This document shows, in pieces, positions 1-64,000 of a stretch of 64,000 nucleotides of DNA. A program made the position numbers and the translations under genes. Origin of the DNA: Candidatus Saccharimonadia bacterium. Its GTDB lineage: Bacteria > Patescibacteriota > Saccharimonadia > UBA4664. Under the pieces are notes generated by a model. It saw nothing but the letters and a program-made list of their open reading frames with translations, was not told where the DNA came from and did not search any database. Location of the stretch: positions 65,010 through 129,009 of the forward strand of contig DATIIV010000012.1 in assembly GCA_035479295.1 (NCBI GenBank), given 5' to 3'. The first letter of the stretch is position 1. Each line of letters starts with the position of its first letter.

Positions 1-177
1 AGCCACCAAAAGTTGCAACTGGGCGTACTGGCACTGTTCCCGTTTACCTGGCCGCTCTTCTATTTCTTGGTCTGGGTCGAGTACGTCGTGCTGCTCAAGA
101 GCCTGGCCATGATTCTGCGCGGCGGCGAGATCGAGTGGCAGAGCTGGGAGCGTCGCGGCGTGGAGGAGGGGGCATGA
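1..177 (+). CDS. 3' end of upstream membrane protein (C-terminal TM segment, possibly a GT2-type glycosyltransferase); partial
   Basis: Open frame running in from the window edge; translates as ...LALFPFTWPLFYFLVWVEYVVLLKSLAMILRGGEIEWQSWERRGVEEGA*. Its stop overlaps the next ATG in an ATGA arrangement. Confidence 0.3.
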   Translation, partial: SHQKLQLGVLALFPFTWPLFYFLVWVEYVVLLKSLAMILRGGEIEWQSWERRGVEEGA

Positions 178-1352
178 AACGCCACGAGATCATCATTTGC
201 TCCATCATCTTTTTGGCCTGCTCGCTGTTTGCGGCCGATACCGCCTCGGTAGGCTTGCGTGGGACGCACCTAGTTAATTTGCCCAAGCTCATTTGGGATC
301 AGCCCAAGGCCTATGCCGTCACCAGCCATTGTTCAAGTAAACCGGCCATCGCCGGCCTAGCCCAGGCCCAAGACGCCAGTCTGCGCAAGCTAGCCACCTA
401 CCAGACGGCCTGCGGCTCGTTTGCCAGCTCCACGCTGATGGTCTTTACCGACATGCCCAAGGACAGCAAAGAGGCCGTCACCATGGCCGACCAGATGGCT
501 ACCACGCTCAAGGAGTACCAAAAGTACCGTGTCACGCCGCTGGTGATCGTGGAGCCGGTGGCCAGTTGGGGGTTTGTGGACTTTAGCGACTTTCGCAGTG
601 GCCTGTACGATCCCTGGATCATGGCCTACTTTGCCGAGCTCAAGCACGACGGCATCACCGACAGTGCCATGGGTACCTGGGTGCCGTTTCCCGAGGCCAA
701 CCTGCCGTACTGGAACAGCCAGAGTGTTAAGCCCGAGGACTTTGGCTACCTCATCAACGATTACGTTGGCATGCAAAAACACTACTTTCCGGACTCCAAG
801 TCCAGCATTATGCTCAACTCGGCCACCTACAGTAGCACTGATTTTAACTGGGCCAACGGCGAATATATCAGCCTGATTCCGTACGTCAAGAATATTCAGC
901 ACGGTCTGGTCGATAGCTTTGGTCTGCAGGGCTTCCCTTGGGCGCCGCGAGCCAGTCAGAGCGGCAATGGCATCTATGACGCCGGCGAGTACCTCGATCC
1001 TAATCTAGCCAAAGAGGCGGCCGACTACCTGGGCGTCAAGCAAATCTGGCTCAACACCGGCTCGTTTGCGCGCAAGTACACTCTGGACGACAAAGACACC
1101 ATCACCGTTTCGCCGGAGAAGCGTAAAGATATCCTGGGCGGCGCCATCGACCAGGCTATCAAGCTCCAAAAGCAGGGCTACCAGGTCTCGATCAACCTGT
1201 TTGCCCAAGACAAGAGCACGGTCGACGAGGCCACCGACTGGTCCTACTGGGGTCCCGACGGCCCGCTGCACTCGCCGGCCGCCACCGTCTTTAACGAGTT
1301 TGCCACCAAGCTCAATCAGGCCAAGATCGGGCTGTGGATCTTTGATATTTAG
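174..1352 (+). CDS. Secreted hypothetical protein (signal peptide; possible glycan-processing partner of upstream gene)
   Basis: ATG at 174 follows GGAGGAGGG (163-172) and overlaps the upstream stop as ATGA. N-terminus MKRHEIIICSIIFLACSLFAAD is signal-like. The ORF tool's upstream start at 135 lacks an RBS. Confidence 0.5.
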   Translation: MKRHEIIICSIIFLACSLFAADTASVGLRGTHLVNLPKLIWDQPKAYAVTSHCSSKPAIAGLAQAQDASLRKLATYQTACGSFASSTLMVFTDMPKDSKEAVTMADQMATTLKEYQKYRVTPLVIVEPVASWGFVDFSDFRSGLYDPWIMAYFAELKHDGITDSAMGTWVPFPEANLPYWNSQSVKPEDFGYLINDYVGMQKHYFPDSKSSIMLNSATYSSTDFNWANGEYISLIPYVKNIQHGLVDSFGLQGFPWAPRASQSGNGIYDAGEYLDPNLAKEAADYLGVKQIWLNTGSFARKYTLDDKDTITVSPEKRKDILGGAIDQAIKLQKQGYQVSINLFAQDKSTVDEATDWSYWGPDGPLHSPAATVFNEFATKLNQAKIGLWIFDI

Positions 1353-1428
1353 AGTCGACCGGCAAAAGCTCTAGCCAAGGCCCAGGTTTTGTGCTATAAA
1401 AGTTAGAGCCCGAGCCGCACCTCCACGG

Positions 1429-1504
1429 GCGCTCGTAGCTCAGTGGATAGAGCACTTGGCTTCGGACCAAGGTGTCGGGGGTTCGAGTCCCTCCGAGCGC
1501 ACCA
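1429..1504 (+). tRNA. tRNA-Arg (anticodon UCG)
   Basis: Cloverleaf read by eye: acceptor GCGCTCG/CGAGCGC, D-arm GCTC..GAGC, anticodon stem CTTGG/CCAAG with loop CUUCGGA, T-arm GGGGG-TTCGAGT-CCCTC, encoded CCA. Confidence 0.85.
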
Positions 1505-1537
1505 GGTATCATTTACAATTATTCGTTCCGCACACGC

Positions 1538-1614
1538 GGGCCATTAGCTCAGTTGGTTAGAGCAGGAGACTCTTAATCTCCGTGTCCAGGGTTCGAGTCC
1601 CTGATGGCCCTCCA
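1538..1614 (+). tRNA. tRNA-Lys (anticodon CUU)
   Basis: Acceptor GGGCCAT/ATGGCCC, anticodon stem GGAGA/TCTCC with loop CUCUUAA, T-loop TTCGAGT, encoded CCA. Confidence 0.85.
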
Positions 1615-1625
1615 GGAATTATATA

Positions 1626-1652
1626 AAAACGACTGCAAGGTCGTTTTTTTGT
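1626..1652 (+). terminator. Rho-independent terminator after the tRNA pair
   Basis: Stem AACGAC / GTCGTT with loop TGCAAG, followed by TTTTTTT. Confidence 0.5.
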
Positions 1653-1664
1653 TAGGATGGAACT

Positions 1665-1934
1665 ATGTGTAGAAATATCAAACAGCTTTATAATTTTGAA
1701 CCGCACGCTACAAGCGACGAAGTACGAGCCGCGGCCACGCAGTTTGTTAGAAAGATCTCGGGCTTTCAAAAGCCGTCGGCCGCTAACGAGGCCGTCTTTA
1801 ATCGTGCCATCGATGACATCGCTCATGTTAGCCACCATCTTCTCGAAGAGCTTGTAACTCAAGCTGCGCCTCGCAACCGGGAGGTTGAGGCGGCCAAGGC
1901 TCGAGCTCGCTCTGCTCAGCGTTTTGGCACGTAA
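1665..1934 (+). CDS. DUF2277-family small protein
   Basis: N-terminus MCRNIKQLYNFEPHATSDEVRAAATQFVRKISGF matches the characteristic start of DUF2277 proteins as I recall it. RBS AGGATGG upstream. Confidence 0.55.
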   Translation: MCRNIKQLYNFEPHATSDEVRAAATQFVRKISGFQKPSAANEAVFNRAIDDIAHVSHHLLEELVTQAAPRNREVEAAKARARSAQRFGT

Positions 1935-2016
1935 TCTTGGGCGATATAGGAAGCCTCGTCTGTGGCCGTCGCTGGGCTATGACGGCGAGGTGGCGTAGTG
2001 CAGTAGCGCGCCCGAT

Positions 2017-2538
2017 TTATGGCCTGGTGCCGCTTAGCTGAGATACCCTTACGGCGCCAGAGGTGCCGTTGTGGAGTGCCAGGGCGATGCCATTGTCCTC
2101 GCACTTCACCTGGACTGCTCCGCCGTAGGCGATCGTGGCGATAACGGTGCCGCCGGTGTAGGCTGCCGTGTAATTTTGGTAGTATGGTGTGCCGGTGGAC
2201 AGGGCGCCATAGGCCGTAATATAGCCACTGCAGCCGGAGGCATCAACGGCTGTGATATTAGGCGTGCTCGGTCTGGGGGTCGGCGTGGCCGCAGCCGGCT
2301 TTGGCGTGGGAGTGGGCTGCGAAGCGGCCGGCGTGGGCGTGGGTGTCGCCGTAGCAGCTGGCGAGGATTGAGTCGGTTTCTTGTTACTCGTCTGACCGCT
2401 TGTCACAGCCACCGCATTTTTCTTTTGAGACTGAGCGACCTGAAAGGCCACAATTACCACGCCGCTTATGGCTACAACCAGGAGAATGATGAGTAACGTA
2501 CCAAAACCGGATTGATTGCTTCTGAGAGTCTTCGGCAT
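2017..2538 (-). CDS. Membrane-anchored Pro/Thr-linker protein with pilin-like N-terminal hydrophobic segment
   Basis: N-terminus QSGFGTLLIILLVVAISGVVIVAF, then ATATPTPTPAASQPTPTPKPAAATPTPRPSTP linker and a C-terminal globular domain. RBS AAGGAAAGC before ATG. Confidence 0.5.
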   Translation of the reverse strand: MPKTLRSNQSGFGTLLIILLVVAISGVVIVAFQVAQSQKKNAVAVTSGQTSNKKPTQSSPAATATPTPTPAASQPTPTPKPAAATPTPRPSTPNITAVDASGCSGYITAYGALSTGTPYYQNYTAAYTGGTVIATIAYGGAVQVKCEDNGIALALHNGTSGAVRVSQLSGTRP

Positions 2539-2880
2539 GCTTTCCTTATAATATGCTTATGCTAGTATTGGCTATAGCAAAAAGTGGCACCAAATACACT
2601 TTAGAAATGATGATGAGCAGCGGTGTCGTTATCTCTCGGCGATTTACGGCACCGCGGGTAAGACAATGATCGGCAGGGGTAGGCGGCGCCCACCCCTGCC
2701 GGCGGTACTTAAGCGTAGCACTCGGCTGCGCCAACGATGCGAATCGGCCTAAGGCTGATGCTCTGCCTAGGTATATCGACTTCCTGAACCAGTGACGCTT
2801 TCAGCGGCAGGCGGCCAATAGTGAGGTGTGGCTGGAAATCTAGCGCGTAGCTTAGGCCATTGCTCTGCGCTATAAACCTT

Positions 2881-3354
2881 TCAGGCATCATTGATGCCGC
2901 ATTGACGCAGGGCTTCTTTTAGTGCTCCGAGCATTGGCGTAAGGACGTTTAGCCACTCGGGGCAGAGAGCAAGGGCGAGCGCAAATGCCGGCTCCGGACT
3001 TGTGCCATATGGTTTGGCCGCGACGGTTGTCGTGGTAACCGACCGCAAGTTGCCACCTAGTGCGGCTGCGAAGACCGGCTGAAGCGCTAGCTGTAGTTGT
3101 TGCATGGAGAGCTTTGTGGCACTGGTATGACCCAGGTAGTCTCTAACCTCCTCAAGGAGCTCATCGGGGCGACCGATGTGCAAGAGCGTCACATGCAGGC
3201 GGCTTGCTTTTACTGGAGTGAGTGGCAGCCCACTGTCGATAAGCCAAGTCTGGACTGTCCTGATTGTCGGTAGGCTGGCTCGGTGAATGGGGTGCTCCAC
3301 TCTCACGTGGCTTGTTCGGTCTGGCCGAAATCGGTCAGGCATGAAGCTCAGCAT
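2881..3354 (-). CDS. Hypothetical protein with a single 2H-phosphoesterase-like HxTx motif (possibly truncated LigT-like)
   Basis: LHVTLLHIG motif present, but only one HxT/S motif found and the length is 157 aa. Start uncertain. Confidence 0.3.
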   Translation of the reverse strand: MLSFMPDRFRPDRTSHVRVEHPIHRASLPTIRTVQTWLIDSGLPLTPVKASRLHVTLLHIGRPDELLEEVRDYLGHTSATKLSMQQLQLALQPVFAAALGGNLRSVTTTTVAAKPYGTSPEPAFALALALCPEWLNVLTPMLGALKEALRQCGINDA

Positions 3355-3639
3355 ATGTGGTCCTTTGATGGTGGGCTTAAAAGCGCATGGATACTGTAAT
3401 GCAGGGCAACAGCCAAGTAAATATCGACGAAAGAAGACTTCTCTAACGATGCTGATTATTAGAATAAACGTTACTACGACACGCGGACTTGCTCATCCAC
3501 CACGAAATACAGGTTGAGAGGGTACCCCATAGATCGCATCACTACCGCCGGCGCCAGCTACGGCGACGAGTTCATCGTCTGGGCCGCGCAGGTCCTTCCG
3601 CGCGGTATAGATGTATAATGAAGCCAAAGGAGCAGATTT

Positions 3640-4068
3640 ATGAGCAAAACGAACCCGGTCGTACATTTTGAGATGGGCTACAAGGACCAGGCCCGCATGG
3701 TGAAGTTTTATGAGACGGTCTTTGGCTGGACGACCAATGTGATGGGGCCGGACATGGGCAACTACGTGGTGGCCCATACCACCGAGACCGACGAGAACGG
3801 CATGATTCAGACCAAGGGCGCCATCAACGGCGGCTTCTACCAAAAGACCGACGACCCGCTGAGCCAGGCACCGTCGGTGGTAGTGTCGGTAGAGGACATT
3901 CACGCTGCGATGAAGGCGGTGGAGGAGGCCGGCGGTAAGATTCTAGGCGGCATGAACGCGCAGGGCGAGCACACCCTGGAGCCGCAGATGATTCCGGGCG
4001 TTGGGCTGTGGATCTCGGTTATGGACACCGAGGACAATCGGTTCTCCCTGCTGCAAGCCAAGTCGTAG
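3640..4068 (+). CDS. VOC / glyoxalase-bleomycin-resistance family protein
   Basis: TATAAT at about 3613 and AAGGAG RBS before ATG. The sequence VVHFEMGYKDQARMVKFYETVFGW is typical of the VOC fold. The stop lies 3 nt before the next gene. Confidence 0.7.
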   Translation: MSKTNPVVHFEMGYKDQARMVKFYETVFGWTTNVMGPDMGNYVVAHTTETDENGMIQTKGAINGGFYQKTDDPLSQAPSVVVSVEDIHAAMKAVEEAGGKILGGMNAQGEHTLEPQMIPGVGLWISVMDTEDNRFSLLQAKS

Positions 4069-4071
4069 CCT

Positions 4072-6300
4072 ATGCCAGAATATATCGAAATCCGAGGTGC
4101 CCGCGAAAACAACCTTAAGAACGTGTCGGTGCGCATTCCCAAGCGCCAGATCACGGTCTTTACCGGTGTGTCCGGCTCGGGTAAGTCGTCGCTGGTGTTT
4201 GATACCGTGGCGGCCGAGGCGCAGCGGTTGCTGAACGAGAACTTCAGTATGTTTGTGCGCAATTTTTTGCCGCACCTCACGCAGCCCGAGGCCGACGAGA
4301 TCAAGAATTTGAGCATGGCGGTGATCGTGGATCAGAAGCGGCTGGGTGGTGGCTCGCACTCCACCGTGGGCACGGTCACGGATATCGCGACGGCGCTGCG
4401 GCTGCTATTTTCGCGCGTGGGTAAGCCCTACATTGGCTATGCCAACCTATTTTCTTTTAACGATCCGGCCGGCATGTGCCCGGCTTGCAACGGTATGGGC
4501 CAGATGATGGCCCTGGACCGTGAGCTGGCGCTTGATACCTCTAAATCCATCGATGACGGCGCCATCAGGTTGCCGGGCTACGATGGGGGTAATGTGTGGA
4601 CCTACGGCGCCATGAAAGCCGCAGGCGTGGACACTACTAAAAAGCTCAAAGACTTCACAGCCGCCGAGATGGAAGAATTCCTGCACGGCGAGCCCCGCAA
4701 GGTCAAGGTTAACGGCATCAACCTCACCTATGAGGGTCTGGAAGGGGTCTTTACTAAAAAATACATTTTGCGCGACCTCAAAACTATGTCCGAGCGCACG
4801 CAGAAGCAGTTTGGGCCGTTCATTACCATGGGTGCCTGTAATCTCTGCCGCGGCGGGCGCCTCAGCCAAAAAGCCCTGTCAGTCAAAGTCGGCGGTCACA
4901 ATATCGCTGAGCTGGCTGCCATGCAGGTGGATGCGCTACTGGAGGTCATCAAATCGATTAAGGCGCCCGAGGCTCAGGCTATTGTGACCACGGTGCACAA
5001 CCGGCTGAGCAACCTCGTCGATATCGGTCTGGGCTACCTCAGTCTTGACCGCACCACCGATACGCTGTCGGGTGGCGAGTCGCAGCGGGTCAAGATGGTG
5101 AAGCATCTCAACGGCTCCCTGGTCGACGTCATGTACATCTTCGACGAGCCGAGTGTGGGCCTGCATCCGCGCGACGTGCATCGCCTCAACGAGCTGCTGG
5201 CCAAGCTGCGCGACGCCGGCAACACCGTCATCGTGGTGGAGCACGACCCCGACGTCATTCAGGCCGCCGACCACATCGTCGACGTCGGCCCGAAAGCCGG
5301 CAGCCAGGGCGGGGAAGTCGTGTTTGAGGGCAGCTACCACGACCTGCTCAAGGCCGATACCCTGACGGCGCGCCACCTGGGCGACCAATCGCCCATTAAG
5401 GCCACCTTCCGTCAATCCACCGGCCAGCTCGAGATCCGCGACGCCCACGCCAACAACCTGCGTCATCTCAACGTCGACATCCCCACCGGCGTCTTCACCG
5501 TCATCACCGGTGTGGCCGGCTCGGGCAAGAGCTCGCTCATCAACCAGGTATTTCTGCGCCAGCACCCCGAGGCCATCGTGGTCGACCAATCGCCCATCGG
5601 CGTCTCCACCCGCTCCAATCCGGCCACCTACACCGGCATCATGGACGTCATCCGCAAAGCCTTTGCTACGGCCAATAAGGCTGATATCGCGCTCTTTAGC
5701 TTCAATTCCAAAGGCGCCTGCGACAATTGCAAAGGCGCCGGCTTCGTCACCACCGACCTGGCCTTTCTCGACGACGCCAAACTGCCCTGCGACGTCTGCG
5801 AGGGCAAGCGCTTCAAGGCCGAGGTGCTTGAGTATAAATATCAGGGTAAGAATATCACCGAAGTGCTCGATCTCACGGTGGCCCAGGCCAACGAGTTCTT
5901 CGACCTCAAGGAAATCGCCCAAAAGCTCCAGGCCCTCAGCGACGTCGGCCTCGACTACCTGTCGCTCGGCCAACCCTTGAGCTCGCTGTCCGGCGGCGAA
6001 TGCCAGCGCCTCAAGCTGGCCTCCGAACTCCACAAACAAGGCAGCATCTACGTGCTCGACGAGCCCACTACCGGCCTGCATATGTCTGACATCGCGCGCC
6101 TCCACACCATCATCGACCGCCTCGTCGACGCTGGCAACACGGTCATCACCATCGAGCACAACCAAGAAGTCATCCGCCGCGCCGATCACATCATCGACCT
6201 CGGCCCCGAAGGCGGCAACGCCGGCGGCCAGATCATGTTTGAGGGCACGCCCGCGGAGTTGGTGAAGAGCAAGGCGGCGCTGATAGGGCGCTATCTGTGA
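4072..6300 (+). CDS. Class II UvrA-like ABC ATPase (UvrA2/DrrC-type, lacks UvrB-binding and insertion domains)
   Basis: 742 aa. Two Walker A motifs ([20 protein letters not shown]), two ABC signature motifs ([16 protein letters not shown]), and zinc-finger Cys pairs (CPACNG, CNLCRGG, CDNCKG, CDVCEG). It is about 200 aa shorter than canonical UvrA. Confidence 0.85.
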
Positions 6301-6409
6301 TCCATCTAAGATGGACCGAAAGAAGGTTCCCCATTCTAGCCAACCCCCTTACGCTTATTGACGGGCTCGCTTAATGCAGCTACTCTTAAACTAAGAAAAG
6401 GTTTGGGGG

Positions 6410-6643
6410 ATGGCAAAAAAGACTAGTTTTAAGTTTCAACTCCGTGATGTTCTTATGGCTGTCGTGCTCATTGCCCTCGCTGTTACTAACTTTGTCTGGT
6501 ACCAGACCACTCAAGGCCTGTCTATTAGCGCGGAAAATGCCGTTAAAGGCTGGGTATACTCGGAGACGCAGATCTCTAAATTAAAGCTCTGCATCGACCA
6601 GGGCACCAAGCCCTGCGATATATCGACTACGACCCAGCCGTAG
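6410..6643 (+). CDS. Small membrane-anchored hypothetical protein
   Basis: 77 aa with a single TM helix (LMAVVLIALAVTNFVWY). RBS GGGGGATGG is weak. Confidence 0.35.
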   Translation: MAKKTSFKFQLRDVLMAVVLIALAVTNFVWYQTTQGLSISAENAVKGWVYSETQISKLKLCIDQGTKPCDISTTTQP

Positions 6644-6690
6644 AGAGCCAGGCCGCAAAAAAAAGGCCGATGGACCTTACGGGATGAGAC

Positions 6691-8667
6691 TTACTCATCC
6701 CTCATATCGCTAATCGGACTGCGCCGCACGTTACGCAGGAGCGGCGGCAGGATGGCCACGAGGCTAATGCCGATGATGCTAGCCACGAGCCAGATGAGCT
6801 GGGCGGGGTCGAAGCCGATAAAGCTAAAGCTTTGACCGCGGTCGAACACGCCGAACGTCACCTTGGCGTAGTCGGTTACTTGAGCACTGTAGAGGGCCTG
6901 CACGGTAAACGCAATGCCAAGCCCCAAAATCAAACTGAAGGCGACAATCCGGGCCGCCACAATCAGGCTGTAGAGCAAATATACCGCCATGATGTCGCGC
7001 CGCTTGGCGCCAATAGCTCGGAACACGGCGGTTTCGCGGCGGCTATCGATGATGACTCGCGCCATGGTGGCCCAAATGATGATGCCGGCAATGAGAATGG
7101 CAAACGGCAGGGCGGTGCGCAGGGCTTTGGTTACGGTGGTGTCGATGTCGTCGGCCAGCAGGTAGTTGGATCCGTAGGGCTCGAGGGTGAAGGGCTTGCC
7201 GCAGGAGTTGGTGTCGGGCGGGCAGCCTTGCTGGTGAATAAACGACCGAGCCGCGCCCACCGAGGGGAAGCTCACAATAGCCTCGCCGATGCCGGCAGCG
7301 GTAAGCGTACTGGAGCTGAATTTGCTGGAAGCGAGCAGCACATCTTTGTGCTGGGCTGCCGCGGGGAGTTGGCCAAATAGCTGTTGCGGTATCATGGCGC
7401 CAGCGCCGTACTGCGCCCCCAGCAGCGACGACATGAAGTTGGGCAGGCTCGTTAAGGCATTGGTCTGCGGCGACACCGGCATAACGCCCACAATCATAAA
7501 GGTGAGCAGCTGGTGCTGGGGTGCCTCATAGGCGCCTAGGGCTTGGCTTAGCGCTATCTGGTCCTGCGCCGCCTTTTTCTCATCGGCCGAGCGCTTATCT
7601 TGTTTAACGGTGATATCGCCGCACGGTGCGGTGGGCGGGCTGTAGCTAAGGGCCGGAGGCACGTAGGTTTTATCGTCTTTGTGCTCGGCGGCTGCAGCTG
7701 CTGCTTGGCTCATAGTGGTGAGCTCGCTAATTTCGGCCTCGTTACGGTAGCAAGCGGTGTAGGTGGTGCCATTGAGCTTCTGCTGGAGTGCCTTCATCCA
7801 GGCAATCTGTTGGCTGGCCGAGACTGGTGGCTGCGAGATATTGTAAGACTGACCAAACAAAGTCATGGCTTCGGTCGTCGTAATCACGACGGGAATAGCG
7901 GCCAGGTTAGCTCGACGCTTATCGTTGACCGGCAGAATAAACCGTTTAATGAGGGCATCATCCACCAGCGAGTAAGACGAATTACGCACGCTGGCCGTGA
8001 GGTAGCCGTAGGTGGTTTGATCGGAGCCTTGCGGCCGGGCATTCGGCCCAAGCTTGCTTAAGTCTTCTTTGCCCCCGGCGAGGTAGCTGGTGTTGGCATA
8101 GTTGAGCGCGACGCTCTGGTTTTGGTGAAAAGCGGTGGCTCCATAGGGCGCGGCCGCGGTCTTTAAGTCCGCCAGTTTATTTTTGGCGGTGGCCACATAT
8201 TCGGTTTGGAGTTTCTGAGTGTAGAGCGGATAAACTGGTGAGTCAAAGTTAATGCGCACGCGCCGATCGGCCGGCACCGACGCCTCGGCATAAGGATTAG
8301 GCAGAAGAATCGGCGCTACACTCTGGGGGTCAAATGAGAGCTTAAGCTTCTTGGCCAGATCCTTTTGCTGGGAGATGTAAGTGGCTTGTAGAGTGGTTAA
8401 AGTGGCGATAGTAGCGGCCGACGGGCCGCCTGAGCTAAAGCCAAACACCTCGGGCGGAATGATAGGCTGAGACTTGACTAAGTATTGGCCATCTAGAGCG
8501 GTACGGGTGTAGGCGTGGGCGCTTTTGGAGATGCCGGTGGCCAGCAGGCCCGCCGCGCACAGAATACCAAACGACAGCCCCGATACCACAATGGTAATGG
8601 CGAGCATTATCCGCTTGGTGTGAAGCTTGGCCCGGGCCAGAGTGATCGTGTCGCGCAGGCTGATCAT
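6691..8667 (-). CDS. MacB/FtsX-type ABC transporter permease with large extracytoplasmic domain
   Basis: N-terminal TM helix, about 450 aa extracytoplasmic region, and a C-terminal FtsX 3-TM bundle. Its start overlaps the ATPase stop by 4 nt. Confidence 0.8.
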   Translation of the reverse strand: MISLRDTITLARAKLHTKRIMLAITIVVSGLSFGILCAAGLLATGISKSAHAYTRTALDGQYLVKSQPIIPPEVFGFSSGGPSAATIATLTTLQATYISQQKDLAKKLKLSFDPQSVAPILLPNPYAEASVPADRRVRINFDSPVYPLYTQKLQTEYVATAKNKLADLKTAAAPYGATAFHQNQSVALNYANTSYLAGGKEDLSKLGPNARPQGSDQTTYGYLTASVRNSSYSLVDDALIKRFILPVNDKRRANLAAIPVVITTTEAMTLFGQSYNISQPPVSASQQIAWMKALQQKLNGTTYTACYRNEAEISELTTMSQAAAAAAEHKDDKTYVPPALSYSPPTAPCGDITVKQDKRSADEKKAAQDQIALSQALGAYEAPQHQLLTFMIVGVMPVSPQTNALTSLPNFMSSLLGAQYGAGAMIPQQLFGQLPAAAQHKDVLLASSKFSSSTLTAAGIGEAIVSFPSVGAARSFIHQQGCPPDTNSCGKPFTLEPYGSNYLLADDIDTTVTKALRTALPFAILIAGIIIWATMARVIIDSRRETAVFRAIGAKRRDIMAVYLLYSLIVAARIVAFSLILGLGIAFTVQALYSAQVTDYAKVTFGVFDRGQSFSFIGFDPAQLIWLVASIIGISLVAILPPLLRNVRRSPISDMRDE

Positions 8668-9458
8668 ACCAGGACTCCATCGCTGAGCCGGATTTCCCGG
8701 TCGGCTTGGGCGGCAATGTCGGGGTTGTGAGTCACGATCACCACCGTGGTGCCCGCAGTGGCCCGGATATGCTTGAAGAGCTCGATGATGGCCGCGCTGT
8801 TGGTGCTATCCAAGTTGCCGGTGGGCTCGTCGGCCAGCAGGATACGGGGTTTATTAAGCAGGGCCCGGGCCACGGCCGCTCGTTGAATCTGGCCGCCCGA
8901 GAGCTGTTTGGGCAATTGCTGAGCCTGCTCCGATAACCCCACGATTTGGAGCAGCTCGCGGACTCGGGCCTGCCGGTCCGCTGGCTTAACGTGGCCAAAC
9001 ATACCCGGCACCTCCACGTTTTTGCCCAGCGGCAGAAACGGCTGCAGGTAAAAGAATTGAAACACAAAGCCAATGGTTTGATTGCGAAACTCAGCTAAAG
9101 CGGTGTCTTTGAGCCGGCTGAGGTCGTGTCCTTCAATCGTGATTTCGCCGCTGGTGGGCTTATCGAGGCCGCCCATCAGCTGCAGCAGCGTGCTTTTGCC
9201 GCTACCGCTCGCCCCGGTGAGCGCCACAAACTCACCTTCATGGATATCCAGTGACACGCCGTTGAGAGCATTCACTACTTGCTTGCCTCGCTTATATCGC
9301 TTGGCTACATCTTTTACAGACAACACCACTGGTCCGCTCGGAGCCTCCTGAGGCTTGGGCAAGGTAGCGGCTGGAGCTTGCAGTGATTGAGCCGCCAGCA
9401 CGGCATCGCCGTTAAATAACTCCAAGAAATCCCGAATTTGTTGCGGAGTGGCGGTCAT
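8664..9458 (-). CDS. ABC transporter ATP-binding protein (MacB/LolD-like)
   Basis: Walker A GASGSGKST, ABC signature LSGGQIQR, Walker B ILLADEP, and H-loop. Confidence 0.85.
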   Translation of the reverse strand: MTATPQQIRDFLELFNGDAVLAAQSLQAPAATLPKPQEAPSGPVVLSVKDVAKRYKRGKQVVNALNGVSLDIHEGEFVALTGASGSGKSTLLQLMGGLDKPTSGEITIEGHDLSRLKDTALAEFRNQTIGFVFQFFYLQPFLPLGKNVEVPGMFGHVKPADRQARVRELLQIVGLSEQAQQLPKQLSGGQIQRAAVARALLNKPRILLADEPTGNLDSTNSAAIIELFKHIRATAGTTVVIVTHNPDIAAQADREIRLSDGVLV

Positions 9459-9522
9459 ACCGTTAAAGCCAGTTCTTCATAGCTGGTCTTATTGTAACAA
9501 GCTTACGCTTAGTTGGCTTGGG

Positions 9523-9855
9523 TTATTTAGCTGCCTGCCGCAGTCCTAGCACGCTCCCATTGGCATCCTTAATCTGCGCGATCAGTAGGCCGCCACCCAC
9601 GTCCTTGGGCTCTTGCAGCAGGGTGGCGCCGGCGTCGATCAGGGTCTGCAGGCTGGCCTTGATGTCCTCCACCTCGGCGTAGGCGATGATGGCTTGGCCG
9701 TGCGGATCGAGGCCGATCTCGAGCTCGCCGACGCGATAGCCGACGTAGTAGGGGCTGTCGGCGTAGGGCTCGGTGCCCAAAAAGGTGGTGAAGAATGCCT
9801 TGGTAGCGGCCAGATCCTGGGCGGGGTAGACGAGTACGTTAACGTTTTGAGCCAT
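9523..9855 (-). CDS. VOC / glyoxalase family protein
   Basis: 110 aa with the typical VOC beta-alpha-beta pattern (VLVYPAQDLAATKAFFTTFLG ...). Confidence 0.65.
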   Translation of the reverse strand: MAQNVNVLVYPAQDLAATKAFFTTFLGTEPYADSPYYVGYRVGELEIGLDPHGQAIIAYAEVEDIKASLQTLIDAGATLLQEPKDVGGGLLIAQIKDANGSVLGLRQAAK

Positions 9856-9918
9856 GAGGGCCTCCTTATTACTAGTAAGTATAGCTGAGTGGGCGAGTAT
9901 TTTTGCTATACTTCACCC

Positions 9919-10872
9919 ATGAATCACGCACTTACCTCAAGAGACACAGTTGCGTCGGCTATTATTGACGTCAGTCTTCGCTCGGCTAGGGCCAAAAGCA
10001 TCTATATATTTGAGCTAGGCAATCTAAATGATCTGATGCCAAAACTCGAAGCCGAGAAGATCCGCCAAGAATTTGTGCGCCACAATACACCGATAAAACA
10101 GATAACTAATCTCCGCAGATTTACGGCGTGGACCGAAAATGCCGAGCTGACGCAGCAAAACTTGGCGGTAAAGTATGTGCCGGCGGAGAATTTTGCCATT
10201 ACGAGCGAGGTTCTAATATTTGATAATACGGTAGCGGTTTATCGCTTAGAGCCGGAGCCCTTCTACTTTGAACAGGATGACAAATCTTATGCTGACATGC
10301 TGCGCAGCTTGTTTATGAACCTCTGGCAAGTCGGTGATTCGCTTTTGCTGTCAGCTGATGGCAGTACACTAACCAAGCAATACTCACCGATCTCGTACCA
10401 GTTTAAAGAATTGCCCGTCATTCTTTACCCCGCCAAAGATGACGGACAGCTTGAAAAAGCCTTTTCTCGTAGTAAAAAAGGTGGTTTAGAAAAGTATGTA
10501 AACTCTATCTTGGAAAAAGATTACACCTACTATAAGGACGCCGACGTCATCTTGGCGTACGTCTGGAATCAGGAGAGCGTCCCGTATTGCGACATCTGGA
10601 AGATCAGTCGTAATACCATCAGTGACGACTCAGGGCTGCTCTATGATGTTAGAATCTATGCCGATCATGAGGTTACGCAGGACATGGGCGTGGCGAGCGG
10701 AAACTCCTCAATCGTGCTAACTGCCGAGGAGATGCTTCTGCGAGAATTGGTTATAAAAGATGGATTATCTTTCGTTGCGGCGGCTAACAGGGAGCTGTAT
10801 CCGGCGCGATTTCCGATTGGCTATGTGCCGGATGAGAGTTTTTACCGCGTCACGACAACTCCAGCCCAATGA
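9919..10872 (+). CDS. Hypothetical protein encoded in a low-GC patch (start uncertain, 9889 or 9919)
   Basis: Codon composition is markedly more AT-rich than its neighbours. No family I recognise. Confidence 0.45.
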   Translation: MNHALTSRDTVASAIIDVSLRSARAKSIYIFELGNLNDLMPKLEAEKIRQEFVRHNTPIKQITNLRRFTAWTENAELTQQNLAVKYVPAENFAITSEVLIFDNTVAVYRLEPEPFYFEQDDKSYADMLRSLFMNLWQVGDSLLLSADGSTLTKQYSPISYQFKELPVILYPAKDDGQLEKAFSRSKKGGLEKYVNSILEKDYTYYKDADVILAYVWNQESVPYCDIWKISRNTISDDSGLLYDVRIYADHEVTQDMGVASGNSSIVLTAEEMLLRELVIKDGLSFVAAANRELYPARFPIGYVPDESFYRVTTTPAQ

Positions 10873-11123
10873 ACCAAGCACACCGAGACCGAGGAGATTT
10901 TGGCCGTCTATATTCCGTTGTGCGTTACTCCTGAGCATCGCGGCCTGCGCCTACAGGTACGGCCGCTCGATATGTTTATGGAGGAGGTTGAGGTTGATGG
11001 CCAGAAGCGGCCACGATTTCGGTACATTGGGCCGGGGCTGTAGCGCTTCGTTTATGGTTGTAGACTAGGCCTGTTTGTGGTATACAGGAGGGACTCTGTT
11101 CCGCATCTCGAGTGAGGAGAACC

Positions 11124-11348
11124 ATGGCACTTAGCAAGGGCGACCGTCTGACGACGGCACAGGCGCTGACTGGGAGCTTCGGCAACACTCTGGTTTCGGC
11201 GGGCGCGGAAGGCACTATCATCAACGTCTACGAAGCCCACTCCAATGACCCGCGCTACGTGGTCCAGTTTGACGCTGGACCGCTCATCAATGTCTACCAC
11301 CACGAGATCGTGTCGTCCGACACCTCCGACGACAAGGTGGCGGGATGA
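11124..11348 (+). CDS. Small hypothetical protein (74 aa)
   Basis: GAGGAG RBS 6 nt before ATG at 11124. A perfect hairpin terminator follows downstream. Confidence 0.5.
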   Translation: MALSKGDRLTTAQALTGSFGNTLVSAGAEGTIINVYEAHSNDPRYVVQFDAGPLINVYHHEIVSSDTSDDKVAG

Positions 11349-11385
11349 TTGTTGGGCTGCGGTTGCAGTCGGTCTTTCGCATTCT

Positions 11386-11424
11386 GCTCCCGGACCAGGG
11401 TTATACCTGGTCCGGGAGTCTTTG
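11386..11424 (+). terminator. Rho-independent terminator
   Basis: Perfect 13-bp stem CTCCCGGACCAGG / CCTGGTCCGGGAG with loop GTTATAC, then TCTTTG. Confidence 0.6.
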
Positions 11425-11478
11425 CGCTAGGGCCGGTAAGGTGCATGATAAAGCCCCAAAGGACTGCCGCGCTGGATC

Positions 11479-11961
11479 TTGCCCCCGGTAAATCATGTTA
11501 TACTTGCCAGCGTGTCAAATTCACCTCAATCTCAGGCGCAAGAATTGGCTGACTTGCGCAATCAGTACCTGGCCAGCATGACCACGGACGACAAGCTGGC
11601 GATTATCCGCAGGAAGCGAGCTACGATTTGGCGCATCCTGCTGATAGCGGCCGTCTTTATGGTGGCGGGCGTGTTGTTCCAGGTGTTCTACGATAGTGTG
11701 CTGGCGGCCCAGCTGCCGGATACGAAGTGGGCGCACCTGGGCGGAGCCGTGGCGTTTGGTGCCACCATTTTCCTGTGGGGCTGTCTGCCGGGCTTGATTC
11801 GGCCCGATTGGTTGGTGCGCGAAGCGGCCACCAAGGCGGTGATCGCCAAACGGCATGACCTGAAAGCGGTGCATGAGGGTCGACAGAAGCGCCTGGGCTG
11901 CCTCGTCGGCTTCCCAGTTCTATTGGTCTACGCGGTGATCATCATCCATTTCTTCTTCTAG
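11479..11961 (+). CDS. Hypothetical membrane protein (true start probably internal GTG or ATG)
   Basis: The ORF tool's start is a TTG. TM helices IWRILLIAAVFMVAGVLFQVF and AVAFGATIFLWGCLPGLI. Confidence 0.4.
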   Translation: MPPVNHVILASVSNSPQSQAQELADLRNQYLASMTTDDKLAIIRRKRATIWRILLIAAVFMVAGVLFQVFYDSVLAAQLPDTKWAHLGGAVAFGATIFLWGCLPGLIRPDWLVREAATKAVIAKRHDLKAVHEGRQKRLGCLVGFPVLLVYAVIIIHFFF

Positions 11962-11997
11962 CGAGAGGAACACAATAACGTAAGGCCGCCCGGCAGA

Positions 11998-13263
11998 TTG
12001 TCGGGCGGCCTCTTTGCGCCGGCTACGTCTGCCGTTACACTACCCACAGTGGGCAGCCTCTTTACTCTTTTTCATAGCCTAATTTTGTCGCTACATATAG
12101 CGGCTTTTCCGGTATCGCCGTTTGTTTTTTCGACCCCGCAGGTGCCCTCGACGGCCGAGAATCCCCAGCCGCTGCGGGTGGTGACGCGCGTGATCGAGCC
12201 GTTTGTGATCGATGAGGGCAACGGTAAATATAGCGGCTACAGCATGGAGCTGCTCGACCTCATCCACCAGGAGCTCAAAGAGCCGAGCCTGCCGGCGGGG
12301 CAAGATTATGCCCTGTCGCCTCAGCAAAAAGCCGTTATTAATCTGCCCTTTGCTATCGAATCCCAGCCGGCCGCTAACGCCGAGGCGCTTGTTAAAACCG
12401 TTCAGGACAACGGCGCCGATCTCGGCATCGCCAGCATCTCCATCACGCAGGATCGCGAGGCTCGGGTCGACTTTAGCCTGCCCATGTACAGCTCGGGTTT
12501 GCAGGTGATGCAAACCACCGACAAGGCGCCCGGCCCAAACATCATGACGGCGCTCGGACATATCTTGAGCCGCCCCAAAACGCCGGCGGTTCTGTGGCTA
12601 GGATTCATCGGCATGGCGACGCTAGCCACTCTTATTTACCTGTTTGAGCAGCGTCACAGCAAGAGCTTTCTGTTTGGTGAGCCGCCGCTGGTGGGCATTG
12701 GCAACGCTTTTTGGTGGGGGCTAACCGTGTTGGTGGGCCAAGAAGAAGCGCACCCGCGGTCGAGTGTGAGTCGGCTGGCGGCTACCTTAATTATGGCTAC
12801 CGGTGTAATTGTTGTAGCGCTCTTTACGGCCTCGGTGGCCTCGGACTTAACGTTGCAGCAGCTGGACGATCCCGAGCGCGGCATCGATAGTCTAAACGGC
12901 CATGTAGTGGTGACGCTCGACGGCACAACCTCCGAATCCTACCTGGACCAGAAGCGGGTTGAGCTCAAGATTAAAGCCATCAAAACAGTTGGCACCTTGG
13001 ATGACGCCTACGCTATGCTCAAGAACGGCCAGGCCGACTCGCTGGTGTACGACGCACCTGTGTTGCAGTATTATGCTAGCCACCAGGGCCGTGGCAAGTT
13101 TACGACGGTGGGGCGGCCGTTTCACTCGGAGTATTACGGCATTGTCCTGCCTCAGGGCAGCCCCTGGCGCGAGCCGATTAGTCGAGCATTGCTGACGTTG
13201 TCCGAGGACGGCACGCTCGACCACTTGGCGCAAACGTACTTGGGCGATGCTAGCAACAATTAG
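11998..13263 (+). CDS. GluR0-like ligand-gated ion channel (bilobed periplasmic binding domain split by an M1-P-M2 pore module)
   Basis: Architecture is S1 lobe, TM helix (AVLWLGFIGMATLATLIYLF), re-entrant pore-like segment (GNAFWWGLTVLVGQ), TM helix (LAATLIMATGVIVVALFTASVA), then S2 lobe (DSLVYDAPVLQYYAS). There is no TVGYG K+ filter. Start uncertain. Confidence 0.55.
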   Translation: MSGGLFAPATSAVTLPTVGSLFTLFHSLILSLHIAAFPVSPFVFSTPQVPSTAENPQPLRVVTRVIEPFVIDEGNGKYSGYSMELLDLIHQELKEPSLPAGQDYALSPQQKAVINLPFAIESQPAANAEALVKTVQDNGADLGIASISITQDREARVDFSLPMYSSGLQVMQTTDKAPGPNIMTALGHILSRPKTPAVLWLGFIGMATLATLIYLFEQRHSKSFLFGEPPLVGIGNAFWWGLTVLVGQEEAHPRSSVSRLAATLIMATGVIVVALFTASVASDLTLQQLDDPERGIDSLNGHVVVTLDGTTSESYLDQKRVELKIKAIKTVGTLDDAYAMLKNGQADSLVYDAPVLQYYASHQGRGKFTTVGRPFHSEYYGIVLPQGSPWREPISRALLTLSEDGTLDHLAQTYLGDASNN

Positions 13264-13286
13264 CCATAAGGAGTCTAGTCATAGCC

Positions 13287-13631
13287 ATGTCAGTGATCGA
13301 TGATTATCTACAGCAGGTGGAGCCGCCTCAACGCGCCGAGCTTGAGCGCGTGCGCCGCATCATCCAGCAGGTCGCGCCCGAGGCCGTCGAGACCATTAGC
13401 TATGCCATGCCGGCGTTTAAATATCGGGGCAAATATCTGGCGGCGTTTGCGGCCTTTAAGGACCACTTGAGTCTGTTCCCAACGGCCGAGCCGGTGGCGG
13501 CGCTGCAGACTAGGCTGGGCGACTTTGCGACCTCCAAGGGTACGATTCAATTTACGATCGATAAACCGCTGCCTGAGCCCCTGATTCGCGACCTCATGGC
13601 CCACCGCCTTCGCGCCATCGAGCAGGAGTAG
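13287..13631 (+). CDS. DUF1801 (YdhG-like) domain protein
   Basis: AAGGAG RBS. Sequence pattern ...YAMPAFKYRGKYLAAFAAFKDHLSLFP... is typical of DUF1801. Confidence 0.55.
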   Translation: MSVIDDYLQQVEPPQRAELERVRRIIQQVAPEAVETISYAMPAFKYRGKYLAAFAAFKDHLSLFPTAEPVAALQTRLGDFATSKGTIQFTIDKPLPEPLIRDLMAHRLRAIEQE

Positions 13632-13638
13632 CTGAGGT

Positions 13639-14163
13639 ATGATGAGCGCTGATCGACCCAGTCATACCCTCACCGACGACCACGGCCGCCGTATTACTAT
13701 TACCTGGATTCCGACCGATCGGCTGGAGCAGTATCGGCCGTACTTTCAGGTTTACGGCATCGTCTTTAACGCGGCCGGGCAGATCCTGCTCATCCAGGAG
13801 CACGGCGACTGGAAGATTCCTGGCGGCACGCCCGAGCCCGGCGAGACGGCCGAGCAGACGCTCTGCCGCGAGCTGCTCGAGGAGGCCGATGTGACGATTA
13901 AGCAGTGGGTGCCGGTGGGCGTGCAGCAGGTGCATTATCCGCACAATCCGCAGACGCACCAGGGCGAATTATTTTATCAGTATCGCTACGCCTGCCTGCT
14001 CGATGAGCAGTTACCCTCCACGCCCGACCCCGACGACGACGTGACGCATCCGCGGCGCTGGGTGCCGGCGGCCGAGGTGACTCGCTACGTGCAATGGGGC
14101 GAGACGGGTGCGGCACTATTCGCGGCAGCAATCGAGGTCTATCGGGCGCGATTGCAGGGTTAG
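13639..14163 (+). CDS. NUDIX hydrolase
   Basis: Nudix box GGTPEPGETAEQTLCRELLEEADV. Confidence 0.75.
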   Translation: MMSADRPSHTLTDDHGRRITITWIPTDRLEQYRPYFQVYGIVFNAAGQILLIQEHGDWKIPGGTPEPGETAEQTLCRELLEEADVTIKQWVPVGVQQVHYPHNPQTHQGELFYQYRYACLLDEQLPSTPDPDDDVTHPRRWVPAAEVTRYVQWGETGAALFAAAIEVYRARLQG

Positions 14164-14229
14164 CCGTCTCTTTGCTGTGGTGCCGGCGGTGGTACACTGG
14201 GGGTAATTGAGGAGTGGACGACATTAATT

Positions 14230-14637
14230 ATGGATACAGCCAAAAACCCTAAATCGCTCAAGCAACAGGCTCTCGGCCTCATCGTTGGTCTGGCTGCACA
14301 ATACCTGCTGGGCATGGCGGCTGCCATGTTTGCGCCCTTTCCCGAGGGCCAGACCGGCGATAGCCTGTGGCCGTTTGCCTGGCAGCAGCCGATTATCGCG
14401 CTGCACATCGTGTTGGGCTTGGCGCTGCTGGCGGGTGCGGTCTATCTGGTGCTGCAGGCGCGTCGCCAGCGCGTGTGGTTGGTGCCGGCTGGCACGGGTT
14501 TGGTGGCCATTGTGGTGGCTATTATGGCTGGCTCAAGCTTTATTTCCAGCCAATCCGAGGCTTATTCGTACGTGATGGCCGTTGGCTTTTTGGCCGCTAT
14601 CTTGGCCTACGCTTGGGGCCTGTATCGGGCTAAATAG
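14230..14637 (+). CDS. Hypothetical 4-TM membrane protein
   Basis: Four hydrophobic helices. No family recognised. Confidence 0.4.
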   Translation: MDTAKNPKSLKQQALGLIVGLAAQYLLGMAAAMFAPFPEGQTGDSLWPFAWQQPIIALHIVLGLALLAGAVYLVLQARRQRVWLVPAGTGLVAIVVAIMAGSSFISSQSEAYSYVMAVGFLAAILAYAWGLYRAK

Positions 14638-14707
14638 GCGACGCCCTGCAACCTTCTGTTTAGTCCGGCATTATACGAGTATAAGGTTGGCCTAACTCGA
14701 TGGTGGC

Positions 14708-15331
14708 ATGCTAAACGAACAAGAACTGATAGCCCGCGCCCAGGCCGATCCGCCGGCCTTTGGCGAACTATACGATCAGACCTATCCCAAGATCTCCAAC
14801 TACATTCTGCGCCGGGTGGGCGAGGTAGCGGTGGCTCAGGACCTGACGGCTGAGGTTTACATTAAGGCCATGCGCGGACTGCCGCGATACCAGTGGCGTG
14901 GGCTGCCGTTTACGGCTTGGCTCTATCGCATTGCGGCCAACGAGATTGCCGGCTACTTTCGGCGACAGCATCATGGCCTATTGTCGCTGGAGGCGTTGTA
15001 CGAGGAGCACCAGTTTGAGCCGGCCGCCGAGCTTGATCTGGAGCGCGAGCTGATCGAGAGGCAGCAGCAGGCCGAGCGCTACGCCGATTTCCGGCTGGTG
15101 CGCGATCTGCTGCAGCGGCTGCCGGCCAAGTACCAGGAAGTGCTGGCATTGCGCTACTTTGAACAGCAGCCGCTGGCCGATATCGTCATTATTACCGGCA
15201 AGAATCTTAATACCGTCAAGTCACTACTGATGCGTGGCCTGCAGCGCCTACGAACAGAGTATAATACCGCCAAAACTGCTACCCAGACGCAACCTCTGGC
15301 CCCGTCCCGCGTTATAGAGGCAGAGGAATAA
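14708..15331 (+). CDS. ECF-type sigma-70 family RNA polymerase sigma factor
   Basis: Region 2 (LTAEVYIKAMRGLPRY..FTAWLYRIAANEIAGYFRR) and region 4 (LPAKYQEVLALRYFEQQPLADI). Confidence 0.8.
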   Translation: MLNEQELIARAQADPPAFGELYDQTYPKISNYILRRVGEVAVAQDLTAEVYIKAMRGLPRYQWRGLPFTAWLYRIAANEIAGYFRRQHHGLLSLEALYEEHQFEPAAELDLERELIERQQQAERYADFRLVRDLLQRLPAKYQEVLALRYFEQQPLADIVIITGKNLNTVKSLLMRGLQRLRTEYNTAKTATQTQPLAPSRVIEAEE

Positions 15332-15336
15332 ATCGT

Positions 15337-15981
15337 ATGAAGAAGATATTATCCAACCCAGAGCTTACCCGGCTAACGGTGCCGACGGCGGCCATGAAGC
15401 ATCACCAAATGCATCTGAAGTATGTGCTCCTTTCCTCTGCTCAACACCAATCGACCAAACCAAACATCATTAAAACAGGATGGAACACGATCATGACCAA
15501 GAAACCACTCGTAATAGGTGGCCTCACGTTCGCTGTGGCGGCGCTAGCTCTAACGGCCGCTACCTTTATTAACCCGACTAGCTCGACGGCCTCGGCCCAG
15601 GGCGAGGCGCGCGCTAGCGTGCAGGCGCTGACTAGGCTGTCGCCAGACGACCAAGCCAAGGTAAAACAGCAGACTAGCGGCGGCATTCAGGCTGAGCTGC
15701 AAGCGGCCGAGCGGGCCCACGATGTGCAGACGTTTACGTATGACCAACTTCTGGCCCGGGATGGCGACGCCTCTGGCTTGACTCACCGTGCGGTGCCGGC
15801 TGGCTATCCCGCGCCCGATCTGCGTAGCCTTAAGTACCTGCGCTTTACCCGAACCGACGGTGGCGTGGTTACTATTGGCCTAGACGCTCAGAGCCTCCCG
15901 GTCTTTGAGTCGCTGAACGATCCAAATGCCGGTAGCGCTGATAGCGCTGTTGGCCCGAATGGTCAGGCGCCTCAGCCCTAG
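15337..15981 (+). CDS. Putative anti-sigma factor / membrane-anchored protein co-transcribed with the ECF sigma
   Basis: Starts 6 nt after the sigma gene. Single TM helix (LVIGGLTFAVAALALTAATFI) followed by an extracytoplasmic domain. Confidence 0.4.
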   Translation: MKKILSNPELTRLTVPTAAMKHHQMHLKYVLLSSAQHQSTKPNIIKTGWNTIMTKKPLVIGGLTFAVAALALTAATFINPTSSTASAQGEARASVQALTRLSPDDQAKVKQQTSGGIQAELQAAERAHDVQTFTYDQLLARDGDASGLTHRAVPAGYPAPDLRSLKYLRFTRTDGGVVTIGLDAQSLPVFESLNDPNAGSADSAVGPNGQAPQP

Positions 15982-16000
15982 CCAGCCACCAGCTTCGTAT

Positions 16001-16028
16001 AAAAGACCGGCCTCGGGCCGGTCTTTTG
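16001..16028 (+). terminator. Rho-independent terminator of sigma/anti-sigma operon
   Basis: Stem GACCGGCC / GGCCGGTC with loop TCG, flanked by AAAA and TTTTG. Confidence 0.6.
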
Positions 16029-16119
16029 CTGGGGGCGAAGGAGAGCAGAATTATTGACTTATGTCGCTCAAAGTGTTAATGTATGTAGCGCACCCGAACA
16101 AGAGAGATTGGAGCCGACC

Positions 16120-16680
16120 ATGTCAGGCAATGAGGCACTGCAGCTCTCGCCCGCAACCAGACAGCAGTGTGTCGACTGGTTGCGCGAGGTAGTCGAAGAG
16201 GCCATTCTGGCCTATCGTGCGACCCAGAACGTTTCCCCGAGTCTCAACCTCTATGCCCGCTGCCGGCAGACGGCGCATGACCGGGCGCATTACTACGGCC
16301 GGATCGCGCTGCTCCACCAGTTGGCCTACGGCAATCCAGCCGAAGACCTGGCCCAGCCGCTGAACCTGCGGCTGGACGGCAGGGCGCCCCGCGAAGGGGC
16401 GCCGGACCTCCAGCAGCTCGAGGTCATCGTCCGGCACTGGGGCGAGATGCCTCAGGTGACCGATGGGCAGTGGCCGTTATTCCAGCGGGCTGTGTTGGCC
16501 GCGGAGGCCAAGAAGCCTGAGGAGGTCGAAGAGCTGGTGTGCCAGGTGGCCGACGGCTCCAGCTCCGACAAGATCGCCCGCCGGGTGGCCTGCGTCTGGA
16601 GCTACACCCAGAACCTCCTGCCGTACTGGCGGGTCTGGACCAACAAGTACGGCGTGGACGCTCCGCTGCCGCGCATCTAG
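16120..16680 (+). CDS. Hypothetical protein
   Basis: ATG at 16120 follows GGAG. It overlaps an alternative frame (16539-17492), so only one of the two is likely real in this stretch. Confidence 0.3.
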   Translation: MSGNEALQLSPATRQQCVDWLREVVEEAILAYRATQNVSPSLNLYARCRQTAHDRAHYYGRIALLHQLAYGNPAEDLAQPLNLRLDGRAPREGAPDLQQLEVIVRHWGEMPQVTDGQWPLFQRAVLAAEAKKPEEVEELVCQVADGSSSDKIARRVACVWSYTQNLLPYWRVWTNKYGVDAPLPRI

Positions 16681-16853
16681 CACCGGCCGCTGCCGGACCA
16701 TCTCCAACAATCTCTACACCGGCGTGCATCGAGGCGTTCCCGTTCGCGGGATCGCCTCTTTGCTTTGGCCGCCATTTACAATGTCGGCAAAAGGCCGTAG
16801 AGTATTCATCGCGTCACGCCAAGGAGGCGGGCGTCAACCAACCGTGTCGAACG

Positions 16854-17492
16854 ATGGGAGGGGTCGTGACCGGCCTCATGGTATTACTGATCATTGTGAA
16901 CGGCGCTATCAGCACCTTCAACGCCTGGTATGTCGGCAACGTCTGGCCTGAGCGCCAGGAGATGCCGTGGCCGTTGCGCTGGGTGGTTTATGCCAGCGTC
17001 ACCATGTCGGCCTGCGGCTTTACCTGGTGCTACCTGATGGCAGTAGGGCTGGCGACCGAAGCGCTCCGAAGCAATCAGCTGCCGGTACTGCACTATGTCA
17101 ACGACATTCCGCCGTCGGCCATCAATGCCCTGATGTCGTTGGGCTATCTGGCCATCATCCTGCCGGTGATCGGCTCGGGCCTAGTGATCACGGCACACGC
17201 CTGGTCGGTAGCCTGGCGCCGCCGTAGCTTTAGCAACGTGGCCGTAGCCGGCTGGGACAGCTTCGCCCAGATCTACAATGTGATCGAGGCGGTGGAGTTC
17301 ATTCCTGAGGCGCTCAGTTCGGTCGTCAACTTCTTTCGCAGCGACGACGAGGAAGACTGGGGCTACTGGGTGCTCGTAGCTCTGCTGGTCCTACTCATCG
17401 GGGGCGTCCTGACCACCTCGCTGATCGTCCGGCTCTCGGCGCGTGGCCACGTCAGGCGGGTCCAGGCGCGTTATCAGTCTCGATTTGCCTAA
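16854..17492 (+). CDS. Hypothetical multi-TM membrane protein (start uncertain: 16854 or 16878)
   Basis: Several TM helices (VTGLMVLLIIVNGAISTF; YLAIILPVIGSGLVI; WVLVALLVLLIGGVLTTSLIV). Terminator hairpin downstream. Confidence 0.4.
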   Translation: MGGVVTGLMVLLIIVNGAISTFNAWYVGNVWPERQEMPWPLRWVVYASVTMSACGFTWCYLMAVGLATEALRSNQLPVLHYVNDIPPSAINALMSLGYLAIILPVIGSGLVITAHAWSVAWRRRSFSNVAVAGWDSFAQIYNVIEAVEFIPEALSSVVNFFRSDDEEDWGYWVLVALLVLLIGGVLTTSLIVRLSARGHVRRVQARYQSRFA

Positions 17493-17526
17493 GCGTTACG
17501 CCTGCTCGGCCGCAGTTGAACCAATG

Positions 17527-17568
17527 ATCCCGGTCGCCCCTTTGCTAAGTGGGGTGACCGGGATTTTA
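17527..17568 (+). terminator. Rho-independent terminator
   Basis: ATCCCGGTC-GCCCC ... GGGG-T-GACCGGGAT hairpin (9+4 bp) followed by TTTT. Confidence 0.6.
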
Positions 17569-17664
17569 GCGTTGCGGAGGGATAGCATCGCGACTTGATT
17601 TATACGCAATTATATAGTATGATATGGCGCGGACGTTTTACGCCCCCAACTTGACAGAGAGAGG

Positions 17665-18273
17665 ATGAGCCCGATGTCCAAACGGCTCAAACTACGCCGA
17701 CGCAAGCCCAGCTCCACGCCGAGGTCCGCGTCTCGCCACCCGTTCGTACTCCGGCCCTACAAACCCACCAAGACCAAGGAACAGATCGGGGCTGAGGCCA
17801 AGGAGATAGCGGATAATAATCCCGGTCGTACCGAGCTGGCCTCGCAAGGCCTGAAGCAGCGGATGGAAGACCGGGGTCGTAGCTTTAACGCGACGCAGTT
17901 CGTCATGGGTCTGACGGCCGCGGCCGAAGTGGCGCTGTTCACGGTGTTACTTACGCTGGGTCTGACGCTCAAGCTCCAGCTGCTGGCCGCCTCGTCGATG
18001 CCGGCTCTGGTGGGGTTTATCGCCATCATGGTCGGTCTTGCGTTCAAGTGGAAGGAGATCAGCCCCAACCCCGAGCACTGCGGCAGTGAGCTGCTCAACG
18101 CCATGGGGAAGGAGGACCAGCTCGCCTGGGTCGTAGAGCAGTCTCGCCGTAGCGAGGCTCAGCGCACTGGGCTGCTCGTGATGCGCCGCTGGTTCATGCT
18201 CTCGCTCGGCTGGATCATGATCTCAGCCATCATGGCCGTTGTGGCCATCTGTCGGATCATCGCGACGATGTAG
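17665..18273 (+). CDS. Hypothetical membrane protein with basic N-terminus
   Basis: Lys/Arg-rich N-terminus, two central TM helices, and a C-terminal TM helix. Confidence 0.4.
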   Translation: MSPMSKRLKLRRRKPSSTPRSASRHPFVLRPYKPTKTKEQIGAEAKEIADNNPGRTELASQGLKQRMEDRGRSFNATQFVMGLTAAAEVALFTVLLTLGLTLKLQLLAASSMPALVGFIAIMVGLAFKWKEISPNPEHCGSELLNAMGKEDQLAWVVEQSRRSEAQRTGLLVMRRWFMLSLGWIMISAIMAVVAICRIIATM

Positions 18274-18510
18274 ATCGCGCCAAAACGCCCCTGGGGGCCG
18301 CTCTCGCAGCACTGACGCGGGAGCGGCCTGACCGCTGCAATTATTTGACCTTGGCTAAAATTAGGCAAAACCGCCGAAAGCGTGTATAATAGCCTCAATC
18401 TAGAAACAAGCCTTGTCTTGTCGATTTCGCTGAGCCACCTCACCCGTTCGTGGCACATCTCAATCTTATTCCGGAGCATATTAAAGGAAGCTTCGGGTAA
18501 GGAGATATTT

Positions 18511-18813
18511 GTGGCAGTAAAATTATTTGTAGGCTCACTGAGCTTTAGCATCGACGACGACCAGCTCAAGGAGCTGTTTGTTCCCTTTGGTACGGTGGTG
18601 AGCGCGACCATTATCATGGACCGCGACACCAACCGTTCCAAGGGTTTTGGCTTTGTCGAGATGAGCACCGACGACGAGGCTCAGGCGGCTATTAAGTCGC
18701 TGAACGGCCAGACCGTGGGCGGCCGCGCCATCGCGGTTAACATCGCCAAGCCCAAGAAGGACTTTGGCGACCGCGGCGACCGTCCGGCCTATGGTCGCGA
18801 CCGCCGCTATTAG
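18511..18813 (+). CDS. RRM-type RNA-binding protein with Arg/Gly/Asp-rich tail
   Basis: AAGGAG then a 6-nt spacer and GTG at 18511. RNP2 KLFVGSL and RNP1 KGFGFVEM. Tail DRGDRPAYGRDRRY. Confidence 0.8.
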   Translation: MAVKLFVGSLSFSIDDDQLKELFVPFGTVVSATIIMDRDTNRSKGFGFVEMSTDDEAQAAIKSLNGQTVGGRAIAVNIAKPKKDFGDRGDRPAYGRDRRY

Positions 18814-18835
18814 TAGCCAGGCCGTTGAGCAACTA

Positions 18836-19147
18836 ATGCAGTTCTTTCTCCCTCACGCCGGCAGCGAGCCCGAGGTGGCCTACCAGCGCATCGTGGCGAT
18901 ACTCAAGAGCCAGTTTCGGCTGCCGATCATGGAACGCCGCATCTTTAGCCTGCGCTATACCAATAGCAAGCGGCGTTGGCGAGCCGAGGTGGGAGAGCTG
19001 GAGCAGCAAGAAGGATTGTACGAGATTTTGGCGATTTTTGAGTCCAAATCGTACATTATTTACACTCGCACCCGCGGTGGCAACGCCGGACCCATCATTA
19101 TGGTGGCCAAGGACGAGGTGACCGCGGTGGAGGAGTTTACCGACTAG
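18836..19147 (+). CDS. Hypothetical protein
   Basis: ATG at 18836. No family recognised. The longer ORF-tool start would overlap the RRM gene. Confidence 0.35.
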   Translation: MQFFLPHAGSEPEVAYQRIVAILKSQFRLPIMERRIFSLRYTNSKRRWRAEVGELEQQEGLYEILAIFESKSYIIYTRTRGGNAGPIIMVAKDEVTAVEEFTD

Positions 19148-19316
19148 CTTGCAAGGCTGATTGTGTGCAGAAAATGCCGTCGAAGAGACGGCATTTTCTG
19201 TGTGTAATCTGTTGAGCTTGGTGTGGCGGGCCGTCATGATGGGCGATGTGAGGGGCAGCCGAGAACGAGGCGGCTTCTCATGCTCCCTAACTGTCCGACC
19301 GGCCGAAAGGCGAGGC

Positions 19317-27259: not shown

Positions 27260-29263
27260 TTATCGGAGTGAGGTTGGCGGTTTGGGTCGGCGCCATAGCC
27301 AGTGGTGCAGGGTTAGGCTGATGCCGCCGAGCAGGCCCAGGCTGAGGCCAATCAGCGAGGCGTTGACGGCCGTCTTGTTGCCCTTAAGCGGCGCAAAGAG
27401 TAGGTTGCGAATGGTCTGGAGGGGCGACAGGTTGTTCTGTACGTCGACGCGCCGGCTGGCTATTTGGGTCTGGCCGCTGGGCGTGGTGGTGACGGCCGTG
27501 ACGGTGTGCTGGCCGTTGGTGAGGTAGGTAGTGTCGAGCTGATTGCCAGTGGTAACGGGCGTGCCGTCGACTTTAATGATGGTGTGGCCGCGGCTGCCCG
27601 GCGTGCCCAGGCTGATGGTGCCGCCCACCACGGGCTGGGCACCGGCCGGAATGGGTACCGGCGTGCTGGTGCCGGGCGGCGTAATGGTAATGGGGTTGCC
27701 GCTGCCCGGCGCCGGGCTGGGCGAGGGGCTGGGGTTGGGCGGTGCCTGGGTCTGTACGGTGAGGTTGGCCCGGGCCGAGGCGTTGCCGGCGGCGTCGTAG
27801 GCCTCCACCTGAAAGGTGTAGTTGGTGGAGGCCGCCAGATTCTGGGCGAGGTAGCTGGTGCCGGCCTGGTCGGCCACGCGGCTGCCGCCCTGGTACACGC
27901 GGTAGCCGCGCACACCCACATTGTCGCTGGCGGCGTTCCAGGCCAGGCTAATCTGGGCGTTGGTAATGAGCGTGGCGCGCAGGCTGCCCGGCACCGACGG
28001 CGCCTGGGTGTCGCCGGGATTGGGCGTCGCGGTGGGCGGAGTCGTGGGCGTGGGAGTGTGGGTGGGCACCGGAGTTGGCGTGGGGGTATGAGTGGGGACG
28101 GGCGTGGGCGCTGTGGTTGGGGGAGGCGTTGGTGCGGGAGTGGTCGCGGCCAGGCTGTGGGCATAGTTCCAAATCAGCTGCCCCAGCGCATCGATGTTCG
28201 TGGGGTTGCCCGAGCTATTAACGGCCACATTGTAGAATGGCCCGCCGCCGTTCACAAACTCAAATCCGCTCAGGCCGTTGCCGTGCCAGGGCAGAATGCC
28301 CACGCCCAACCCCGGTGCCACGCTAAAGGCCGCCTGGGTGCCGGCCTGCAGCAGCGGGTTGTCGCCGGAGCTATCGCCATCGATCCAGCCGGTCTCGCCA
28401 ATCATCAGCGGCAGGTTTTGGCCGTGCATGGCCTGAATAAAGCTGCTTAGCTGGCTGCTCTTATTGGCCCAATTGCCATACACATGCACCGAGAACGCTA
28501 CATTACCGTAACTATTTTTTAACCCCGGTCCATACTGCAAAAAGGCGCTCTGACTATGCCAATCGCCGCCGTAACTCTGCTCCTGGCCGCAGTTTGAGCC
28601 ATCGTACACAATCATATTTTGGGCGCCGGTGGCTCGAATAGCACTCGAGTAATCGTTCATCATGTTGGTCCAGGTGCTGTCGGCATTGCCACTGCCAGGC
28701 TCATTATATAAGTTGAACCAGACGTAAGGATTCGTCTTGTAACGATTAGCTTTGTCGATCCACCAGGTCTTAATGGCGGCGTAGTCGGTGCCATTAACGT
28801 AACCGCAATCGGCACGGGGGTGCATGTCTATCATCACCACCATATGGCGGTTGGTGTACTCGGTGACGATGCCGTCCAGGTCGTTATTAACGCCCGAGAT
28901 GCCGGGGGTGACGCCGGCGTTGTACTGCGACGGATTCTCGGGGCCGCTGTCGAGCTCGCTGTTGAGGCGGATGATGTTCCACTTCCAGGCGGCCTGGGCC
29001 GGCCCGCTCTCGCCCAGGGTGGGGTTACCCCACACAAAGTGCGGCCCGTCCAAGTTGGTCCCCACCGGCGTAAAGACGGCGCCATTGGGGTCGATAATTT
29101 GCCAGCCGCTGAGGTGAAAAGTGCCGGCCGCGAGGCTGTGGCGCACCACGTACAGGCCCGCGACGACGGTGAGCGCCACCACCGCCGCCATGGCCACTAA
29201 GCTCCAGCGGCTGGTTAGTCGAAGACGCCCGAGAGCGATTTTGGAGCGGCGCTTACGCCTCAT
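27260..29263 (-). CDS. Secreted GH5 glycoside hydrolase with PT linker, Fn3 domain and C-terminal TM/basic tail
   Basis: Start ATG at 29263 follows AGGGA; the upstream in-frame codons lack an RBS. GH5 motifs NLYNEPG (acid/base) and GETGW (nucleophile). PT-rich linker, Fn3 sequence, C-terminal LIGLSLGLLGGISLTLHHWLWRRPKPP. Confidence 0.75.
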   Translation of the reverse strand: MRRKRRSKIALGRLRLTSRWSLVAMAAVVALTVVAGLYVVRHSLAAGTFHLSGWQIIDPNGAVFTPVGTNLDGPHFVWGNPTLGESGPAQAAWKWNIIRLNSELDSGPENPSQYNAGVTPGISGVNNDLDGIVTEYTNRHMVVMIDMHPRADCGYVNGTDYAAIKTWWIDKANRYKTNPYVWFNLYNEPGSGNADSTWTNMMNDYSSAIRATGAQNMIVYDGSNCGQEQSYGGDWHSQSAFLQYGPGLKNSYGNVAFSVHVYGNWANKSSQLSSFIQAMHGQNLPLMIGETGWIDGDSSGDNPLLQAGTQAAFSVAPGLGVGILPWHGNGLSGFEFVNGGGPFYNVAVNSSGNPTNIDALGQLIWNYAHSLAATTPAPTPPPTTAPTPVPTHTPTPTPVPTHTPTPTTPPTATPNPGDTQAPSVPGSLRATLITNAQISLAWNAASDNVGVRGYRVYQGGSRVADQAGTSYLAQNLAASTNYTFQVEAYDAAGNASARANLTVQTQAPPNPSPSPSPAPGSGNPITITPPGTSTPVPIPAGAQPVVGGTISLGTPGSRGHTIIKVDGTPVTTGNQLDTTYLTNGQHTVTAVTTTPSGQTQIASRRVDVQNNLSPLQTIRNLLFAPLKGNKTAVNASLIGLSLGLLGGISLTLHHWLWRRPKPPTSLR

Positions 29264-29311
29264 TGTGGTCCCTATTAATGTGCTTATGATTATATACTGC
29301 CTGCCCAGCAG

Positions 29312-29340
29312 TTGACGAATGCGGTTAAATGGGGGATTAT
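29312..29340 (+). promoter_or_regulatory. Putative sigma-70-like promoter of the LuxR-repeat operon
   Basis: TTGACG, 17 nt spacer, GATTAT; located about 40 nt upstream of GTG at 29380. Confidence 0.4.
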
Positions 29341-29379
29341 GGGCGGTGCCTTGTACCGAATGTACGGGAGTAATTAGAC

Positions 29380-30366
29380 GTGACAGCTTACGCAGAAGTG
29401 GCCGATGGCCACTGGGTCCGTCCCTCATTTAGCGCCTATGAACTTGAGGTGGCGGAGCGAATTCTAGCCGGCTATTCTCACAAGGTGTTGGCGCAGTGGC
29501 GTGCCCAATGCGTGGGCGCGGAACGAACGGATACGTCGATCACTTCGGTGCTGACTCGCTTGGGCCGGTTGGTTGCACGAGGCGATTCGATTCGCCTGAC
29601 GGTCATCATGGCGGAGCTGAGCTTAATTAAGCTGCCGAATGTGCAGCCCTGGGAAACTGATGCCTTGATGGAATCGGGCCTCAGTTTTGCCTGGGAACAG
29701 ATCCTGGAGCTGGCCATGAATGGCTGCAGCGCTCAACAGATCGCGACGAGGCTAAACCTCAGCTTCTCGCAGGTTCGAGGGCGGATCAGAATGTTACGCT
29801 ACTCCGGCGCGTTTAGGCAGTCTAGACTAATCCGACAGGTGGCAGTTTGGCTGACAACGAGATCTTTCATTCCGGACCGGCTTTCGAAGCGGCCGGTGGT
29901 TCAGGGGCCTCTGCTCTGGCATTACCTGATGGGCTACGATGAAGTGGAGACTCAGAGGCGACTTAACTGCGTCCCGTGGGTGGTGCCAACTTGGACAGCT
30001 CAAATGTTGACGCGCCTGAGAGAGACCTCGCTACTCAGAAGTTGTTTGGACGGCGTGAATAGCGGTAGGCTGCGGCTACCCTATCCACTGCGAGGATCCG
30101 TGGAGGCGCTGACTAAGCAGCCGCTTAGCTCTCGGTGCGTGGAGGAGCTGCGCGATCACGTGATGCGCGCTCGGAATATGACCCTTCAGCAGCAGGCTGC
30201 ACTACGTCAGCCTCAGCCTGATTGGCACGACATCTGTCGTGAGGTGCGCGTCGATACGCCCTGGCAGGCCCTGATGGTTGGGGCGGGTTATGTGTCTAGG
30301 CTAGATCAGTGTGGTGCTTTGGCGCCTCCGAACGCCTACAAGGGAGACGCACAGAATGGCAGCTAG
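29380..30366 (+). CDS. Multi-HTH LuxR-like DNA-binding protein, paralog 1
   Basis: GGGAG RBS and GTG start. Two LuxR/GerE-like HTH segments (ELEVAERILAGYSHKVLAQ; EQILELAMNGCSAQQIATRLNLSFSQVRGRIRMLR). No receiver or ligand-binding domain. Confidence 0.5.
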   Translation: MTAYAEVADGHWVRPSFSAYELEVAERILAGYSHKVLAQWRAQCVGAERTDTSITSVLTRLGRLVARGDSIRLTVIMAELSLIKLPNVQPWETDALMESGLSFAWEQILELAMNGCSAQQIATRLNLSFSQVRGRIRMLRYSGAFRQSRLIRQVAVWLTTRSFIPDRLSKRPVVQGPLLWHYLMGYDEVETQRRLNCVPWVVPTWTAQMLTRLRETSLLRSCLDGVNSGRLRLPYPLRGSVEALTKQPLSSRCVEELRDHVMRARNMTLQQQAALRQPQPDWHDICREVRVDTPWQALMVGAGYVSRLDQCGALAPPNAYKGDAQNGS

Positions 30367-31258
30367 CGATCTCGCTTGGGAGAATCCCTCGGAGCGACAG
30401 ATCTGCCAGCTTGTACTGGAGGGGAACAGCATACTTGGCATTGCCGAGCAGCTGGGACTGAGCCCCGGTGGCGTCAGAAGCAAGCTCAACCGAGTTCATA
30501 CCAGAACTGGCATTCACGGCCGGTCAGCGATGATCTTAGCGCTGACCGAAGCGGGCGTTCTAACCGTGCCGATCAGCCGAGCCCAGCAGCTAAAGACCTC
30601 TCCGGCGGTAATTCAATCTGACCCTTTCTGGTTGTTGCTAGCGGAGATATCGATGCTGGACGTCAGTCTCGGCTGGCTCAACAGTGCCTCTGGTCGCTCG
30701 GTTAAGCAGATTGACAAGCTGTGTGGCCGAGTTACTCGATTAATGCATAAGGCACACCCGGGTAGGTCCGTGCTTAACCAGATGGCAATCGATCGTGCTA
30801 TCCTGGGATCGATCCAACTGCCGCAGGCATCTCAACTGCAGCTGGTTTGGGGGCCGCTGCTATGGTACCTGCTGATGGGCTATGCGCCGCAGGAAATAGC
30901 CCTTGCTCTTTGCAAGAAAGGTTGGGTGATACCGGCGAAGAGATTAGTGGATCAATGGCTGGTGCGTTTGTGGAAGCAATGCGGCAGCGCTGGTGTGGCC
31001 CCGACACTCGTGCGGCTCGTGCGGCAGCGTCAGGTGCAGCTGCCCTATGTGCTGCAGCGGGCCACTGATCGGCTGAAGTTCATGGTGCCGGATGCTGCGC
31101 TGAGCGAGCAGTTAGATCAATGTTACGATACACTGGTGCGGCGGAGTCTGCCGCTGGGCGTTAACCTTAAAGACCAGTTTGGGCTCTGCGACCGCCTGGG
31201 AGTGGCCAATCCCTGGCAGGCTATGTTGGTGGCCGCCTATTTGGGGCGGCTGCGGTAA
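30356..31258 (+). CDS. Multi-HTH LuxR-like DNA-binding protein, paralog 2
   Basis: ATG at 30356 after GGGAG overlaps the upstream stop by 11 nt. Classic LuxR HTH ERQICQLVLEGNSILGIAEQLGLSPGGVRSKLNRVHTRTG. The C-terminal half is similar to paralog 1. Confidence 0.5.
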   Translation: MAASDLAWENPSERQICQLVLEGNSILGIAEQLGLSPGGVRSKLNRVHTRTGIHGRSAMILALTEAGVLTVPISRAQQLKTSPAVIQSDPFWLLLAEISMLDVSLGWLNSASGRSVKQIDKLCGRVTRLMHKAHPGRSVLNQMAIDRAILGSIQLPQASQLQLVWGPLLWYLLMGYAPQEIALALCKKGWVIPAKRLVDQWLVRLWKQCGSAGVAPTLVRLVRQRQVQLPYVLQRATDRLKFMVPDAALSEQLDQCYDTLVRRSLPLGVNLKDQFGLCDRLGVANPWQAMLVAAYLGRLR

Positions 31259-31261
31259 CTA

Positions 31262-31304
31262 GGGCGGGGAGGCATTCGTGCCTCCCCGCCCTTAACCATT
31301 TTTA
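31262..31304. terminator. Bidirectional terminator between convergent genes
   Basis: Perfect 13-bp stem GGGCGGGGAGGCA / TGCCTCCCCGCCC with loop TTCG, then TTAACCATTTTT. Confidence 0.65.
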
Positions 31305-31315
31305 GGCGTCGCTTG

Positions 31316-32113
31316 CTACACCTCCACCGTCTTTATCGTCCACATATCCCAGGCCAGGCCGCGATTGCCCAGGTAGGCGAACGGCAGGTAAAAATACCCC
31401 TTATCGCCCCAACCGGTGCCCCAAGAGTTGCGGCCAATGAACTGCTGCTTGGTCTGGTCGTAGCCCACAATCAGTACGGCGTGGCCGCCCAGCAGTTTCT
31501 CGCTCTTGTGGGGCAGAGGAATGACGCCGGTCGTATTAGCGGCTGGGCTCTCAAAGCTCTCATACACTGAGATACCGGTAATGAACGGGTAGCCGCTAGC
31601 TAGGCAGGCCAGCATATCGCCGAAGGGATTGAGGTGATGGGTGACGATGCGCTGATAGGTAAGGGCTTGATTTTTTTCGGCTTCATCAAAGCACTTTTTG
31701 GTAGGCTTAACGGTAAACTTGGTAATGTCGTAAGGCCAATCCGTCTCGGGTGCGCTCCCAATCTTAACGAGAACTTTAACACCATCGCGCAGCCGGGCGC
31801 CGGCATCGCTGTTAACCGTGCCTTCCACATCGCGCTCGTTCCAGTAAATAAAAAGACGGCTCGGTGTCATAAAGGCCTTGCCCTCTTGGTGGCGGTCAAA
31901 GTCGAAAGCGGCGGCCAGCGCGTTAGCGGTGCAGCTGCCCAAGTGGCCTTGGTTGTAAATGGGCGGACATTTGTGGCGCAGATCGGCCTGGGGCGGCAGG
32001 GGAGCGGCTACTTGGGCTAGGGCGGCCGTGCCGTCAAAGATGTGGTCCCGTTGGTCGGGTAGGTCGGGTAGCCAGCCGAGGCCGTGGTTTTGAGGAGTAA
32101 CGTTGTGTGCCAT
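31316..32113 (-). CDS. Papain-like (C1A) cysteine peptidase, no signal peptide, copy 1
   Basis: Catalytic Cys motif QGHLGSCTANAL, His motif GGHAVLIVGYD, Asn motif NSWG. Confidence 0.8.
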   Translation of the reverse strand: MAHNVTPQNHGLGWLPDLPDQRDHIFDGTAALAQVAAPLPPQADLRHKCPPIYNQGHLGSCTANALAAAFDFDRHQEGKAFMTPSRLFIYWNERDVEGTVNSDAGARLRDGVKVLVKIGSAPETDWPYDITKFTVKPTKKCFDEAEKNQALTYQRIVTHHLNPFGDMLACLASGYPFITGISVYESFESPAANTTGVIPLPHKSEKLLGGHAVLIVGYDQTKQQFIGRNSWGTGWGDKGYFYLPFAYLGNRGLAWDMWTIKTVEV

Positions 32114-32283
32114 AATGAGCCCTCATTTACGATGCTTGAATTATTTATTCTAGGCCTCAGCAGCGGTGGCGGGATTGGGCACATTGGCGATTAAATAGGC
32201 TTAAGCCGCCGAACAATTGGGCAAACCGGCTCTGGCGCGAGGGCGGGGTTAGGTCTAGGCTAAGGCCTAATCAAGCGACGTTT

Positions 32284-32679
32284 ATGGCATTGCGAATTCT
32301 GATTGTCGAAGATTCGGTTAGCATTCGTATGTTGTACCAGGAGGTGCTACACAAGGCGGGCTATGAGGTCGAGGTGGCGACGGACGGCCAGGTAGCCTTG
32401 AGGCTGGCTCAGGCGCAGCCGTTCGACTGTATTGTGGTTGACATGTTGATGCCAAACCTTGATGGGCTGGCCTTTCTTAAGGCCTTTGATTGTCGACGTC
32501 ATCCCAAGACGCGCGTGATCATGGCCAGCAACTTGGACGATCCGCAGAAACGCGAGCAGGCGCTGGCGCTGGGTGCGGCCGCCTACATCATCAAGGCCGA
32601 GGTGTCGTTGCCGGAGTTATTGCGCAAGATTGATCCGACGCGGCCTGCTCCCGGAGCTTCGGCCGAGGGCGTGCATTAA
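32284..32679 (+). CDS. Stand-alone response regulator receiver
   Basis: ILIVEDS ... CIVVDMLMP ... VIMASN ... K. 131 aa. Confidence 0.85.
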   Translation: MALRILIVEDSVSIRMLYQEVLHKAGYEVEVATDGQVALRLAQAQPFDCIVVDMLMPNLDGLAFLKAFDCRRHPKTRVIMASNLDDPQKREQALALGAAAYIIKAEVSLPELLRKIDPTRPAPGASAEGVH

Positions 32680-32709
32680 CCTCGTCCGCATGGTAATCTG
32701 GGCGATAGA

Positions 32710-34035
32710 ATGGATGATATTCAGTCTCAGCCTATCTTTTTGATTATTGTTGGCATCTCGGGCGATTTGGCGCGTCGCAAGCTCTTGCCGGCTCTGCGCC
32801 AGATTGCGGCGGCGGGTGAGTTGCCACGCGAGTTTCGGGTTATCGGCATCACCCGCCGGCAGCTCAATGTGGCCAGCCTAACGGCCGGCGATGCCTTTTT
32901 GGCCGCGCACCTGGAGCTCTACCAAATGGATCTGGCCGAAGTCGCGGCCTACGACGGCCTTAAGCGACATCTGGCACAGCTCGAGCAGCAGTTGGGCGGC
33001 GCGGCTCAGCGGCTGTATTATCTCTCGGTGCCGCCGCAGGTGTCTGGGCCAATCGTGCAATTATTGGGCGAGTCTGGCTTAGCGGCTATGCCAGACAGTA
33101 AGTTGCTGCTCGAGAAGCCGTTTGGCACCGATCTCGCTTCGGCTGAGGACTTTATTGCCCACACCCAGCGCCACTTTACCGAGGACCAAATCTACCGCAT
33201 CGACCACTACTTGGCCAAAGAGATGGCTCAGAATCTGCTGGTATTTCGGGGCGGCAATGCGCTGTTTCGGCGCACCTGGAACCATGAGTTTATCGAGCGC
33301 ATCGAGCTGCTGGCCAGCGAAGAGATCGGCATTGAGGGTCGCTCGGCCTTTTACGAGCAGACCGGCGCGCTGCGCGATTTGGTGCAGAGCCACCTGCTGC
33401 AGCTGGCGGCTCTCACGCTCATGGAGGTCCCGCCGGCCGGCGACGAGACCCAGCTGCGGGCGGCCCGGCTCGCCGCCTTGCAGGCGCTGCAGCCGCCGGT
33501 CGATAGTACGCGGGATGTGCGCCGCGGCCAGTATATTGGCTACCGGGCCGAGGTGGCCAACCCCGCTAGTGCCACCGAGACGTTTGTATCGCTGACGCTC
33601 CGATCGCACGATCCGCGCTGGCAGGGTGTGCCCATTACGCTCACAACCGGCAAAGGCCTGGCGCGCAAAACCACCGAAATTCGAATTCATTATCGTCAGA
33701 GCGAGGCCGACGAAGCCAATGAGCTGGTGCTGCGCGTGCAGCCGCGCGAGGGCATCGAGCTTGATCTGTGGGCCAAGCGACCCGGCTACGACCATCGGCT
33801 CGAACGCGTGCCGCTCGAGTTTGCCTACAGCCGTCACTTCGACTCGCTGCCGGAGGCCTACGAGCGCGTGCTGGTCGACGCCATGCGGTCGCGCCGCAGT
33901 CTGTTTGCTTCGAGCGAGGAGGTACTGGCCTCGTGGCGCATCCTGGCGCCGGTGCAGCGGGCTTGGGGCATGAGCGATAAAGACTTAATCCTCTATCCGC
34001 TTGGCAGTGAGCCGGCCGCCGTCATTGGTCGGTAA
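32710..34035 (+). CDS. zwf: Glucose-6-phosphate 1-dehydrogenase
   Basis: N-terminal NADP motif IVGISGDLARRKL, the RIDHYLAKE signature, and the EKPFG motif. Confidence 0.9.
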   Translation: MDDIQSQPIFLIIVGISGDLARRKLLPALRQIAAAGELPREFRVIGITRRQLNVASLTAGDAFLAAHLELYQMDLAEVAAYDGLKRHLAQLEQQLGGAAQRLYYLSVPPQVSGPIVQLLGESGLAAMPDSKLLLEKPFGTDLASAEDFIAHTQRHFTEDQIYRIDHYLAKEMAQNLLVFRGGNALFRRTWNHEFIERIELLASEEIGIEGRSAFYEQTGALRDLVQSHLLQLAALTLMEVPPAGDETQLRAARLAALQALQPPVDSTRDVRRGQYIGYRAEVANPASATETFVSLTLRSHDPRWQGVPITLTTGKGLARKTTEIRIHYRQSEADEANELVLRVQPREGIELDLWAKRPGYDHRLERVPLEFAYSRHFDSLPEAYERVLVDAMRSRRSLFASSEEVLASWRILAPVQRAWGMSDKDLILYPLGSEPAAVIGR

Positions 34036-34750
34036 TCGCTGCCATAAAGGCCGCTGCAATCGCTGCATAACCTCGCTCGTTGGGATGGAATCGGTCGGCG
34101 GCTAGCTTGCCCGTCCAGGGCAGGGCAAAGGCCGGCCCCATATCTGCTATTTTGAGTCCACGCTGCTGAGCCTGTCGATGCAGAAGCCGGCTGGCCGCTC
34201 GGTAGCGCAACACCGGTGCTAGCAGCGGCGGAATGTTAGGTCGGGCAAAGATATCGGCTACCACGGCGCCGTGTGGCAGCTGCATGAGCAAATGGTCGAG
34301 CCGCCGGAGCAGATGGCGGCGACCGCCGGGCTGAACCAAATCGTTGGAGCCGATCATAACGGTGATCAGATCGGGCCGGAGGCCCAGCTGATCCAGCACC
34401 GGCAGTTGATGATCGATCACGTCCTGAATTCGCCCACCACTAACCGATAGATTGATGAGTCGGTAGCTCCGACCGACCGCAGCTAGCCGTGCGTGGGCCT
34501 GGCCGACCCAGCCGCGGTCGTAGGCCGGGGCGCCAATGCCCTGCGACATCGAGTCGCCGAGTACCACCCACAGCCGGCCCGACCCACCAAGGGCTTGCTC
34601 ATTGGCTTGGTGCCAGGCCGCCGCATACGGCTCTGCTTGGTCTTGCACGGCTCGAAGCGACGGCCACAACTGCCGCAGTAACCGCCGTCCCAAGGCCAAG
34701 CTTGGGTGTAGGGGAGTGCGCCGCTGATAGGAGTTGGTCGCCAAAGCCAC
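34022..34750 (-). CDS. SGNH/GDSL-family hydrolase
   Basis: Block I VLGDSMSQG, block III GSNDL, and the C-terminal D..H region. Overlaps the zwf 3' end by 14 nt on the opposite strand. Confidence 0.65.
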   Translation of the reverse strand: MALATNSYQRRTPLHPSLALGRRLLRQLWPSLRAVQDQAEPYAAAWHQANEQALGGSGRLWVVLGDSMSQGIGAPAYDRGWVGQAHARLAAVGRSYRLINLSVSGGRIQDVIDHQLPVLDQLGLRPDLITVMIGSNDLVQPGGRRHLLRRLDHLLMQLPHGAVVADIFARPNIPPLLAPVLRYRAASRLLHRQAQQRGLKIADMGPAFALPWTGKLAADRFHPNERGYAAIAAAFMAAITDQ

Positions 34751-34758
34751 GGGCCGGT

Positions 34759-36987
34759 TTAGCTCTGGGCGGCGGCGCCAGACTCAGCCGTTTTGGCTCT
34801 AGCCTTAGCTTCGGCCGCTGCTCCGTTGGGTTGCGGCAGCACAATTACCGAAGTGGTCTTAAGCGGCAGCGCGAAGCCAAAGATGCTACCCTTGCCCTCC
34901 TCGGACTTAAAAATAATCGAGCCACCTTGGTCCTCGATCACGCGCTTAGCTAGGTACAAGCCCAAGCCGGTGCCGTCCGGCCGCTCGGCCTTGGCGTTCT
35001 CGGCCCGGTAAAACTTGGAGAACAGGTGACGCTTCTCGTTCTCTGGCACGCCAATGCCGCTATCGATTACCAGCACCTCGGCAGCGCCCTCAGACTCGCG
35101 CACCTCCACCGTGACGCTGCCCTTGGGCGTGTAGTAAATGGCATTATCGATAAAATTCATAATCACCTGGCGCGTCTTGCTCTCGTCGATCGACAGCATG
35201 GGCAGCGGCTTGTCGGGCTGCTTAAAGATGAGTTCCAGCTTCTTGCGCTCGGCGCTCGGCCGCAGCTGCTGCACCTCCTGCTGGGCCAGCTCGCTCAAGT
35301 CCACCGGCTGGCGCTGAATCATAAACCGCCCCGAGCTCAGTCGCGACACATTCAGCAGATCGCTCGACATCGACACCATCCGCTCGGCCGCCTCTAGCGC
35401 GTAGTTAACATACTCGCGCTGCTTCACCGTCATGTTGGCCTGGTCGTCATCGAGCGCCATCGACAAGTAGCCGGTAATGGCGGTCAGCGGCGTGCCCAGC
35501 TGGTGCGACGCCATCGAGATGAAGTCGTCTTTGGTCTTATCCAGCACCTGCAAGTTGCGGTTGGCGGTGCGCAGTCGGTGCGTCGCATTGCGAATCCGCT
35601 CCTGCAGCGTGGCGTTAAAGTGGGCGATCTCTTCGTAGGATTTAGCGTTCTCAATCGCTACGGCTAGTTCTTTGCGGACGATATCGAGCAGCGTCAGATC
35701 CTGGCCCGAATACATTTCGCCACTCATCTTGTAGCCCAGGAAGAGATAGCCCACTAGCTCTTTCTCGGTGCTTAACCTAATAATGACGCCTAGGCCATGC
35801 TCCTCTAGGAATGATTTGGTTGCACCGGGCTCAAGCTCATCTGCTACCAAGGTGCTAGCGTTAATGTGCTCTAAATCCTTGTAGGTAAGTTTATAACGGG
35901 GCTCGTCACCAATGAATGTACGACTATAAATACTGTTGTTCTCGACAATGATGATTTGACCAGTAGCGATGCGCAATGACCAACAGAGCGTGCGCAATGA
36001 CTTCTTGAGGAGCGGTTCAAGTAAGAGCTCTGAAGTCAGAATCTCGCTTAAATCATCGAGCACGATCTGACTGTCGTAGCGATCTCGAAAGAATATGCTG
36101 TCGGTGACCTTCTCGAACAGTCGGCGTAAAGGCTGAAAGGTAATGGCTAGAAATAGCGCCAGGGCAACAAAGACACCAGTTTGGGCTAGCGGGATATTAT
36201 TCTGAAAGAGAATGTTGCTTGCCGCTAGGATGGTAATTCCATACAGGCCAATAAAAGTTGTAAGAAGCAAAAGATAGGCAACTGATCGGGCGACGGCTAG
36301 CCTGATACTAAAGAGTCGATGCTTAACGATAGCGTACGAGACCGACCCCACCAAGAAAACGGTTAGCAATGGGCCGATGCGCGATATGTCCCAGTTGCCG
36401 ACGATAGCCGGAATGACAATGTTTGTGAGCACAGCCAAGATAATAAAACCCGCTATTCCCAGCATAATAAGACGAGTTTGAGCGCGAAGCCGCAAGTCGA
36501 TTCCAGTGTTCCGGTACAGCTTCCAGAGGTAGTAGCAAGATAGTCCAAACATCACCAAGATGAAAATGGGGTAGAGAGTATAAAGGCTGCCGAGAGCAAC
36601 GTTGGTTCCTCCGTCGGGCCGCTTTGAGACGGGACCAACCACGAAATCGCTTAAAGAGAAGATGGTGCCAGCAATAATAATGACGGCACTAACAAGCTGT
36701 CTCCGCTTGCTGGCGCTTTGTTTGCCGCCAAAGTAAAACGCAAACAACGTTATGGTGGCTAACACGAGAAAACCGGCGCCAAAGTCAAGGCGAGCAAAGA
36801 ACTGATCAAGGCCAAGCGTGGGAGCTCGGTCGGTAAGATAATTGAAGATCGTCCAGGCGGTGATTGACAGGGAGATGCCAAAAAACGCCCGACTCTCGGC
36901 TCGCTGAGGGTTACGCATAAACACGAGCGAGCCGAGAGCCAAATTGCTTACTGAGGCGAGTATGAGGATGGCGAGGTCAAATATCAT
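34759..36987 (-). CDS. PrsK-like sensor histidine kinase (about 300-aa multi-TM N-terminal domain, GAF-like region, HisKA, HATPase_c), cassette A
   Basis: H-box ISMASHQLGTPLT, N-box IDNAIYYT, G-boxes DSGIGV and GTGLGL. Paralog of 53845-56013. Its start overlaps the upstream stop as ATGA. Confidence 0.8.
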   Translation of the reverse strand: MIFDLAILILASVSNLALGSLVFMRNPQRAESRAFFGISLSITAWTIFNYLTDRAPTLGLDQFFARLDFGAGFLVLATITLFAFYFGGKQSASKRRQLVSAVIIIAGTIFSLSDFVVGPVSKRPDGGTNVALGSLYTLYPIFILVMFGLSCYYLWKLYRNTGIDLRLRAQTRLIMLGIAGFIILAVLTNIVIPAIVGNWDISRIGPLLTVFLVGSVSYAIVKHRLFSIRLAVARSVAYLLLLTTFIGLYGITILAASNILFQNNIPLAQTGVFVALALFLAITFQPLRRLFEKVTDSIFFRDRYDSQIVLDDLSEILTSELLLEPLLKKSLRTLCWSLRIATGQIIIVENNSIYSRTFIGDEPRYKLTYKDLEHINASTLVADELEPGATKSFLEEHGLGVIIRLSTEKELVGYLFLGYKMSGEMYSGQDLTLLDIVRKELAVAIENAKSYEEIAHFNATLQERIRNATHRLRTANRNLQVLDKTKDDFISMASHQLGTPLTAITGYLSMALDDDQANMTVKQREYVNYALEAAERMVSMSSDLLNVSRLSSGRFMIQRQPVDLSELAQQEVQQLRPSAERKKLELIFKQPDKPLPMLSIDESKTRQVIMNFIDNAIYYTPKGSVTVEVRESEGAAEVLVIDSGIGVPENEKRHLFSKFYRAENAKAERPDGTGLGLYLAKRVIEDQGGSIIFKSEEGKGSIFGFALPLKTTSVIVLPQPNGAAAEAKARAKTAESGAAAQS

Positions 36988-37796
36988 GCGGGCGTAGGTC
37001 CTGTAAATGCTGGAAACTTGAAGACTTCTTGAAGACCCTCGCCCCGGAACAGCCAGCCAAATCGCTTTGGGTCATTAACGCAAAGGCGCGCCATCCAGTC
37101 CTCGATATCCACCCAAACGGGCAGGCTCAGACTTGAACCAAGGTAAGGCTTCCAACCTATCCCCTCGTAGTAGCTAAAGGGTTCACCAAGTCTGCGCTTG
37201 AAGCTGTTGTGAGCGGACTCATCAACTATTGTAACCCAATAGCGAGCAGCTTGCTCTAGTGTATACTTACATGCCATGTGGTAGATCGCCTTGGCGATCC
37301 GGCCCGAGTATGCGTGGCGATGGTAGGCCGGGACTACCCCCATTGTCACCATGTCTAGCGTAGTTTTGGGGCCAAAGTCGACAGCAGCGGCTTGTAGCGC
37401 CTGAGTTAGCGGTAGGTTCCAGTACCGACCAGGCTCGCTTGACTCGATGTCGGTGAGGCTTTTAAAGCCGAGGGGCGACCGTCTGATCACTCGCAACATT
37501 CCGGCTGGTAGACCGTTTGCATGGTCGATAAGGATAAAGAATGTGCTGTAGGGATCATATGGCCCATACTCTCTCTCTAGATCCTCTGGCGTGTCCCCGT
37601 AGAAAGCGAATACGTCCGCCTCCGCCAACCGCGCGACTGGCAATGCCCAGTGCGGTGTGCCGGTTTGGGGCTCGATGCGATAGACGCCAAATGGCTGCGA
37701 TGGCGCGGCATTACCCTGGTCCATGAGGCGGCGAATCAGGTCCTTAGAGCGAATCGTCTCTTCCCACTGTTCTCGCACTAGCCCCGTAGCGACCAC
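36984..37796 (-). CDS. GNAT-fold acyltransferase, LuxI / N-acyl-amino-acid-synthase-like (divergent), cassette A
   Basis: Shares motifs with 53094-53807 (E.LE...YD.YS.F; RYW.T; LG.P) and has the GVVPAYHRH GNAT-like core. Lower GC than the background. Confidence 0.4.
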   Translation of the reverse strand: MVATGLVREQWEETIRSKDLIRRLMDQGNAAPSQPFGVYRIEPQTGTPHWALPVARLAEADVFAFYGDTPEDLEREYGPYDPYSTFFILIDHANGLPAGMLRVIRRSPLGFKSLTDIESSEPGRYWNLPLTQALQAAAVDFGPKTTLDMVTMGVVPAYHRHAYSGRIAKAIYHMACKYTLEQAARYWVTIVDESAHNSFKRRLGEPFSYYEGIGWKPYLGSSLSLPVWVDIEDWMARLCVNDPKRFGWLFRGEGLQEVFKFPAFTGPTPA

Positions 37797-38137
37797 TAGG
37801 TCTCCTTAAACTCGATGTGTGAAGCCTTGAAATAACGCTGAGTAAACTCCACAGCGTTATTCACATTGAAAGCCTTGCAGGTATATATGTCAACGCTAAA
37901 GAAGAGGCGCGGTTGCTCCCAGGCGTATAGGTGAGCCCCCGATGTTTCCCAGTGAATCCAGCCAGCCCAGCCGTAGAGGTCTGAGCGGTGTGTCACCGGT
38001 TTGATGAGTGCTGTCATGCCTGTTACGACAGAGAGCTGTTCAAGGTAGTCTTTAATTTGGGCATCATCAATAGGTTGGGCGCAATAGCCCTCAATAATAA
38101 GCCGCTGCCGGTATATCTCCGGCGCTAGATCCCTCAC
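37796..38137 (-). CDS. S-adenosylmethionine decarboxylase-fold (SpeH/class 1b-like) small protein with atypical processing motif
   Basis: Aligns to SpeH: RQRLIIEGYCAQ vs GRHLVAEFYECD, and IHWETSGAHLYAWEQPRLFFSVDIYTCK vs [26 protein letters not shown]. The canonical ESH cleavage site is replaced by ETSGAH. Confidence 0.6.
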   Translation of the reverse strand: MRDLAPEIYRQRLIIEGYCAQPIDDAQIKDYLEQLSVVTGMTALIKPVTHRSDLYGWAGWIHWETSGAHLYAWEQPRLFFSVDIYTCKAFNVNNAVEFTQRYFKASHIEFKET

Positions 38138-38215
38138 CCCATAGCTCCTTGTTCAGGCCCATCATACTCTTCTTAGGACCGCTAAGTCTACGTAAAAAGA
38201 TGAAATTAAAGCGTT

Positions 38216-38734
38216 TTACGCCGCCCCAGCTGCTCCCGGAATCTCGTCCTTGGTATAGCCCGCCAAGATGCCGCGGACGATCTCCTCGACCTGCTTGGGC
38301 TTGTGCTCGCTCTTGATGATGTAGCGGACGGCGCCGAGCTCGAGGGCGGTCTGGACGTCGCTGTTGCCGGCCAGGTTGGTGAGCACCACCACCGGAAGAT
38401 TGGCCACGGCCGGATCGGCCTTGAGCTGCTTGAGCACCTCCATGCCGTTAAGCTTGGGCATCATGATGTCGAGCAGAATGAGCGTGGGGTTAACCGAGCG
38501 TGCTTTGTCGAGGCCCTCTTGGCCGTCGGTGGCCAGTTCAACCTCGTAATTATTCGAGGCAAAGATCGTCTGATACATCCGCGAGAGTAAGGCGTCATCT
38601 TCGATGATTAGAATCTTAGGCACACTGAAAACCTCATTTACGCCCATCATACACGAGGCAAGCGAGAAGCGGAAGCCCTTAAGCATAAGCTTTATCAAAG
38701 GACAAATTTCGCGGTTGAGCCGATGGAGCGGCAA
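38216..38734 (-). CDS. Stand-alone response regulator receiver (start probably internal, about 38647-38650)
   Basis: KILIIEDD ... LILLDIMMP ... VVVLTNL ... K. No output domain. Confidence 0.75.
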   Translation of the reverse strand: MPLHRLNREICPLIKLMLKGFRFSLASCMMGVNEVFSVPKILIIEDDALLSRMYQTIFASNNYEVELATDGQEGLDKARSVNPTLILLDIMMPKLNGMEVLKQLKADPAVANLPVVVLTNLAGNSDVQTALELGAVRYIIKSEHKPKQVEEIVRGILAGYTKDEIPGAAGAA

Positions 38735-38737
38735 ATG

Positions 38738-39106
38738 TTAGGACAGGAACGTGAGCGCGCAGGCCGCAAAGATGATGGCAATATCGCGAAAGGTGATGTC
38801 GAGCGAGCCGAGGTTGACTACCATAATGGCCACGGTGGTGGCGGCCGTCACGATGGCGGCGTACTGGCCGCGCCAGCCGGTGAGCAGCCAGATGGCCAGC
38901 GCCGCCTGGAAGGCCGAGAAGCCAGCCAACAGCAGGCTAGCCGGCGCCAGGTGTCGCAGCATGAGGGGCAGGTAGCCGATCCAGTTGTTGGGGTAGAGCG
39001 TGGCGGCCACGGCGGCGTAGGCAAACACGGCTGCGAGACCCAGCCGCAGCAAAAATCGGGCTCGCAGCACCTGGCGGGCGGTGGGCAGGGGGCGTAGTTG
39101 CTTCAT
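38738..39106 (-). CDS. DoxX-like small membrane protein
   Basis: 122 aa with 3-4 TM helices. Pattern is DoxX-like (LRLGLAAVFAYAAV ... LLLAGFSAFQAALAIWLL). Confidence 0.4.
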   Translation of the reverse strand: MKQLRPLPTARQVLRARFLLRLGLAAVFAYAAVAATLYPNNWIGYLPLMLRHLAPASLLLAGFSAFQAALAIWLLTGWRGQYAAIVTAATTVAIMVVNLGSLDITFRDIAIIFAACALTFLS

Positions 39107-39180
39107 GGCTGCATTATACTGCTTATGCTCAATAAGAGTTAGTGTTATGATGGCCGTACGGGGCTAATAAGAGGACGATT

Positions 39181-39603
39181 ATGAAGAATAAGAACGTTAT
39201 TATAACGCTCGTGGTAGCGATTATTATCGTGGTAGCGGTAGCAATTTATCTGGCTATGGCCGGAGGCAAAACCACCGGTAGCCCAATGGCTTCGGCCTCG
39301 CCGACGCCGCAAGCGGTGCCGAGTAGTCAGGCCGTGTCCACTATTAAGTACAATGTCTCGGGCGGCTTTAGTCCTAGCTCGGTCACTATTAAGTCGGGCC
39401 AGGCTATCACCTTTACGAATGATTCGGCCGACGAGATTCAGGTCGACTCCGATCCGCACCCCACGCACACCGATAATCCCGAGCTGAATGTGGGCACCAT
39501 TGCGGCTGGGCAGAGCCAGACCATTAAGCTAACCACCGCCGGCAGCTGGGGCTACCACAACCACCTCAACCCGAGCGACAAGGGGCGCGTGATCGTACAG
39601 TAG
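39181..39603 (+). CDS. Membrane-anchored cupredoxin-like domain protein (no Cys copper ligand)
   Basis: N-terminal TM helix, S/P-rich linker, then a beta-rich domain ending GSWGYHNHLNPSDKGRVIV that resembles the plastocyanin-type C-terminus but lacks Cys. Confidence 0.35.
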   Translation: MKNKNVIITLVVAIIIVVAVAIYLAMAGGKTTGSPMASASPTPQAVPSSQAVSTIKYNVSGGFSPSSVTIKSGQAITFTNDSADEIQVDSDPHPTHTDNPELNVGTIAAGQSQTIKLTTAGSWGYHNHLNPSDKGRVIVQ

Positions 39604-39607
39604 GCGA

Positions 39608-39638
39608 GGCCGGCCGGGCAAGAGACGCCCGGCCGGCC
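39608..39638. terminator. Bidirectional terminator between convergent genes
   Basis: Perfect 12-bp stem GGCCGGCCGGGC / GCCCGGCCGGCC with loop AAGAGAC. Confidence 0.65.
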
Positions 39639-39658
39639 ATAATTTGGTGGTTACGCTT

Positions 39659-40444
39659 CTATGCCTCCACGAGCTTGATGGTCCACAGATCGGAGGTCAG
39701 CTCGCGATCGGTGAGGTAGGCGAGCGGCAGGTAAAAGTAGCCGGCGTCGCCCCAGCGCTTGCCCCACGAGTTGCGGCAGATGAAGTAGCCAGCGGCCATG
39801 TCGTAGCCCACCACCAGGATGGCGTGGCCACCCAGGAGCTCCTCGTTGGGCTTCGGCACGGGAATGACGCCGGTGCGGTTGGCCTCGTCGCTCTCAAAGC
39901 TGGCGTAGACCGCGATGCCGGCCACGAACGGGCGGCCGGCCGCCAAGCAGCTGCGCATGTTGGTGTCGTCGCTCGTTACCTTGATGCGAGCGTACGACAG
40001 CACCTGGTTGGAGAGCGCGTCAGCGTAGCACTGGGCGGACGGCTTGACGGTGAAGCGGCTGATGTCGTACAGCCACTCGCTCTCGGGCGGCACGCCCAGC
40101 TTGGCCAGAACCTTCATGCCGTCGCGAAGGTAGGCGCCGGCGTCGGTGTCGACGGTGCCCTCGCGTGCGCGCTCATTGTAGTAAATGAACAGCCGGCTCG
40201 GGCCGATGGGCTCCTGACCCTGCCGGCGACGCTCCATGTCGTAGGCCGCCGCCAGCGCGTTGGCGGTGCAGCTGCCCAGCTGGCCCTGGTCGTACACGTC
40301 CGGGCAGTCCGGGCGCAGGTCGATGCTATTGGGCAGCTGCGAGGGGCGGATGTCTAGGCCGGCGCGGTCGAACTTGTGGTCGCGGGGGTCGCGCGGATCG
40401 GGGATATTCCCGAGGCCGTGGCCGCGGGGCGTTACGAGCGCCAT
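39659..40444 (-). CDS. Papain-like (C1A) cysteine peptidase, no signal peptide, copy 2
   Basis: QGQLGSCTANAL, GGHAILVVGYD, NSWG. Strong paralog of 31316-32113. Confidence 0.8.
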   Translation of the reverse strand: MALVTPRGHGLGNIPDPRDPRDHKFDRAGLDIRPSQLPNSIDLRPDCPDVYDQGQLGSCTANALAAAYDMERRRQGQEPIGPSRLFIYYNERAREGTVDTDAGAYLRDGMKVLAKLGVPPESEWLYDISRFTVKPSAQCYADALSNQVLSYARIKVTSDDTNMRSCLAAGRPFVAGIAVYASFESDEANRTGVIPVPKPNEELLGGHAILVVGYDMAAGYFICRNSWGKRWGDAGYFYLPLAYLTDRELTSDLWTIKLVEA

Positions 40445-40703
40445 AGAGGCTCCTCGATGTGGGACGGATGGGTGGCGGCGCCAAGGGCACCGTGGTTGTT
40501 ACATTACGATCTTAATTATGGCTTAGGGTAGGACAATTAATGCAAAATCCACAGATCTCTACCAGCTCAAGTTTGGGCGGAATTATCTTGCGCTACTGGG
40601 GCTGCTAATGATAGGGCTCGACAGCCATAAATCGATCCGCTATAGTATCAGGCGCCTTACTTTTGGCGTGGCATTCGCGCAGCATTACCGGTATGCTACA
40701 ACC

Positions 40704-42362
40704 ATGAACATAGCGGATGAACTCAAAAAGATACTCCAAGGCGAGGTTGACGATGCGCCGGCCACACTGCAAACCTATAGCCACGATGCCAGCCTCTTTG
40801 AGGTGAAGCCTCAGGTGGTGGCCTACCCCAAGGTGGCGGCCGATGTCGAGGCGCTGGTTAAGTTTGTGGCTGAGCACAAGGCCGAGCAGCCGAATCTGTC
40901 CATTACCGCTCGCAGCGCCGGCACCGATATGAGCGGTGGCGCCATCAACGACAGCATCATCGCCGACTTTAACCGCCACTTTACGGCCATCGAGGATGTC
41001 TCGGCCGACGAAGGCCACGCGCAGCCGGGCGTATTTTACCGCGACTTCGAGAAGGCCACGCTGGCCCAGGGCGCACTCATGCCCAGCTACCCGGCGAGCC
41101 GCGAGCTCTGCACCATCGGTGGCATGGTTAATAACGACTCGGGCGGCGAGAAGTCGCTCGAGTACGGCAAGACGCAAAACTTCATCAACGAGCTTAAATT
41201 CGTCTTTGCCGACGGCAAGGAGCGAGTGGTGCGGCCGCTCAACCGTGCCGAACTCGATGCCAAGATGAAGCAAGATGACTTTGAGGGCGAGGTCTACCGC
41301 AAGACCTTCGCGCTGGTGGACGGCCACTACGACCAGCTTAAGGCCGCTAAGCCGCACGTCACCAAGAATTCCACCGGCTACCATATTTGGGACGTTTGGG
41401 ATCGCGAGACTGGCATCTTTGACCTCACCAAAGTCATCGCCGGCGCCCAGGGCACGCTCGGCTTCGTTACCGATATTAAGTTCCGGCTGGTGCCGGCCCG
41501 GCCGCACTCTGGTCTGCTGGTGATGTTCTTGCACGACATCGACCGGCTGGGCGAGATTGTGCCTAAAGTGCTTGAATACAAGCCGGCCACCTTCGAGTCG
41601 TTCGACGATGTGACGCTGTGGCTGTCGATCAAGTTTATGCCGTCGTTCCTCAAGGTGCTCGGGCCGCTGCGTTTCATTAAGCTTCTCATTAGCCTCATTC
41701 CGGATGGCTTTATGCTCCTCAATGGCGTTCCCAAGCTCATTTTAATGGTTGAGTTTAACGGCGAGACTCGCGACGAAGTGCGGACCAGGATTAAAGCCTT
41801 ACACAAAGAGCTCCATCTCAAACACAGTTACTACGAGATCACCGCCACCGAAGAAGATCCCACCGAAGAGTCGTCCGAGAAGTACTGGCTGATGCGCCGC
41901 CAGAGCTTTCAATTACTGCGCAGCAAAGTCAAAGATAAGCATACGGCGCCGTTTATCGACGACCTGGTGGTGCCGCCGGAGCACCTCACGGAGTTCTTGC
42001 CCAAGATGCGGGCCATCATTAAAAAGTACGAGCTGTTTGCCACCATCGCCGGCCACATGGGCGACGGCAACTTCCACATTATTCCGCTTATGAAGCTCGA
42101 AGATCCCAAGGAGCGGGCCAAGCTGCAGCCGGCCATGAAGGAGACCAACGAGCTGGTGCTGAGCTTTGGCGGTGTGTTAAGCGGCGAGCACAACGACGGC
42201 ATGATTCGCGGGCCGTGGCTGCAGCAGGCCTATGGCGATGAAATTTACGAGATTTTTCGCCAGACCAAAGCCATCTTTGATCCGCAGGGCATCTTTAATC
42301 CCCATAAAAAGGCTACGGCCGACTGGGATTGGAGCATGAGCCACGTGCGGCAGTCGTTTTAG
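40704..42362 (+). CDS. FAD-linked oxidase (GlcD / D-lactate dehydrogenase family)
   Basis: N-terminal FAD_binding_4 domain (ARSAGTDMSGGAI) and a C-terminal FAD-oxidase domain. Start ATG at 40704. Confidence 0.75.
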   Translation: MNIADELKKILQGEVDDAPATLQTYSHDASLFEVKPQVVAYPKVAADVEALVKFVAEHKAEQPNLSITARSAGTDMSGGAINDSIIADFNRHFTAIEDVSADEGHAQPGVFYRDFEKATLAQGALMPSYPASRELCTIGGMVNNDSGGEKSLEYGKTQNFINELKFVFADGKERVVRPLNRAELDAKMKQDDFEGEVYRKTFALVDGHYDQLKAAKPHVTKNSTGYHIWDVWDRETGIFDLTKVIAGAQGTLGFVTDIKFRLVPARPHSGLLVMFLHDIDRLGEIVPKVLEYKPATFESFDDVTLWLSIKFMPSFLKVLGPLRFIKLLISLIPDGFMLLNGVPKLILMVEFNGETRDEVRTRIKALHKELHLKHSYYEITATEEDPTEESSEKYWLMRRQSFQLLRSKVKDKHTAPFIDDLVVPPEHLTEFLPKMRAIIKKYELFATIAGHMGDGNFHIIPLMKLEDPKERAKLQPAMKETNELVLSFGGVLSGEHNDGMIRGPWLQQAYGDEIYEIFRQTKAIFDPQGIFNPHKKATADWDWSMSHVRQSF

Positions 42363-42373
42363 CTTAAGCTAAT

Positions 42374-42403
42374 GGGGGATCTGGAATTGGGTCCAGATCC
42401 CCC
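42374..42403. terminator. Bidirectional terminator between convergent genes
   Basis: Perfect 12-bp stem GGGGGATCTGGA / TCCAGATCCCCC with loop ATTGGG. Confidence 0.65.
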
Positions 42404-42418
42404 GGTTGGGTGAGTGGC

Positions 42419-42847
42419 TCAGGGCCATTTGGGTTTATCGTACAGCGGCAGGTCCAGCCTCACCACGTCGGCGTTGGGGTTGCGGCGGACGAAGCCAAAG
42501 CGCAGCCTTCCGGTGATCAGCCCCCGATTTGTCTGGACGGCCAAGCTGCAGCTCTGGCCACAGGTAGCGCAGTCTTGATCGGTCCGCGGGAAGTTATTCC
42601 AGAGCACACCCTCCTTGGGGCTAGGCTGAGGCGGTCGGTGGCTGAGTATTGCGGCGAGCTGGTTGAGCACAGCCTTGGCGGTGGCACATTCTGTGATGGG
42701 CTGGCCGCCGCCGCAGACGGCATAAGGGTCGCTGTTGTAGACGAGGGTAACACTGGATCCTGGTACCGATACCTCGCTCGAGTCGTTGTTCATGAGGCGG
42801 GGCTTGCCATCAATGGCGAACGTGGGGTCGGGGCCTGATTCGTCCAC
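42419..42847 (-). CDS. Hypothetical Cys-containing protein
   Basis: 142 aa. Contains CGGG ... EC ... DCATCGQSC. No family recognised. Confidence 0.35.
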   Translation of the reverse strand: MDESGPDPTFAIDGKPRLMNNDSSEVSVPGSSVTLVYNSDPYAVCGGGQPITECATAKAVLNQLAAILSHRPPQPSPKEGVLWNNFPRTDQDCATCGQSCSLAVQTNRGLITGRLRFGFVRRNPNADVVRLDLPLYDKPKWP

Positions 42848-42914
42848 GGGTCAGATTATACGGCCAATGGCGCCGGTTGGGTAAGAGCGAAAATATTTAT
42901 CTGTGTCATAACTA

Positions 42915-42965
42915 GTTGTATCCTACAACCATTTCGCTCCCGTGAAGGAGGTTGTATAGTACAAC
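42915..42965. promoter_or_regulatory. Two copies of a 15-bp palindrome GTTGTA-N3-TACAAC in a divergent promoter region
   Basis: GTTGTATCCTACAAC (42915-42929) and GTTGTATAGTACAAC (42951-42965), centres 36 bp apart, upstream of the ndh-like gene. Confidence 0.45.
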
Positions 42966-43052
42966 CTTTTGGCAAACTAGGCTCGATAGTCTGGCCGCCT
43001 ACGCCGCAGCAACGGTAGACGCCGCCAGCTATACCGCCTATGATGGGACGTA

Positions 43053-44252
43053 ATGACAGACGCGAAGCCTAAAACGAATGTAGTGGTGGTGGGCGGCGGC
43101 TTTGGCGGCGTGCGGGCGGCCCGAGGCCTGGCGCGGCAGCCCGGGGTGAGCGTTACGCTCATTTCGAGCCATACTCATTTTGCCTACTACCCGCAGCTCT
43201 ACCATGCGGCCACCGGCGGTGTGCGCAGCGAGGCGGCTCTGCGCCTGGGCGAACTGCTAGCTGGAGTGCCGGTGCGATTGGTGCACGACACTGCCACCAC
43301 CTTTGATCCCGAGGCGCGTACGGTCACGACGGCCAGCGGCACGGTTTATCCCTACGATGAGCTAGTATTGGCTTTGGGTAGCGTTACTAATTACTTTGGC
43401 ATCGAGGGGCTCCAAGAATTTTCGTACGATATTAAGACGATCGACGGAGCCGAGCGATTTAAGCGCCACCTGCACGATCAATTGATTGCCGAGCAACGGC
43501 CGGAGCTGCACTACGTGATCGTGGGCGGCGGCCCTACCGGCATCGAGCTGGCGGCGGCGCTCAGCCAGTATGTTGGCCAGATTGTGGCGCAGCATGGGGT
43601 GCGGCGACCCAAGTACCAGGTGGATCTGGTGGAGGGCGCGCCGCGGTTGCTGCCGCGCCTGCCCGAGGCCTTTGCCCGGCGCATTCAGCGGCAGCTGGAG
43701 CGGCTGGGCGTGCGCGTCATGACCGGCGCGGTGGTGGAGGCCGAGACGGCCGAGACGCTGCGGCTCAAGGGTCAGTCCATTACCAGCCACACCGTGGTGT
43801 GGACGGCCGGGGTGAGCAATAATCCCTTCTTTGCCGACAATGCGGCGCACTTTAATCTGGCCAAGAACCATCGAGTGGAGGTGAACGAGCAGCTGGAGGC
43901 GCGGCCGCACGTGTATGTCATTGGCGATAATGCTAACACCCAGTACGCCGGCCTGGCCCAGACGGCGCTCGACAACGCCGACTTTGTGGTGGCTGATGTG
44001 GCGCGTAAGCGACGGCGGGTGGCGCGCTCAGCCTATCGCCCCAAGGCACCGATCACGGTGATCCCGGTGGGCACCGGCTGGGCGGCGGTGCAGTGGGGCG
44101 GCCTGCAATTATTTGGCTATGTCGGCTGGATCCTGCGCCGTTTGGCCGACCTGGTCGGTTACGCCGACGTGGAGAGCTGGCCGCGAGCCCTGGGCGTGTG
44201 GCTGCGTGACGGCCGCCACGAGGATCAGTGCGCCATCTGCGACCATACCTAG
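43053..44252 (+). CDS. ndh: Type II NADH:quinone oxidoreductase (NDH-2)
   Basis: Two dinucleotide-binding motifs (VVVGGGFGGV; VIVGGGPTGIELA). Length and order fit NDH-2. Confidence 0.8.
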   Translation: MTDAKPKTNVVVVGGGFGGVRAARGLARQPGVSVTLISSHTHFAYYPQLYHAATGGVRSEAALRLGELLAGVPVRLVHDTATTFDPEARTVTTASGTVYPYDELVLALGSVTNYFGIEGLQEFSYDIKTIDGAERFKRHLHDQLIAEQRPELHYVIVGGGPTGIELAAALSQYVGQIVAQHGVRRPKYQVDLVEGAPRLLPRLPEAFARRIQRQLERLGVRVMTGAVVEAETAETLRLKGQSITSHTVVWTAGVSNNPFFADNAAHFNLAKNHRVEVNEQLEARPHVYVIGDNANTQYAGLAQTALDNADFVVADVARKRRRVARSAYRPKAPITVIPVGTGWAAVQWGGLQLFGYVGWILRRLADLVGYADVESWPRALGVWLRDGRHEDQCAICDHT

Positions 44253-44280
44253 GCGGGGCGACCACCCAAGAGTATAGTAA

Positions 44281-44910
44281 TTGAGGCCTGCCGCCGGCAG
44301 GTTTTTCGGCTCGTCGAAAAGAGGTGGCATGCAGGAGTTAGCGGTTAAGTGGCGCTGGCTATGGCGCAGCAAGGTAGCCTGGCGCGATCTGCCTTGGGCC
44401 AAGCTGGCTCGAGTTGTGGCGCAGGCCTGGTGGGACGGTCCGCGCGCCGACAGCCTCAAGGCCATCGGAGAGGCCGGCTGCGTGGCTGTGTTCTGCTCGT
44501 CGCAGCGAGCCAATCAGGGTATGGCGCAGTACATGACCCAGGCCGATCCAGACATCTTGCAGGCGCTCACCTGGTATGTGTCGCCGGAGGTGCTCTGGCT
44601 ATTTAGCCACTACGGCTCGGTTGAAGATACTGTTCCGTTGCTTGAGTCGCCCAGCCCAGGTACGCATGAGGGAACGGCCTGGGTAACCGAGCGTATGCGA
44701 GAGCAGGATGAAGTGATCGTGGCAGTAGTAGCTGCGCCGTGCCACCTGCCACGCATTCGGGCCTGTTTCGAGACGCTGGGGGTACGGGTGGTGGTGCCGC
44801 GCGGCCTACGCTCTATCGGCTGGTCCGACTACCCGCTGCACTGGCTGAAATGGCGACTGCGCGAGATCGTGGTGGTCCTGGCCTACGCTCGGCAGGGCTA
44901 CATTCGCTAG
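44281..44910 (+). CDS. DUF218 (YdcF/ElyC-like) domain protein
   Basis: C-terminal VIVAVVAAPCHLPRIRACFETLGVRVVVP resembles the DUF218 H-x-P-R region. Start uncertain. Confidence 0.45.
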   Translation: MRPAAGRFFGSSKRGGMQELAVKWRWLWRSKVAWRDLPWAKLARVVAQAWWDGPRADSLKAIGEAGCVAVFCSSQRANQGMAQYMTQADPDILQALTWYVSPEVLWLFSHYGSVEDTVPLLESPSPGTHEGTAWVTERMREQDEVIVAVVAAPCHLPRIRACFETLGVRVVVPRGLRSIGWSDYPLHWLKWRLREIVVVLAYARQGYIR

Positions 44911-45006
44911 ATATTTACGGCAGTGGAACGGCCAGATTGCTGGGCCGTTCCACTGCTTAGCTCGCTAAAGCGCGCCAAAATGCGATTAATCAGGCATAAT
45001 CATATA

Positions 45007-46242
45007 ATGAACAATCCCGCTATCTCGCGTCTCACCTGGCTCGTTTATCTACAGCAGTTCACTAGCGAGTGCATGCCGATCTACCCGTTCTACGCCATTA
45101 TGTTTGTGCAGCGTAGTGGGCTGAGTGTGGCGCAGGTGAGCGCGCTCTTTGCGATCTGGATTCTGGTGGCCCTGGTCAGCGAGATCCCGACCGGGTTGCT
45201 GGCCGATCGCTTCTCGCGGCGGTCGGTTCTAGTGGTCTCTAAATTAATGCAGGCCGCCGCCTTCTTGACCTGGTGGCTCTATCCTGGATTCACTGGTTAT
45301 GCAGTCGGTTTTGTGCTGTGGGGCGTGGGTTATGCCTTTAACTCGGGGGCGTTTCAGGCTTACGTTTACGAGGAGATGGCGGCGCTTGGGGCGATCAAGC
45401 AGTTTACCAAGGTCTTTAGCCGCTCGCAGAGTCTCGCTCTCGTAGGCATGGTAGTAGCCTACGCGGGCGCTAGCCTGGTTGGCTCGCGCAATTACGCGGT
45501 CTTGCTGATCTCGAGCCTGGTCATTAGTCTGTTGTCGGCGGCCGTGGCAGCGGCTTTTCCGGCCGAGACCAGGCGTCATACGCCCAGCGAGGCCAAGAAG
45601 CTGGCCGGCCTGCGCAGTACTCTGGCCGAGGTGGCGAGCTCACCACTGCTGCAGCGGCTGGTTATTAGTGTGGCCATCGTGGTGGCTATTGGCTCGGCGC
45701 TCGAGGAGTACGTGCCGCTGTATTACCAGACCATGGGCGCGGTCGATCGGTTTATTCCTGGGCTACTCATCATTGGTCTGGCGCTCTCGGCCTACCTGTC
45801 GTGGCGGGTCGATAAGCTGGAGCGGCTGGGTGCTCAGTGGCGGGCATTATTGGTAGTGGTAGCAGGTGCGGCCGTGCTGGTTACTAGCTATGCGGGCGGG
45901 GCACTGGCGATTATTGGTCTGTTTACCTTTATGCGCTTAATTAATGTTACGAAATTGCTTTACGAAGCGTCATTGCAGCATAGTGTGGCCGGTCCGAGCC
46001 GGGCTACGATTAGCTCACTGCCTACATTTATCGCTGAATGCTTGTCGTTGGCACTAGTGGCAGTGTATGGTTGGGCCTCGCGGTTTGGCGGTAATGTCGG
46101 CTCCATGCGAGTAATCGGCGGCATTGTGATCGGGCTGGGTGGAGTGATGGCGCTGGTGTGGTTACGGCGGAGCTTGCCTCAGCCGGGGCCAGCGGCGGCT
46201 CCTGTTGTGAGCGCCACCGATGAAATGCATGATAAGTTTTAG
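45007..46242 (+). CDS. MFS transporter
   Basis: 12 predicted TM helices. The motif GLLADRFSRR between TM2 and TM3 is MFS motif-A-like. Confidence 0.65.
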   Translation: MNNPAISRLTWLVYLQQFTSECMPIYPFYAIMFVQRSGLSVAQVSALFAIWILVALVSEIPTGLLADRFSRRSVLVVSKLMQAAAFLTWWLYPGFTGYAVGFVLWGVGYAFNSGAFQAYVYEEMAALGAIKQFTKVFSRSQSLALVGMVVAYAGASLVGSRNYAVLLISSLVISLLSAAVAAAFPAETRRHTPSEAKKLAGLRSTLAEVASSPLLQRLVISVAIVVAIGSALEEYVPLYYQTMGAVDRFIPGLLIIGLALSAYLSWRVDKLERLGAQWRALLVVVAGAAVLVTSYAGGALAIIGLFTFMRLINVTKLLYEASLQHSVAGPSRATISSLPTFIAECLSLALVAVYGWASRFGGNVGSMRVIGGIVIGLGGVMALVWLRRSLPQPGPAAAPVVSATDEMHDKF

Positions 46243-46256
46243 GGTAGAATAGAGGT

Positions 46257-48107
46257 GTGTTGAAGCTAGCTTGGTCAGAGAATTATCGTCGATTAACAGG
46301 TGTGGCGCTGTATGCGCTGCTGGCCTTGGTGCTGTTTGTGGTAGGGCAGGGGGCAGCGGTTCAGGTTGTGTTGCTGGTGGGCTCACTGGTGGCGGTCAGT
46401 CCGCTCATCGTTGACATGATTAAAGAGGTTCGCGGCGGCAATTATGGCATTGATCTGCTAGCCGTAACGGCGATTCTGGCCTCGCTGGCGCTGCACGAAT
46501 TTTTGGTAGCTACGGTGATTTTGCTAATGCTGACCGGCGGTGAGGCGCTCGAGGCTTATGCGCAGGAGCACGCCAAAAAGGAATTGAGTGATCTGCTCGA
46601 TCGGGCGCCCAAGACGGCTCATCGCTACGACGGCGATGAGCTGCATGACGTGCCGGTGAACCAGGTGCGGGTGGGTGATCGGCTACTGATTAAGCCGGGC
46701 GAGACGGTGCCGGTGGACGCGGTGGTGATCGACGGCGCCTCGAGCTTTGACGAGGCGGCCATTACTGGCGAGAGCCTGCCGGTGGACAAGGCGGTGGGGC
46801 AGGACGTGGTGAGCGGGTCGGTGAATACCACTCGGCCGGTGACCGTGACGGCCAGCCACACGAGCGCCGAGAGCCAGTACCAGCAGATCGTACAGCTGGT
46901 GCGCCAGGCGGCCTCGAGCCGCAGCCCGCTGGTGCGCCTGGCCGATCGCTACAGCGTGCCGTTTACGATCATTAGCCTAGGGCTGGCGGGCGTGGCTTGG
47001 GCCTTAAGCGGCCAGGCCTTGCGGGCGCTAGAGGTGCTGGTTGTGGCGACGCCCTGCCCACTGCTGCTGGCGACGCCGGTGGCGATCGTCTCGGGCATGA
47101 GTCGGGCGGCGCGCCATGGCATTATCGTTAAGAGCGGTGCGGCGCTGGAGCAGTTGGCGCGGCTGCGGGCGGTGGCGTTTGACAAGACGGGCACATTGAC
47201 CAAGGGCGAGCCCAAAGTTGATCGAGTTAAGCCGGTGGCTGGCGGTGATGAAGCGGAGCTGCTAGCTACTCTGGCGGCGCTCGAGCAATCATCCAATCAC
47301 ATCTTGGCCCAAGCGGTGGTAGCGGCGGCTCAGGCGCGCGGCCTCAAGCTGCCAGCCAAGGTGGAGCAACTCAGGGAGGAGCCGGGCAGTGGCTTGGTGG
47401 CTACGGTGGATGGCCGCGTGGTGGTGGCCGGCCGGCCGCAGTGGCTGCAGAGCCATGGGGTAGAGTTGCCGGCCGGCCTGCCCACCGACCAGACGGTGGC
47501 GCACGTAGCCATCGCTGGCCGTTACGCCGGCTCGGTTAGCTTTGCCGACCAGGTGCGGCCGGAGACCAAGGCTACGCTGCGCGAGCTGGCCGACCTGGGC
47601 ATTCGCAAAACGCTCATGCTCACCGGCGACCAGGCCGGCGTCGCCCGGCGCATCGCTCACCAGGTCGGCCTCACCGACGTGCAGGCCGAGCTGCGGCCGG
47701 CGGCCAAACTGGCTGCCATTAAGGCGCTAGAGGCACACCACCAGCCGGCCGCCATGGTCGGCGACGGCGTCAACGACGCGCCCACCCTAGCCGCCGCCGA
47801 CGTCGGCATCGCCCTGGGTGCCCGCGGCTCCACCGCCGCCAGCGAGTCGGCCGACGTCGTCATCATGCTCGACGACCTGGCGCGCGTGCCGCTGGCCATC
47901 CACATCGCCCGCCGCGCTATCCTCATCGCCAACCAGAGTATCCTGGTCGGCATCGGCCTCAGCATTGTGCTTATGCTTATCGCCATGACCGGCGTTATCC
48001 CGCCGGTGTACGGCGCCCTGCTGCAAGAGGCGGTGGACGTGGCCGTCATCTTGAATGCGTTGCGGGCGCGGTCGGGGCGATTAGTGGGGCGAAAACAGGT
48101 CAGCTAG
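46257..48107 (+). CDS. P1B-type heavy-metal-translocating P-type ATPase without an N-terminal metal-binding domain
   Basis: TGES, TPCPLLLATP (CPx-type), DKTGTLT, MVGDGVNDAP. GTG start at 46257. Confidence 0.85.
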   Translation: MLKLAWSENYRRLTGVALYALLALVLFVVGQGAAVQVVLLVGSLVAVSPLIVDMIKEVRGGNYGIDLLAVTAILASLALHEFLVATVILLMLTGGEALEAYAQEHAKKELSDLLDRAPKTAHRYDGDELHDVPVNQVRVGDRLLIKPGETVPVDAVVIDGASSFDEAAITGESLPVDKAVGQDVVSGSVNTTRPVTVTASHTSAESQYQQIVQLVRQAASSRSPLVRLADRYSVPFTIISLGLAGVAWALSGQALRALEVLVVATPCPLLLATPVAIVSGMSRAARHGIIVKSGAALEQLARLRAVAFDKTGTLTKGEPKVDRVKPVAGGDEAELLATLAALEQSSNHILAQAVVAAAQARGLKLPAKVEQLREEPGSGLVATVDGRVVVAGRPQWLQSHGVELPAGLPTDQTVAHVAIAGRYAGSVSFADQVRPETKATLRELADLGIRKTLMLTGDQAGVARRIAHQVGLTDVQAELRPAAKLAAIKALEAHHQPAAMVGDGVNDAPTLAAADVGIALGARGSTAASESADVVIMLDDLARVPLAIHIARRAILIANQSILVGIGLSIVLMLIAMTGVIPPVYGALLQEAVDVAVILNALRARSGRLVGRKQVS

Positions 48108-48311
48108 GCGTCGCGCTTCGTTAAAAACCCAGCAAGCTCTAACGTGCTCAATTATCTGTCTCCTTTGCCAATAAAATCATCATCCACAAACGCCTCAAGC
48201 CCATGATGGGTCTAGGCATATTGGCTGTGCGCTTGAGTTTAGCAAGCATAAGTACAAATTAATGGTTAGCGCACCGGCAGCAGATCGCCGCCGGTGCGCG
48301 ACACCTCGGGT

Positions 48312-48695
48312 TTAGCCCAGAAGACGTTCCATCTGCGCCCGTGCCGAGTCGGACAACTTCAACTCCTCGACGACGATGTCCTCGTGGGTGGCAATCATCT
48401 CTCTGTCCGCTAGGAACTTCCCGGCGGGCCCGTGCTGATTGTGAGGGTACTCACAGGCCACGACGATGTAGTCGACACCGAAGGTCCCTACCCCTATGCG
48501 CGCCGTCATGGTGTAGACGGCGGGGCCGATGTCGACCGAGACGTAGTATCGATTGTCGTCTGTCTGGTTGTTGGGGCGCCAGGTGTAGTCGCAGAGAGCA
48601 ACCAGGCTCCCAACGCAGGGCGGCGGCAGTTGCTTCAGCCAGTCGTGCGCCAAGGGACGCGGGACGCGGGCAACGTAACCCCTGTACCTTTCCAT
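48312..48695 (-). CDS. Hypothetical protein
   Basis: 127 aa. No family recognised. A hairpin (48269-48299; GCGCACCGGC / GCCGGTGCGC) lies downstream. Confidence 0.3.
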   Translation of the reverse strand: MERYRGYVARVPRPLAHDWLKQLPPPCVGSLVALCDYTWRPNNQTDDNRYYVSVDIGPAVYTMTARIGVGTFGVDYIVVACEYPHNQHGPAGKFLADREMIATHEDIVVEELKLSDSARAQMERLLG

Positions 48696-48770
48696 TGAAT
48701 CTCCAAGAAACGAACGGCTTGGTGCCAGAGAGGACGATGACAGATTCTAATAAGTCTGTCAAGAATCAAG

Positions 48771-49340
48771 CTACGACGACGCCATCACCTTGCGGCGATG
48801 TGCCGCCACTCGCTCCCGAGTTGCACAGCGGGGCGAACAATAGTTGCGGCCACCGCCCTTGCCGAGATCAATGAACGGCCGCTCACATGTGGTAGCGGCG
48901 CATATGCCGCCAGGGCTACGCTGCTTGTCTGCCAGAAGTAGGGCCAGTGCTAAAGCCGAGGATGCTGCAAACCACTCCGCCCAGGGGGCATGATCATTGC
49001 TATCCACATGCAGGTGCCAGGCAGAAGTATTGTGTGCGCTAAGTCGTGGTATCGCGGCGTACTCACTAAGAATCGCATTTAGTAGAGCTGCGATAACGCC
49101 GACATCTTGCGCAGTGAATACCGCATATAGCTTGTCTGATGCAGCTTTTAGGTCAACTAAATCGGCAGCGGCGACCTTGCTTTGCTCGCCGTAGCCCTCC
49201 AGGACTTTATTCAACTGGTCGCTCAGCGCTTGGGGATCAAGTTGCGCTTTATTTTGCAAAACAAACAAAACATCAGCCGCACGCTTTGCAGCATGCGTTG
49301 CAGAACCGAGCGGCAACATTGATGTATTTGTCTTTTCCAC
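48771..49340 (-). CDS. CGNR zinc-finger (ABATE-domain) putative regulator
   Basis: C-terminal CATTCERPFIDLGKGGGRNYCSPRCATRERVAAHRRK fits the CGNR zinc-finger pattern, though divergent. Divergently placed from an MFS gene. Lower GC. Confidence 0.5.
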   Translation of the reverse strand: MEKTNTSMLPLGSATHAAKRAADVLFVLQNKAQLDPQALSDQLNKVLEGYGEQSKVAAADLVDLKAASDKLYAVFTAQDVGVIAALLNAILSEYAAIPRLSAHNTSAWHLHVDSNDHAPWAEWFAASSALALALLLADKQRSPGGICAATTCERPFIDLGKGGGRNYCSPRCATRERVAAHRRKVMASS

Positions 49341-49363
49341 ATGCGTAATATATCATACGTAAC

Positions 49364-50551
49364 GTGAATAATAAAGAAATACGTTACAACCTAACACGCT
49401 ACCTGTTTGGTGCGCTGCCAGCTCGGCTTGGTGACGAAATGTCTGGCCAGGCAATTTTACTTATGGGACTTGCTGCGACACAGACCGTATTCCTCGGTTC
49501 TACATTACTTGCTGGGCTAACATTTTCAGCTGCTCTTGGCGGTCCATTGCTTGGAGCTATTTTAGACCGCGCCCAACAGCCGGGCAGGGTTTTAGCCGGA
49601 GCATTGGGTCTCTATGCTGGGCTCATCGCGCTCATCGCACTTTCGCTAGGGCATGTGCCGGTATGGGCTTCCATAGTGATAGCGTTAGCAGCCGGGTTCT
49701 TTATGCCTGCCATCTCCGGCGGCTGGTCATCGCGCCTAAAGTCGTTCGTTGCCGATGAACAGATGACCCGGGCGAGCGCGATTGATGCTACAACCTTTAA
49801 CATCGCTGGTCTCGTCGGGCCGGCGCTTGCCGGGTTGGTTGCAGCGATGCTTGGCGCTCACTGGGCGATTGCCGTTTTGGTGACACTGCTGGTCGCGGCG
49901 CTGCCTATGGCATGGCTGCTGCCCAAGCGTCCCAAATCGACCAAACAGTCTCACAATACTTCATTGTGGCGAGACATGAGCGATGGATTCAAAGTAATTA
50001 TCACAAATAAGGCTCTGTTTAGGATTACGCTAACGTCCCTCATCTCGTATATGGGAATCGGCATGCTGTGGGTGATCTGTCCCTTAGTTGGCAAAGAGGT
50101 GTTTGGCAATGCCGGATATGGTGGCGTTTTGATGTCCGTACTATCCATCGGCGCGCTCGTTGCGACTGTTGCTTATGCTAAGTGGCCTATGCGTTACAGC
50201 CCAGATGCTGTCGCTTTTGGAGCCACCCTAGCATTAGGTATTGCGATGCTCGTGCTAGCATTTGCTGGCAACATCATCATTACCCTGATTGCTATGTTGA
50301 TAGCCGGGCTAGCCGACGGCCCTCAGCTTGCAGCTATCTTTGCGGTGCGGCATCGTGAAGCGCCTGAGCGCTCACGGAGCCAAGTATTTACAACGGGCGC
50401 AAGTTTGAAGATTACGATGGCTGCTCTGGGTGCGGTCTTGGCCGGGCAACTGGCTGGCATTTCGCTCTTGGTTATGGTCCTTATTGCGGCTTTCGTCCAG
50501 ATTATGGCGGCAATCTCATTCGTCCTTTCCTCGCGAAGTTCAGCTCGCTAG
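49364..50551 (+). CDS. MFS transporter (lower-GC gene)
   Basis: 12 TM helices. MFS-like loops. Confidence 0.7.
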   Translation: MNNKEIRYNLTRYLFGALPARLGDEMSGQAILLMGLAATQTVFLGSTLLAGLTFSAALGGPLLGAILDRAQQPGRVLAGALGLYAGLIALIALSLGHVPVWASIVIALAAGFFMPAISGGWSSRLKSFVADEQMTRASAIDATTFNIAGLVGPALAGLVAAMLGAHWAIAVLVTLLVAALPMAWLLPKRPKSTKQSHNTSLWRDMSDGFKVIITNKALFRITLTSLISYMGIGMLWVICPLVGKEVFGNAGYGGVLMSVLSIGALVATVAYAKWPMRYSPDAVAFGATLALGIAMLVLAFAGNIIITLIAMLIAGLADGPQLAAIFAVRHREAPERSRSQVFTTGASLKITMAALGAVLAGQLAGISLLVMVLIAAFVQIMAAISFVLSSRSSAR

Positions 50552-50678
50552 GATTAGTTAGCGATGTTTCGGGCTAAGCCTCGCACCATGAAGTTCAGAC
50601 ATGTCTTTACACTTGTTGCCAAATTAGCCATTCTCCCCCAAACATGCGATAATACAGCGCTATGAGCGAGCGTAATTT

Positions 50679-51461
50679 ATGACGAAATTGTTGGCTGGCA
50701 AGGATGTGGCCGGATTCATTCAGGAGCGCCACGCCCAGACGGTGCGAGGCCTTCTGGTTGCGCCCAAATTGGCGATTGTGCGCCAGGGCGCCACGCCGGC
50801 TACCGATGCCTATCTGCGCGTTAAGAAGCAGTACGGCGCCGATATCGGTGTGATGGTTGATACTTACACCGAGGCGCCGGCCGATCTGATGGCCCGCATT
50901 GCCGCGCTCAACGCCGACCCCAGCGTCACCGGTATTATCGTGCAGCTGCCGTTTGCCGATCAGCCGGACCTGGCTGAGCAAGCGCTGGCGGCGGTGGCGC
51001 CGGCCAAAGATGTGGACGGCCTGAGCCCCCACTCACCATTTGAGGCCGCCACTCCCAAGGCTATTCTGTGGCTGCTGGCGGCCTACAACGTTGACCTGAG
51101 TGGCCGCCGCATCGCCGTGGTGGGGCAGGGCCGGCTGGTCGGCGCGCCACTGGCCGACCGCCTCGACGCCAGTGGCCATGACGTGGCGCGCCTCGACGAG
51201 CACACACCCAACCTGGCCGCCGCCCTGCACGACGCCGGCGCTATTATCACCGCCACCGGCCAGCCCGGCCTCATCACCTCGGCCATGGTAGCCGACGGCG
51301 CCATCGTGGTCGACGCCGCCTCGCCCCGCAGCGACCTGGCCCGCGACCTCTTCGACCGCGCCGACCTCATCATCACGCCCAATCCCGGCGGCGTCGGCCC
51401 CATGACCGTGGCGTCATTATTCGACAATTTACTGATTGCGGCGCAGACTCGTCATCCCTAA
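50679..51461 (+). CDS. folD: Bifunctional methylenetetrahydrofolate dehydrogenase/cyclohydrolase
   Basis: Family pattern: ...LAIVRQGATPATDAYLRVKKQ ... GIIVQLP ... VVGQGRLVGAPLA ... a short (260 aa) form. Confidence 0.8.
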   Translation: MTKLLAGKDVAGFIQERHAQTVRGLLVAPKLAIVRQGATPATDAYLRVKKQYGADIGVMVDTYTEAPADLMARIAALNADPSVTGIIVQLPFADQPDLAEQALAAVAPAKDVDGLSPHSPFEAATPKAILWLLAAYNVDLSGRRIAVVGQGRLVGAPLADRLDASGHDVARLDEHTPNLAAALHDAGAIITATGQPGLITSAMVADGAIVVDAASPRSDLARDLFDRADLIITPNPGGVGPMTVASLFDNLLIAAQTRHP

Positions 51462-51912
51462 GCTATCTGTCTCTAGCTAAGGCAGCGCTCATATTGTAGT
51501 ATCGTTTCGGGCCAGGACCGCTAGGTTTTGGCCGCCATCTCCTAACTTACTCAGAGATGAGGTTAGTGTGTCGCGCCCTCGTTGGCCCTGAACCGCCACC
51601 CCCGCCCGAAACAGCTCAAGACTTGGAGGTAGAACTAGAGCCGGACCCCGATACGCTCTCGGCTCTCGACGGTCTGCCGCCGGGCGATCACGTCGCCTGG
51701 CTCGATGCCCATGATCCCAACGCTAGATAGGATCGAGATGTCGCATACCAAGGCACGCGGAACGGCCAACAATCCCCGACCGGGAAGTGAGAGGGGTGTG
51801 GGCTCCAGCCAGACCTCCACCTCCACTACCTCCTCCTCGGTCACCAAATAACAAGCATTCGCCTAGCGATTCTTCTCGCTGGTTGCCCGTCGGGCCTGGT
51901 GGCTCGGCCGGT

Positions 51913-52299
51913 CTAAACCTTCTTGGCTAGTAGCGCCTTTACCCGCTCCGTCACCTCTTTGGGCGTCATCTCGGCCTTCACAATGTAGTCGTCGGCGGCC
52001 ATTTTGTAGACGCGCGTGGCCGTCTCGGTGTCGCCCATGTTGGTTAGCACGACCACTTTAGCGTCGCGCCCATTGGCCTGAGAACGCAGCTTTTGCAGCA
52101 TCTCCAAGCCATTCATATTGGGCATCATCAAATCGAGCAAAATAATATCAGGTGCAAACGACTCAATTAATTCCAGTCCACCGGCGCCATCGCCGGCCGT
52201 GGCCACCTCGTAGCCCTCATTCTCAAACTTCACCCGATACATCTGCACGATCGCCATGTCGTCCTCGATGATCGCCACTTTGACTTTTTGGTCACTCAT
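51913..52299 (-). CDS. Stand-alone response regulator receiver
   Basis: VAIIEDD ... IILLDLMMP ... VVVLTNM ... K. 128 aa. Confidence 0.85.
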   Translation of the reverse strand: MSDQKVKVAIIEDDMAIVQMYRVKFENEGYEVATAGDGAGGLELIESFAPDIILLDLMMPNMNGLEMLQKLRSQANGRDAKVVVLTNMGDTETATRVYKMAADDYIVKAEMTPKEVTERVKALLAKKV

Positions 52300-52362
52300 A
52301 TCTGTAGTTTATAACGCGATTTAACCATAAGCAATTATTTCTCAGCTAATTTGTAGCTGCTG

Positions 52363-53010
52363 CTACTCGATAGGCAGACGATAGATGCGGTTAAGAATCT
52401 GGAGAGCAGTAAGCTTCTCTGCTGCCTCCAGCGGCTTGCCCACCGTAATGGCATAAGAAGGCCATAGCCATCGGCCGCGGCACCACTCGATGTGCACTGG
52501 AATTATCTTTACTTGAGGAGTCTTGGCTAGAACTTCAATGCCGCTTCGGGGCCGAATCTTATGCGGTGTGCGCTTGCCCTCAGGAAAGATCATGATAGAT
52601 TGGTGGTGTTTCAGAAACAGCTGGGCTGCAGTGAGGCCATAAATGTAAGAGGCATTGGCGCTAGCCGGGAAAGCTCCAAACGCAAAGAGGAAGTGACGTA
52701 GGAACTTGTCGAAGAGGGCGTTATGGGCAAAAAAGCGGAGAGGTGCTAGGCCGGCAAGGATGCCTGGTGGAAGTGCGACGCAAATTATAAACGGGTCAAA
52801 CATGCTCTGGTGATTTGCTGCAACTATATAGCAATGATCAGGACTAATATCACCAGGCTGGAGGTTGACTCTAGTCCGATGCGGTAGCAAGTGGGTAATG
52901 AGGCGAATTGGCCAGTAAAGGACGCGCTGACTGAGTAAGATCACGCGAAGACGGCCAGGCGATAAAAGCGAGTCAAGGGACGCAAAAGATTTTACTTGAG
53001 TAGCCGACAT
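52363..53010 (-). CDS. PlsC-family (lysophospholipid/1-acylglycerol-3-phosphate) acyltransferase
   Basis: HxxxxD motif (ANHQSMFD) and FPEGKRT motif. Lower GC. Confidence 0.7.
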   Translation of the reverse strand: MSATQVKSFASLDSLLSPGRLRVILLSQRVLYWPIRLITHLLPHRTRVNLQPGDISPDHCYIVAANHQSMFDPFIICVALPPGILAGLAPLRFFAHNALFDKFLRHFLFAFGAFPASANASYIYGLTAAQLFLKHHQSIMIFPEGKRTPHKIRPRSGIEVLAKTPQVKIIPVHIEWCRGRWLWPSYAITVGKPLEAAEKLTALQILNRIYRLPIE

Positions 53011-53093
53011 CGGTAAAATTGATGATATGTAATTGCGTAATTATATAATAATATTAAAGGCAATGCAAGATGCAAAATGAGGAGTAATAGATA

Positions 53094-53807
53094 GTGACAA
53101 ACAGGCAGGAGGGGGCGGCTGAGTCGGGGAAAGGGGGACTTGGCTCGAGGCATTTGCATTTTGAGGAGCATGGACTGGTCTTTCGCGAGTTAACAGCAGA
53201 GGCCGATTTTAGGGCCGCTTATCGGCTGCGTTATAAAATCTGTGTAGAGCAGCTGCATTGGGTGCAGGGGGTTCCCGAAGAGCAGCTTGAGTACGATGAT
53301 TATGATAAGTACTCGTACCACTTTGGCTGTTTTAGGGAGAGTAAGCTTATAGGGTATATGCGTATGACGCCAGAAGATAATTCCGTGGGCACCATGAGCC
53401 GCGACCACTTTGGCCATCTCTGGCAAATTGACCCTCAGTACCCTACCCACGAAACGGCTGACCTATCCCGACTCTTGGTGGATCGGCCCTATCTGCATAA
53501 ACCCTTGCTGCTGCGGCGAATTCTGATTGGTTTATACCGACTGGCCTACGGAAGGGCAGAATTGAGTCGGCCGCGCATTCGGTATTGGTATTTTATTACC
53601 ACGGGACGCTTGCTTAAGGCTTTAAGATGGCAGTTAGGCTTACCCGTCAAAGTGTTTGGCCACGATCAGACCTCAGATGGCAAAACCACCTATGCAGTCG
53701 GCCTCGATTTACAGCGGGGTCGCCGGAGACTCGCTATCCTCGCACCTTGGCGTCTTATCTACTTTGCCAGGGCTAAGCGGCTTCAACGCGATAATGAGCG
53801 TCCATAG
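53094..53807 (+). CDS. LuxI / N-acyl-amino-acid-synthase-like GNAT acyltransferase (PEP-CTERM-associated-acyltransferase-like), cassette B
   Basis: GAGGAG RBS, 9-nt spacer, GTG. Matches the LuxI-family pattern: RLRYKICVEQLHW, EYDDYD, GYMRM, ADLSRLLV. About 50% GC. Confidence 0.6.
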   Translation: MTNRQEGAAESGKGGLGSRHLHFEEHGLVFRELTAEADFRAAYRLRYKICVEQLHWVQGVPEEQLEYDDYDKYSYHFGCFRESKLIGYMRMTPEDNSVGTMSRDHFGHLWQIDPQYPTHETADLSRLLVDRPYLHKPLLLRRILIGLYRLAYGRAELSRPRIRYWYFITTGRLLKALRWQLGLPVKVFGHDQTSDGKTTYAVGLDLQRGRRRLAILAPWRLIYFARAKRLQRDNERP

Positions 53808-53844
53808 TATCAACTTAAGCAAAAGAGCTATAGAATAAAGATTA

Positions 53845-64000: not shown

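Follow-up and report, generated by a model that had tools for sequence, protein, structure and literature searches.

Stand-alone HTH domains of the LuxR/GerE class (PF00196; PDB 1fse and 6jqs) are exemplified by GerE of Bacillus subtilis, a homodimeric protein that consists of a single 74-aa domain. In the window analyzed here, a 64,000-nt stretch of contig DATIIV010000012.1 from Candidatus Saccharimonadia bacterium, two adjacent genes, referred to below as P1 and P2, encode proteins that share with these domains the tetra-helical HTH fold and the absence of a sensor. In contrast to GerE, each chain fuses four units, most of them degenerate, and the two paralogous chains are co-encoded. Closer in design are proteins with four GerE domains, such as P0006 (323 aa; found in metagenomes and in GCA_043764315.1), which is encoded by a single gene and scores 195.9 bits with Pfam GerE over four stretches. 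P0006 resembles P1 and P2 in length and unit spacing and is collinear with them over three units: the profile of the P1/P2 family aligns to it over 170 columns, with family units 1–3 falling on P0006 units 2–4 (probability 86%, E = 5e-6). However, all four units of P0006 are canonical, whereas P1 and P2 retain one canonical unit each, are encoded by an overlapping gene pair, and have a distinctive, conserved C-terminal half.

RcsA–RcsB and the LuxR solos may serve as a working analogy only. In the RcsA–RcsB auxiliary heterodimers, two different LuxR-type HTH chains cooperate at one DNA site, and quorum-sensing LuxR solos are regulators encoded without a cognate synthase. Unlike these proteins, P1 and P2 lack receiver and autoinducer-binding domains, are composed of several units, and carry the HTH in an N-terminal or internal rather than a C-terminal position. 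The archaeal CRISPR-repeat-binding protein Cbp1 and Myb, with its R1R2R3 repeats, also contain several HTH units per polypeptide, but this likeness is conceptual and involves no real homology: the P1 match to NCBIfam HTH_Cbp1 is weak (E = 0.006, 16.6 bits against a cut-off of 140), and no tandem-repeat, CRISPR or CRISPR-like array was found in the window. At the level of the locus, the lambdoid phage immunity regions and the comQXP and agr pherotype loci are hypervariable allelic cassettes with conserved flanks. The P1/P2 locus can be likened to them in the sharp identity drop confined to a small gene set and in the raised synonymous divergence inside it, but it has no phage context, peptide pheromone or kinase and is represented by three alleles only. 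Searches of the literature for proteins with tandem GerE or LuxR HTHs brought up no relevant paper.

Gene organization

P1 (29380–30366, plus strand, GTG start) encodes a 328-aa protein with a pI of 9.5, and P2 (30356–31258, plus strand, ATG start) a 300-aa protein with a pI of 9.9. Both ORFs are public gene calls, P1 being listed at NCBI as 'hypothetical protein VLI05_02880, Candidatus Saccharimonadia bacterium'. The ORFs overlap by 11 nt, and a ribosome-binding site GGGAG can be read from the sequence 9 nt upstream of each start codon, at 29366–29370 (plus strand) for P1 and at 30342–30346 (plus strand), within the 3' end of P1, for P2. This layout fits translational coupling. The two proteins align collinearly over their full length with 25% identity, and their C-terminal halves find each other in BLASTP at E = 1e-9, in agreement with the first-pass annotation of the region, which had described them as tandem overlapping paralogs. 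All four full-length members of the family are basic (pI 9.3–9.9), an indirect sign of DNA binding.

The genes lie between a GH5 cellulase with an fn3 domain (27260–29191, minus strand, 643 aa), which is transcribed divergently on the left, and a Peptidase_C1 protein (31316–32113, minus strand, 265 aa), which is convergent on the right; these public calls bear out the GH5 enzyme and papain-like peptidase named earlier as neighbors. Both genes belong to conserved flanks. The sigma-70-like promoter TTGACG-17-GATTAT proposed for P1 is present (29312–29340, plus strand, 9 of 12 consensus matches); the match alone is not significant because two such sites occur in the region against 1.0 expected, but its -35 and -10 hexamers are identical in a related locus, L005 (see below), as is the block ATTAATGTGCTTATGATTATATAC. 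On the minus strand, a divergent promoter-like site, TCGTCA-18-TATAAT (10 of 12), faces the GH5 gene, and its -35 element overlaps that of the P1 promoter. A search of the 188-bp divergent promoter region for operators yielded short two-copy repeat matches only and identified no operator, and the leader repeat TGTAC-N4-TGTAC shows no enrichment across the window, where it occurs at 3 sites (1.5 expected), a count that 22 of 100 shuffles also attain. Between the convergent P2 and Peptidase_C1 genes there is a perfect, G+C-rich hairpin (31261–31292; -32.2 kcal/mol, z = -5.5) that is conserved in the second related locus, L004. It comprises 14 bp, not 13 as first described, and is a probable bidirectional terminator that lacks a canonical T-run; since a T-run does not follow immediately, it was not reported by the terminator scan. 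Rfam found no family in 27000–33000.

Domain architecture

The AlphaFold models of P1 and P2 both consist of four units of four helices, at low confidence (pLDDT 55.5 and 57). In P1 these units span aa 1–88, 89–168, 169–236 and 237–328, the last ending in a low-confidence tail of about 20 aa; in P2 they span aa 1–75, 76–158, 159–228 and 229–300. Confidence is lowest, with pLDDT below 50, in unit 2 of P2 and units 1 and 2 of P1. As modeled, the units appear to have the tetra-helical bundle with an HTH formed by helices 2 and 3 that characterizes the GerE superfamily, and when the P2 model was compared with PDB by Foldseek, 28 of the 30 best matches were GerE/LuxR DNA-binding domains (target TM-score of about 0.75).

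The canonical GerE/LuxR HTH of P2 resides in unit 1 (aa 13–60) and scores 22.0 bits with Pfam GerE in the full-length protein and 24.6 bits when the unit is excised. The clear LuxR-type HTH of P1 resides in unit 2 (around aa 107–140), with a Pfam match at aa 107–129 of 20.3 bits that covers only part of the model (positions 9–31 of 57). One unit per protein is detectable by Pfam, and of these only the excised P2 unit exceeds the GerE gathering score of 23.5 bits, both full-length proteins remaining below it. Aligned singly to GerE with hhalign, P2 unit 1 gives E = 9e-15 and P1 unit 2 gives E = 1e-7 (94%). P1 had been credited with two clear HTHs; unit 2 stands as one of them, but the other, unit 1, matches GerE only partially (18 columns, E = 3e-4).

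The C-terminal half contains the motifs GPLLWHYLMGY (P1) and WGPLLWYLLMGY (P2) in unit 3 and PWQALMV (P1) and NPWQAMLVAAYLGRL (P2) in unit 4. To compare all units on the same footing, family profiles of each were aligned with a GerE reference by hhalign and controlled by 150 column shuffles, which score about 8 ± 1.7. Unit 1 (58.5), unit 2 (26.9) and unit 3 (20.4, with shuffles at 8.5 ± 1.7) are not reached by any of the 150 shuffles, and unit 4 (10.7) is marginal, being reached by 6 of 150. The first-pass annotation had pointed out a shared C-terminal half of unrecognized nature. That it is shared is clear, but it is no longer wholly unrecognized, and judged from these profiles it is best read as two more degenerate units of the same kind. 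Searched against PDB, the family profile retrieves 6jqs and 1fse (GerE) at E = 1e-4 to 1e-3; unit 3 gave no matches and unit 4 noise only. A match of unit 2 to 8vd6 (E = 2e-6) was rejected: the entry is a repeat protein designed de novo, and its score is an artefact that arises when five identical 22-residue HTH-like repeats of about 5 bits each are summed. The pair represents an uncommon variant of a DNA-binding fold that is already known.

The proteins do not fall into the established classes built on this fold. Receiver, autoinducer-binding and STAND domains were not found with Pfam or NCBIfam, as had been noted from the sequence, and the autoinducer-binding domain PF03472 did not appear in either library even at E <= 10. 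Together with the lack of a LuxI-type synthase in the neighborhood, this sets the pair apart from the quorum-sensing LuxR receptors of the AHL type. It differs from NarL/FixJ regulators in having no Response_reg domain and in the N-terminal (P2) or internal (P1) position of the canonical HTH, and from LAL/MalT-type regulators in having no NTPase match and a length of only 300–328 aa. Sigma-70 region 4 is homologous to GerE, and Sigma70_r4_2 gives 16–17 bits (cut-off 25.7) in a segment overlapping the GerE match; region 2 was not detected in P1 or P2.

Predicted function

Based on the domain content and the structural models, P1 and P2 most likely form a predicted sensor-less, heteromeric, multi-HTH DNA-binding regulator. 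P1 and P2 would be old paralogs that share an operon and are probably coupled in translation, and each chain would consist of four tandem four-helix units derived from the LuxR/GerE HTH, most of them decayed and none accompanied by a sensor. One canonical LuxR-type HTH appears to be kept per paralog, in different positions (unit 1 of P2, unit 2 of P1), and the more conserved units 3 and 4 (WGPLLWxLLMGY ... PWQA) look like a scaffold. By analogy with the LuxR/GerE homodimer, we infer a heteromer in which the basic P1 and P2 chains (pI 9.5–9.9) present two competent HTHs to DNA. Such a heteromer would act as a constitutive, sensor-less transcription regulator; the promoter of the pair itself and the GH5 promoter that lies back to back with it are alternative candidate targets. 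A segment comprising the N-terminus of the GH5 protein and the promoter region is 75% identical to L005; conservation of the promoter region while the proteins diverge is not the pattern expected of co-evolving autoregulator/operator pairs. The explanation as a whole, in which a coupled pair of old paralogs with four decayed LuxR/GerE units each works as a heteromeric regulator encoded in a hypervariable cassette, has in our estimate a probability of roughly 0.5.

Relatives and the hypervariable cassette

When 1.84 billion representative proteins were searched exhaustively, only two other loci were recovered, L004 and L005, both on short metagenome contigs, and the family is almost an orphan. 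A word-indexed search of 5.8 billion clusters with P1, P2 and a four-sequence profile returned only the query's own sequences, and scans of metagenome and genome contigs for related loci revealed no further alleles. The exact 23-mer of the conserved promoter block is absent from genome contigs, and look-ups of the flanking genes in 90% clusters added only the L004 peptidase.

Against these two loci, the region 29347–31185 is hypervariable, with DNA identity of 34–61% as compared with 64–93% in both flanks, and P1 and P2 are only 20–44% identical to their relatives, whereas identity to these relatives is 75–93% for flanking DNA and the adjacent peptidase, the Peptidase_C1 protein being 92% identical to its L004 copy. 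The comparison relies on only two short contigs (2.2 and 1.3 kb). The pattern suggests that closely related genomes share the flanks and carry deeply diverged alleles of the pair, and it points to allele exchange or long-maintained allelic lineages, beyond ordinary drift in place.

One possible, if unlikely, reason is that selection keeps the cassette diverse, as a polymorphic specificity or conflict module in which variable recognition helices would set allele-specific recognition of DNA or of a partner; phage immunity regions, pherotype loci and kin- or host-specificity determinants would be its analogues, in the setting of an epibiotic CPR bacterium. Such a role would agree with the sharpness of the divergence boundaries (about 29347 and about 31185–31285), with the presence of three different alleles in three samples, and with an excess of synonymous divergence: at identical residues, 64% of four-fold sites differ in P2 against 39% in the flanking peptidase (Fisher p = 0.0014). 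Units 1 and 2, which contain the HTH recognition helices, vary most (15–37% identity against 19–51% in units 3 and 4), and the first gene of L005 is P2-like rather than P1-like, which indicates that the content of the cassette is shuffled. Yet besides the low number of comparators (n = 2), several observations speak against this role. PHROGs and PADLOC gave generic HTH-level matches only, and tblastn against phage and plasmid records gave none. There are no mobile-element genes close to the cassette, the sole tRNAs are 28 kb away, and the GC3 of the pair is within the range of its neighbors, with no foreign signal. Moreover, dN/dS does not exceed 1, and no partner toxin, pheromone or operator was found. 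That the cassette is a balanced or exchanged polymorphic specificity locus, in which the multi-HTH proteins diversify their recognition helices and recombination, at the 3' end of P2 and in the conserved promoter, swaps alleles between lineages, appears improbable. Such a locus would resemble an immunity- or mating-type-like idiomorph made of LuxR-derived repeats, for which, to our knowledge, there is no description so far.

Rather unlikely, too, is the explanation that these HTH-derived proteins are past DNA binding, so that a young, lineage-restricted pair under relaxed constraint would now serve as a structural or protein-binding scaffold or be en route to loss. It would account for the near-orphan status of the family, the very high dN (0.59), and the failure of most units to reach Pfam thresholds; of the relatives, P0003 and L005rec lack any Pfam family above threshold, and L005rec has no match whatsoever. 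In units 1 and 2 the recognition helices lack conservation among family members, so DNA binding may have been lost in some of them or may not be the shared function. The recognition helix of P0003 unit 1 has no basic residues. Nevertheless, three lineages retain intact ORFs of about 300 aa. The single frameshift in L005 consists of one nucleotide missing from a G-run, where coverage is 1.9x. The high pI is kept, as are the motifs WGPLLW..MGY and PWQA, and the expression signals (promoter, ribosome-binding sites and terminator hairpin) remain intact and are conserved. Identity by codon position (55.6, 60.4 and 37.5%) is lowest at third positions, and dN/dS is about 0.26 with the gene's own dS; both indicate that the genes are under constraint and evolve under purifying selection.

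Stand-alone receivers and quorum sensing

The first-pass annotation placed the pair near LuxI-like synthases and suggested that it might provide the missing output regulators for stand-alone receivers. The window does encode at least four receiver-only proteins (26758–27165, 32284–32679, 38216–38734 and 51913–52299), two of which flank the cassette, together with three histidine kinases, and no response regulator with an output domain was seen among the ORFs scanned. Nonetheless, it is very unlikely that P1 and P2 are the DNA-binding output partners of these receivers and of a nearby LuxI-like signalling system. The two flanking receivers best match receiver domains of the OmpR/PhoB class, with NarL, in whose class a LuxR-type HTH is the norm, far lower in the ranking, and no link of the pair to the receivers was seen. 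The receiver gene at 32284 has its start in the conserved flank (DNA identity 81%); next to this, the hypervariability of P1 and P2 is unexpected for tight protein–protein partners. The sole LuxI-like candidate is a GNAT protein (53094–53807) encoded 22 kb from the pair and adjoining a PlsC-type acyltransferase gene. It fits Acetyltransf_5 (32 bits) and TIGR03694-like acyltransferases (43.7 bits, cut-off 112) better than Autoind_synth, for which it remains below threshold (20.9 bits, cut-off 24). With no autoinducer-binding domain in P1 or P2 either, a quorum-sensing link of the pair has no support.

Within the limits of the assembly data, the least likely explanation, that P1 and P2 are pieces of one gene split by a frameshift, is already refuted: an indel could in principle give the 11-nt overlap, but the same sequence with the identical two-gene call is present in three independent assemblies (the NCBI MAG and two Logan assemblies), each ORF is a complete, collinear copy with four units, and in L004 the P1-like gene ends in a stop codon 51 nt before the start of the P2-like gene, which has its own ribosome-binding site.

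Implications

Saccharimonadia have reduced genomes, and regulation in these bacteria is poorly understood. What is new here is the near-orphan status of the family and the behavior of the pair as a hypervariable cassette. If P1 and P2 are indeed a heteromeric regulator, a LuxR/GerE module has been concatenated four times, duplicated and then subjected to complementary decay, with the result that rebuilding one DNA-binding unit may take two chains, and a transcription-factor-like pair would be added to the few known regulators of Saccharimonadia. The pattern of the cassette, with 20–44% identical alleles inside 64–93% identical flanks, matters more. Should it fail to hold, P1 and P2 would be nothing out of the ordinary, a lineage-specific pair of HTH proteins that evolves fast. 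Should it hold with more genomes, unusual evolutionary pressure would be acting on this locus of a host-dependent bacterium, and the locus would offer a concrete handle for tests of strain-level specificity.

Gene organization

P1 (29380–30366, plus strand, GTG start, 328 aa) and P2 (30356–31258, plus strand, ATG start, 300 aa) overlap by 11 nt, and each has a GGGAG ribosome-binding site on the same strand 9 nt 5' of its start codon (29366–29370 and 30342–30346, respectively). This tandem arrangement, proposed in the first-pass annotation, is borne out by the ORFs and by the sequence reading, and public gene callers predicted both genes identically in three independent assemblies: a 130,948-bp contig of the MAG GCA_964451975.1 (labelled Candidatus Saccharimonadia bacterium) and Logan assemblies SRR9179560 and SRR9179562. 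The neighbours are likewise as annotated, with a divergent GH5 cellulase carrying an fn3 domain on the left and a convergent Peptidase_C1 gene on the right. P1 and P2 are a co-transcribable pair and very likely translationally coupled.

Consensus scanning places TTGACG-17-GATTAT on the plus strand ahead of P1 (29312–29340) and TCGTCA-18-TATAAT on the minus strand facing GH5 (within 29289–29340), back to back and with overlapping −35 hexamers (TTGACGA/TCGTCAA). The P1 promoter suggested previously does exist as a site, and both of its hexamers are identical in L005, one of two short metagenome contigs (L004 and L005) that carry relatives of the pair, but the consensus match by itself is not significant (two sites in the region versus 1.0 expected). 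The 24-nt intergenic block ATTAATGTGCTTATGATTATATAC, which carries the minus-strand TATAAT, is also 100% identical in L005. A perfect G+C-rich hairpin lies 3' of P2 (31261–31292, unstranded, 14 bp rather than the 13 bp first reported; −32.2 kcal/mol, z = −5.5) and is kept in L004; the terminator scan does not list it because no T-run directly follows.

The possibility that P1 and P2 are fragments of one frameshifted gene fails, as both ORFs contain the full set of four units, the sequence is repeated in all three assemblies, and in L004 the P1-like gene has its own stop codon, with the P2-like start 51 nt after it behind its own ribosome-binding site.

Domain architecture

The two proteins are collinear end to end (25% identity in a MAFFT alignment), and their C-terminal halves match with E = 1e-9 in BLASTP. 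Pfam matches are confined to HTH families: P2 residues 13–60 score 22.0 bits against GerE (gathering score 23.5; 24.6 bits for the excised unit), and P1 residues 107–129 score 20.3 bits over part of the model only. As first described, there is no sensor domain, since receiver, autoinducer-binding and NTPase domains are all absent from the domain searches. AlphaFold2 models, of low overall confidence (pLDDT 57 for P2 and 55.5 for P1), contain four blocks of four helices in each chain, at 11–65, 90–150, 162–223 and 231–296 in P2 and at 19–78, 102–161, 178–227 and 235–310 in P1.

We split a five-sequence family alignment into these four units and compared each by hhalign with eight bona fide GerE units from the database proteins P0005, P0006 and P0007, using 150 column shuffles as control. 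Units 1, 2 and 3 scored 58.5 (shuffles 8.4 ± 1.8), 26.9 (7.9 ± 1.6) and 20.4 (8.5 ± 1.7; 50 columns, in register), values reached by none of the shuffles, and unit 4 scored 10.7 (7.4 ± 1.6), reached by 6 of 150. Unit 4 of the frame-restored L005 protein alone gave an in-register match to the HTH part (E = 1e-3). The whole-family profile aligned collinearly with units 2–4 of P0006 over 170 columns (probability 86%, E = 5e-6); P0006 itself is a genuine 4xGerE protein of 323 aa (195.9 bits on Pfam GerE over four stretches). Because of the shuffle tests and this collinearity, the C-terminal half (GPLLWxxLMGY ... PWQA), initially unrecognised, is best read from its sequence as two further decayed units of the LuxR/GerE module, demonstrably so for unit 3 and only probably for unit 4. 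A match of the unit-2 profile to PDB 8vd6 (E = 2e-6) was rejected: this is a de novo designed 'CAP repeat' protein whose whole-sequence E-value is repeat-inflated, the score being the sum of five identical 22-residue HTH-like repeats of ~5 bits each.

When each protein is tested singly, clearly canonical units are limited to unit 1 of P2 (E = 9e-15) and unit 2 of P1 (E = 1e-7). One clear LuxR HTH per paralog therefore stands, but the two initially assigned to P1 were an overstatement, its unit 1 matching GerE over just 18 columns (E = 3e-4). What stands out is a complementary retention of one good HTH per paralog, at different units. The four full-length members of the family all have a basic pI (9.3–9.9). 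P1 and P2 are accordingly sensor-less, basic, all-alpha proteins of four HTH-derived units with one canonical LuxR HTH per chain.

They share their fold and ancestry with the LuxR/GerE superfamily; the domains defining quorum-sensing LuxR, NarL/FixJ, LAL/MalT and sigma-70 proteins were absent from domain searches of P1 and P2. Single-chain 4xGerE proteins such as P0006 are already in the sequence databases, and a literature search found no paper on them. Unlike P0006, P1 and P2 show extensive decay of units, a distinctive conserved C-terminal half, an overlapping paralog pair with complementary HTHs, and a hypervariable locus (the P1/P2 cassette).

Signalling genes in the window

The suggestion that P1 and P2 are the missing output regulators of stand-alone receivers is unsupported. 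At least four proteins consisting of a receiver alone, and three histidine kinases, are indeed encoded in the window, but the two receivers flanking the P1/P2 cassette are nearest to OmpR/PhoB-class domains and not to the NarL class, the partner of LuxR HTHs, and the receiver gene at 32284 starts inside the conserved flank. Nor is there a LuxI-like synthase nearby: the candidate, a GNAT protein (53094–53807, plus strand) 22 kb away, falls below the Autoind_synth cut-off (20.9 versus 24 bits) and the TIGR03694 cut-off (43.7 versus 112), fits Acetyltransf_5 better (32 bits), and adjoins a PlsC-type acyltransferase (52363–53010, minus strand). GNAT and PlsC together resemble LuxI less than they do a pair for N-acyl amino acids or ornithine lipids (OlsB/OlsA-like). 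They belong to a four-gene cassette (51913–56013) with a stand-alone receiver (51913–52299, minus) and a HisKA_7TM histidine kinase (53845–56013, plus). A second signalling cassette (34759–38734), all on the minus strand, comprises a 742-aa HisKA_7TM kinase, a 270-aa protein without family match (36984–37796), a small AdoMet-decarboxylase-like protein (37796–38137) and a receiver (38216–38734). The two 7TM kinases are paralogs (44% identical); no similarity was found between the 270-aa protein and the GNAT.

Elsewhere in the window, a 421-aa ORF (11998–13263) is by domain content a prokaryotic glutamate-receptor-like channel, combining a periplasmic solute-binding domain (SBP_bac_3/Lig_chan-Glu_bd) with a Lig_chan ion-channel domain. 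A run of ORFs without family matches occupies 21253–25106, including one of 364 aa (21253–22347) and an adjacent pair of 250 and 252 aa (23531–24283 and 24348–25106).

Predicted role

The likeliest role of P1 and P2 would be that of a constitutive, expression-controlled regulator. By analogy with LuxR/GerE dimers, the two chains may act jointly and offer two competent HTHs to DNA, with units 3–4 serving as a conserved scaffold or interface. The first candidate target would be the back-to-back promoter region common to GH5 and P1. No operator-like repeat was found there, and the conservation of this region while the proteins diverge speaks against an autoregulatory operator that co-evolves with them upstream of the −10 hexamer.

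Relatives and the hypervariable cassette

The family is nearly an orphan. Among 5.8 billion protein clusters, word-indexed searching recovered nothing beyond the window's own proteins. A P1+P2 profile run exhaustively with HMMER over 1.84 billion representatives yielded two true relatives, P0003 and P0004; the next matches (E ~1e-4) are unrelated proteins that carry between two and four canonical GerE units. No further related loci were found in the metagenome and genome contig collections scanned. P0003 (302 aa, E = 9e-43) is encoded on the 2.2-kb JGI contig L004, between the last 59 residues of a P1-like gene (44% identical to P1) on its 5' side and a convergent Peptidase_C1 gene on its 3' side. 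The window has two minus-strand Peptidase_C1 paralogs separated by 8 kb (31316–32113 and 39659–40444), to which the L004 gene is 82.5% and 68% identical in DNA, respectively. P0004, on the 1.3-kb ENA contig L005 (1.9x coverage), is the back half of a ~300-aa gene that lies behind the same divergent promoter and GH5-like gene start and is followed by GGAGG-N7-ATG of another gene. One G lost from a G-run (846–852) splits it into two called genes; the run reads GTATGGGCCC, and GTATGGGGCCC would restore ...LVVWGPLLRYWLLGY.... The split probably reflects an error of assembly or sequencing and not a pseudogene.

With these two short contigs as the only comparators, DNA identity is 64–85% in the left flank (GH5 5' end and promoter region, to ~29346) and 73–93% per 100 nt from ~31285 onward, versus only 34–61% from ~29347 to ~31185. 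The flanking peptidase is 92% identical in protein to that of L004, P2 and P0003 are 41% identical, and the L005 gene is 30% identical to P2 and 20% to P1. Units 1–2 are more variable (15–37% identity) than units 3–4 (19–51%). Judged from sequence, the cassette genes are still under constraint; their identity at codon positions 1, 2 and 3 is 55.6, 60.4 and 37.5%. Their dN is 0.59 with a dS of ~2.2, versus 0.046 and 0.80 for the peptidase, although such estimates are rough at this divergence and codon-usage constraint could have lowered the peptidase dS. At four-fold sites of identical-residue codons, P2 and P0003 differ in 64% of cases and the peptidase genes in 39% (Fisher p = 0.0014). The cassette thus exceeds the peptidase in synonymous divergence as well, a pattern that favours older allelic lineages or cassette exchange over merely faster in-place protein evolution. 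As the first gene of L005 resembles P2 more than P1, cassette gene content may also differ among lineages. This behaviour of the cassette is the feature most deserving of pursuit.

Follow-up and report, generated by a model that had tools for sequence, protein, structure and literature searches.

Organization and Composition of the Locus

The window analyzed here, which is the whole 64-kb stretch of DNA, contains five minus-strand open reading frames (ORFs) at 34022-38734 whose tight packing and overlaps are as a sequence-only reading of the same DNA had described them (Table 1). They encode a receiver, a small protein with the fold of S-adenosylmethionine (SAM) decarboxylase (AdoMetDC), which we call DC, a putative acyltransferase, which we call X, a sensor histidine kinase, and an SGNH hydrolase. 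The G of the DC stop codon TAG doubles as the first base of the GTG start codon of X (TAGTG, at 37796), upstream of which there is an AAGGAG Shine-Dalgarno sequence, while the ATGA at 36984-36987 holds both the stop codon of X and the start codon of the kinase. The gap between the kinase stop and the SGNH start is only 8 nt, and the gap between the receiver and DC is 78 bp. The latter contains a promoter-like site that could serve as a separate start for a DC-X-kinase transcript; five such sites occur in the region versus 2.9 (sd 1.9) expected from shuffled sequence, a number that is not above expectation.

Table 1. Features of the locus in the 64-kb window
Feature	Coordinates	Strand	Profile match or remark
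Receiver (ORF)	38216-38734	minus	PF00072
Promoter-like site, TAGACT-18 nt-TATGAT	38161..38190	minus	in the receiver-DC gap
DC, AdoMetDC-fold protein, 113 aa	37796-38137	minus	PF02675
X, LuxI/FeeM-like GNAT-fold protein, 270 aa	36984-37796	minus	no Pfam or NCBIfam match
Sensor histidine kinase, 742 aa	34759-36987	minus	HisKA_7TM, HisKA, HATPase_c
SGNH hydrolase	34022-34750	minus	PF13472, 3e-22

The proposal that all five genes form one cassette holds for four of them, namely the receiver, DC, X, and the kinase, which are conserved together in relatives. The SGNH gene is never syntenic: none of 91 related loci has a homologue of it next to the module, and in a 62%-identical relative (L001), a Mem_trans gene comes after the kinase, which rules the hydrolase out as a member.

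The sequence-only reading had also described a drop in GC content against a background of 62-65% and had suspected a foreign origin. The dip is real, with values of 47-52% across 35.5-37.0 kb, but the background is not 62-65%: the window averages about 59% GC, its ORFs have a mean of 59.6%, and 2-kb segments taken over all 64 kb vary between 49 and 65%. Nor is the dip a trait of the whole five-gene block. Compared with the window mean for GC3 of 0.712 (sd 0.089), low values are restricted to DC (0.588), X (0.607), and the sensor half of the kinase (0.57-0.59), whereas the catalytic half of the kinase (0.81), the SGNH gene (0.68), and the receiver (0.77) are not low. Since other genes in the window, at 9889-10872, 48771-50551, and 52363-53807, have equally low GC3, a foreign origin of the block is unsupported. 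As a separate observation, the dip shows a strong positive AT skew, which fits a polytopic membrane domain that is encoded on the minus strand by T-rich codons.

A Small Protein with the AdoMetDC Fold

The assignment of the small protein to the AdoMetDC fold is sound (PF02675, 2e-11), and its residues suggest that DC is a pyruvoyl-dependent decarboxylase, with self-cleavage predicted between T65 and S66 (37940-37945) and a cysteine, Cys87 (37877-37879), at the catalytic position. S66 and C87 align with S63 and C83 of the Thermotoga maritima enzyme, where the identity of S63 is backed by PDB chains 3iwb and 1tmi, and neither varies in a set of 23 sequences. The processing histidine of the T. 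maritima protein, H68, aligns with Y71 of DC, and an invariant histidine, H69, lies two positions earlier. Because no histidine aligns with H68, it is not certain that DC processes itself, and it might be a partner without catalytic activity. PDB searches with DC or its profile returned only spurious RRM matches.

DC does not look like a genuine SAM decarboxylase. It scores 20.4 bits against the TIGR03330 equivalog, which has a cutoff of 75.65, and its W73 is followed by E74 and not by proline, whereas every bona fide AdoMetDC has the proline of the HTWPE motif (PMC10407285). The same work documents AdoMetDC homologues that have switched to arginine or ornithine. These neofunctionalized class 1b AdoMetDC/SpeD proteins (the arginine decarboxylase SpeDA and the ornithine decarboxylase SpeDC; PMC10407285) resemble DC in their small fold, pyruvoyl serine, and catalytic cysteine, as well as in their spread across CPR bacteria and Actinomycetota, and DC is like the SpeDA type in having lost the AdoMetDC-specific proline. 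What sets it apart is an invariant WETSGAH motif, cleavage at T-S where they have E-S, the displaced histidine, and a gene neighborhood that never includes polyamine genes and almost always includes X.

A Putative Acyltransferase Family Outside Current Models

X had been linked to LuxI-family and N-acyl amino acid synthase (NAS)-like enzymes from shared motifs, but profile searches with the protein itself gave no significant Pfam or NCBIfam match. The matches to PF13444 (E 0.24; 12.6 bits, cutoff 22.4) and TIGR03694 (E 0.13; 11.7 bits, cutoff 111.95) are faint and cover only residues 72-109, and PF00765 (Autoind_synth) gave none at E<=10. Relatives of X do reach PF13444, FeeM, and Autoind_synth; PF13444 is matched at E<=0.01 by 23 of 117 family members, and Autoind_synth by a single one of the 117 (E 5e-4). 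A PDB profile search found only a non-significant GNAT match (1y7r, E 0.33), and the structures closest to that predicted for X are those of acyl-homoserine lactone (AHL) synthases and of FeeM, an N-acyl amino acid synthase.

Alignment with LasI (hhalign) shows which parts of the AHL synthase active site are retained. F27, D47, and R70 of LasI are kept in the X family as F63, D/E81, and R102, and the catalytic acid on strand beta-4, E101 in LasI, is matched by D148, as in an AHL-synthase-like GNAT fold. Within the family, R102 (37491-37493) is invariant, as is E59 (37620-37622), and D148 (37353-37355) is nearly so. On the other hand, residues typical of LuxI synthases (PF00765; LasI, TofI, RpaI) are replaced: R23, W33, and D44, in the N-terminal SAM region, by E59, D/N68, and G78, and R104 by T. 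We therefore reject X as a member of the LuxI family, since it lacks both these residues and a PF00765 match, and regard it as a predicted LuxI/FeeM-like GNAT-fold acyltransferase whose family lies outside Pfam and NCBIfam. That family comprises about 960 representative clusters, and in cultured Actinomycetota, RefSeq calls its members "hypothetical protein".

The Sensor Kinase and the Receiver

A hydropathy scan places about 8-9 transmembrane (TM) segments in residues 1-285 of the kinase, and by profile score it is a member of the HisKA_7TM family (PF16927, residues 8-228, 36.1 bits against a cutoff of 28.6, E 8e-9), followed by HisKA (54.7 bits) and HATPase_c (84.4 bits) domains with the histidine His495 at 35503-35505. 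The GAF domain ascribed to it is not detected on its own residues 290-470, but orthologues such as that of locus L008 (GAF_2, 4.4e-8) suggest a GAF-like linker at about 300-470. The comparison with the PEP-CTERM regulator PrsK fails, and we reject membership in that family. The N-terminal 465 residues have no TIGR02916 match at E<=10 and only weak matches to LuxN (E 1.4e-5, 23 bits) and LIC10906 (E 2.7e-4), while with the full-length kinase, TIGR02916 is not among the best 25 of 83 family matches. Furthermore, PrsK systems have a sigma-54 regulator, whereas the module here has a lone receiver domain as its response regulator, and PrsR, the EpsH exosortase, and PEP-CTERM proteins were all missing from the listed genes of 15 related loci.

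The receiver is a single CheY-like domain without an output domain (PF00072, 3.2e-24), with its phospho-acceptor aspartate (38468-38470) in the motif LLDIMMP. The domain match covers ORF residues 41-147 only; the ORF reaches a TTG start at 38734, but the true start is likely the ATG at 38650 or the GTG at 38623, which is preceded by GAGG, and we place the gene at 38216..38650. The co-directional receiver of L001, the closest relative, shares 70% identity with it, and in most of the kinase-type genome loci described below, a receiver lies at most about 1.6 kb upstream of DC, usually in divergent orientation.

Conservation and Distribution of the Module

The gene order is very widely conserved in relatives; the sequence-only reading had named its absence from every relative as a refutation. 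Of 80 species-level genome loci that were identified through DC, 75 have X after DC and 5 have DC without X, and in all 4 loci identified through X, the two genes are adjacent as well. Identity among the DC proteins of the syntenic genome loci is 63-87%. A natural DC-X fusion exists as well (P0258, 381 aa), in which residues 1-113 match the DC profile with an E value of 4e-52. Among the species genomes scanned, 358 have a DC relative, and we found no description of the DC-X pair in the literature.

Next to the pair there is usually a large membrane sensor, of one of two types. The kinase lies directly downstream of X in the related loci L001 and L004-L011 and in 24 of the 80 genome loci, where every carrier whose taxon is named belongs to the Patescibacteria, in most cases to the Saccharibacteria. 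In 43 of the 80, a multi-TM GGDEF-EAL protein takes its place; here, the named taxa are Actinomycetota, including cultured Blastococcus and Modestobacter, and the DC-X pair is also present in the cultured and tractable Geodermatophilus and Trujillonella. A sensor was not detected at 8 DC-X loci, 5 of which lack the relevant flank (4 break off where X ends or close to it, and L052 begins with DC), and L017 and L086 do contain a GGDEF-EAL-like ORF, though it was not scored as adjacent. Because phmmer finds no homology between the N-termini of the kinase and of the GGDEF-EAL proteins, the two sensor domains are analogous but not demonstrably homologous. In a neighbor-joining tree of X, kinase-type and GGDEF-type clades are interleaved; as this tree carries no support values, we did not use it for the direction or number of transfers.

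A conserved unit that adjoins a membrane sensor is what one would expect of a small-molecule signaling module. Neither sensor output, kinase or GGDEF-EAL, is a DNA-binding regulator, which disfavors the idea that the sensor simply regulates the operon. PADLOC gave no matches at the locus, and a role in anti-phage defense is thus unsupported.

A Second Acyltransferase-Kinase Cassette and Related Systems

The same window contains a second arrangement of this kind, cassette B (53094-56013), in which a GNAT of the LuxI/NAS clan is followed by a kinase that is paralogous (44% identical) to the one described above, so that the logic of an acyltransferase followed by a 7TM kinase appears twice in this genome. 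The GNAT of cassette B differs from X in matching PF13444 (2e-7) and TIGR03694 (2e-11), and it also has a weak OlsB match (E 2.7e-3); a divergent PlsC-family O-acyltransferase (PF01553, 3e-12) is encoded there as well. Bernard et al. (2020, PMC7567580) described LuxI homologues that lie next to sensory kinases in genomes of CPR bacteria as candidate complete quorum-sensing systems. Cassette B fits that description of a LuxI-like synthase beside a transmembrane kinase, and the DC-X module follows the same idea. Their survey, however, identified candidates by their BLAST and HMM similarity to LuxI, and the main text mentions no decarboxylase (PMC7567580); given that X yields no LuxI match, a search of this kind would probably miss it.

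Among known systems, LuxI-type AHL synthases with their receptors are one close comparison, above all the LuxM/LuxN type, in which the synthase is paired with a histidine kinase that is polytopic. LuxI systems differ in that they have no pyruvoyl decarboxylase partner, while that of X is near-obligate, and in that they occur in Proteobacteria, whereas the hosts of DC-X are Patescibacteria and Actinomycetota; the product of X is probably not a homoserine lactone. The NAS systems defined by FeeM (PF21926), PF13444, and TIGR03694, on the last two of which X reaches only E 0.13-0.24, likewise have no decarboxylase partner. TIGR03694, the PEP-CTERM/exosortase-associated acyltransferase, adjoins PrsK, but the X locus has no exosortase, PEP-CTERM protein, or sigma-54 regulator.

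Proposed Mechanism and Alternatives

DC, X, and the adjoining sensor look like an undescribed small-molecule signaling cassette. The reading that we favor, and hold with about even confidence, is that DC and X act as a signal synthase made up of two enzymes, and that their genes are coupled to the gene of a polytopic membrane receptor. DC would cleave itself between T65 and S66 to produce an N-terminal pyruvoyl group and would then decarboxylate an amino acid, probably other than S-adenosylmethionine, to a primary amine. X, as its fold and conserved residues suggest, would use D148 and R102 (equivalent to E101 and R70 of LasI) to move an acyl group from acyl-ACP or acyl-CoA onto this amine. 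The resulting lipophilic N-acyl-amine could enter membranes and, judging from synteny, be sensed by the 8-9-TM domain of the neighboring transducer. In the Saccharimonadia genome studied here, the HisKA_7TM/GAF kinase would then phosphorylate a stand-alone CheY-like receiver, and in Actinomycetota, the GGDEF-EAL enzyme would alter c-di-GMP levels.

Several lines of evidence argue for such a signal synthase: the near-obligate adjacency, translational coupling, and one fusion of DC and X; the flanking sensor with a large polytopic N-terminus, of which two types are swapped; the structural proximity of X to AHL synthases and FeeM, with catalytic-acid and arginine positions that align with LasI; the AdoMetDC fold of DC, with its serine and cysteine kept, in a group whose homologues are known to switch substrates; and the recurrence of the acyltransferase-7TM kinase arrangement in cassette B. 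Fatty-acid synthesis is generally regarded as absent from Saccharibacteria, which puts the acyl donor of X in doubt and counts against this reading, as do the lack of a histidine in DC aligned with H68 and the 5 of 80 genomes in which DC occurs without X. In our judgment, adjacency to a sensor is no proof that the sensor binds the product, and nothing at the module points to export.

The same chemistry of X could instead serve the membrane itself. If X were similar to OlsB, the ornithine-lipid N-acyltransferase of its clan, the outcome would be an N-acyl-amine lipid with a structural role, with DC supplying or trimming the head group and the sensor monitoring membrane composition. PF13444 includes OlsB-type enzymes, and the GNAT and PlsC-family protein of cassette B correspond to the OlsB and OlsA enzyme combination. 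However, there is no PlsC-like second acyltransferase in the cassette studied here or in its 75 syntenic relatives, a near-obligate pairing with transducers of interchangeable type would be unusual for a bulk-lipid pathway, and structural-lipid genes are usually less patchy in distribution; we thus consider aminolipid synthesis unlikely, if still the leading alternative. It is improbable that DC is a genuine SAM decarboxylase and that X acylates decarboxylated SAM through LuxI-like chemistry on the aminopropyl donor. The fold and PF02675 match of DC and the likeness of X to AHL synthases, which use SAM, agree with such a pathway, and one may speculate that E59, standing where LuxI has the invariant R23, reflects a change in the binding of the amino-acid end. 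Even so, the missing proline after the conserved tryptophan of DC (the criterion of PMC10407285), its score far below the equivalog cutoff, and the loss of the LuxI residues W33 and D44 from X speak against it, and with R23 gone as well, the link to SAM chemistry that had been drawn from the pairing of an AdoMetDC-fold gene with a LuxI-like enzyme is weak.

Slightly less probable again is a role in polyamine metabolism, with DC making a diamine or polyamine precursor, X acting as a polyamine N-acetyl- or N-acyltransferase for homeostasis, and the sensor responding to polyamines. Polyamine responses through a GGDEF-EAL protein do exist, as in the NspS-MbaA system of Vibrio cholerae. Finally, the genes might be chance neighbors or have an unrelated function, X being a toxin-like acetyltransferase of proteins or tRNA and DC a degenerate, non-catalytic fold. 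Synteny in 75 of 80 genomes from two phyla, the existence of the fusion, the strong conservation of DC with its invariant catalytic serine and cysteine, and the negative PADLOC result make this very improbable.

Possible Implications for Epibiont-Host Communication

Actinomycetota is the phylum of the known Saccharibacteria hosts, and we know of no self-made signaling molecule that has been established for Saccharibacteria or other Patescibacteria. The boldest extension of the signal-synthase reading, which we regard as improbable, is that DC-X makes a new class of N-acyl-amine autoinducer that is both made and sensed by Saccharibacteria and Actinomycetota, by the epibiont through its 7TM kinase and CheY-like receiver and by the actinobacterium through its membrane GGDEF-EAL protein, and that the module, spread by gene transfer between the phyla, provides a channel for epibiont-host recognition. 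The cassette offers a concrete candidate for such a self-made molecule, by which Saccharibacteria epibionts may find or talk to their actinobacterial hosts, and, as DC-X is present in cultured, tractable Actinomycetota, both its chemistry and its sensing are testable now. The module would extend the AdoMetDC fold by one more functional branch and give the LuxI/FeeM acyltransferase clan a new one.

Organization of cassette A

The five minus-strand open reading frames that the sequence-only reading had placed at 34022-38734 (cassette A) are present, and the junctions bear out the proposed overlaps. The ATGA at 36984-36987 combines the stop codon of X, a 270-aa acyltransferase-like protein, with the kinase start, while the TAG stop of DC, a 113-aa AdoMetDC-fold protein, shares the G at 37796 with the GTG start of X, eight bases past an AAGGAG. 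The SGNH hydrolase gene starts only 8 nt from the kinase stop. Pfam confirmed the domains proposed for four of the five proteins, X lacking a match at E ≤ 0.01. Upstream of the receiver lie a 122-aa membrane protein gene with faint DoxX-like matches (E 0.04-0.12) and, divergently, a secreted cupredoxin-like gene (PF13473, 5.5e-7), neither of which adjoins the module in the related loci with listed neighbours. The window also holds a third two-component pair (25090-27165), whose receiver shares 78% identity with the second receiver on the related contig L001.

Coordinates of features in the window and, where an L number is given, in related loci
Feature	Position	Strand	Domains or remarks
Low-GC3 region	9889-10872
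Third-pair kinase	25090-26754	-
Third-pair receiver	26758-27165	-
SGNH/GDSL hydrolase, cassette A		-	Pfam
Kinase, cassette A	34759-36987	-	HisKA_7TM + HisKA + HATPase_c (Pfam)
X	36984-37796	-
DC	37796-38137	-	AdoMet_dc (PF02675, 2e-11)
Receiver, cassette A	38216-38650	-	one receiver domain, nothing else (Pfam)
Membrane protein, 122 aa	38738-39106	-
Cupredoxin-like protein	39181-39603	+
Low-GC3 region	48771-50551
FolD	50679-51461	+
Receiver, cassette B	51913-52299	-
PlsC-family acyltransferase	52363-53010	-
GNAT, 237 aa	53094-53807	+
Kinase paralogue, cassette B	53845-56013	+	HisKA_7TM; 44% identical to cassette A kinase
Second receiver, cassette B	within 55883-56455	+
L001 second receiver	5433-5843
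L034 second 7TM kinase	8495-10336		CPR locus
L065 second 7TM kinase	8372-10333		CPR locus
L063 second 7TM kinase	9390-10336		CPR locus

The decarboxylase-like and acyltransferase-like proteins

Clustered at 90%, the relatives of DC number more than 2,500, the best 120 being 67-88% identical to the window copy, and its invariant core is GWAGWIHWETSGAH(F/L)YAW...FFSVD.YTC. We aligned it with Thermotoga maritima SpeD, whose sequence was confirmed in the PDB (identical in 1tlu, with the chain broken after E62 in 3iwb and carrying the S63A mutation in 1tmi). S66 of DC falls on the pyruvoyl serine S63, C87 on C83, and W73 on W70, while Y71 aligns with the processing histidine H68, and an invariant H69 stands two residues before. 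Li et al. (PMC10407285) reported S63, H68, and C83 as the essential AdoMetDC residues. From this alignment, DC is predicted to be an active pyruvoyl enzyme that would cleave itself between T65 and S66. A natural DC-X fusion occurs in one database representative (P0258, 381 aa), which has a complete DC domain at residues 1-113, and its self-cleavage would keep the pyruvoyl-bearing chain covalently joined to the acyltransferase.

X had been read as a LuxI- or N-acyl-amino-acid-synthase (NAS)-like GNAT, and the profile test proposed along with that reading failed: neither Pfam nor NCBIfam gave a match at E ≤ 0.01, and relaxing the threshold to E ≤ 10 brought up nothing beyond weak similarity to PF13444 (E 0.24) and TIGR03694 (E 0.13), both over residues 72-109. 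A word-indexed search found only 7 relatives, and a full HMMER profile search against 1.84 billion representatives raised the number to 964 at E ≤ 1e-3, of which 726 reached E ≤ 1e-10; thus, X belongs to a large family outside all curated models. At E ≤ 0.01, 23 of 117 family members matched PF13444, two FeeM, and one Autoind_synth. The family profile aligns with LasI (sequence verified against PDB entry 1ro5) at an hhalign E of 6.6e-5. In this alignment, LasI R70, E101, F27, and D47 are kept as R102, D148, F63, and D/E81, while the LuxI residues R23, W33, D44, and R104 are changed to E59, D/N68, G78, and T151; family-wide, E59 and R102 are invariant and D148 nearly so. X is thus predicted to act as a LuxI/FeeM-type N-acyltransferase. 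Assignment to PF00765 or PF13444 was rejected, as X has no match to the former and falls below the cutoff of the latter. In cultured Blastococcus and Trujillonella strains, X carries the RefSeq label "hypothetical protein". One representative (P0237, 670 aa) is a tandem X-X protein.

Conservation of the gene neighbourhood

A 113-aa AdoMet_dc gene lies directly upstream of X on all four contigs recovered through X. The closest relative, L001 (X 62% identical), has the same receiver-DC-X-HisKA_7TM kinase order; the kinase also lies downstream of X on L004 and L005, and L003 has a GGDEF-EAL gene in its place. Contigs recovered through DC (L006-L011) encode a divergent receiver, DC, an unannotated 262-290-aa protein, and a multi-TM GAF kinase, and the unannotated proteins are X homologues (BLASTP, 5e-11 to 4e-24).

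Among the genomes scanned, one per species, 358 encode a DC relative, and we scored all open reading frames in the best 80 loci with our own profiles. These loci form two groups, one of Saccharibacteria and Saccharimonadales MAGs and one of Actinomycetota, including cultured Blastococcus, Modestobacter, Geodermatophilus, and Trujillonella as well as MAGs of Acidimicrobiia, Thermoleophilia, and Solirubrobacterales. X directly follows DC in 75 of the 80. A 7TM kinase comes next in 24 loci, mostly with a receiver at most about 1.6 kb upstream of DC; those with a given taxon are Saccharibacteria/Saccharimonadales and one Nomurabacteria MAG, and several others are listed just as "uncultured bacterium". 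An adjoining GGDEF-EAL protein of ~780 aa accompanies the pair in 43 loci, which are Actinomycetota where a taxon is given (several are unclassified); in Geodermatophilaceae its gene precedes the pair on the same strand, and in the others it lies downstream and convergent. No partner was detected in 8 loci, five of which lack the relevant flank (four end at or near the end of X, and L052 has DC at its start), while L017 and L086 contain a GGDEF-EAL-like reading frame not scored as adjacent. Five loci have DC without X (L020, L049, L070, L084, and L090). In L049, a Saccharibacteria MAG, a convergent 306-aa gene comes after the orphan DC, with a membrane protein and then a kinase beyond it, and L084 is binned as a Woesearchaeota archaeon. 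No SGNH hydrolase homologue adjoins the module in any of 91 loci. In some CPR loci, a second paralogous 7TM kinase lies directly after the first, downstream of DC-X.

Both the kinase and the GGDEF-EAL sensors start with about 8-9 hydrophobic segments joined by short loops, with no detectable homology between their N-termini. The proposed likeness of the kinase to PrsK was not upheld.

Cassette B, at 50.7-56.5 kb, has no DC partner. Its GNAT matches PF13444 (2.1e-7, above cutoff), TIGR03694 (2.2e-11, below cutoff), Autoind_synth (2.8e-4), and FeeM (2.9e-3), and it is distantly homologous to the X family (hhalign probability 89%, E 2.4e-6). Thus, the succession of a LuxI/NAS-clan acyltransferase and a 7TM kinase occurs twice in this genome. 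In other Saccharibacteria, DC-X-kinase occupies the position beside FolD and a divergent receiver that cassette B holds here, and those FolD-linked receivers are 48-50% identical to the cassette B receiver versus 37-38% to that of cassette A.

Base composition

A GC dip exists, although it reaches 47-52% only over 35.5-37.0 kb, against a background of ~59% rather than the 62-65% proposed, and it is partly due to the T-rich codons of a polytopic membrane domain. Relative to the window GC3 (mean 0.712, sd 0.089), values are low for DC at 0.588, X at 0.607, and the kinase sensor half at 0.57-0.59, but not for the kinase catalytic half at 0.81, the SGNH gene at 0.68, or the receiver at 0.77. The block therefore does not stand out as a whole, and a five-gene foreign cassette finds no support in so uneven a GC3. 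The jump within the kinase gene, between residues 1-470 and 470-742, could be a recombination joint through which DC, X, and the sensor domain arrived as one piece, or could reflect unequal codon constraints. Elsewhere in the window, a CGNR zinc-finger/ABATE regulator and an MFS transporter are among the genes whose GC3 falls to 0.52-0.54; the compositional patchiness of the genome thus extends well outside cassette A.

Proposed mechanism and its alternatives

The analysis shows the folds, conserved catalytic positions, translational coupling, fusion, and synteny, and the reading best supported is one of decarboxylation, acylation, and sensing, in which we infer every chemical step and the ligand-receptor link. 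DC would form an amine by pyruvoyl-dependent decarboxylation, X would acylate it to a lipophilic N-acyl-amine, and the adjoining polytopic sensor would detect this product within the membrane, signalling to a stand-alone CheY-like receiver in Saccharibacteria and to c-di-GMP turnover in Actinomycetota. The organism carrying cassette A would be expected to lack fatty-acid synthesis, which leaves X without an obvious acyl donor.

DC-X might instead form a structural aminolipid pathway, as the GNAT and PlsC pair of cassette B resembles the OlsB/OlsA enzymes of ornithine-lipid synthesis, but we consider this unlikely. A role in polyamine homeostasis seems very improbable. The outputs, a receiver without a DNA-binding domain and a GGDEF-EAL enzyme, are not transcription factors, which argues against the sensor being a mere regulator of a metabolic operon. 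As for a genuine SAM-based route, the sequence-only reading had linked DC to X because LuxI chemistry consumes SAM. According to Li et al. (PMC10407285), P71 is invariant among genuine SAM decarboxylases, and the arginine decarboxylase type has lost it; DC aligns E74 with this proline and scores 20 bits on the SAM decarboxylase equivalog, against a 75.65-bit cutoff. DC is probably not a SAM decarboxylase, which weakens the argument and makes such a route rather improbable.

Relation to known systems

In LuxM/LuxN-type and CqsA/CqsS-type quorum sensing, the synthase is encoded beside a membrane kinase, a logic shared by cassette A. It also matches that of the N-acyl amino acid synthases associated with PrsK (described in PMC1569441) and the exosortase system, as cited in PMC4897644. 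In CPR genomes, Bernard et al. (PMC7567580) detected 36 LuxI homologues with HMMs and placed 18 of these next to a sensory kinase. Cassette B fits this pattern, while X, having no LuxI match, would probably have escaped their homology criteria; the word "decarboxylase" is absent from their main text, and our searches of the accessible literature found no description of the DC-X pair. The finding in cassette A is real, but it is noteworthy for reasons other than those first proposed: it exemplifies an uncharacterised decarboxylase-acyltransferase pair that is widespread and tied to membrane signal transducers, and that occurs in Saccharibacteria as well as in Actinomycetota, the phylum of known Saccharibacteria hosts.

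Follow-up and report, generated by a model that had tools for sequence, protein, structure and literature searches.

An AdoMetDC-fold protein coupled to a LuxI/FeeM-like acyltransferase beside membrane sensors: a conserved module that may make an acylated amine in Saccharibacteria and Actinomycetota

The DNA described here is a stretch of 64,000 nucleotides from a Candidatus Saccharimonadia bacterium, referred to as the window. On its reverse strand lie, in the direction of transcription, the genes for a response regulator (the receiver), a small protein with the fold of S-adenosylmethionine decarboxylases (AdoMetDC; gene A), a GNAT (gene B) and a histidine kinase (HK1). Their positions are given in Table 1.

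Table 1. Features of the A-B locus, in window coordinates.
Feature	Description	Position	Strand	Basis
HK1	histidine kinase, 742 aa: HisKA_7TM many-pass membrane N-terminus, central region, HisKA, HATPase_c	34759..36987	-	Pfam
Gene B	GNAT, placed by structure in the LuxI/FeeM (N-acyl synthase) clade, 270 aa, with N- and C-terminal extensions	36984..37796	-	
Gene A	AdoMetDC-fold protein, 113 aa	37796..38137	-	Pfam PF02675; AF2 and Foldseek; hhalign register to SpeD
Receiver-A spacer	78 bp	38138..38215	-	hairpin and sigma-70-like site, consensus scan
Receiver	stand-alone receiver-domain response regulator upstream of A, without output domain	38216..38734	-	Pfam Response_reg, E 3e-24

Gene A begins with GTG, 7 nt downstream of the Shine-Dalgarno sequence AAGGAG. 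Its stop codon overlaps the GTG start of B by one base (TAGTG), and the ATG of HK1 overlaps the stop codon of B (ATGA). The stop-start overlap bears out what the first-pass annotation had claimed, i.e., that A is translationally coupled to a LuxI/FeeM-like GNAT and not to a spermidine synthase. The true start of the receiver gene is likely the ATG at 38650, giving a protein of about 144 aa. At the receiver-A spacer, a consensus scan placed a terminator-like hairpin (38228-38207) and a sigma-70-like site (38190-38161), such sites being no more numerous than in shuffled sequence; this is weak evidence, and only a hint, that A, B and HK1 have a promoter of their own. With the exception of two tRNAs, no Rfam family reached its gathering score in the window, and none was found near the operon in eight related loci.

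The AdoMetDC fold of A had been proposed at first reading and was found both by profile and by structure prediction, the comparisons that had been named beforehand as able to refute it. Residues 16-112 align with positions 5-103 of the 107 positions of the Pfam profile PF02675 (AdoMet_dc; E 2e-11), with a score of 44.6 bits that is above the gathering score of 25. The AF2 model (pLDDT 96.6) has as its top Foldseek matches the T. maritima AdoMetDC structures 1tmi, 1vr7 and 1tlu (TM 0.78-0.80, 111-112 aligned columns, 20-22% identity, E 7.6e-9), and it also matches 2iii (TM 0.75). When PDB chains were searched by sequence with A and with the A-family profile, no AdoMetDC was reached, so it is the Pfam model together with the predicted fold that relates A to AdoMetDC. 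A phmmer search with A returned only 304 relatives from 1.84 billion representative proteins, and canonical SpeD was not reached; the NCBIfam equivalog TIGR03330 (SAM_DCase_Bsu) gave 20.4 bits, below its cut-off of 75.65.

Class 1b SpeD/SpeH, represented by T. maritima TM0655 (1tlu, 1tmi, 1vr7, 3iwb), has the same fold as A and is in the same length class (TM 0.79). Corresponding residues in A and SpeD are Glu16 and Glu11, His-Arg 50-51 and 47-48, Tyr-Gly 55-56 and 52-53, Trp73 and Trp70, Asp83 and Asp79, and Cys87, which is in the motif DIYTCK, and the active-site Cys83. In contrast to SpeD, A has the acidic residue of TWPE shifted (WEQP), an invariant N-terminal segment DLAPxIxRQRLxIEG, and no spermidine synthase as a partner.

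The ETSGAH motif noticed in A at first reading is present at residues 64-69. It had been described as carrying a one-residue insertion at the cleavage site, which proved to be an artefact of alignment. The hhalign profile alignment lays WETSGAHLYAW of A on an 11-residue segment of T. maritima SpeD without a gap; the spacings from Tyr-Gly to Ser (10 residues) and from Ser to Trp (7 residues) are equal in the two proteins; and the single extra residue of A lies after Trp73, in the WEQPR loop. Thus, Ser66 corresponds to Ser63 of SpeD and Thr65 to Glu62. The other part of that description, a non-canonical residue ahead of the processing serine, holds: Thr65 is in the place of Glu, so that a Glu directly preceding the serine (the ES motif) is absent from A and the Glu is found one residue further upstream. 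In 195 distinct sequences compared, position 65 is T in 185, S in 7, A in 2 and N in 1. More distant relatives of A have WEESG, WAESG, WTESG or IDSG at the cleavage site, and some of them thus do have ES. The residue before the serine varies (T/S/A/E/D/V) among the A family and its distant relatives, and the serine is constant. Judged from the sequence, the likely site of proenzyme cleavage is between Thr65 and Ser66, inside WETSGAH, and the predicted fragments are 7.58 and 5.71 kDa. The residues used for processing in SpeD, His68 and Ser55 (T. maritima numbering), are replaced in the profile alignment by Tyr71 and Ala58 of A, respectively. Neither is kept in place, and the histidine of A stands at position +3 relative to the serine, compared with +5 in SpeD. 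This histidine, the invariant His69, precedes Tyr71 by two residues on one β-strand, and from the alternation of side chains it should point to the side that His68 occupies.

It had also been suggested that A is a non-processing, SAM-binding partner of the acyl synthase. As such a non-catalytic subunit, A would bind SAM or another ligand and would partner or regulate B, comparable to the trypanosome prozyme or the N-terminal domain of spermine synthase. Dead AdoMetDC-fold domains do exist and are among the structural matches of A (spermine synthase 3c6k, T. brucei prozyme 5tvm), LuxI-type enzymes use SAM, and the non-Glu residue ahead of the serine and the low score with the NCBIfam SpeD model point the same way. 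However, the known dead domains lack the Ser and the Cys, whereas Ser66 and Cys87 of A do not vary in any of the 195 distinct sequences, nor do Glu16, His62, His69 and, position 65 apart, the motif around the serine, which makes a dead, non-processing A unlikely. Ser66 is, moreover, in register with the pyruvoyl serine. Degenerate paralogues without the Ser and Cys can be found within the A family (P0255, the L026 paralogue and the N-terminal domains of two-domain proteins); they look quite different, and it is exactly at these two residues that they depart from A. In the two-domain proteins, ETSG and TCK are kept in the C-terminal domain only, the pattern expected for one catalytic and one scaffold domain. 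A non-catalytic A is thus considered quite unlikely.

By its fold, the protein encoded by B belongs to the branch of the GNAT superfamily that comprises the AHL synthases and FeeM. In the Foldseek comparison FeeM has the best TM-score, and the nearest structures are catalytic AHL and N-acyl synthases. The identity of B to the LuxI synthases LasI, TofI, RpaI, BjaI and MesI and to FeeM is 9-14%, the alignment of LasI to B is only marginal (E 1.1), and B has no match to PF00765 or to any other Pfam family above threshold. Against PF13444, the B of the window scores 12.6 bits (cut-off 22.4); weak matches to this profile were found in 36 of 83 members of the B family (best E 1e-4), two members matched FeeM (PF21926), and hhalign aligned the B-family profile with the true PF13444 protein of the window with a probability of 75% (E 2.5e-5). 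At the LuxI core positions, E59, Y77, R102, D116, T151, Y218 and S221 are invariant in the B family and D148 is nearly so, and the segment WDxxTxAV aligns with WELSRFAI of LasI. In a manual alignment with the SAM-binding residues Arg23, Phe27 and Trp33 of LasI, the nearly invariant R56 and F63 of B follow in similar order and the position of the Trp is FGN. Unlike the LuxI and FeeM enzymes, B has extra N-terminal helices and a C-terminal extension, and is coupled to the decarboxylase-fold gene A; unlike LuxI systems, A-B has no LuxR-type receptor nearby. We know of no LuxI or FeeM enzyme that is coupled to a decarboxylase, and literature searches found no such coupling.

The window also holds a paralogous module, in which a PF13444 GNAT occurs with a 7TM kinase and is paired with a PlsC-type acyltransferase. 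A metagenome scan for close relatives of this second GNAT (GNAT2; 53094-53807) found none. The combination of a PF13444 N-acyltransferase with a PlsC-type O-acyltransferase is that of ornithine-lipid synthesis (OlsB/OlsA). B is distantly related to PF13444 proteins, but A-B differs from OlsB/OlsA in having the decarboxylase-fold A in place of the O-acyltransferase, and the score with the OlsB equivalog model was far from its cut-off.

A-B is a conserved module. In about 70 of 80 genome loci B is the next gene after A, the junction mostly falling between -4 and +4 nt, and A and B are fused in a single polypeptide in P0228, P0232, P0233 (on 9 contigs) and P0243; in about five of the 80 loci neither a B nor a sensor could be recognised beside A. 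Together with a membrane sensor, A-B is present in hundreds of Saccharibacteria and Actinomycetota, including the cultured genera Blastococcus, Modestobacter, Geodermatophilus, Trujillonella and Cryobacterium. Between the two phyla A is far more conserved than B (64.6% and 26.5% identity, respectively), a pattern of divergence consistent with a head-group chemistry that stays fixed while the acyl specificity diversifies. Further afield, A-like domains are combined with other partners that modify amines or use SAM: a tandem GNAT in Acaryochloris, a different partner of 292 aa (also found fused), and SET domains.

A pyruvoyl proenzyme (which A is predicted to be) paired with a GNAT-fold protein has a precedent in PanD, the pyruvoyl-dependent aspartate decarboxylase, and its GNAT-fold activator PanZ, or PanM (PMC3496974). 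By analogy, B could serve the A proenzyme in maturation or regulation, in which case A alone would make the product, a free amine. The translational coupling and occasional fusion of A and B are compatible with such a role, as are the different GNAT types that accompany A-like proteins; and because the processing residues of SpeD, His68 and Ser55, are not in place, A could need help with processing. On the other hand, the fold of PanD differs from that of A, and PanZ is a small, non-catalytic sensor of acetyl-CoA, whereas B, at 270 aa, is twice its size, belongs to the clade of the catalytic AHL and N-acyl synthases rather than to that of small CoA-sensing GNATs, and keeps the residues at the LuxI core positions. 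A protein obliged to bind the near-invariant A should not diverge to 26% identity, some genomes carry A without B, and several unrelated GNATs and SET domains are more easily explained by modification of an amine. A role of B as activator of A is therefore regarded as unlikely.

A sensor lies beside A-B in 64 of the 80 loci, i.e., in nearly every locus with enough flanking sequence. In 20 of these it is a 7TM histidine kinase, which together with the receiver is the partner in Patescibacteria, and in 44 it is a membrane GGDEF-EAL protein, the partner in Actinomycetota. In every Patescibacteria locus whose flanking sequence is long enough, the kinase gene follows B directly, and the receiver gene adjoins A in 27 of the 80 loci, which are nearly all of those from Patescibacteria. 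Orthologues of both sensor types have 8-10 hydrophobic segments; one sensor domain shared by the two was considered and rejected, as hhalign did not detect homology between the membrane domains of the kinase and the GGDEF-EAL protein. The arrangement with the sensor is kept in the loci that carry fusions, and a distant two-domain branch keeps the order receiver, partner, A, kinase. Clustering of neighbouring ORFs across the 80 loci found A, B, the sensor, the receiver and a syntenic folD to be recurrent, and no recurrent ACP, fatty-acid, polyamine or transporter gene.

This layout, a putative synthase gene beside a gene for a membrane signalling protein, is like that of quorum-sensing modules and is conserved across taxa. 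Autoinducer synthases are paired with sensor kinases in LuxM/LuxN, CqsA/CqsS and RpfF/RpfC, and the membrane GGDEF-EAL protein MbaA senses polyamines with NspS. These systems resemble A-B in that a synthase gene adjoins that of a many-pass membrane kinase, or feeds c-di-GMP turnover; they differ in that their enzyme families are unrelated to A and B, and for A-B the link comes from the gene neighbourhood. That neighbourhood fits a sensor that detects the product and a sensor that regulates the operon equally well. Two other roles were considered and rejected: anti-phage defence (no PADLOC match for A, B or GNAT2, and no homologue of A in 50,697 phage records) and a toxin-antitoxin pair (A is about 65% identical across phyla, and A-B is in a conserved operon with signalling genes).

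Public records label A as S-adenosylmethionine decarboxylase / spermidine biosynthetic process. If this were correct, A would be an ordinary decarboxylase of the polyamine pathway, either SpeD or an arginine or ornithine decarboxylase of the SpeDA or SpeDC type, and its neighbours would be coincidental. SpeDA (arginine decarboxylase) and SpeDC (ornithine decarboxylase) are neofunctionalised AdoMetDC homologues (PMC10407285). Like A, these widespread enzymes have the AdoMetDC fold and are found without speE, including in the candidate phyla radiation and Actinomycetota; they were spread by horizontal transfer and provide a precedent for a change of substrate (PMC10407285). SpeDA and SpeDC were, however, reported in polyamine clusters (speY, hss, speE), whereas the companions of the A clade are a LuxI/FeeM-like GNAT and a protein of membrane signalling, and that report makes no mention of Saccharibacteria, Blastococcus, Geodermatophilaceae or an acetyltransferase partner. 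No speE, speY, hss, speB or other polyamine gene was present in the window ORFs scanned or recurrent in the 80 loci, and no Spermine_synth domain was found among the neighbours or the approximately 45 window ORFs scanned. A canonical speE next to A, together with normal ES processing, had been named beforehand as a finding that would speak against a repurposed A; no speE is in the window ORFs scanned, and without speE nearby a polyamine role for A is unlikely. The small number of phmmer relatives, with canonical SpeD not among them, argues in the same direction. Nor can the neighbourhood of B and sensor be coincidence, as it is held across two phyla, permuted gene orders and fusions. A polyamine function of A is thus very unlikely and the public label is probably misleading for the A clade, and the suggestion of the first-pass annotation that A is a further repurposed AdoMetDC homologue is supported.

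Instead, the evidence suggests that two enzymes make a signal or lipid of the acylated-amine kind by a route not yet described. The reading put forward here, with somewhat less than even confidence, is that A and B form a two-enzyme unit which makes an N-acylated amine, the product being functionally tied to the adjacent sensor. A would be a self-processing pyruvoyl-dependent decarboxylase of the AdoMetDC fold. Self-cleavage between Thr65 and Ser66 would convert Ser66 to the pyruvoyl group, and Cys87 would act as proton donor, like Cys83 in SpeD. The substrate of A would be an alpha-amino acid, candidates being S-adenosylmethionine or a basic amino acid. B, as a LuxI/FeeM-type N-acyltransferase, would then move an acyl group onto the amine produced by A; alternatively, B may first acylate a side-chain amine, and A would decarboxylate the acylated compound. 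The lipophilic product would be functionally tied to the adjacent many-pass membrane sensor, either in the manner of the autoinducer synthase and sensor kinase pairs named above or as an aminolipid that the sensor monitors. Several findings speak against this reading: the processing residues of SpeD are not in place in A, the TIGR03330 score is low and sequence searches do not reach solved AdoMetDCs, B lacks a Pfam match above threshold, a few loci have A with neither B nor sensor, and the membrane domains of the two sensor types show no homology. Saccharibacteria are, moreover, generally thought to lack fatty-acid synthesis, and no ACP or fatty-acid gene recurs in the neighbourhood. A bolder form of this proposal, which at present must be called doubtful, is that A-B makes lipophilic signals of a new class (N-acyl amines made by decarboxylation and LuxI-like acylation). 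Dedicated many-pass sensors in the membrane would read these signals, Saccharibacteria using 7TM histidine kinases and Actinomycetota GGDEF-EAL c-di-GMP enzymes. On this bolder view, if A acts on SAM, the signal would be decarboxylated SAM, or its aminopropyl moiety, in N-acylated form.

To our knowledge, AdoMetDC-fold enzymes have so far been known only from polyamine synthesis, as SAM decarboxylases and, recently, as arginine or ornithine decarboxylases. The searchable literature was found to contain no description of the A clade, and nothing on AdoMetDC with a GNAT, with an N-acyl amino acid synthase or with Saccharibacteria signalling. In the A clade the AdoMetDC fold would have a role outside polyamine metabolism, in partnership with a LuxI/FeeM-type acyltransferase, and no description of this combination was found. 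A circuit for small-molecule signalling or for sensing of the envelope is suggested by the fixed link with membrane histidine kinases and c-di-GMP enzymes; the hosts, ultra-small Saccharibacteria and soil and rock Actinomycetota, are organisms in which cell-cell signalling is little known. The module can be tested because it is carried by cultured genera, e.g. Blastococcus and Modestobacter. Saccharibacteria live as epibionts on Actinomycetota. Given this lifestyle and the approximately 65% identity of A between the phyla, under the bolder proposal a shared head-group chemistry could perhaps allow epibiont and host to produce, or overhear, each other's signal.

Gene A encodes a protein that resembles S-adenosylmethionine decarboxylase (AdoMetDC), and a protein identical to it has been recorded from a Candidatus Saccharimonadia metagenome-assembled genome under that name. 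Pfam family PF02675 covers nearly its full length (E 2e-11, 44.6 bits, cut-off 25); against the NCBIfam equivalog for SpeD, the class 1b AdoMetDC, it scores 20.4 bits, far under the cut-off of 75.65 bits. That A is an ordinary polyamine enzyme is very unlikely. None of the solved AdoMetDC sequences was reached by sequence search with A or with the A-family profile. The AlphaFold2 model of A is confident (pLDDT 96.6), and its top structural matches are the Thermotoga maritima AdoMetDC (1tmi, 1vr7 and 1tlu; TM 0.78-0.80, 111-112 aligned columns, 20-22% identity), with the Aquifex enzyme 2iii also among the best. These matches confirm the AdoMetDC fold proposed in the first-pass annotation.

At 90% identity the relatives of A form over 2,500 clusters, most of them about 70% identical to A; in a scan that took one genome per species, A turned up in 452 species. 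The hosts are chiefly Saccharibacteria and other Patescibacteria, together with Actinomycetota (Blastococcus, Modestobacter, Geodermatophilus, Trujillonella, Acidimicrobiia and Thermoleophilia). When 1.84 billion representative proteins were searched exhaustively with phmmer, no more than 304 relatives came back and canonical SpeD was not among them; A forms a discrete clade. The main splits in its tree follow phylum and context, with two sequences cross-placed.

Features of the window
Feature	Position	Strand	Remarks
SBP_bac_3 solute-binding + ligand-gated ion channel (Lig_chan) ORF	11998-13263	+	
GH5 cellulase with fn3 domain	27260-29428		
Papain-family (Peptidase_C1) cysteine protease	31316-32113	-	flanks region
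B, 270-aa ORF	36984-37796	-	GTG start overlaps stop codon of A
A, 113-aa ORF	37796-38137	-	GTG start, AAGGAG 7 nt upstream
Cupredoxin-like protein	39181-39603		
Papain-family (Peptidase_C1) cysteine protease	39659-40444	-	flanks region
folD	50679-51461		
Paralogous module (the five genes below)	51913-56455	mixed	
Receiver	51913-52299	-	
PlsC-type acyltransferase, PF01553	52363-53010	-	
PF13444 GNAT	53094-53807	+	sub-threshold Autoind_synth (AHL-synthase)/OlsB/TraI similarity
HisKA_7TM kinase	53845-56013	+	44% identical to HK1 (the kinase 3′ of B), full length
Second receiver	56000-56455	+	

The T. maritima SpeD sequence used for comparison is identical to PDB 1tlu; in 3iwb the processed chains end at Glu62 and resume after Ser63. 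In the A-family profile alignment, WETSGAHLYAW of A aligned gaplessly to an 11-residue segment of SpeD. The hhalign probability was low because the template was a single sequence, but the register is fixed independently of it, because the spacings are the same in both proteins: the serine stands 10 residues after the conserved Tyr-Gly, and the conserved Trp 7 residues after the serine. Ser66 of A corresponds to the pyruvoyl precursor Ser63, Thr65 to Glu62, Cys87 to Cys83, Glu16 to Glu11, Trp73 to Trp70, Tyr71 to His68 and Ala58 to Ser55. The sole extra residue of A lies after Trp73, so that the one-residue insertion earlier described at the ES site was an alignment artefact; the motif is non-canonical only in the change from Glu to Thr before the serine.

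Among 195 distinct A-family sequences, Ser66, Cys87, His69, His62, Glu16, Trp60/63/73 and Tyr71 are invariant, and position 65 holds Thr in 185 of them, Ser in 7, Ala in 2 and Asn in 1. Remoter relatives have WEESG, WAESG, WTESG, WTTSG, WVTSG or IDSG. Across these sequences the serine is fixed and the residue before it free to vary, a pattern which serine-to-pyruvoyl chemistry permits. Other pyruvoyl enzymes have Gly-Ser, Ser-Ser or Asn-Ser at this site. Copies without both Ser and Cys do occur (P0255 of the representative set, a paralogue at the Actinomycetota locus L026, and the N-terminal halves of two-domain proteins); these relatives indicate how dead copies of the family look, and A does not appear to be one. 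In the L026 paralogue (1499-2503), AAEGGA replaces ETSGAH and the TC motif is absent; it sits about 3.5 kb upstream of an intact A-B pair and may represent a dead copy of the prozyme kind. Neither His68 nor Ser55, the processing residues of SpeD, is kept in its place in A, which counts against a self-processing enzyme; the alternative that A is a non-catalytic, SAM-binding protein is improbable in our judgement.

A Pfam scan of B gave nothing above threshold; within its family there are weak matches to PF13444 (Acetyltransf_5) in 36 of 83 members and to FeeM in 2 of 83. The structure model of B is confident (pLDDT 92.5) and has its best Foldseek TM-score with FeeM, the B-family profile matches a genuine PF13444 member encoded at another place in the window (probability 75%, E 2.5e-5), and a marginal LasI match sets WDxxTxAV opposite WELSRFAI. 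The initial description of B as a LuxI-like GNAT thus holds for fold and superfamily branch, but not for membership of PF00765. Cryobacterium is represented among the homologues of B.

B lies directly 3′ of A in about 70 of the best 80 loci, the junction mostly lying between -4 and +4 nt; a very divergent B takes this position in 3 more, and A is alone in about 5. In the window, the gene after B codes for a 742-aa histidine kinase, and its ATG shares bases with the stop codon of B (ATGA). In one Saccharibacteria genome (L047, 5001-6265), A carries WESSGAH and has no B after it; the place is taken by a convergent gene for a GNAT of the LPG_synthase_C (DUF2156) type, with receiver and kinase still nearby. 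A is under far stronger constraint than B: for the same locus pairs, the median cross-phylum identities are 64.6% (A) and 26.5% (B). Near-invariance of A beside rapid divergence of B is in keeping with a head group that stays constant and an acyl chain that varies. A GNAT-type maturation role has precedent in PanZ (PMC3496974), and B might be a similar maturation factor, although we regard this as unlikely.

Single-chain A-then-B proteins are present in the representative set (P0228, P0232, P0233 and P0243), and the B-family HMM confirms their second halves (E down to 3e-66). P0233 was seen on nine contigs from several samples and is thus not a sequencing artefact; a PAS-GGDEF-EAL protein lies downstream of it. 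On one contig (L092, 1255-3066), an AMP-binding acyl-activating enzyme directly upstream could supply the acyl donor. Other architectures depart further. P0318 and P0372 join an A-clade domain with a canonical-looking WAESG site to a C-terminal SET (SAM-dependent methyltransferase) domain, an architecture of which no description was found. In the two-domain proteins P0256, P0263 and P0267, only the C-terminal domain keeps ETSG...TCK and the N-terminal domain is degenerate, recalling eukaryotic class 2 AdoMetDC. The N-terminal part of the longer fusions P0257 and P0304 has a homologue in a 292-aa protein whose own gene lies just upstream of a two-domain gene (L093, 1183-5453). Relatives 34-35% identical to A occur on large plasmids of cultured cyanobacteria: the one on Acaryochloris marina pREC2 (L095, 5908-7357; 34%) follows a tandem-GNAT gene at a distance of 40 nt and bears a spermidine-biosynthesis annotation, and the one on a plasmid of Nostoc sp. 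NIES-3756 (L096) is alone and annotated as a hypothetical protein. The deep theme that recurs is the pairing of an AdoMetDC-like domain with a partner that modifies amines (or uses SAM), in most cases a GNAT.

Patescibacteria have a receiver gene, then A, B and a HisKA_7TM histidine kinase gene, in that order. In Actinomycetota a convergent GGDEF-EAL gene follows A-B; in Geodermatophilaceae a gene of this type precedes A-B on the same strand. Among the best 80 loci the kinase is found at 20 and the GGDEF-EAL protein at 44, nearly all those with enough flanking sequence. Both proteins start with about 300 residues holding 8-10 hydrophobic segments, between which no homology is detectable. The distant two-domain branch retains the order receiver, partner (the 292-aa gene), A′A (the two-domain gene), 7TM/GAF kinase; no other gene family recurs around A-B, syntenic folD excepted. 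In the window folD adjoins the paralogous module, and in other Saccharibacteria receiver-A-B-kinase occupies that position. Members of one kinase family are found twice in this genome beside GNATs of the acyl-synthase type, with a decarboxylase in the first case and an O-acyltransferase in the second; the PlsC and PF13444 pair resembles OlsA/OlsB, which makes ornithine lipids. The genes for the proteases, cupredoxin-like protein and cellulase look unusual as accessory genes in a small Saccharimonadia genome, and the ORF at 11998-13263 looks like a prokaryotic glutamate-receptor-type channel.

The observed folds, retained residues, coupling, fusions and neighbourhood are most economically, if tentatively and at somewhat under even odds, read as follows, all of the chemistry being inferred: A would be an active, self-processing pyruvoyl decarboxylase yielding an amine, B would N-acylate that amine, and the lipophilic product, a signal or an envelope lipid, would be linked in function to the membrane sensor alongside. 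Against this reading, an acyl donor is not obvious in hosts thought to lack fatty-acid synthesis, and the neighbourhood cannot tell a neighbour that senses the product from one that regulates the operon. The remaining probability belongs to something else. A 2023 survey of repurposed AdoMetDC homologues (PMC10407285) mentions neither Saccharibacteria, Blastococcus, Geodermatophilaceae nor an acetyltransferase partner, and targeted full-text literature searches for the AdoMetDC-like and GNAT combination returned nothing. The fold was already known; the clade, the partnership and the context appear to be new. There is a modest chance that A-B is the synthase of a new class of signal common to Saccharibacteria and Actinomycetota.
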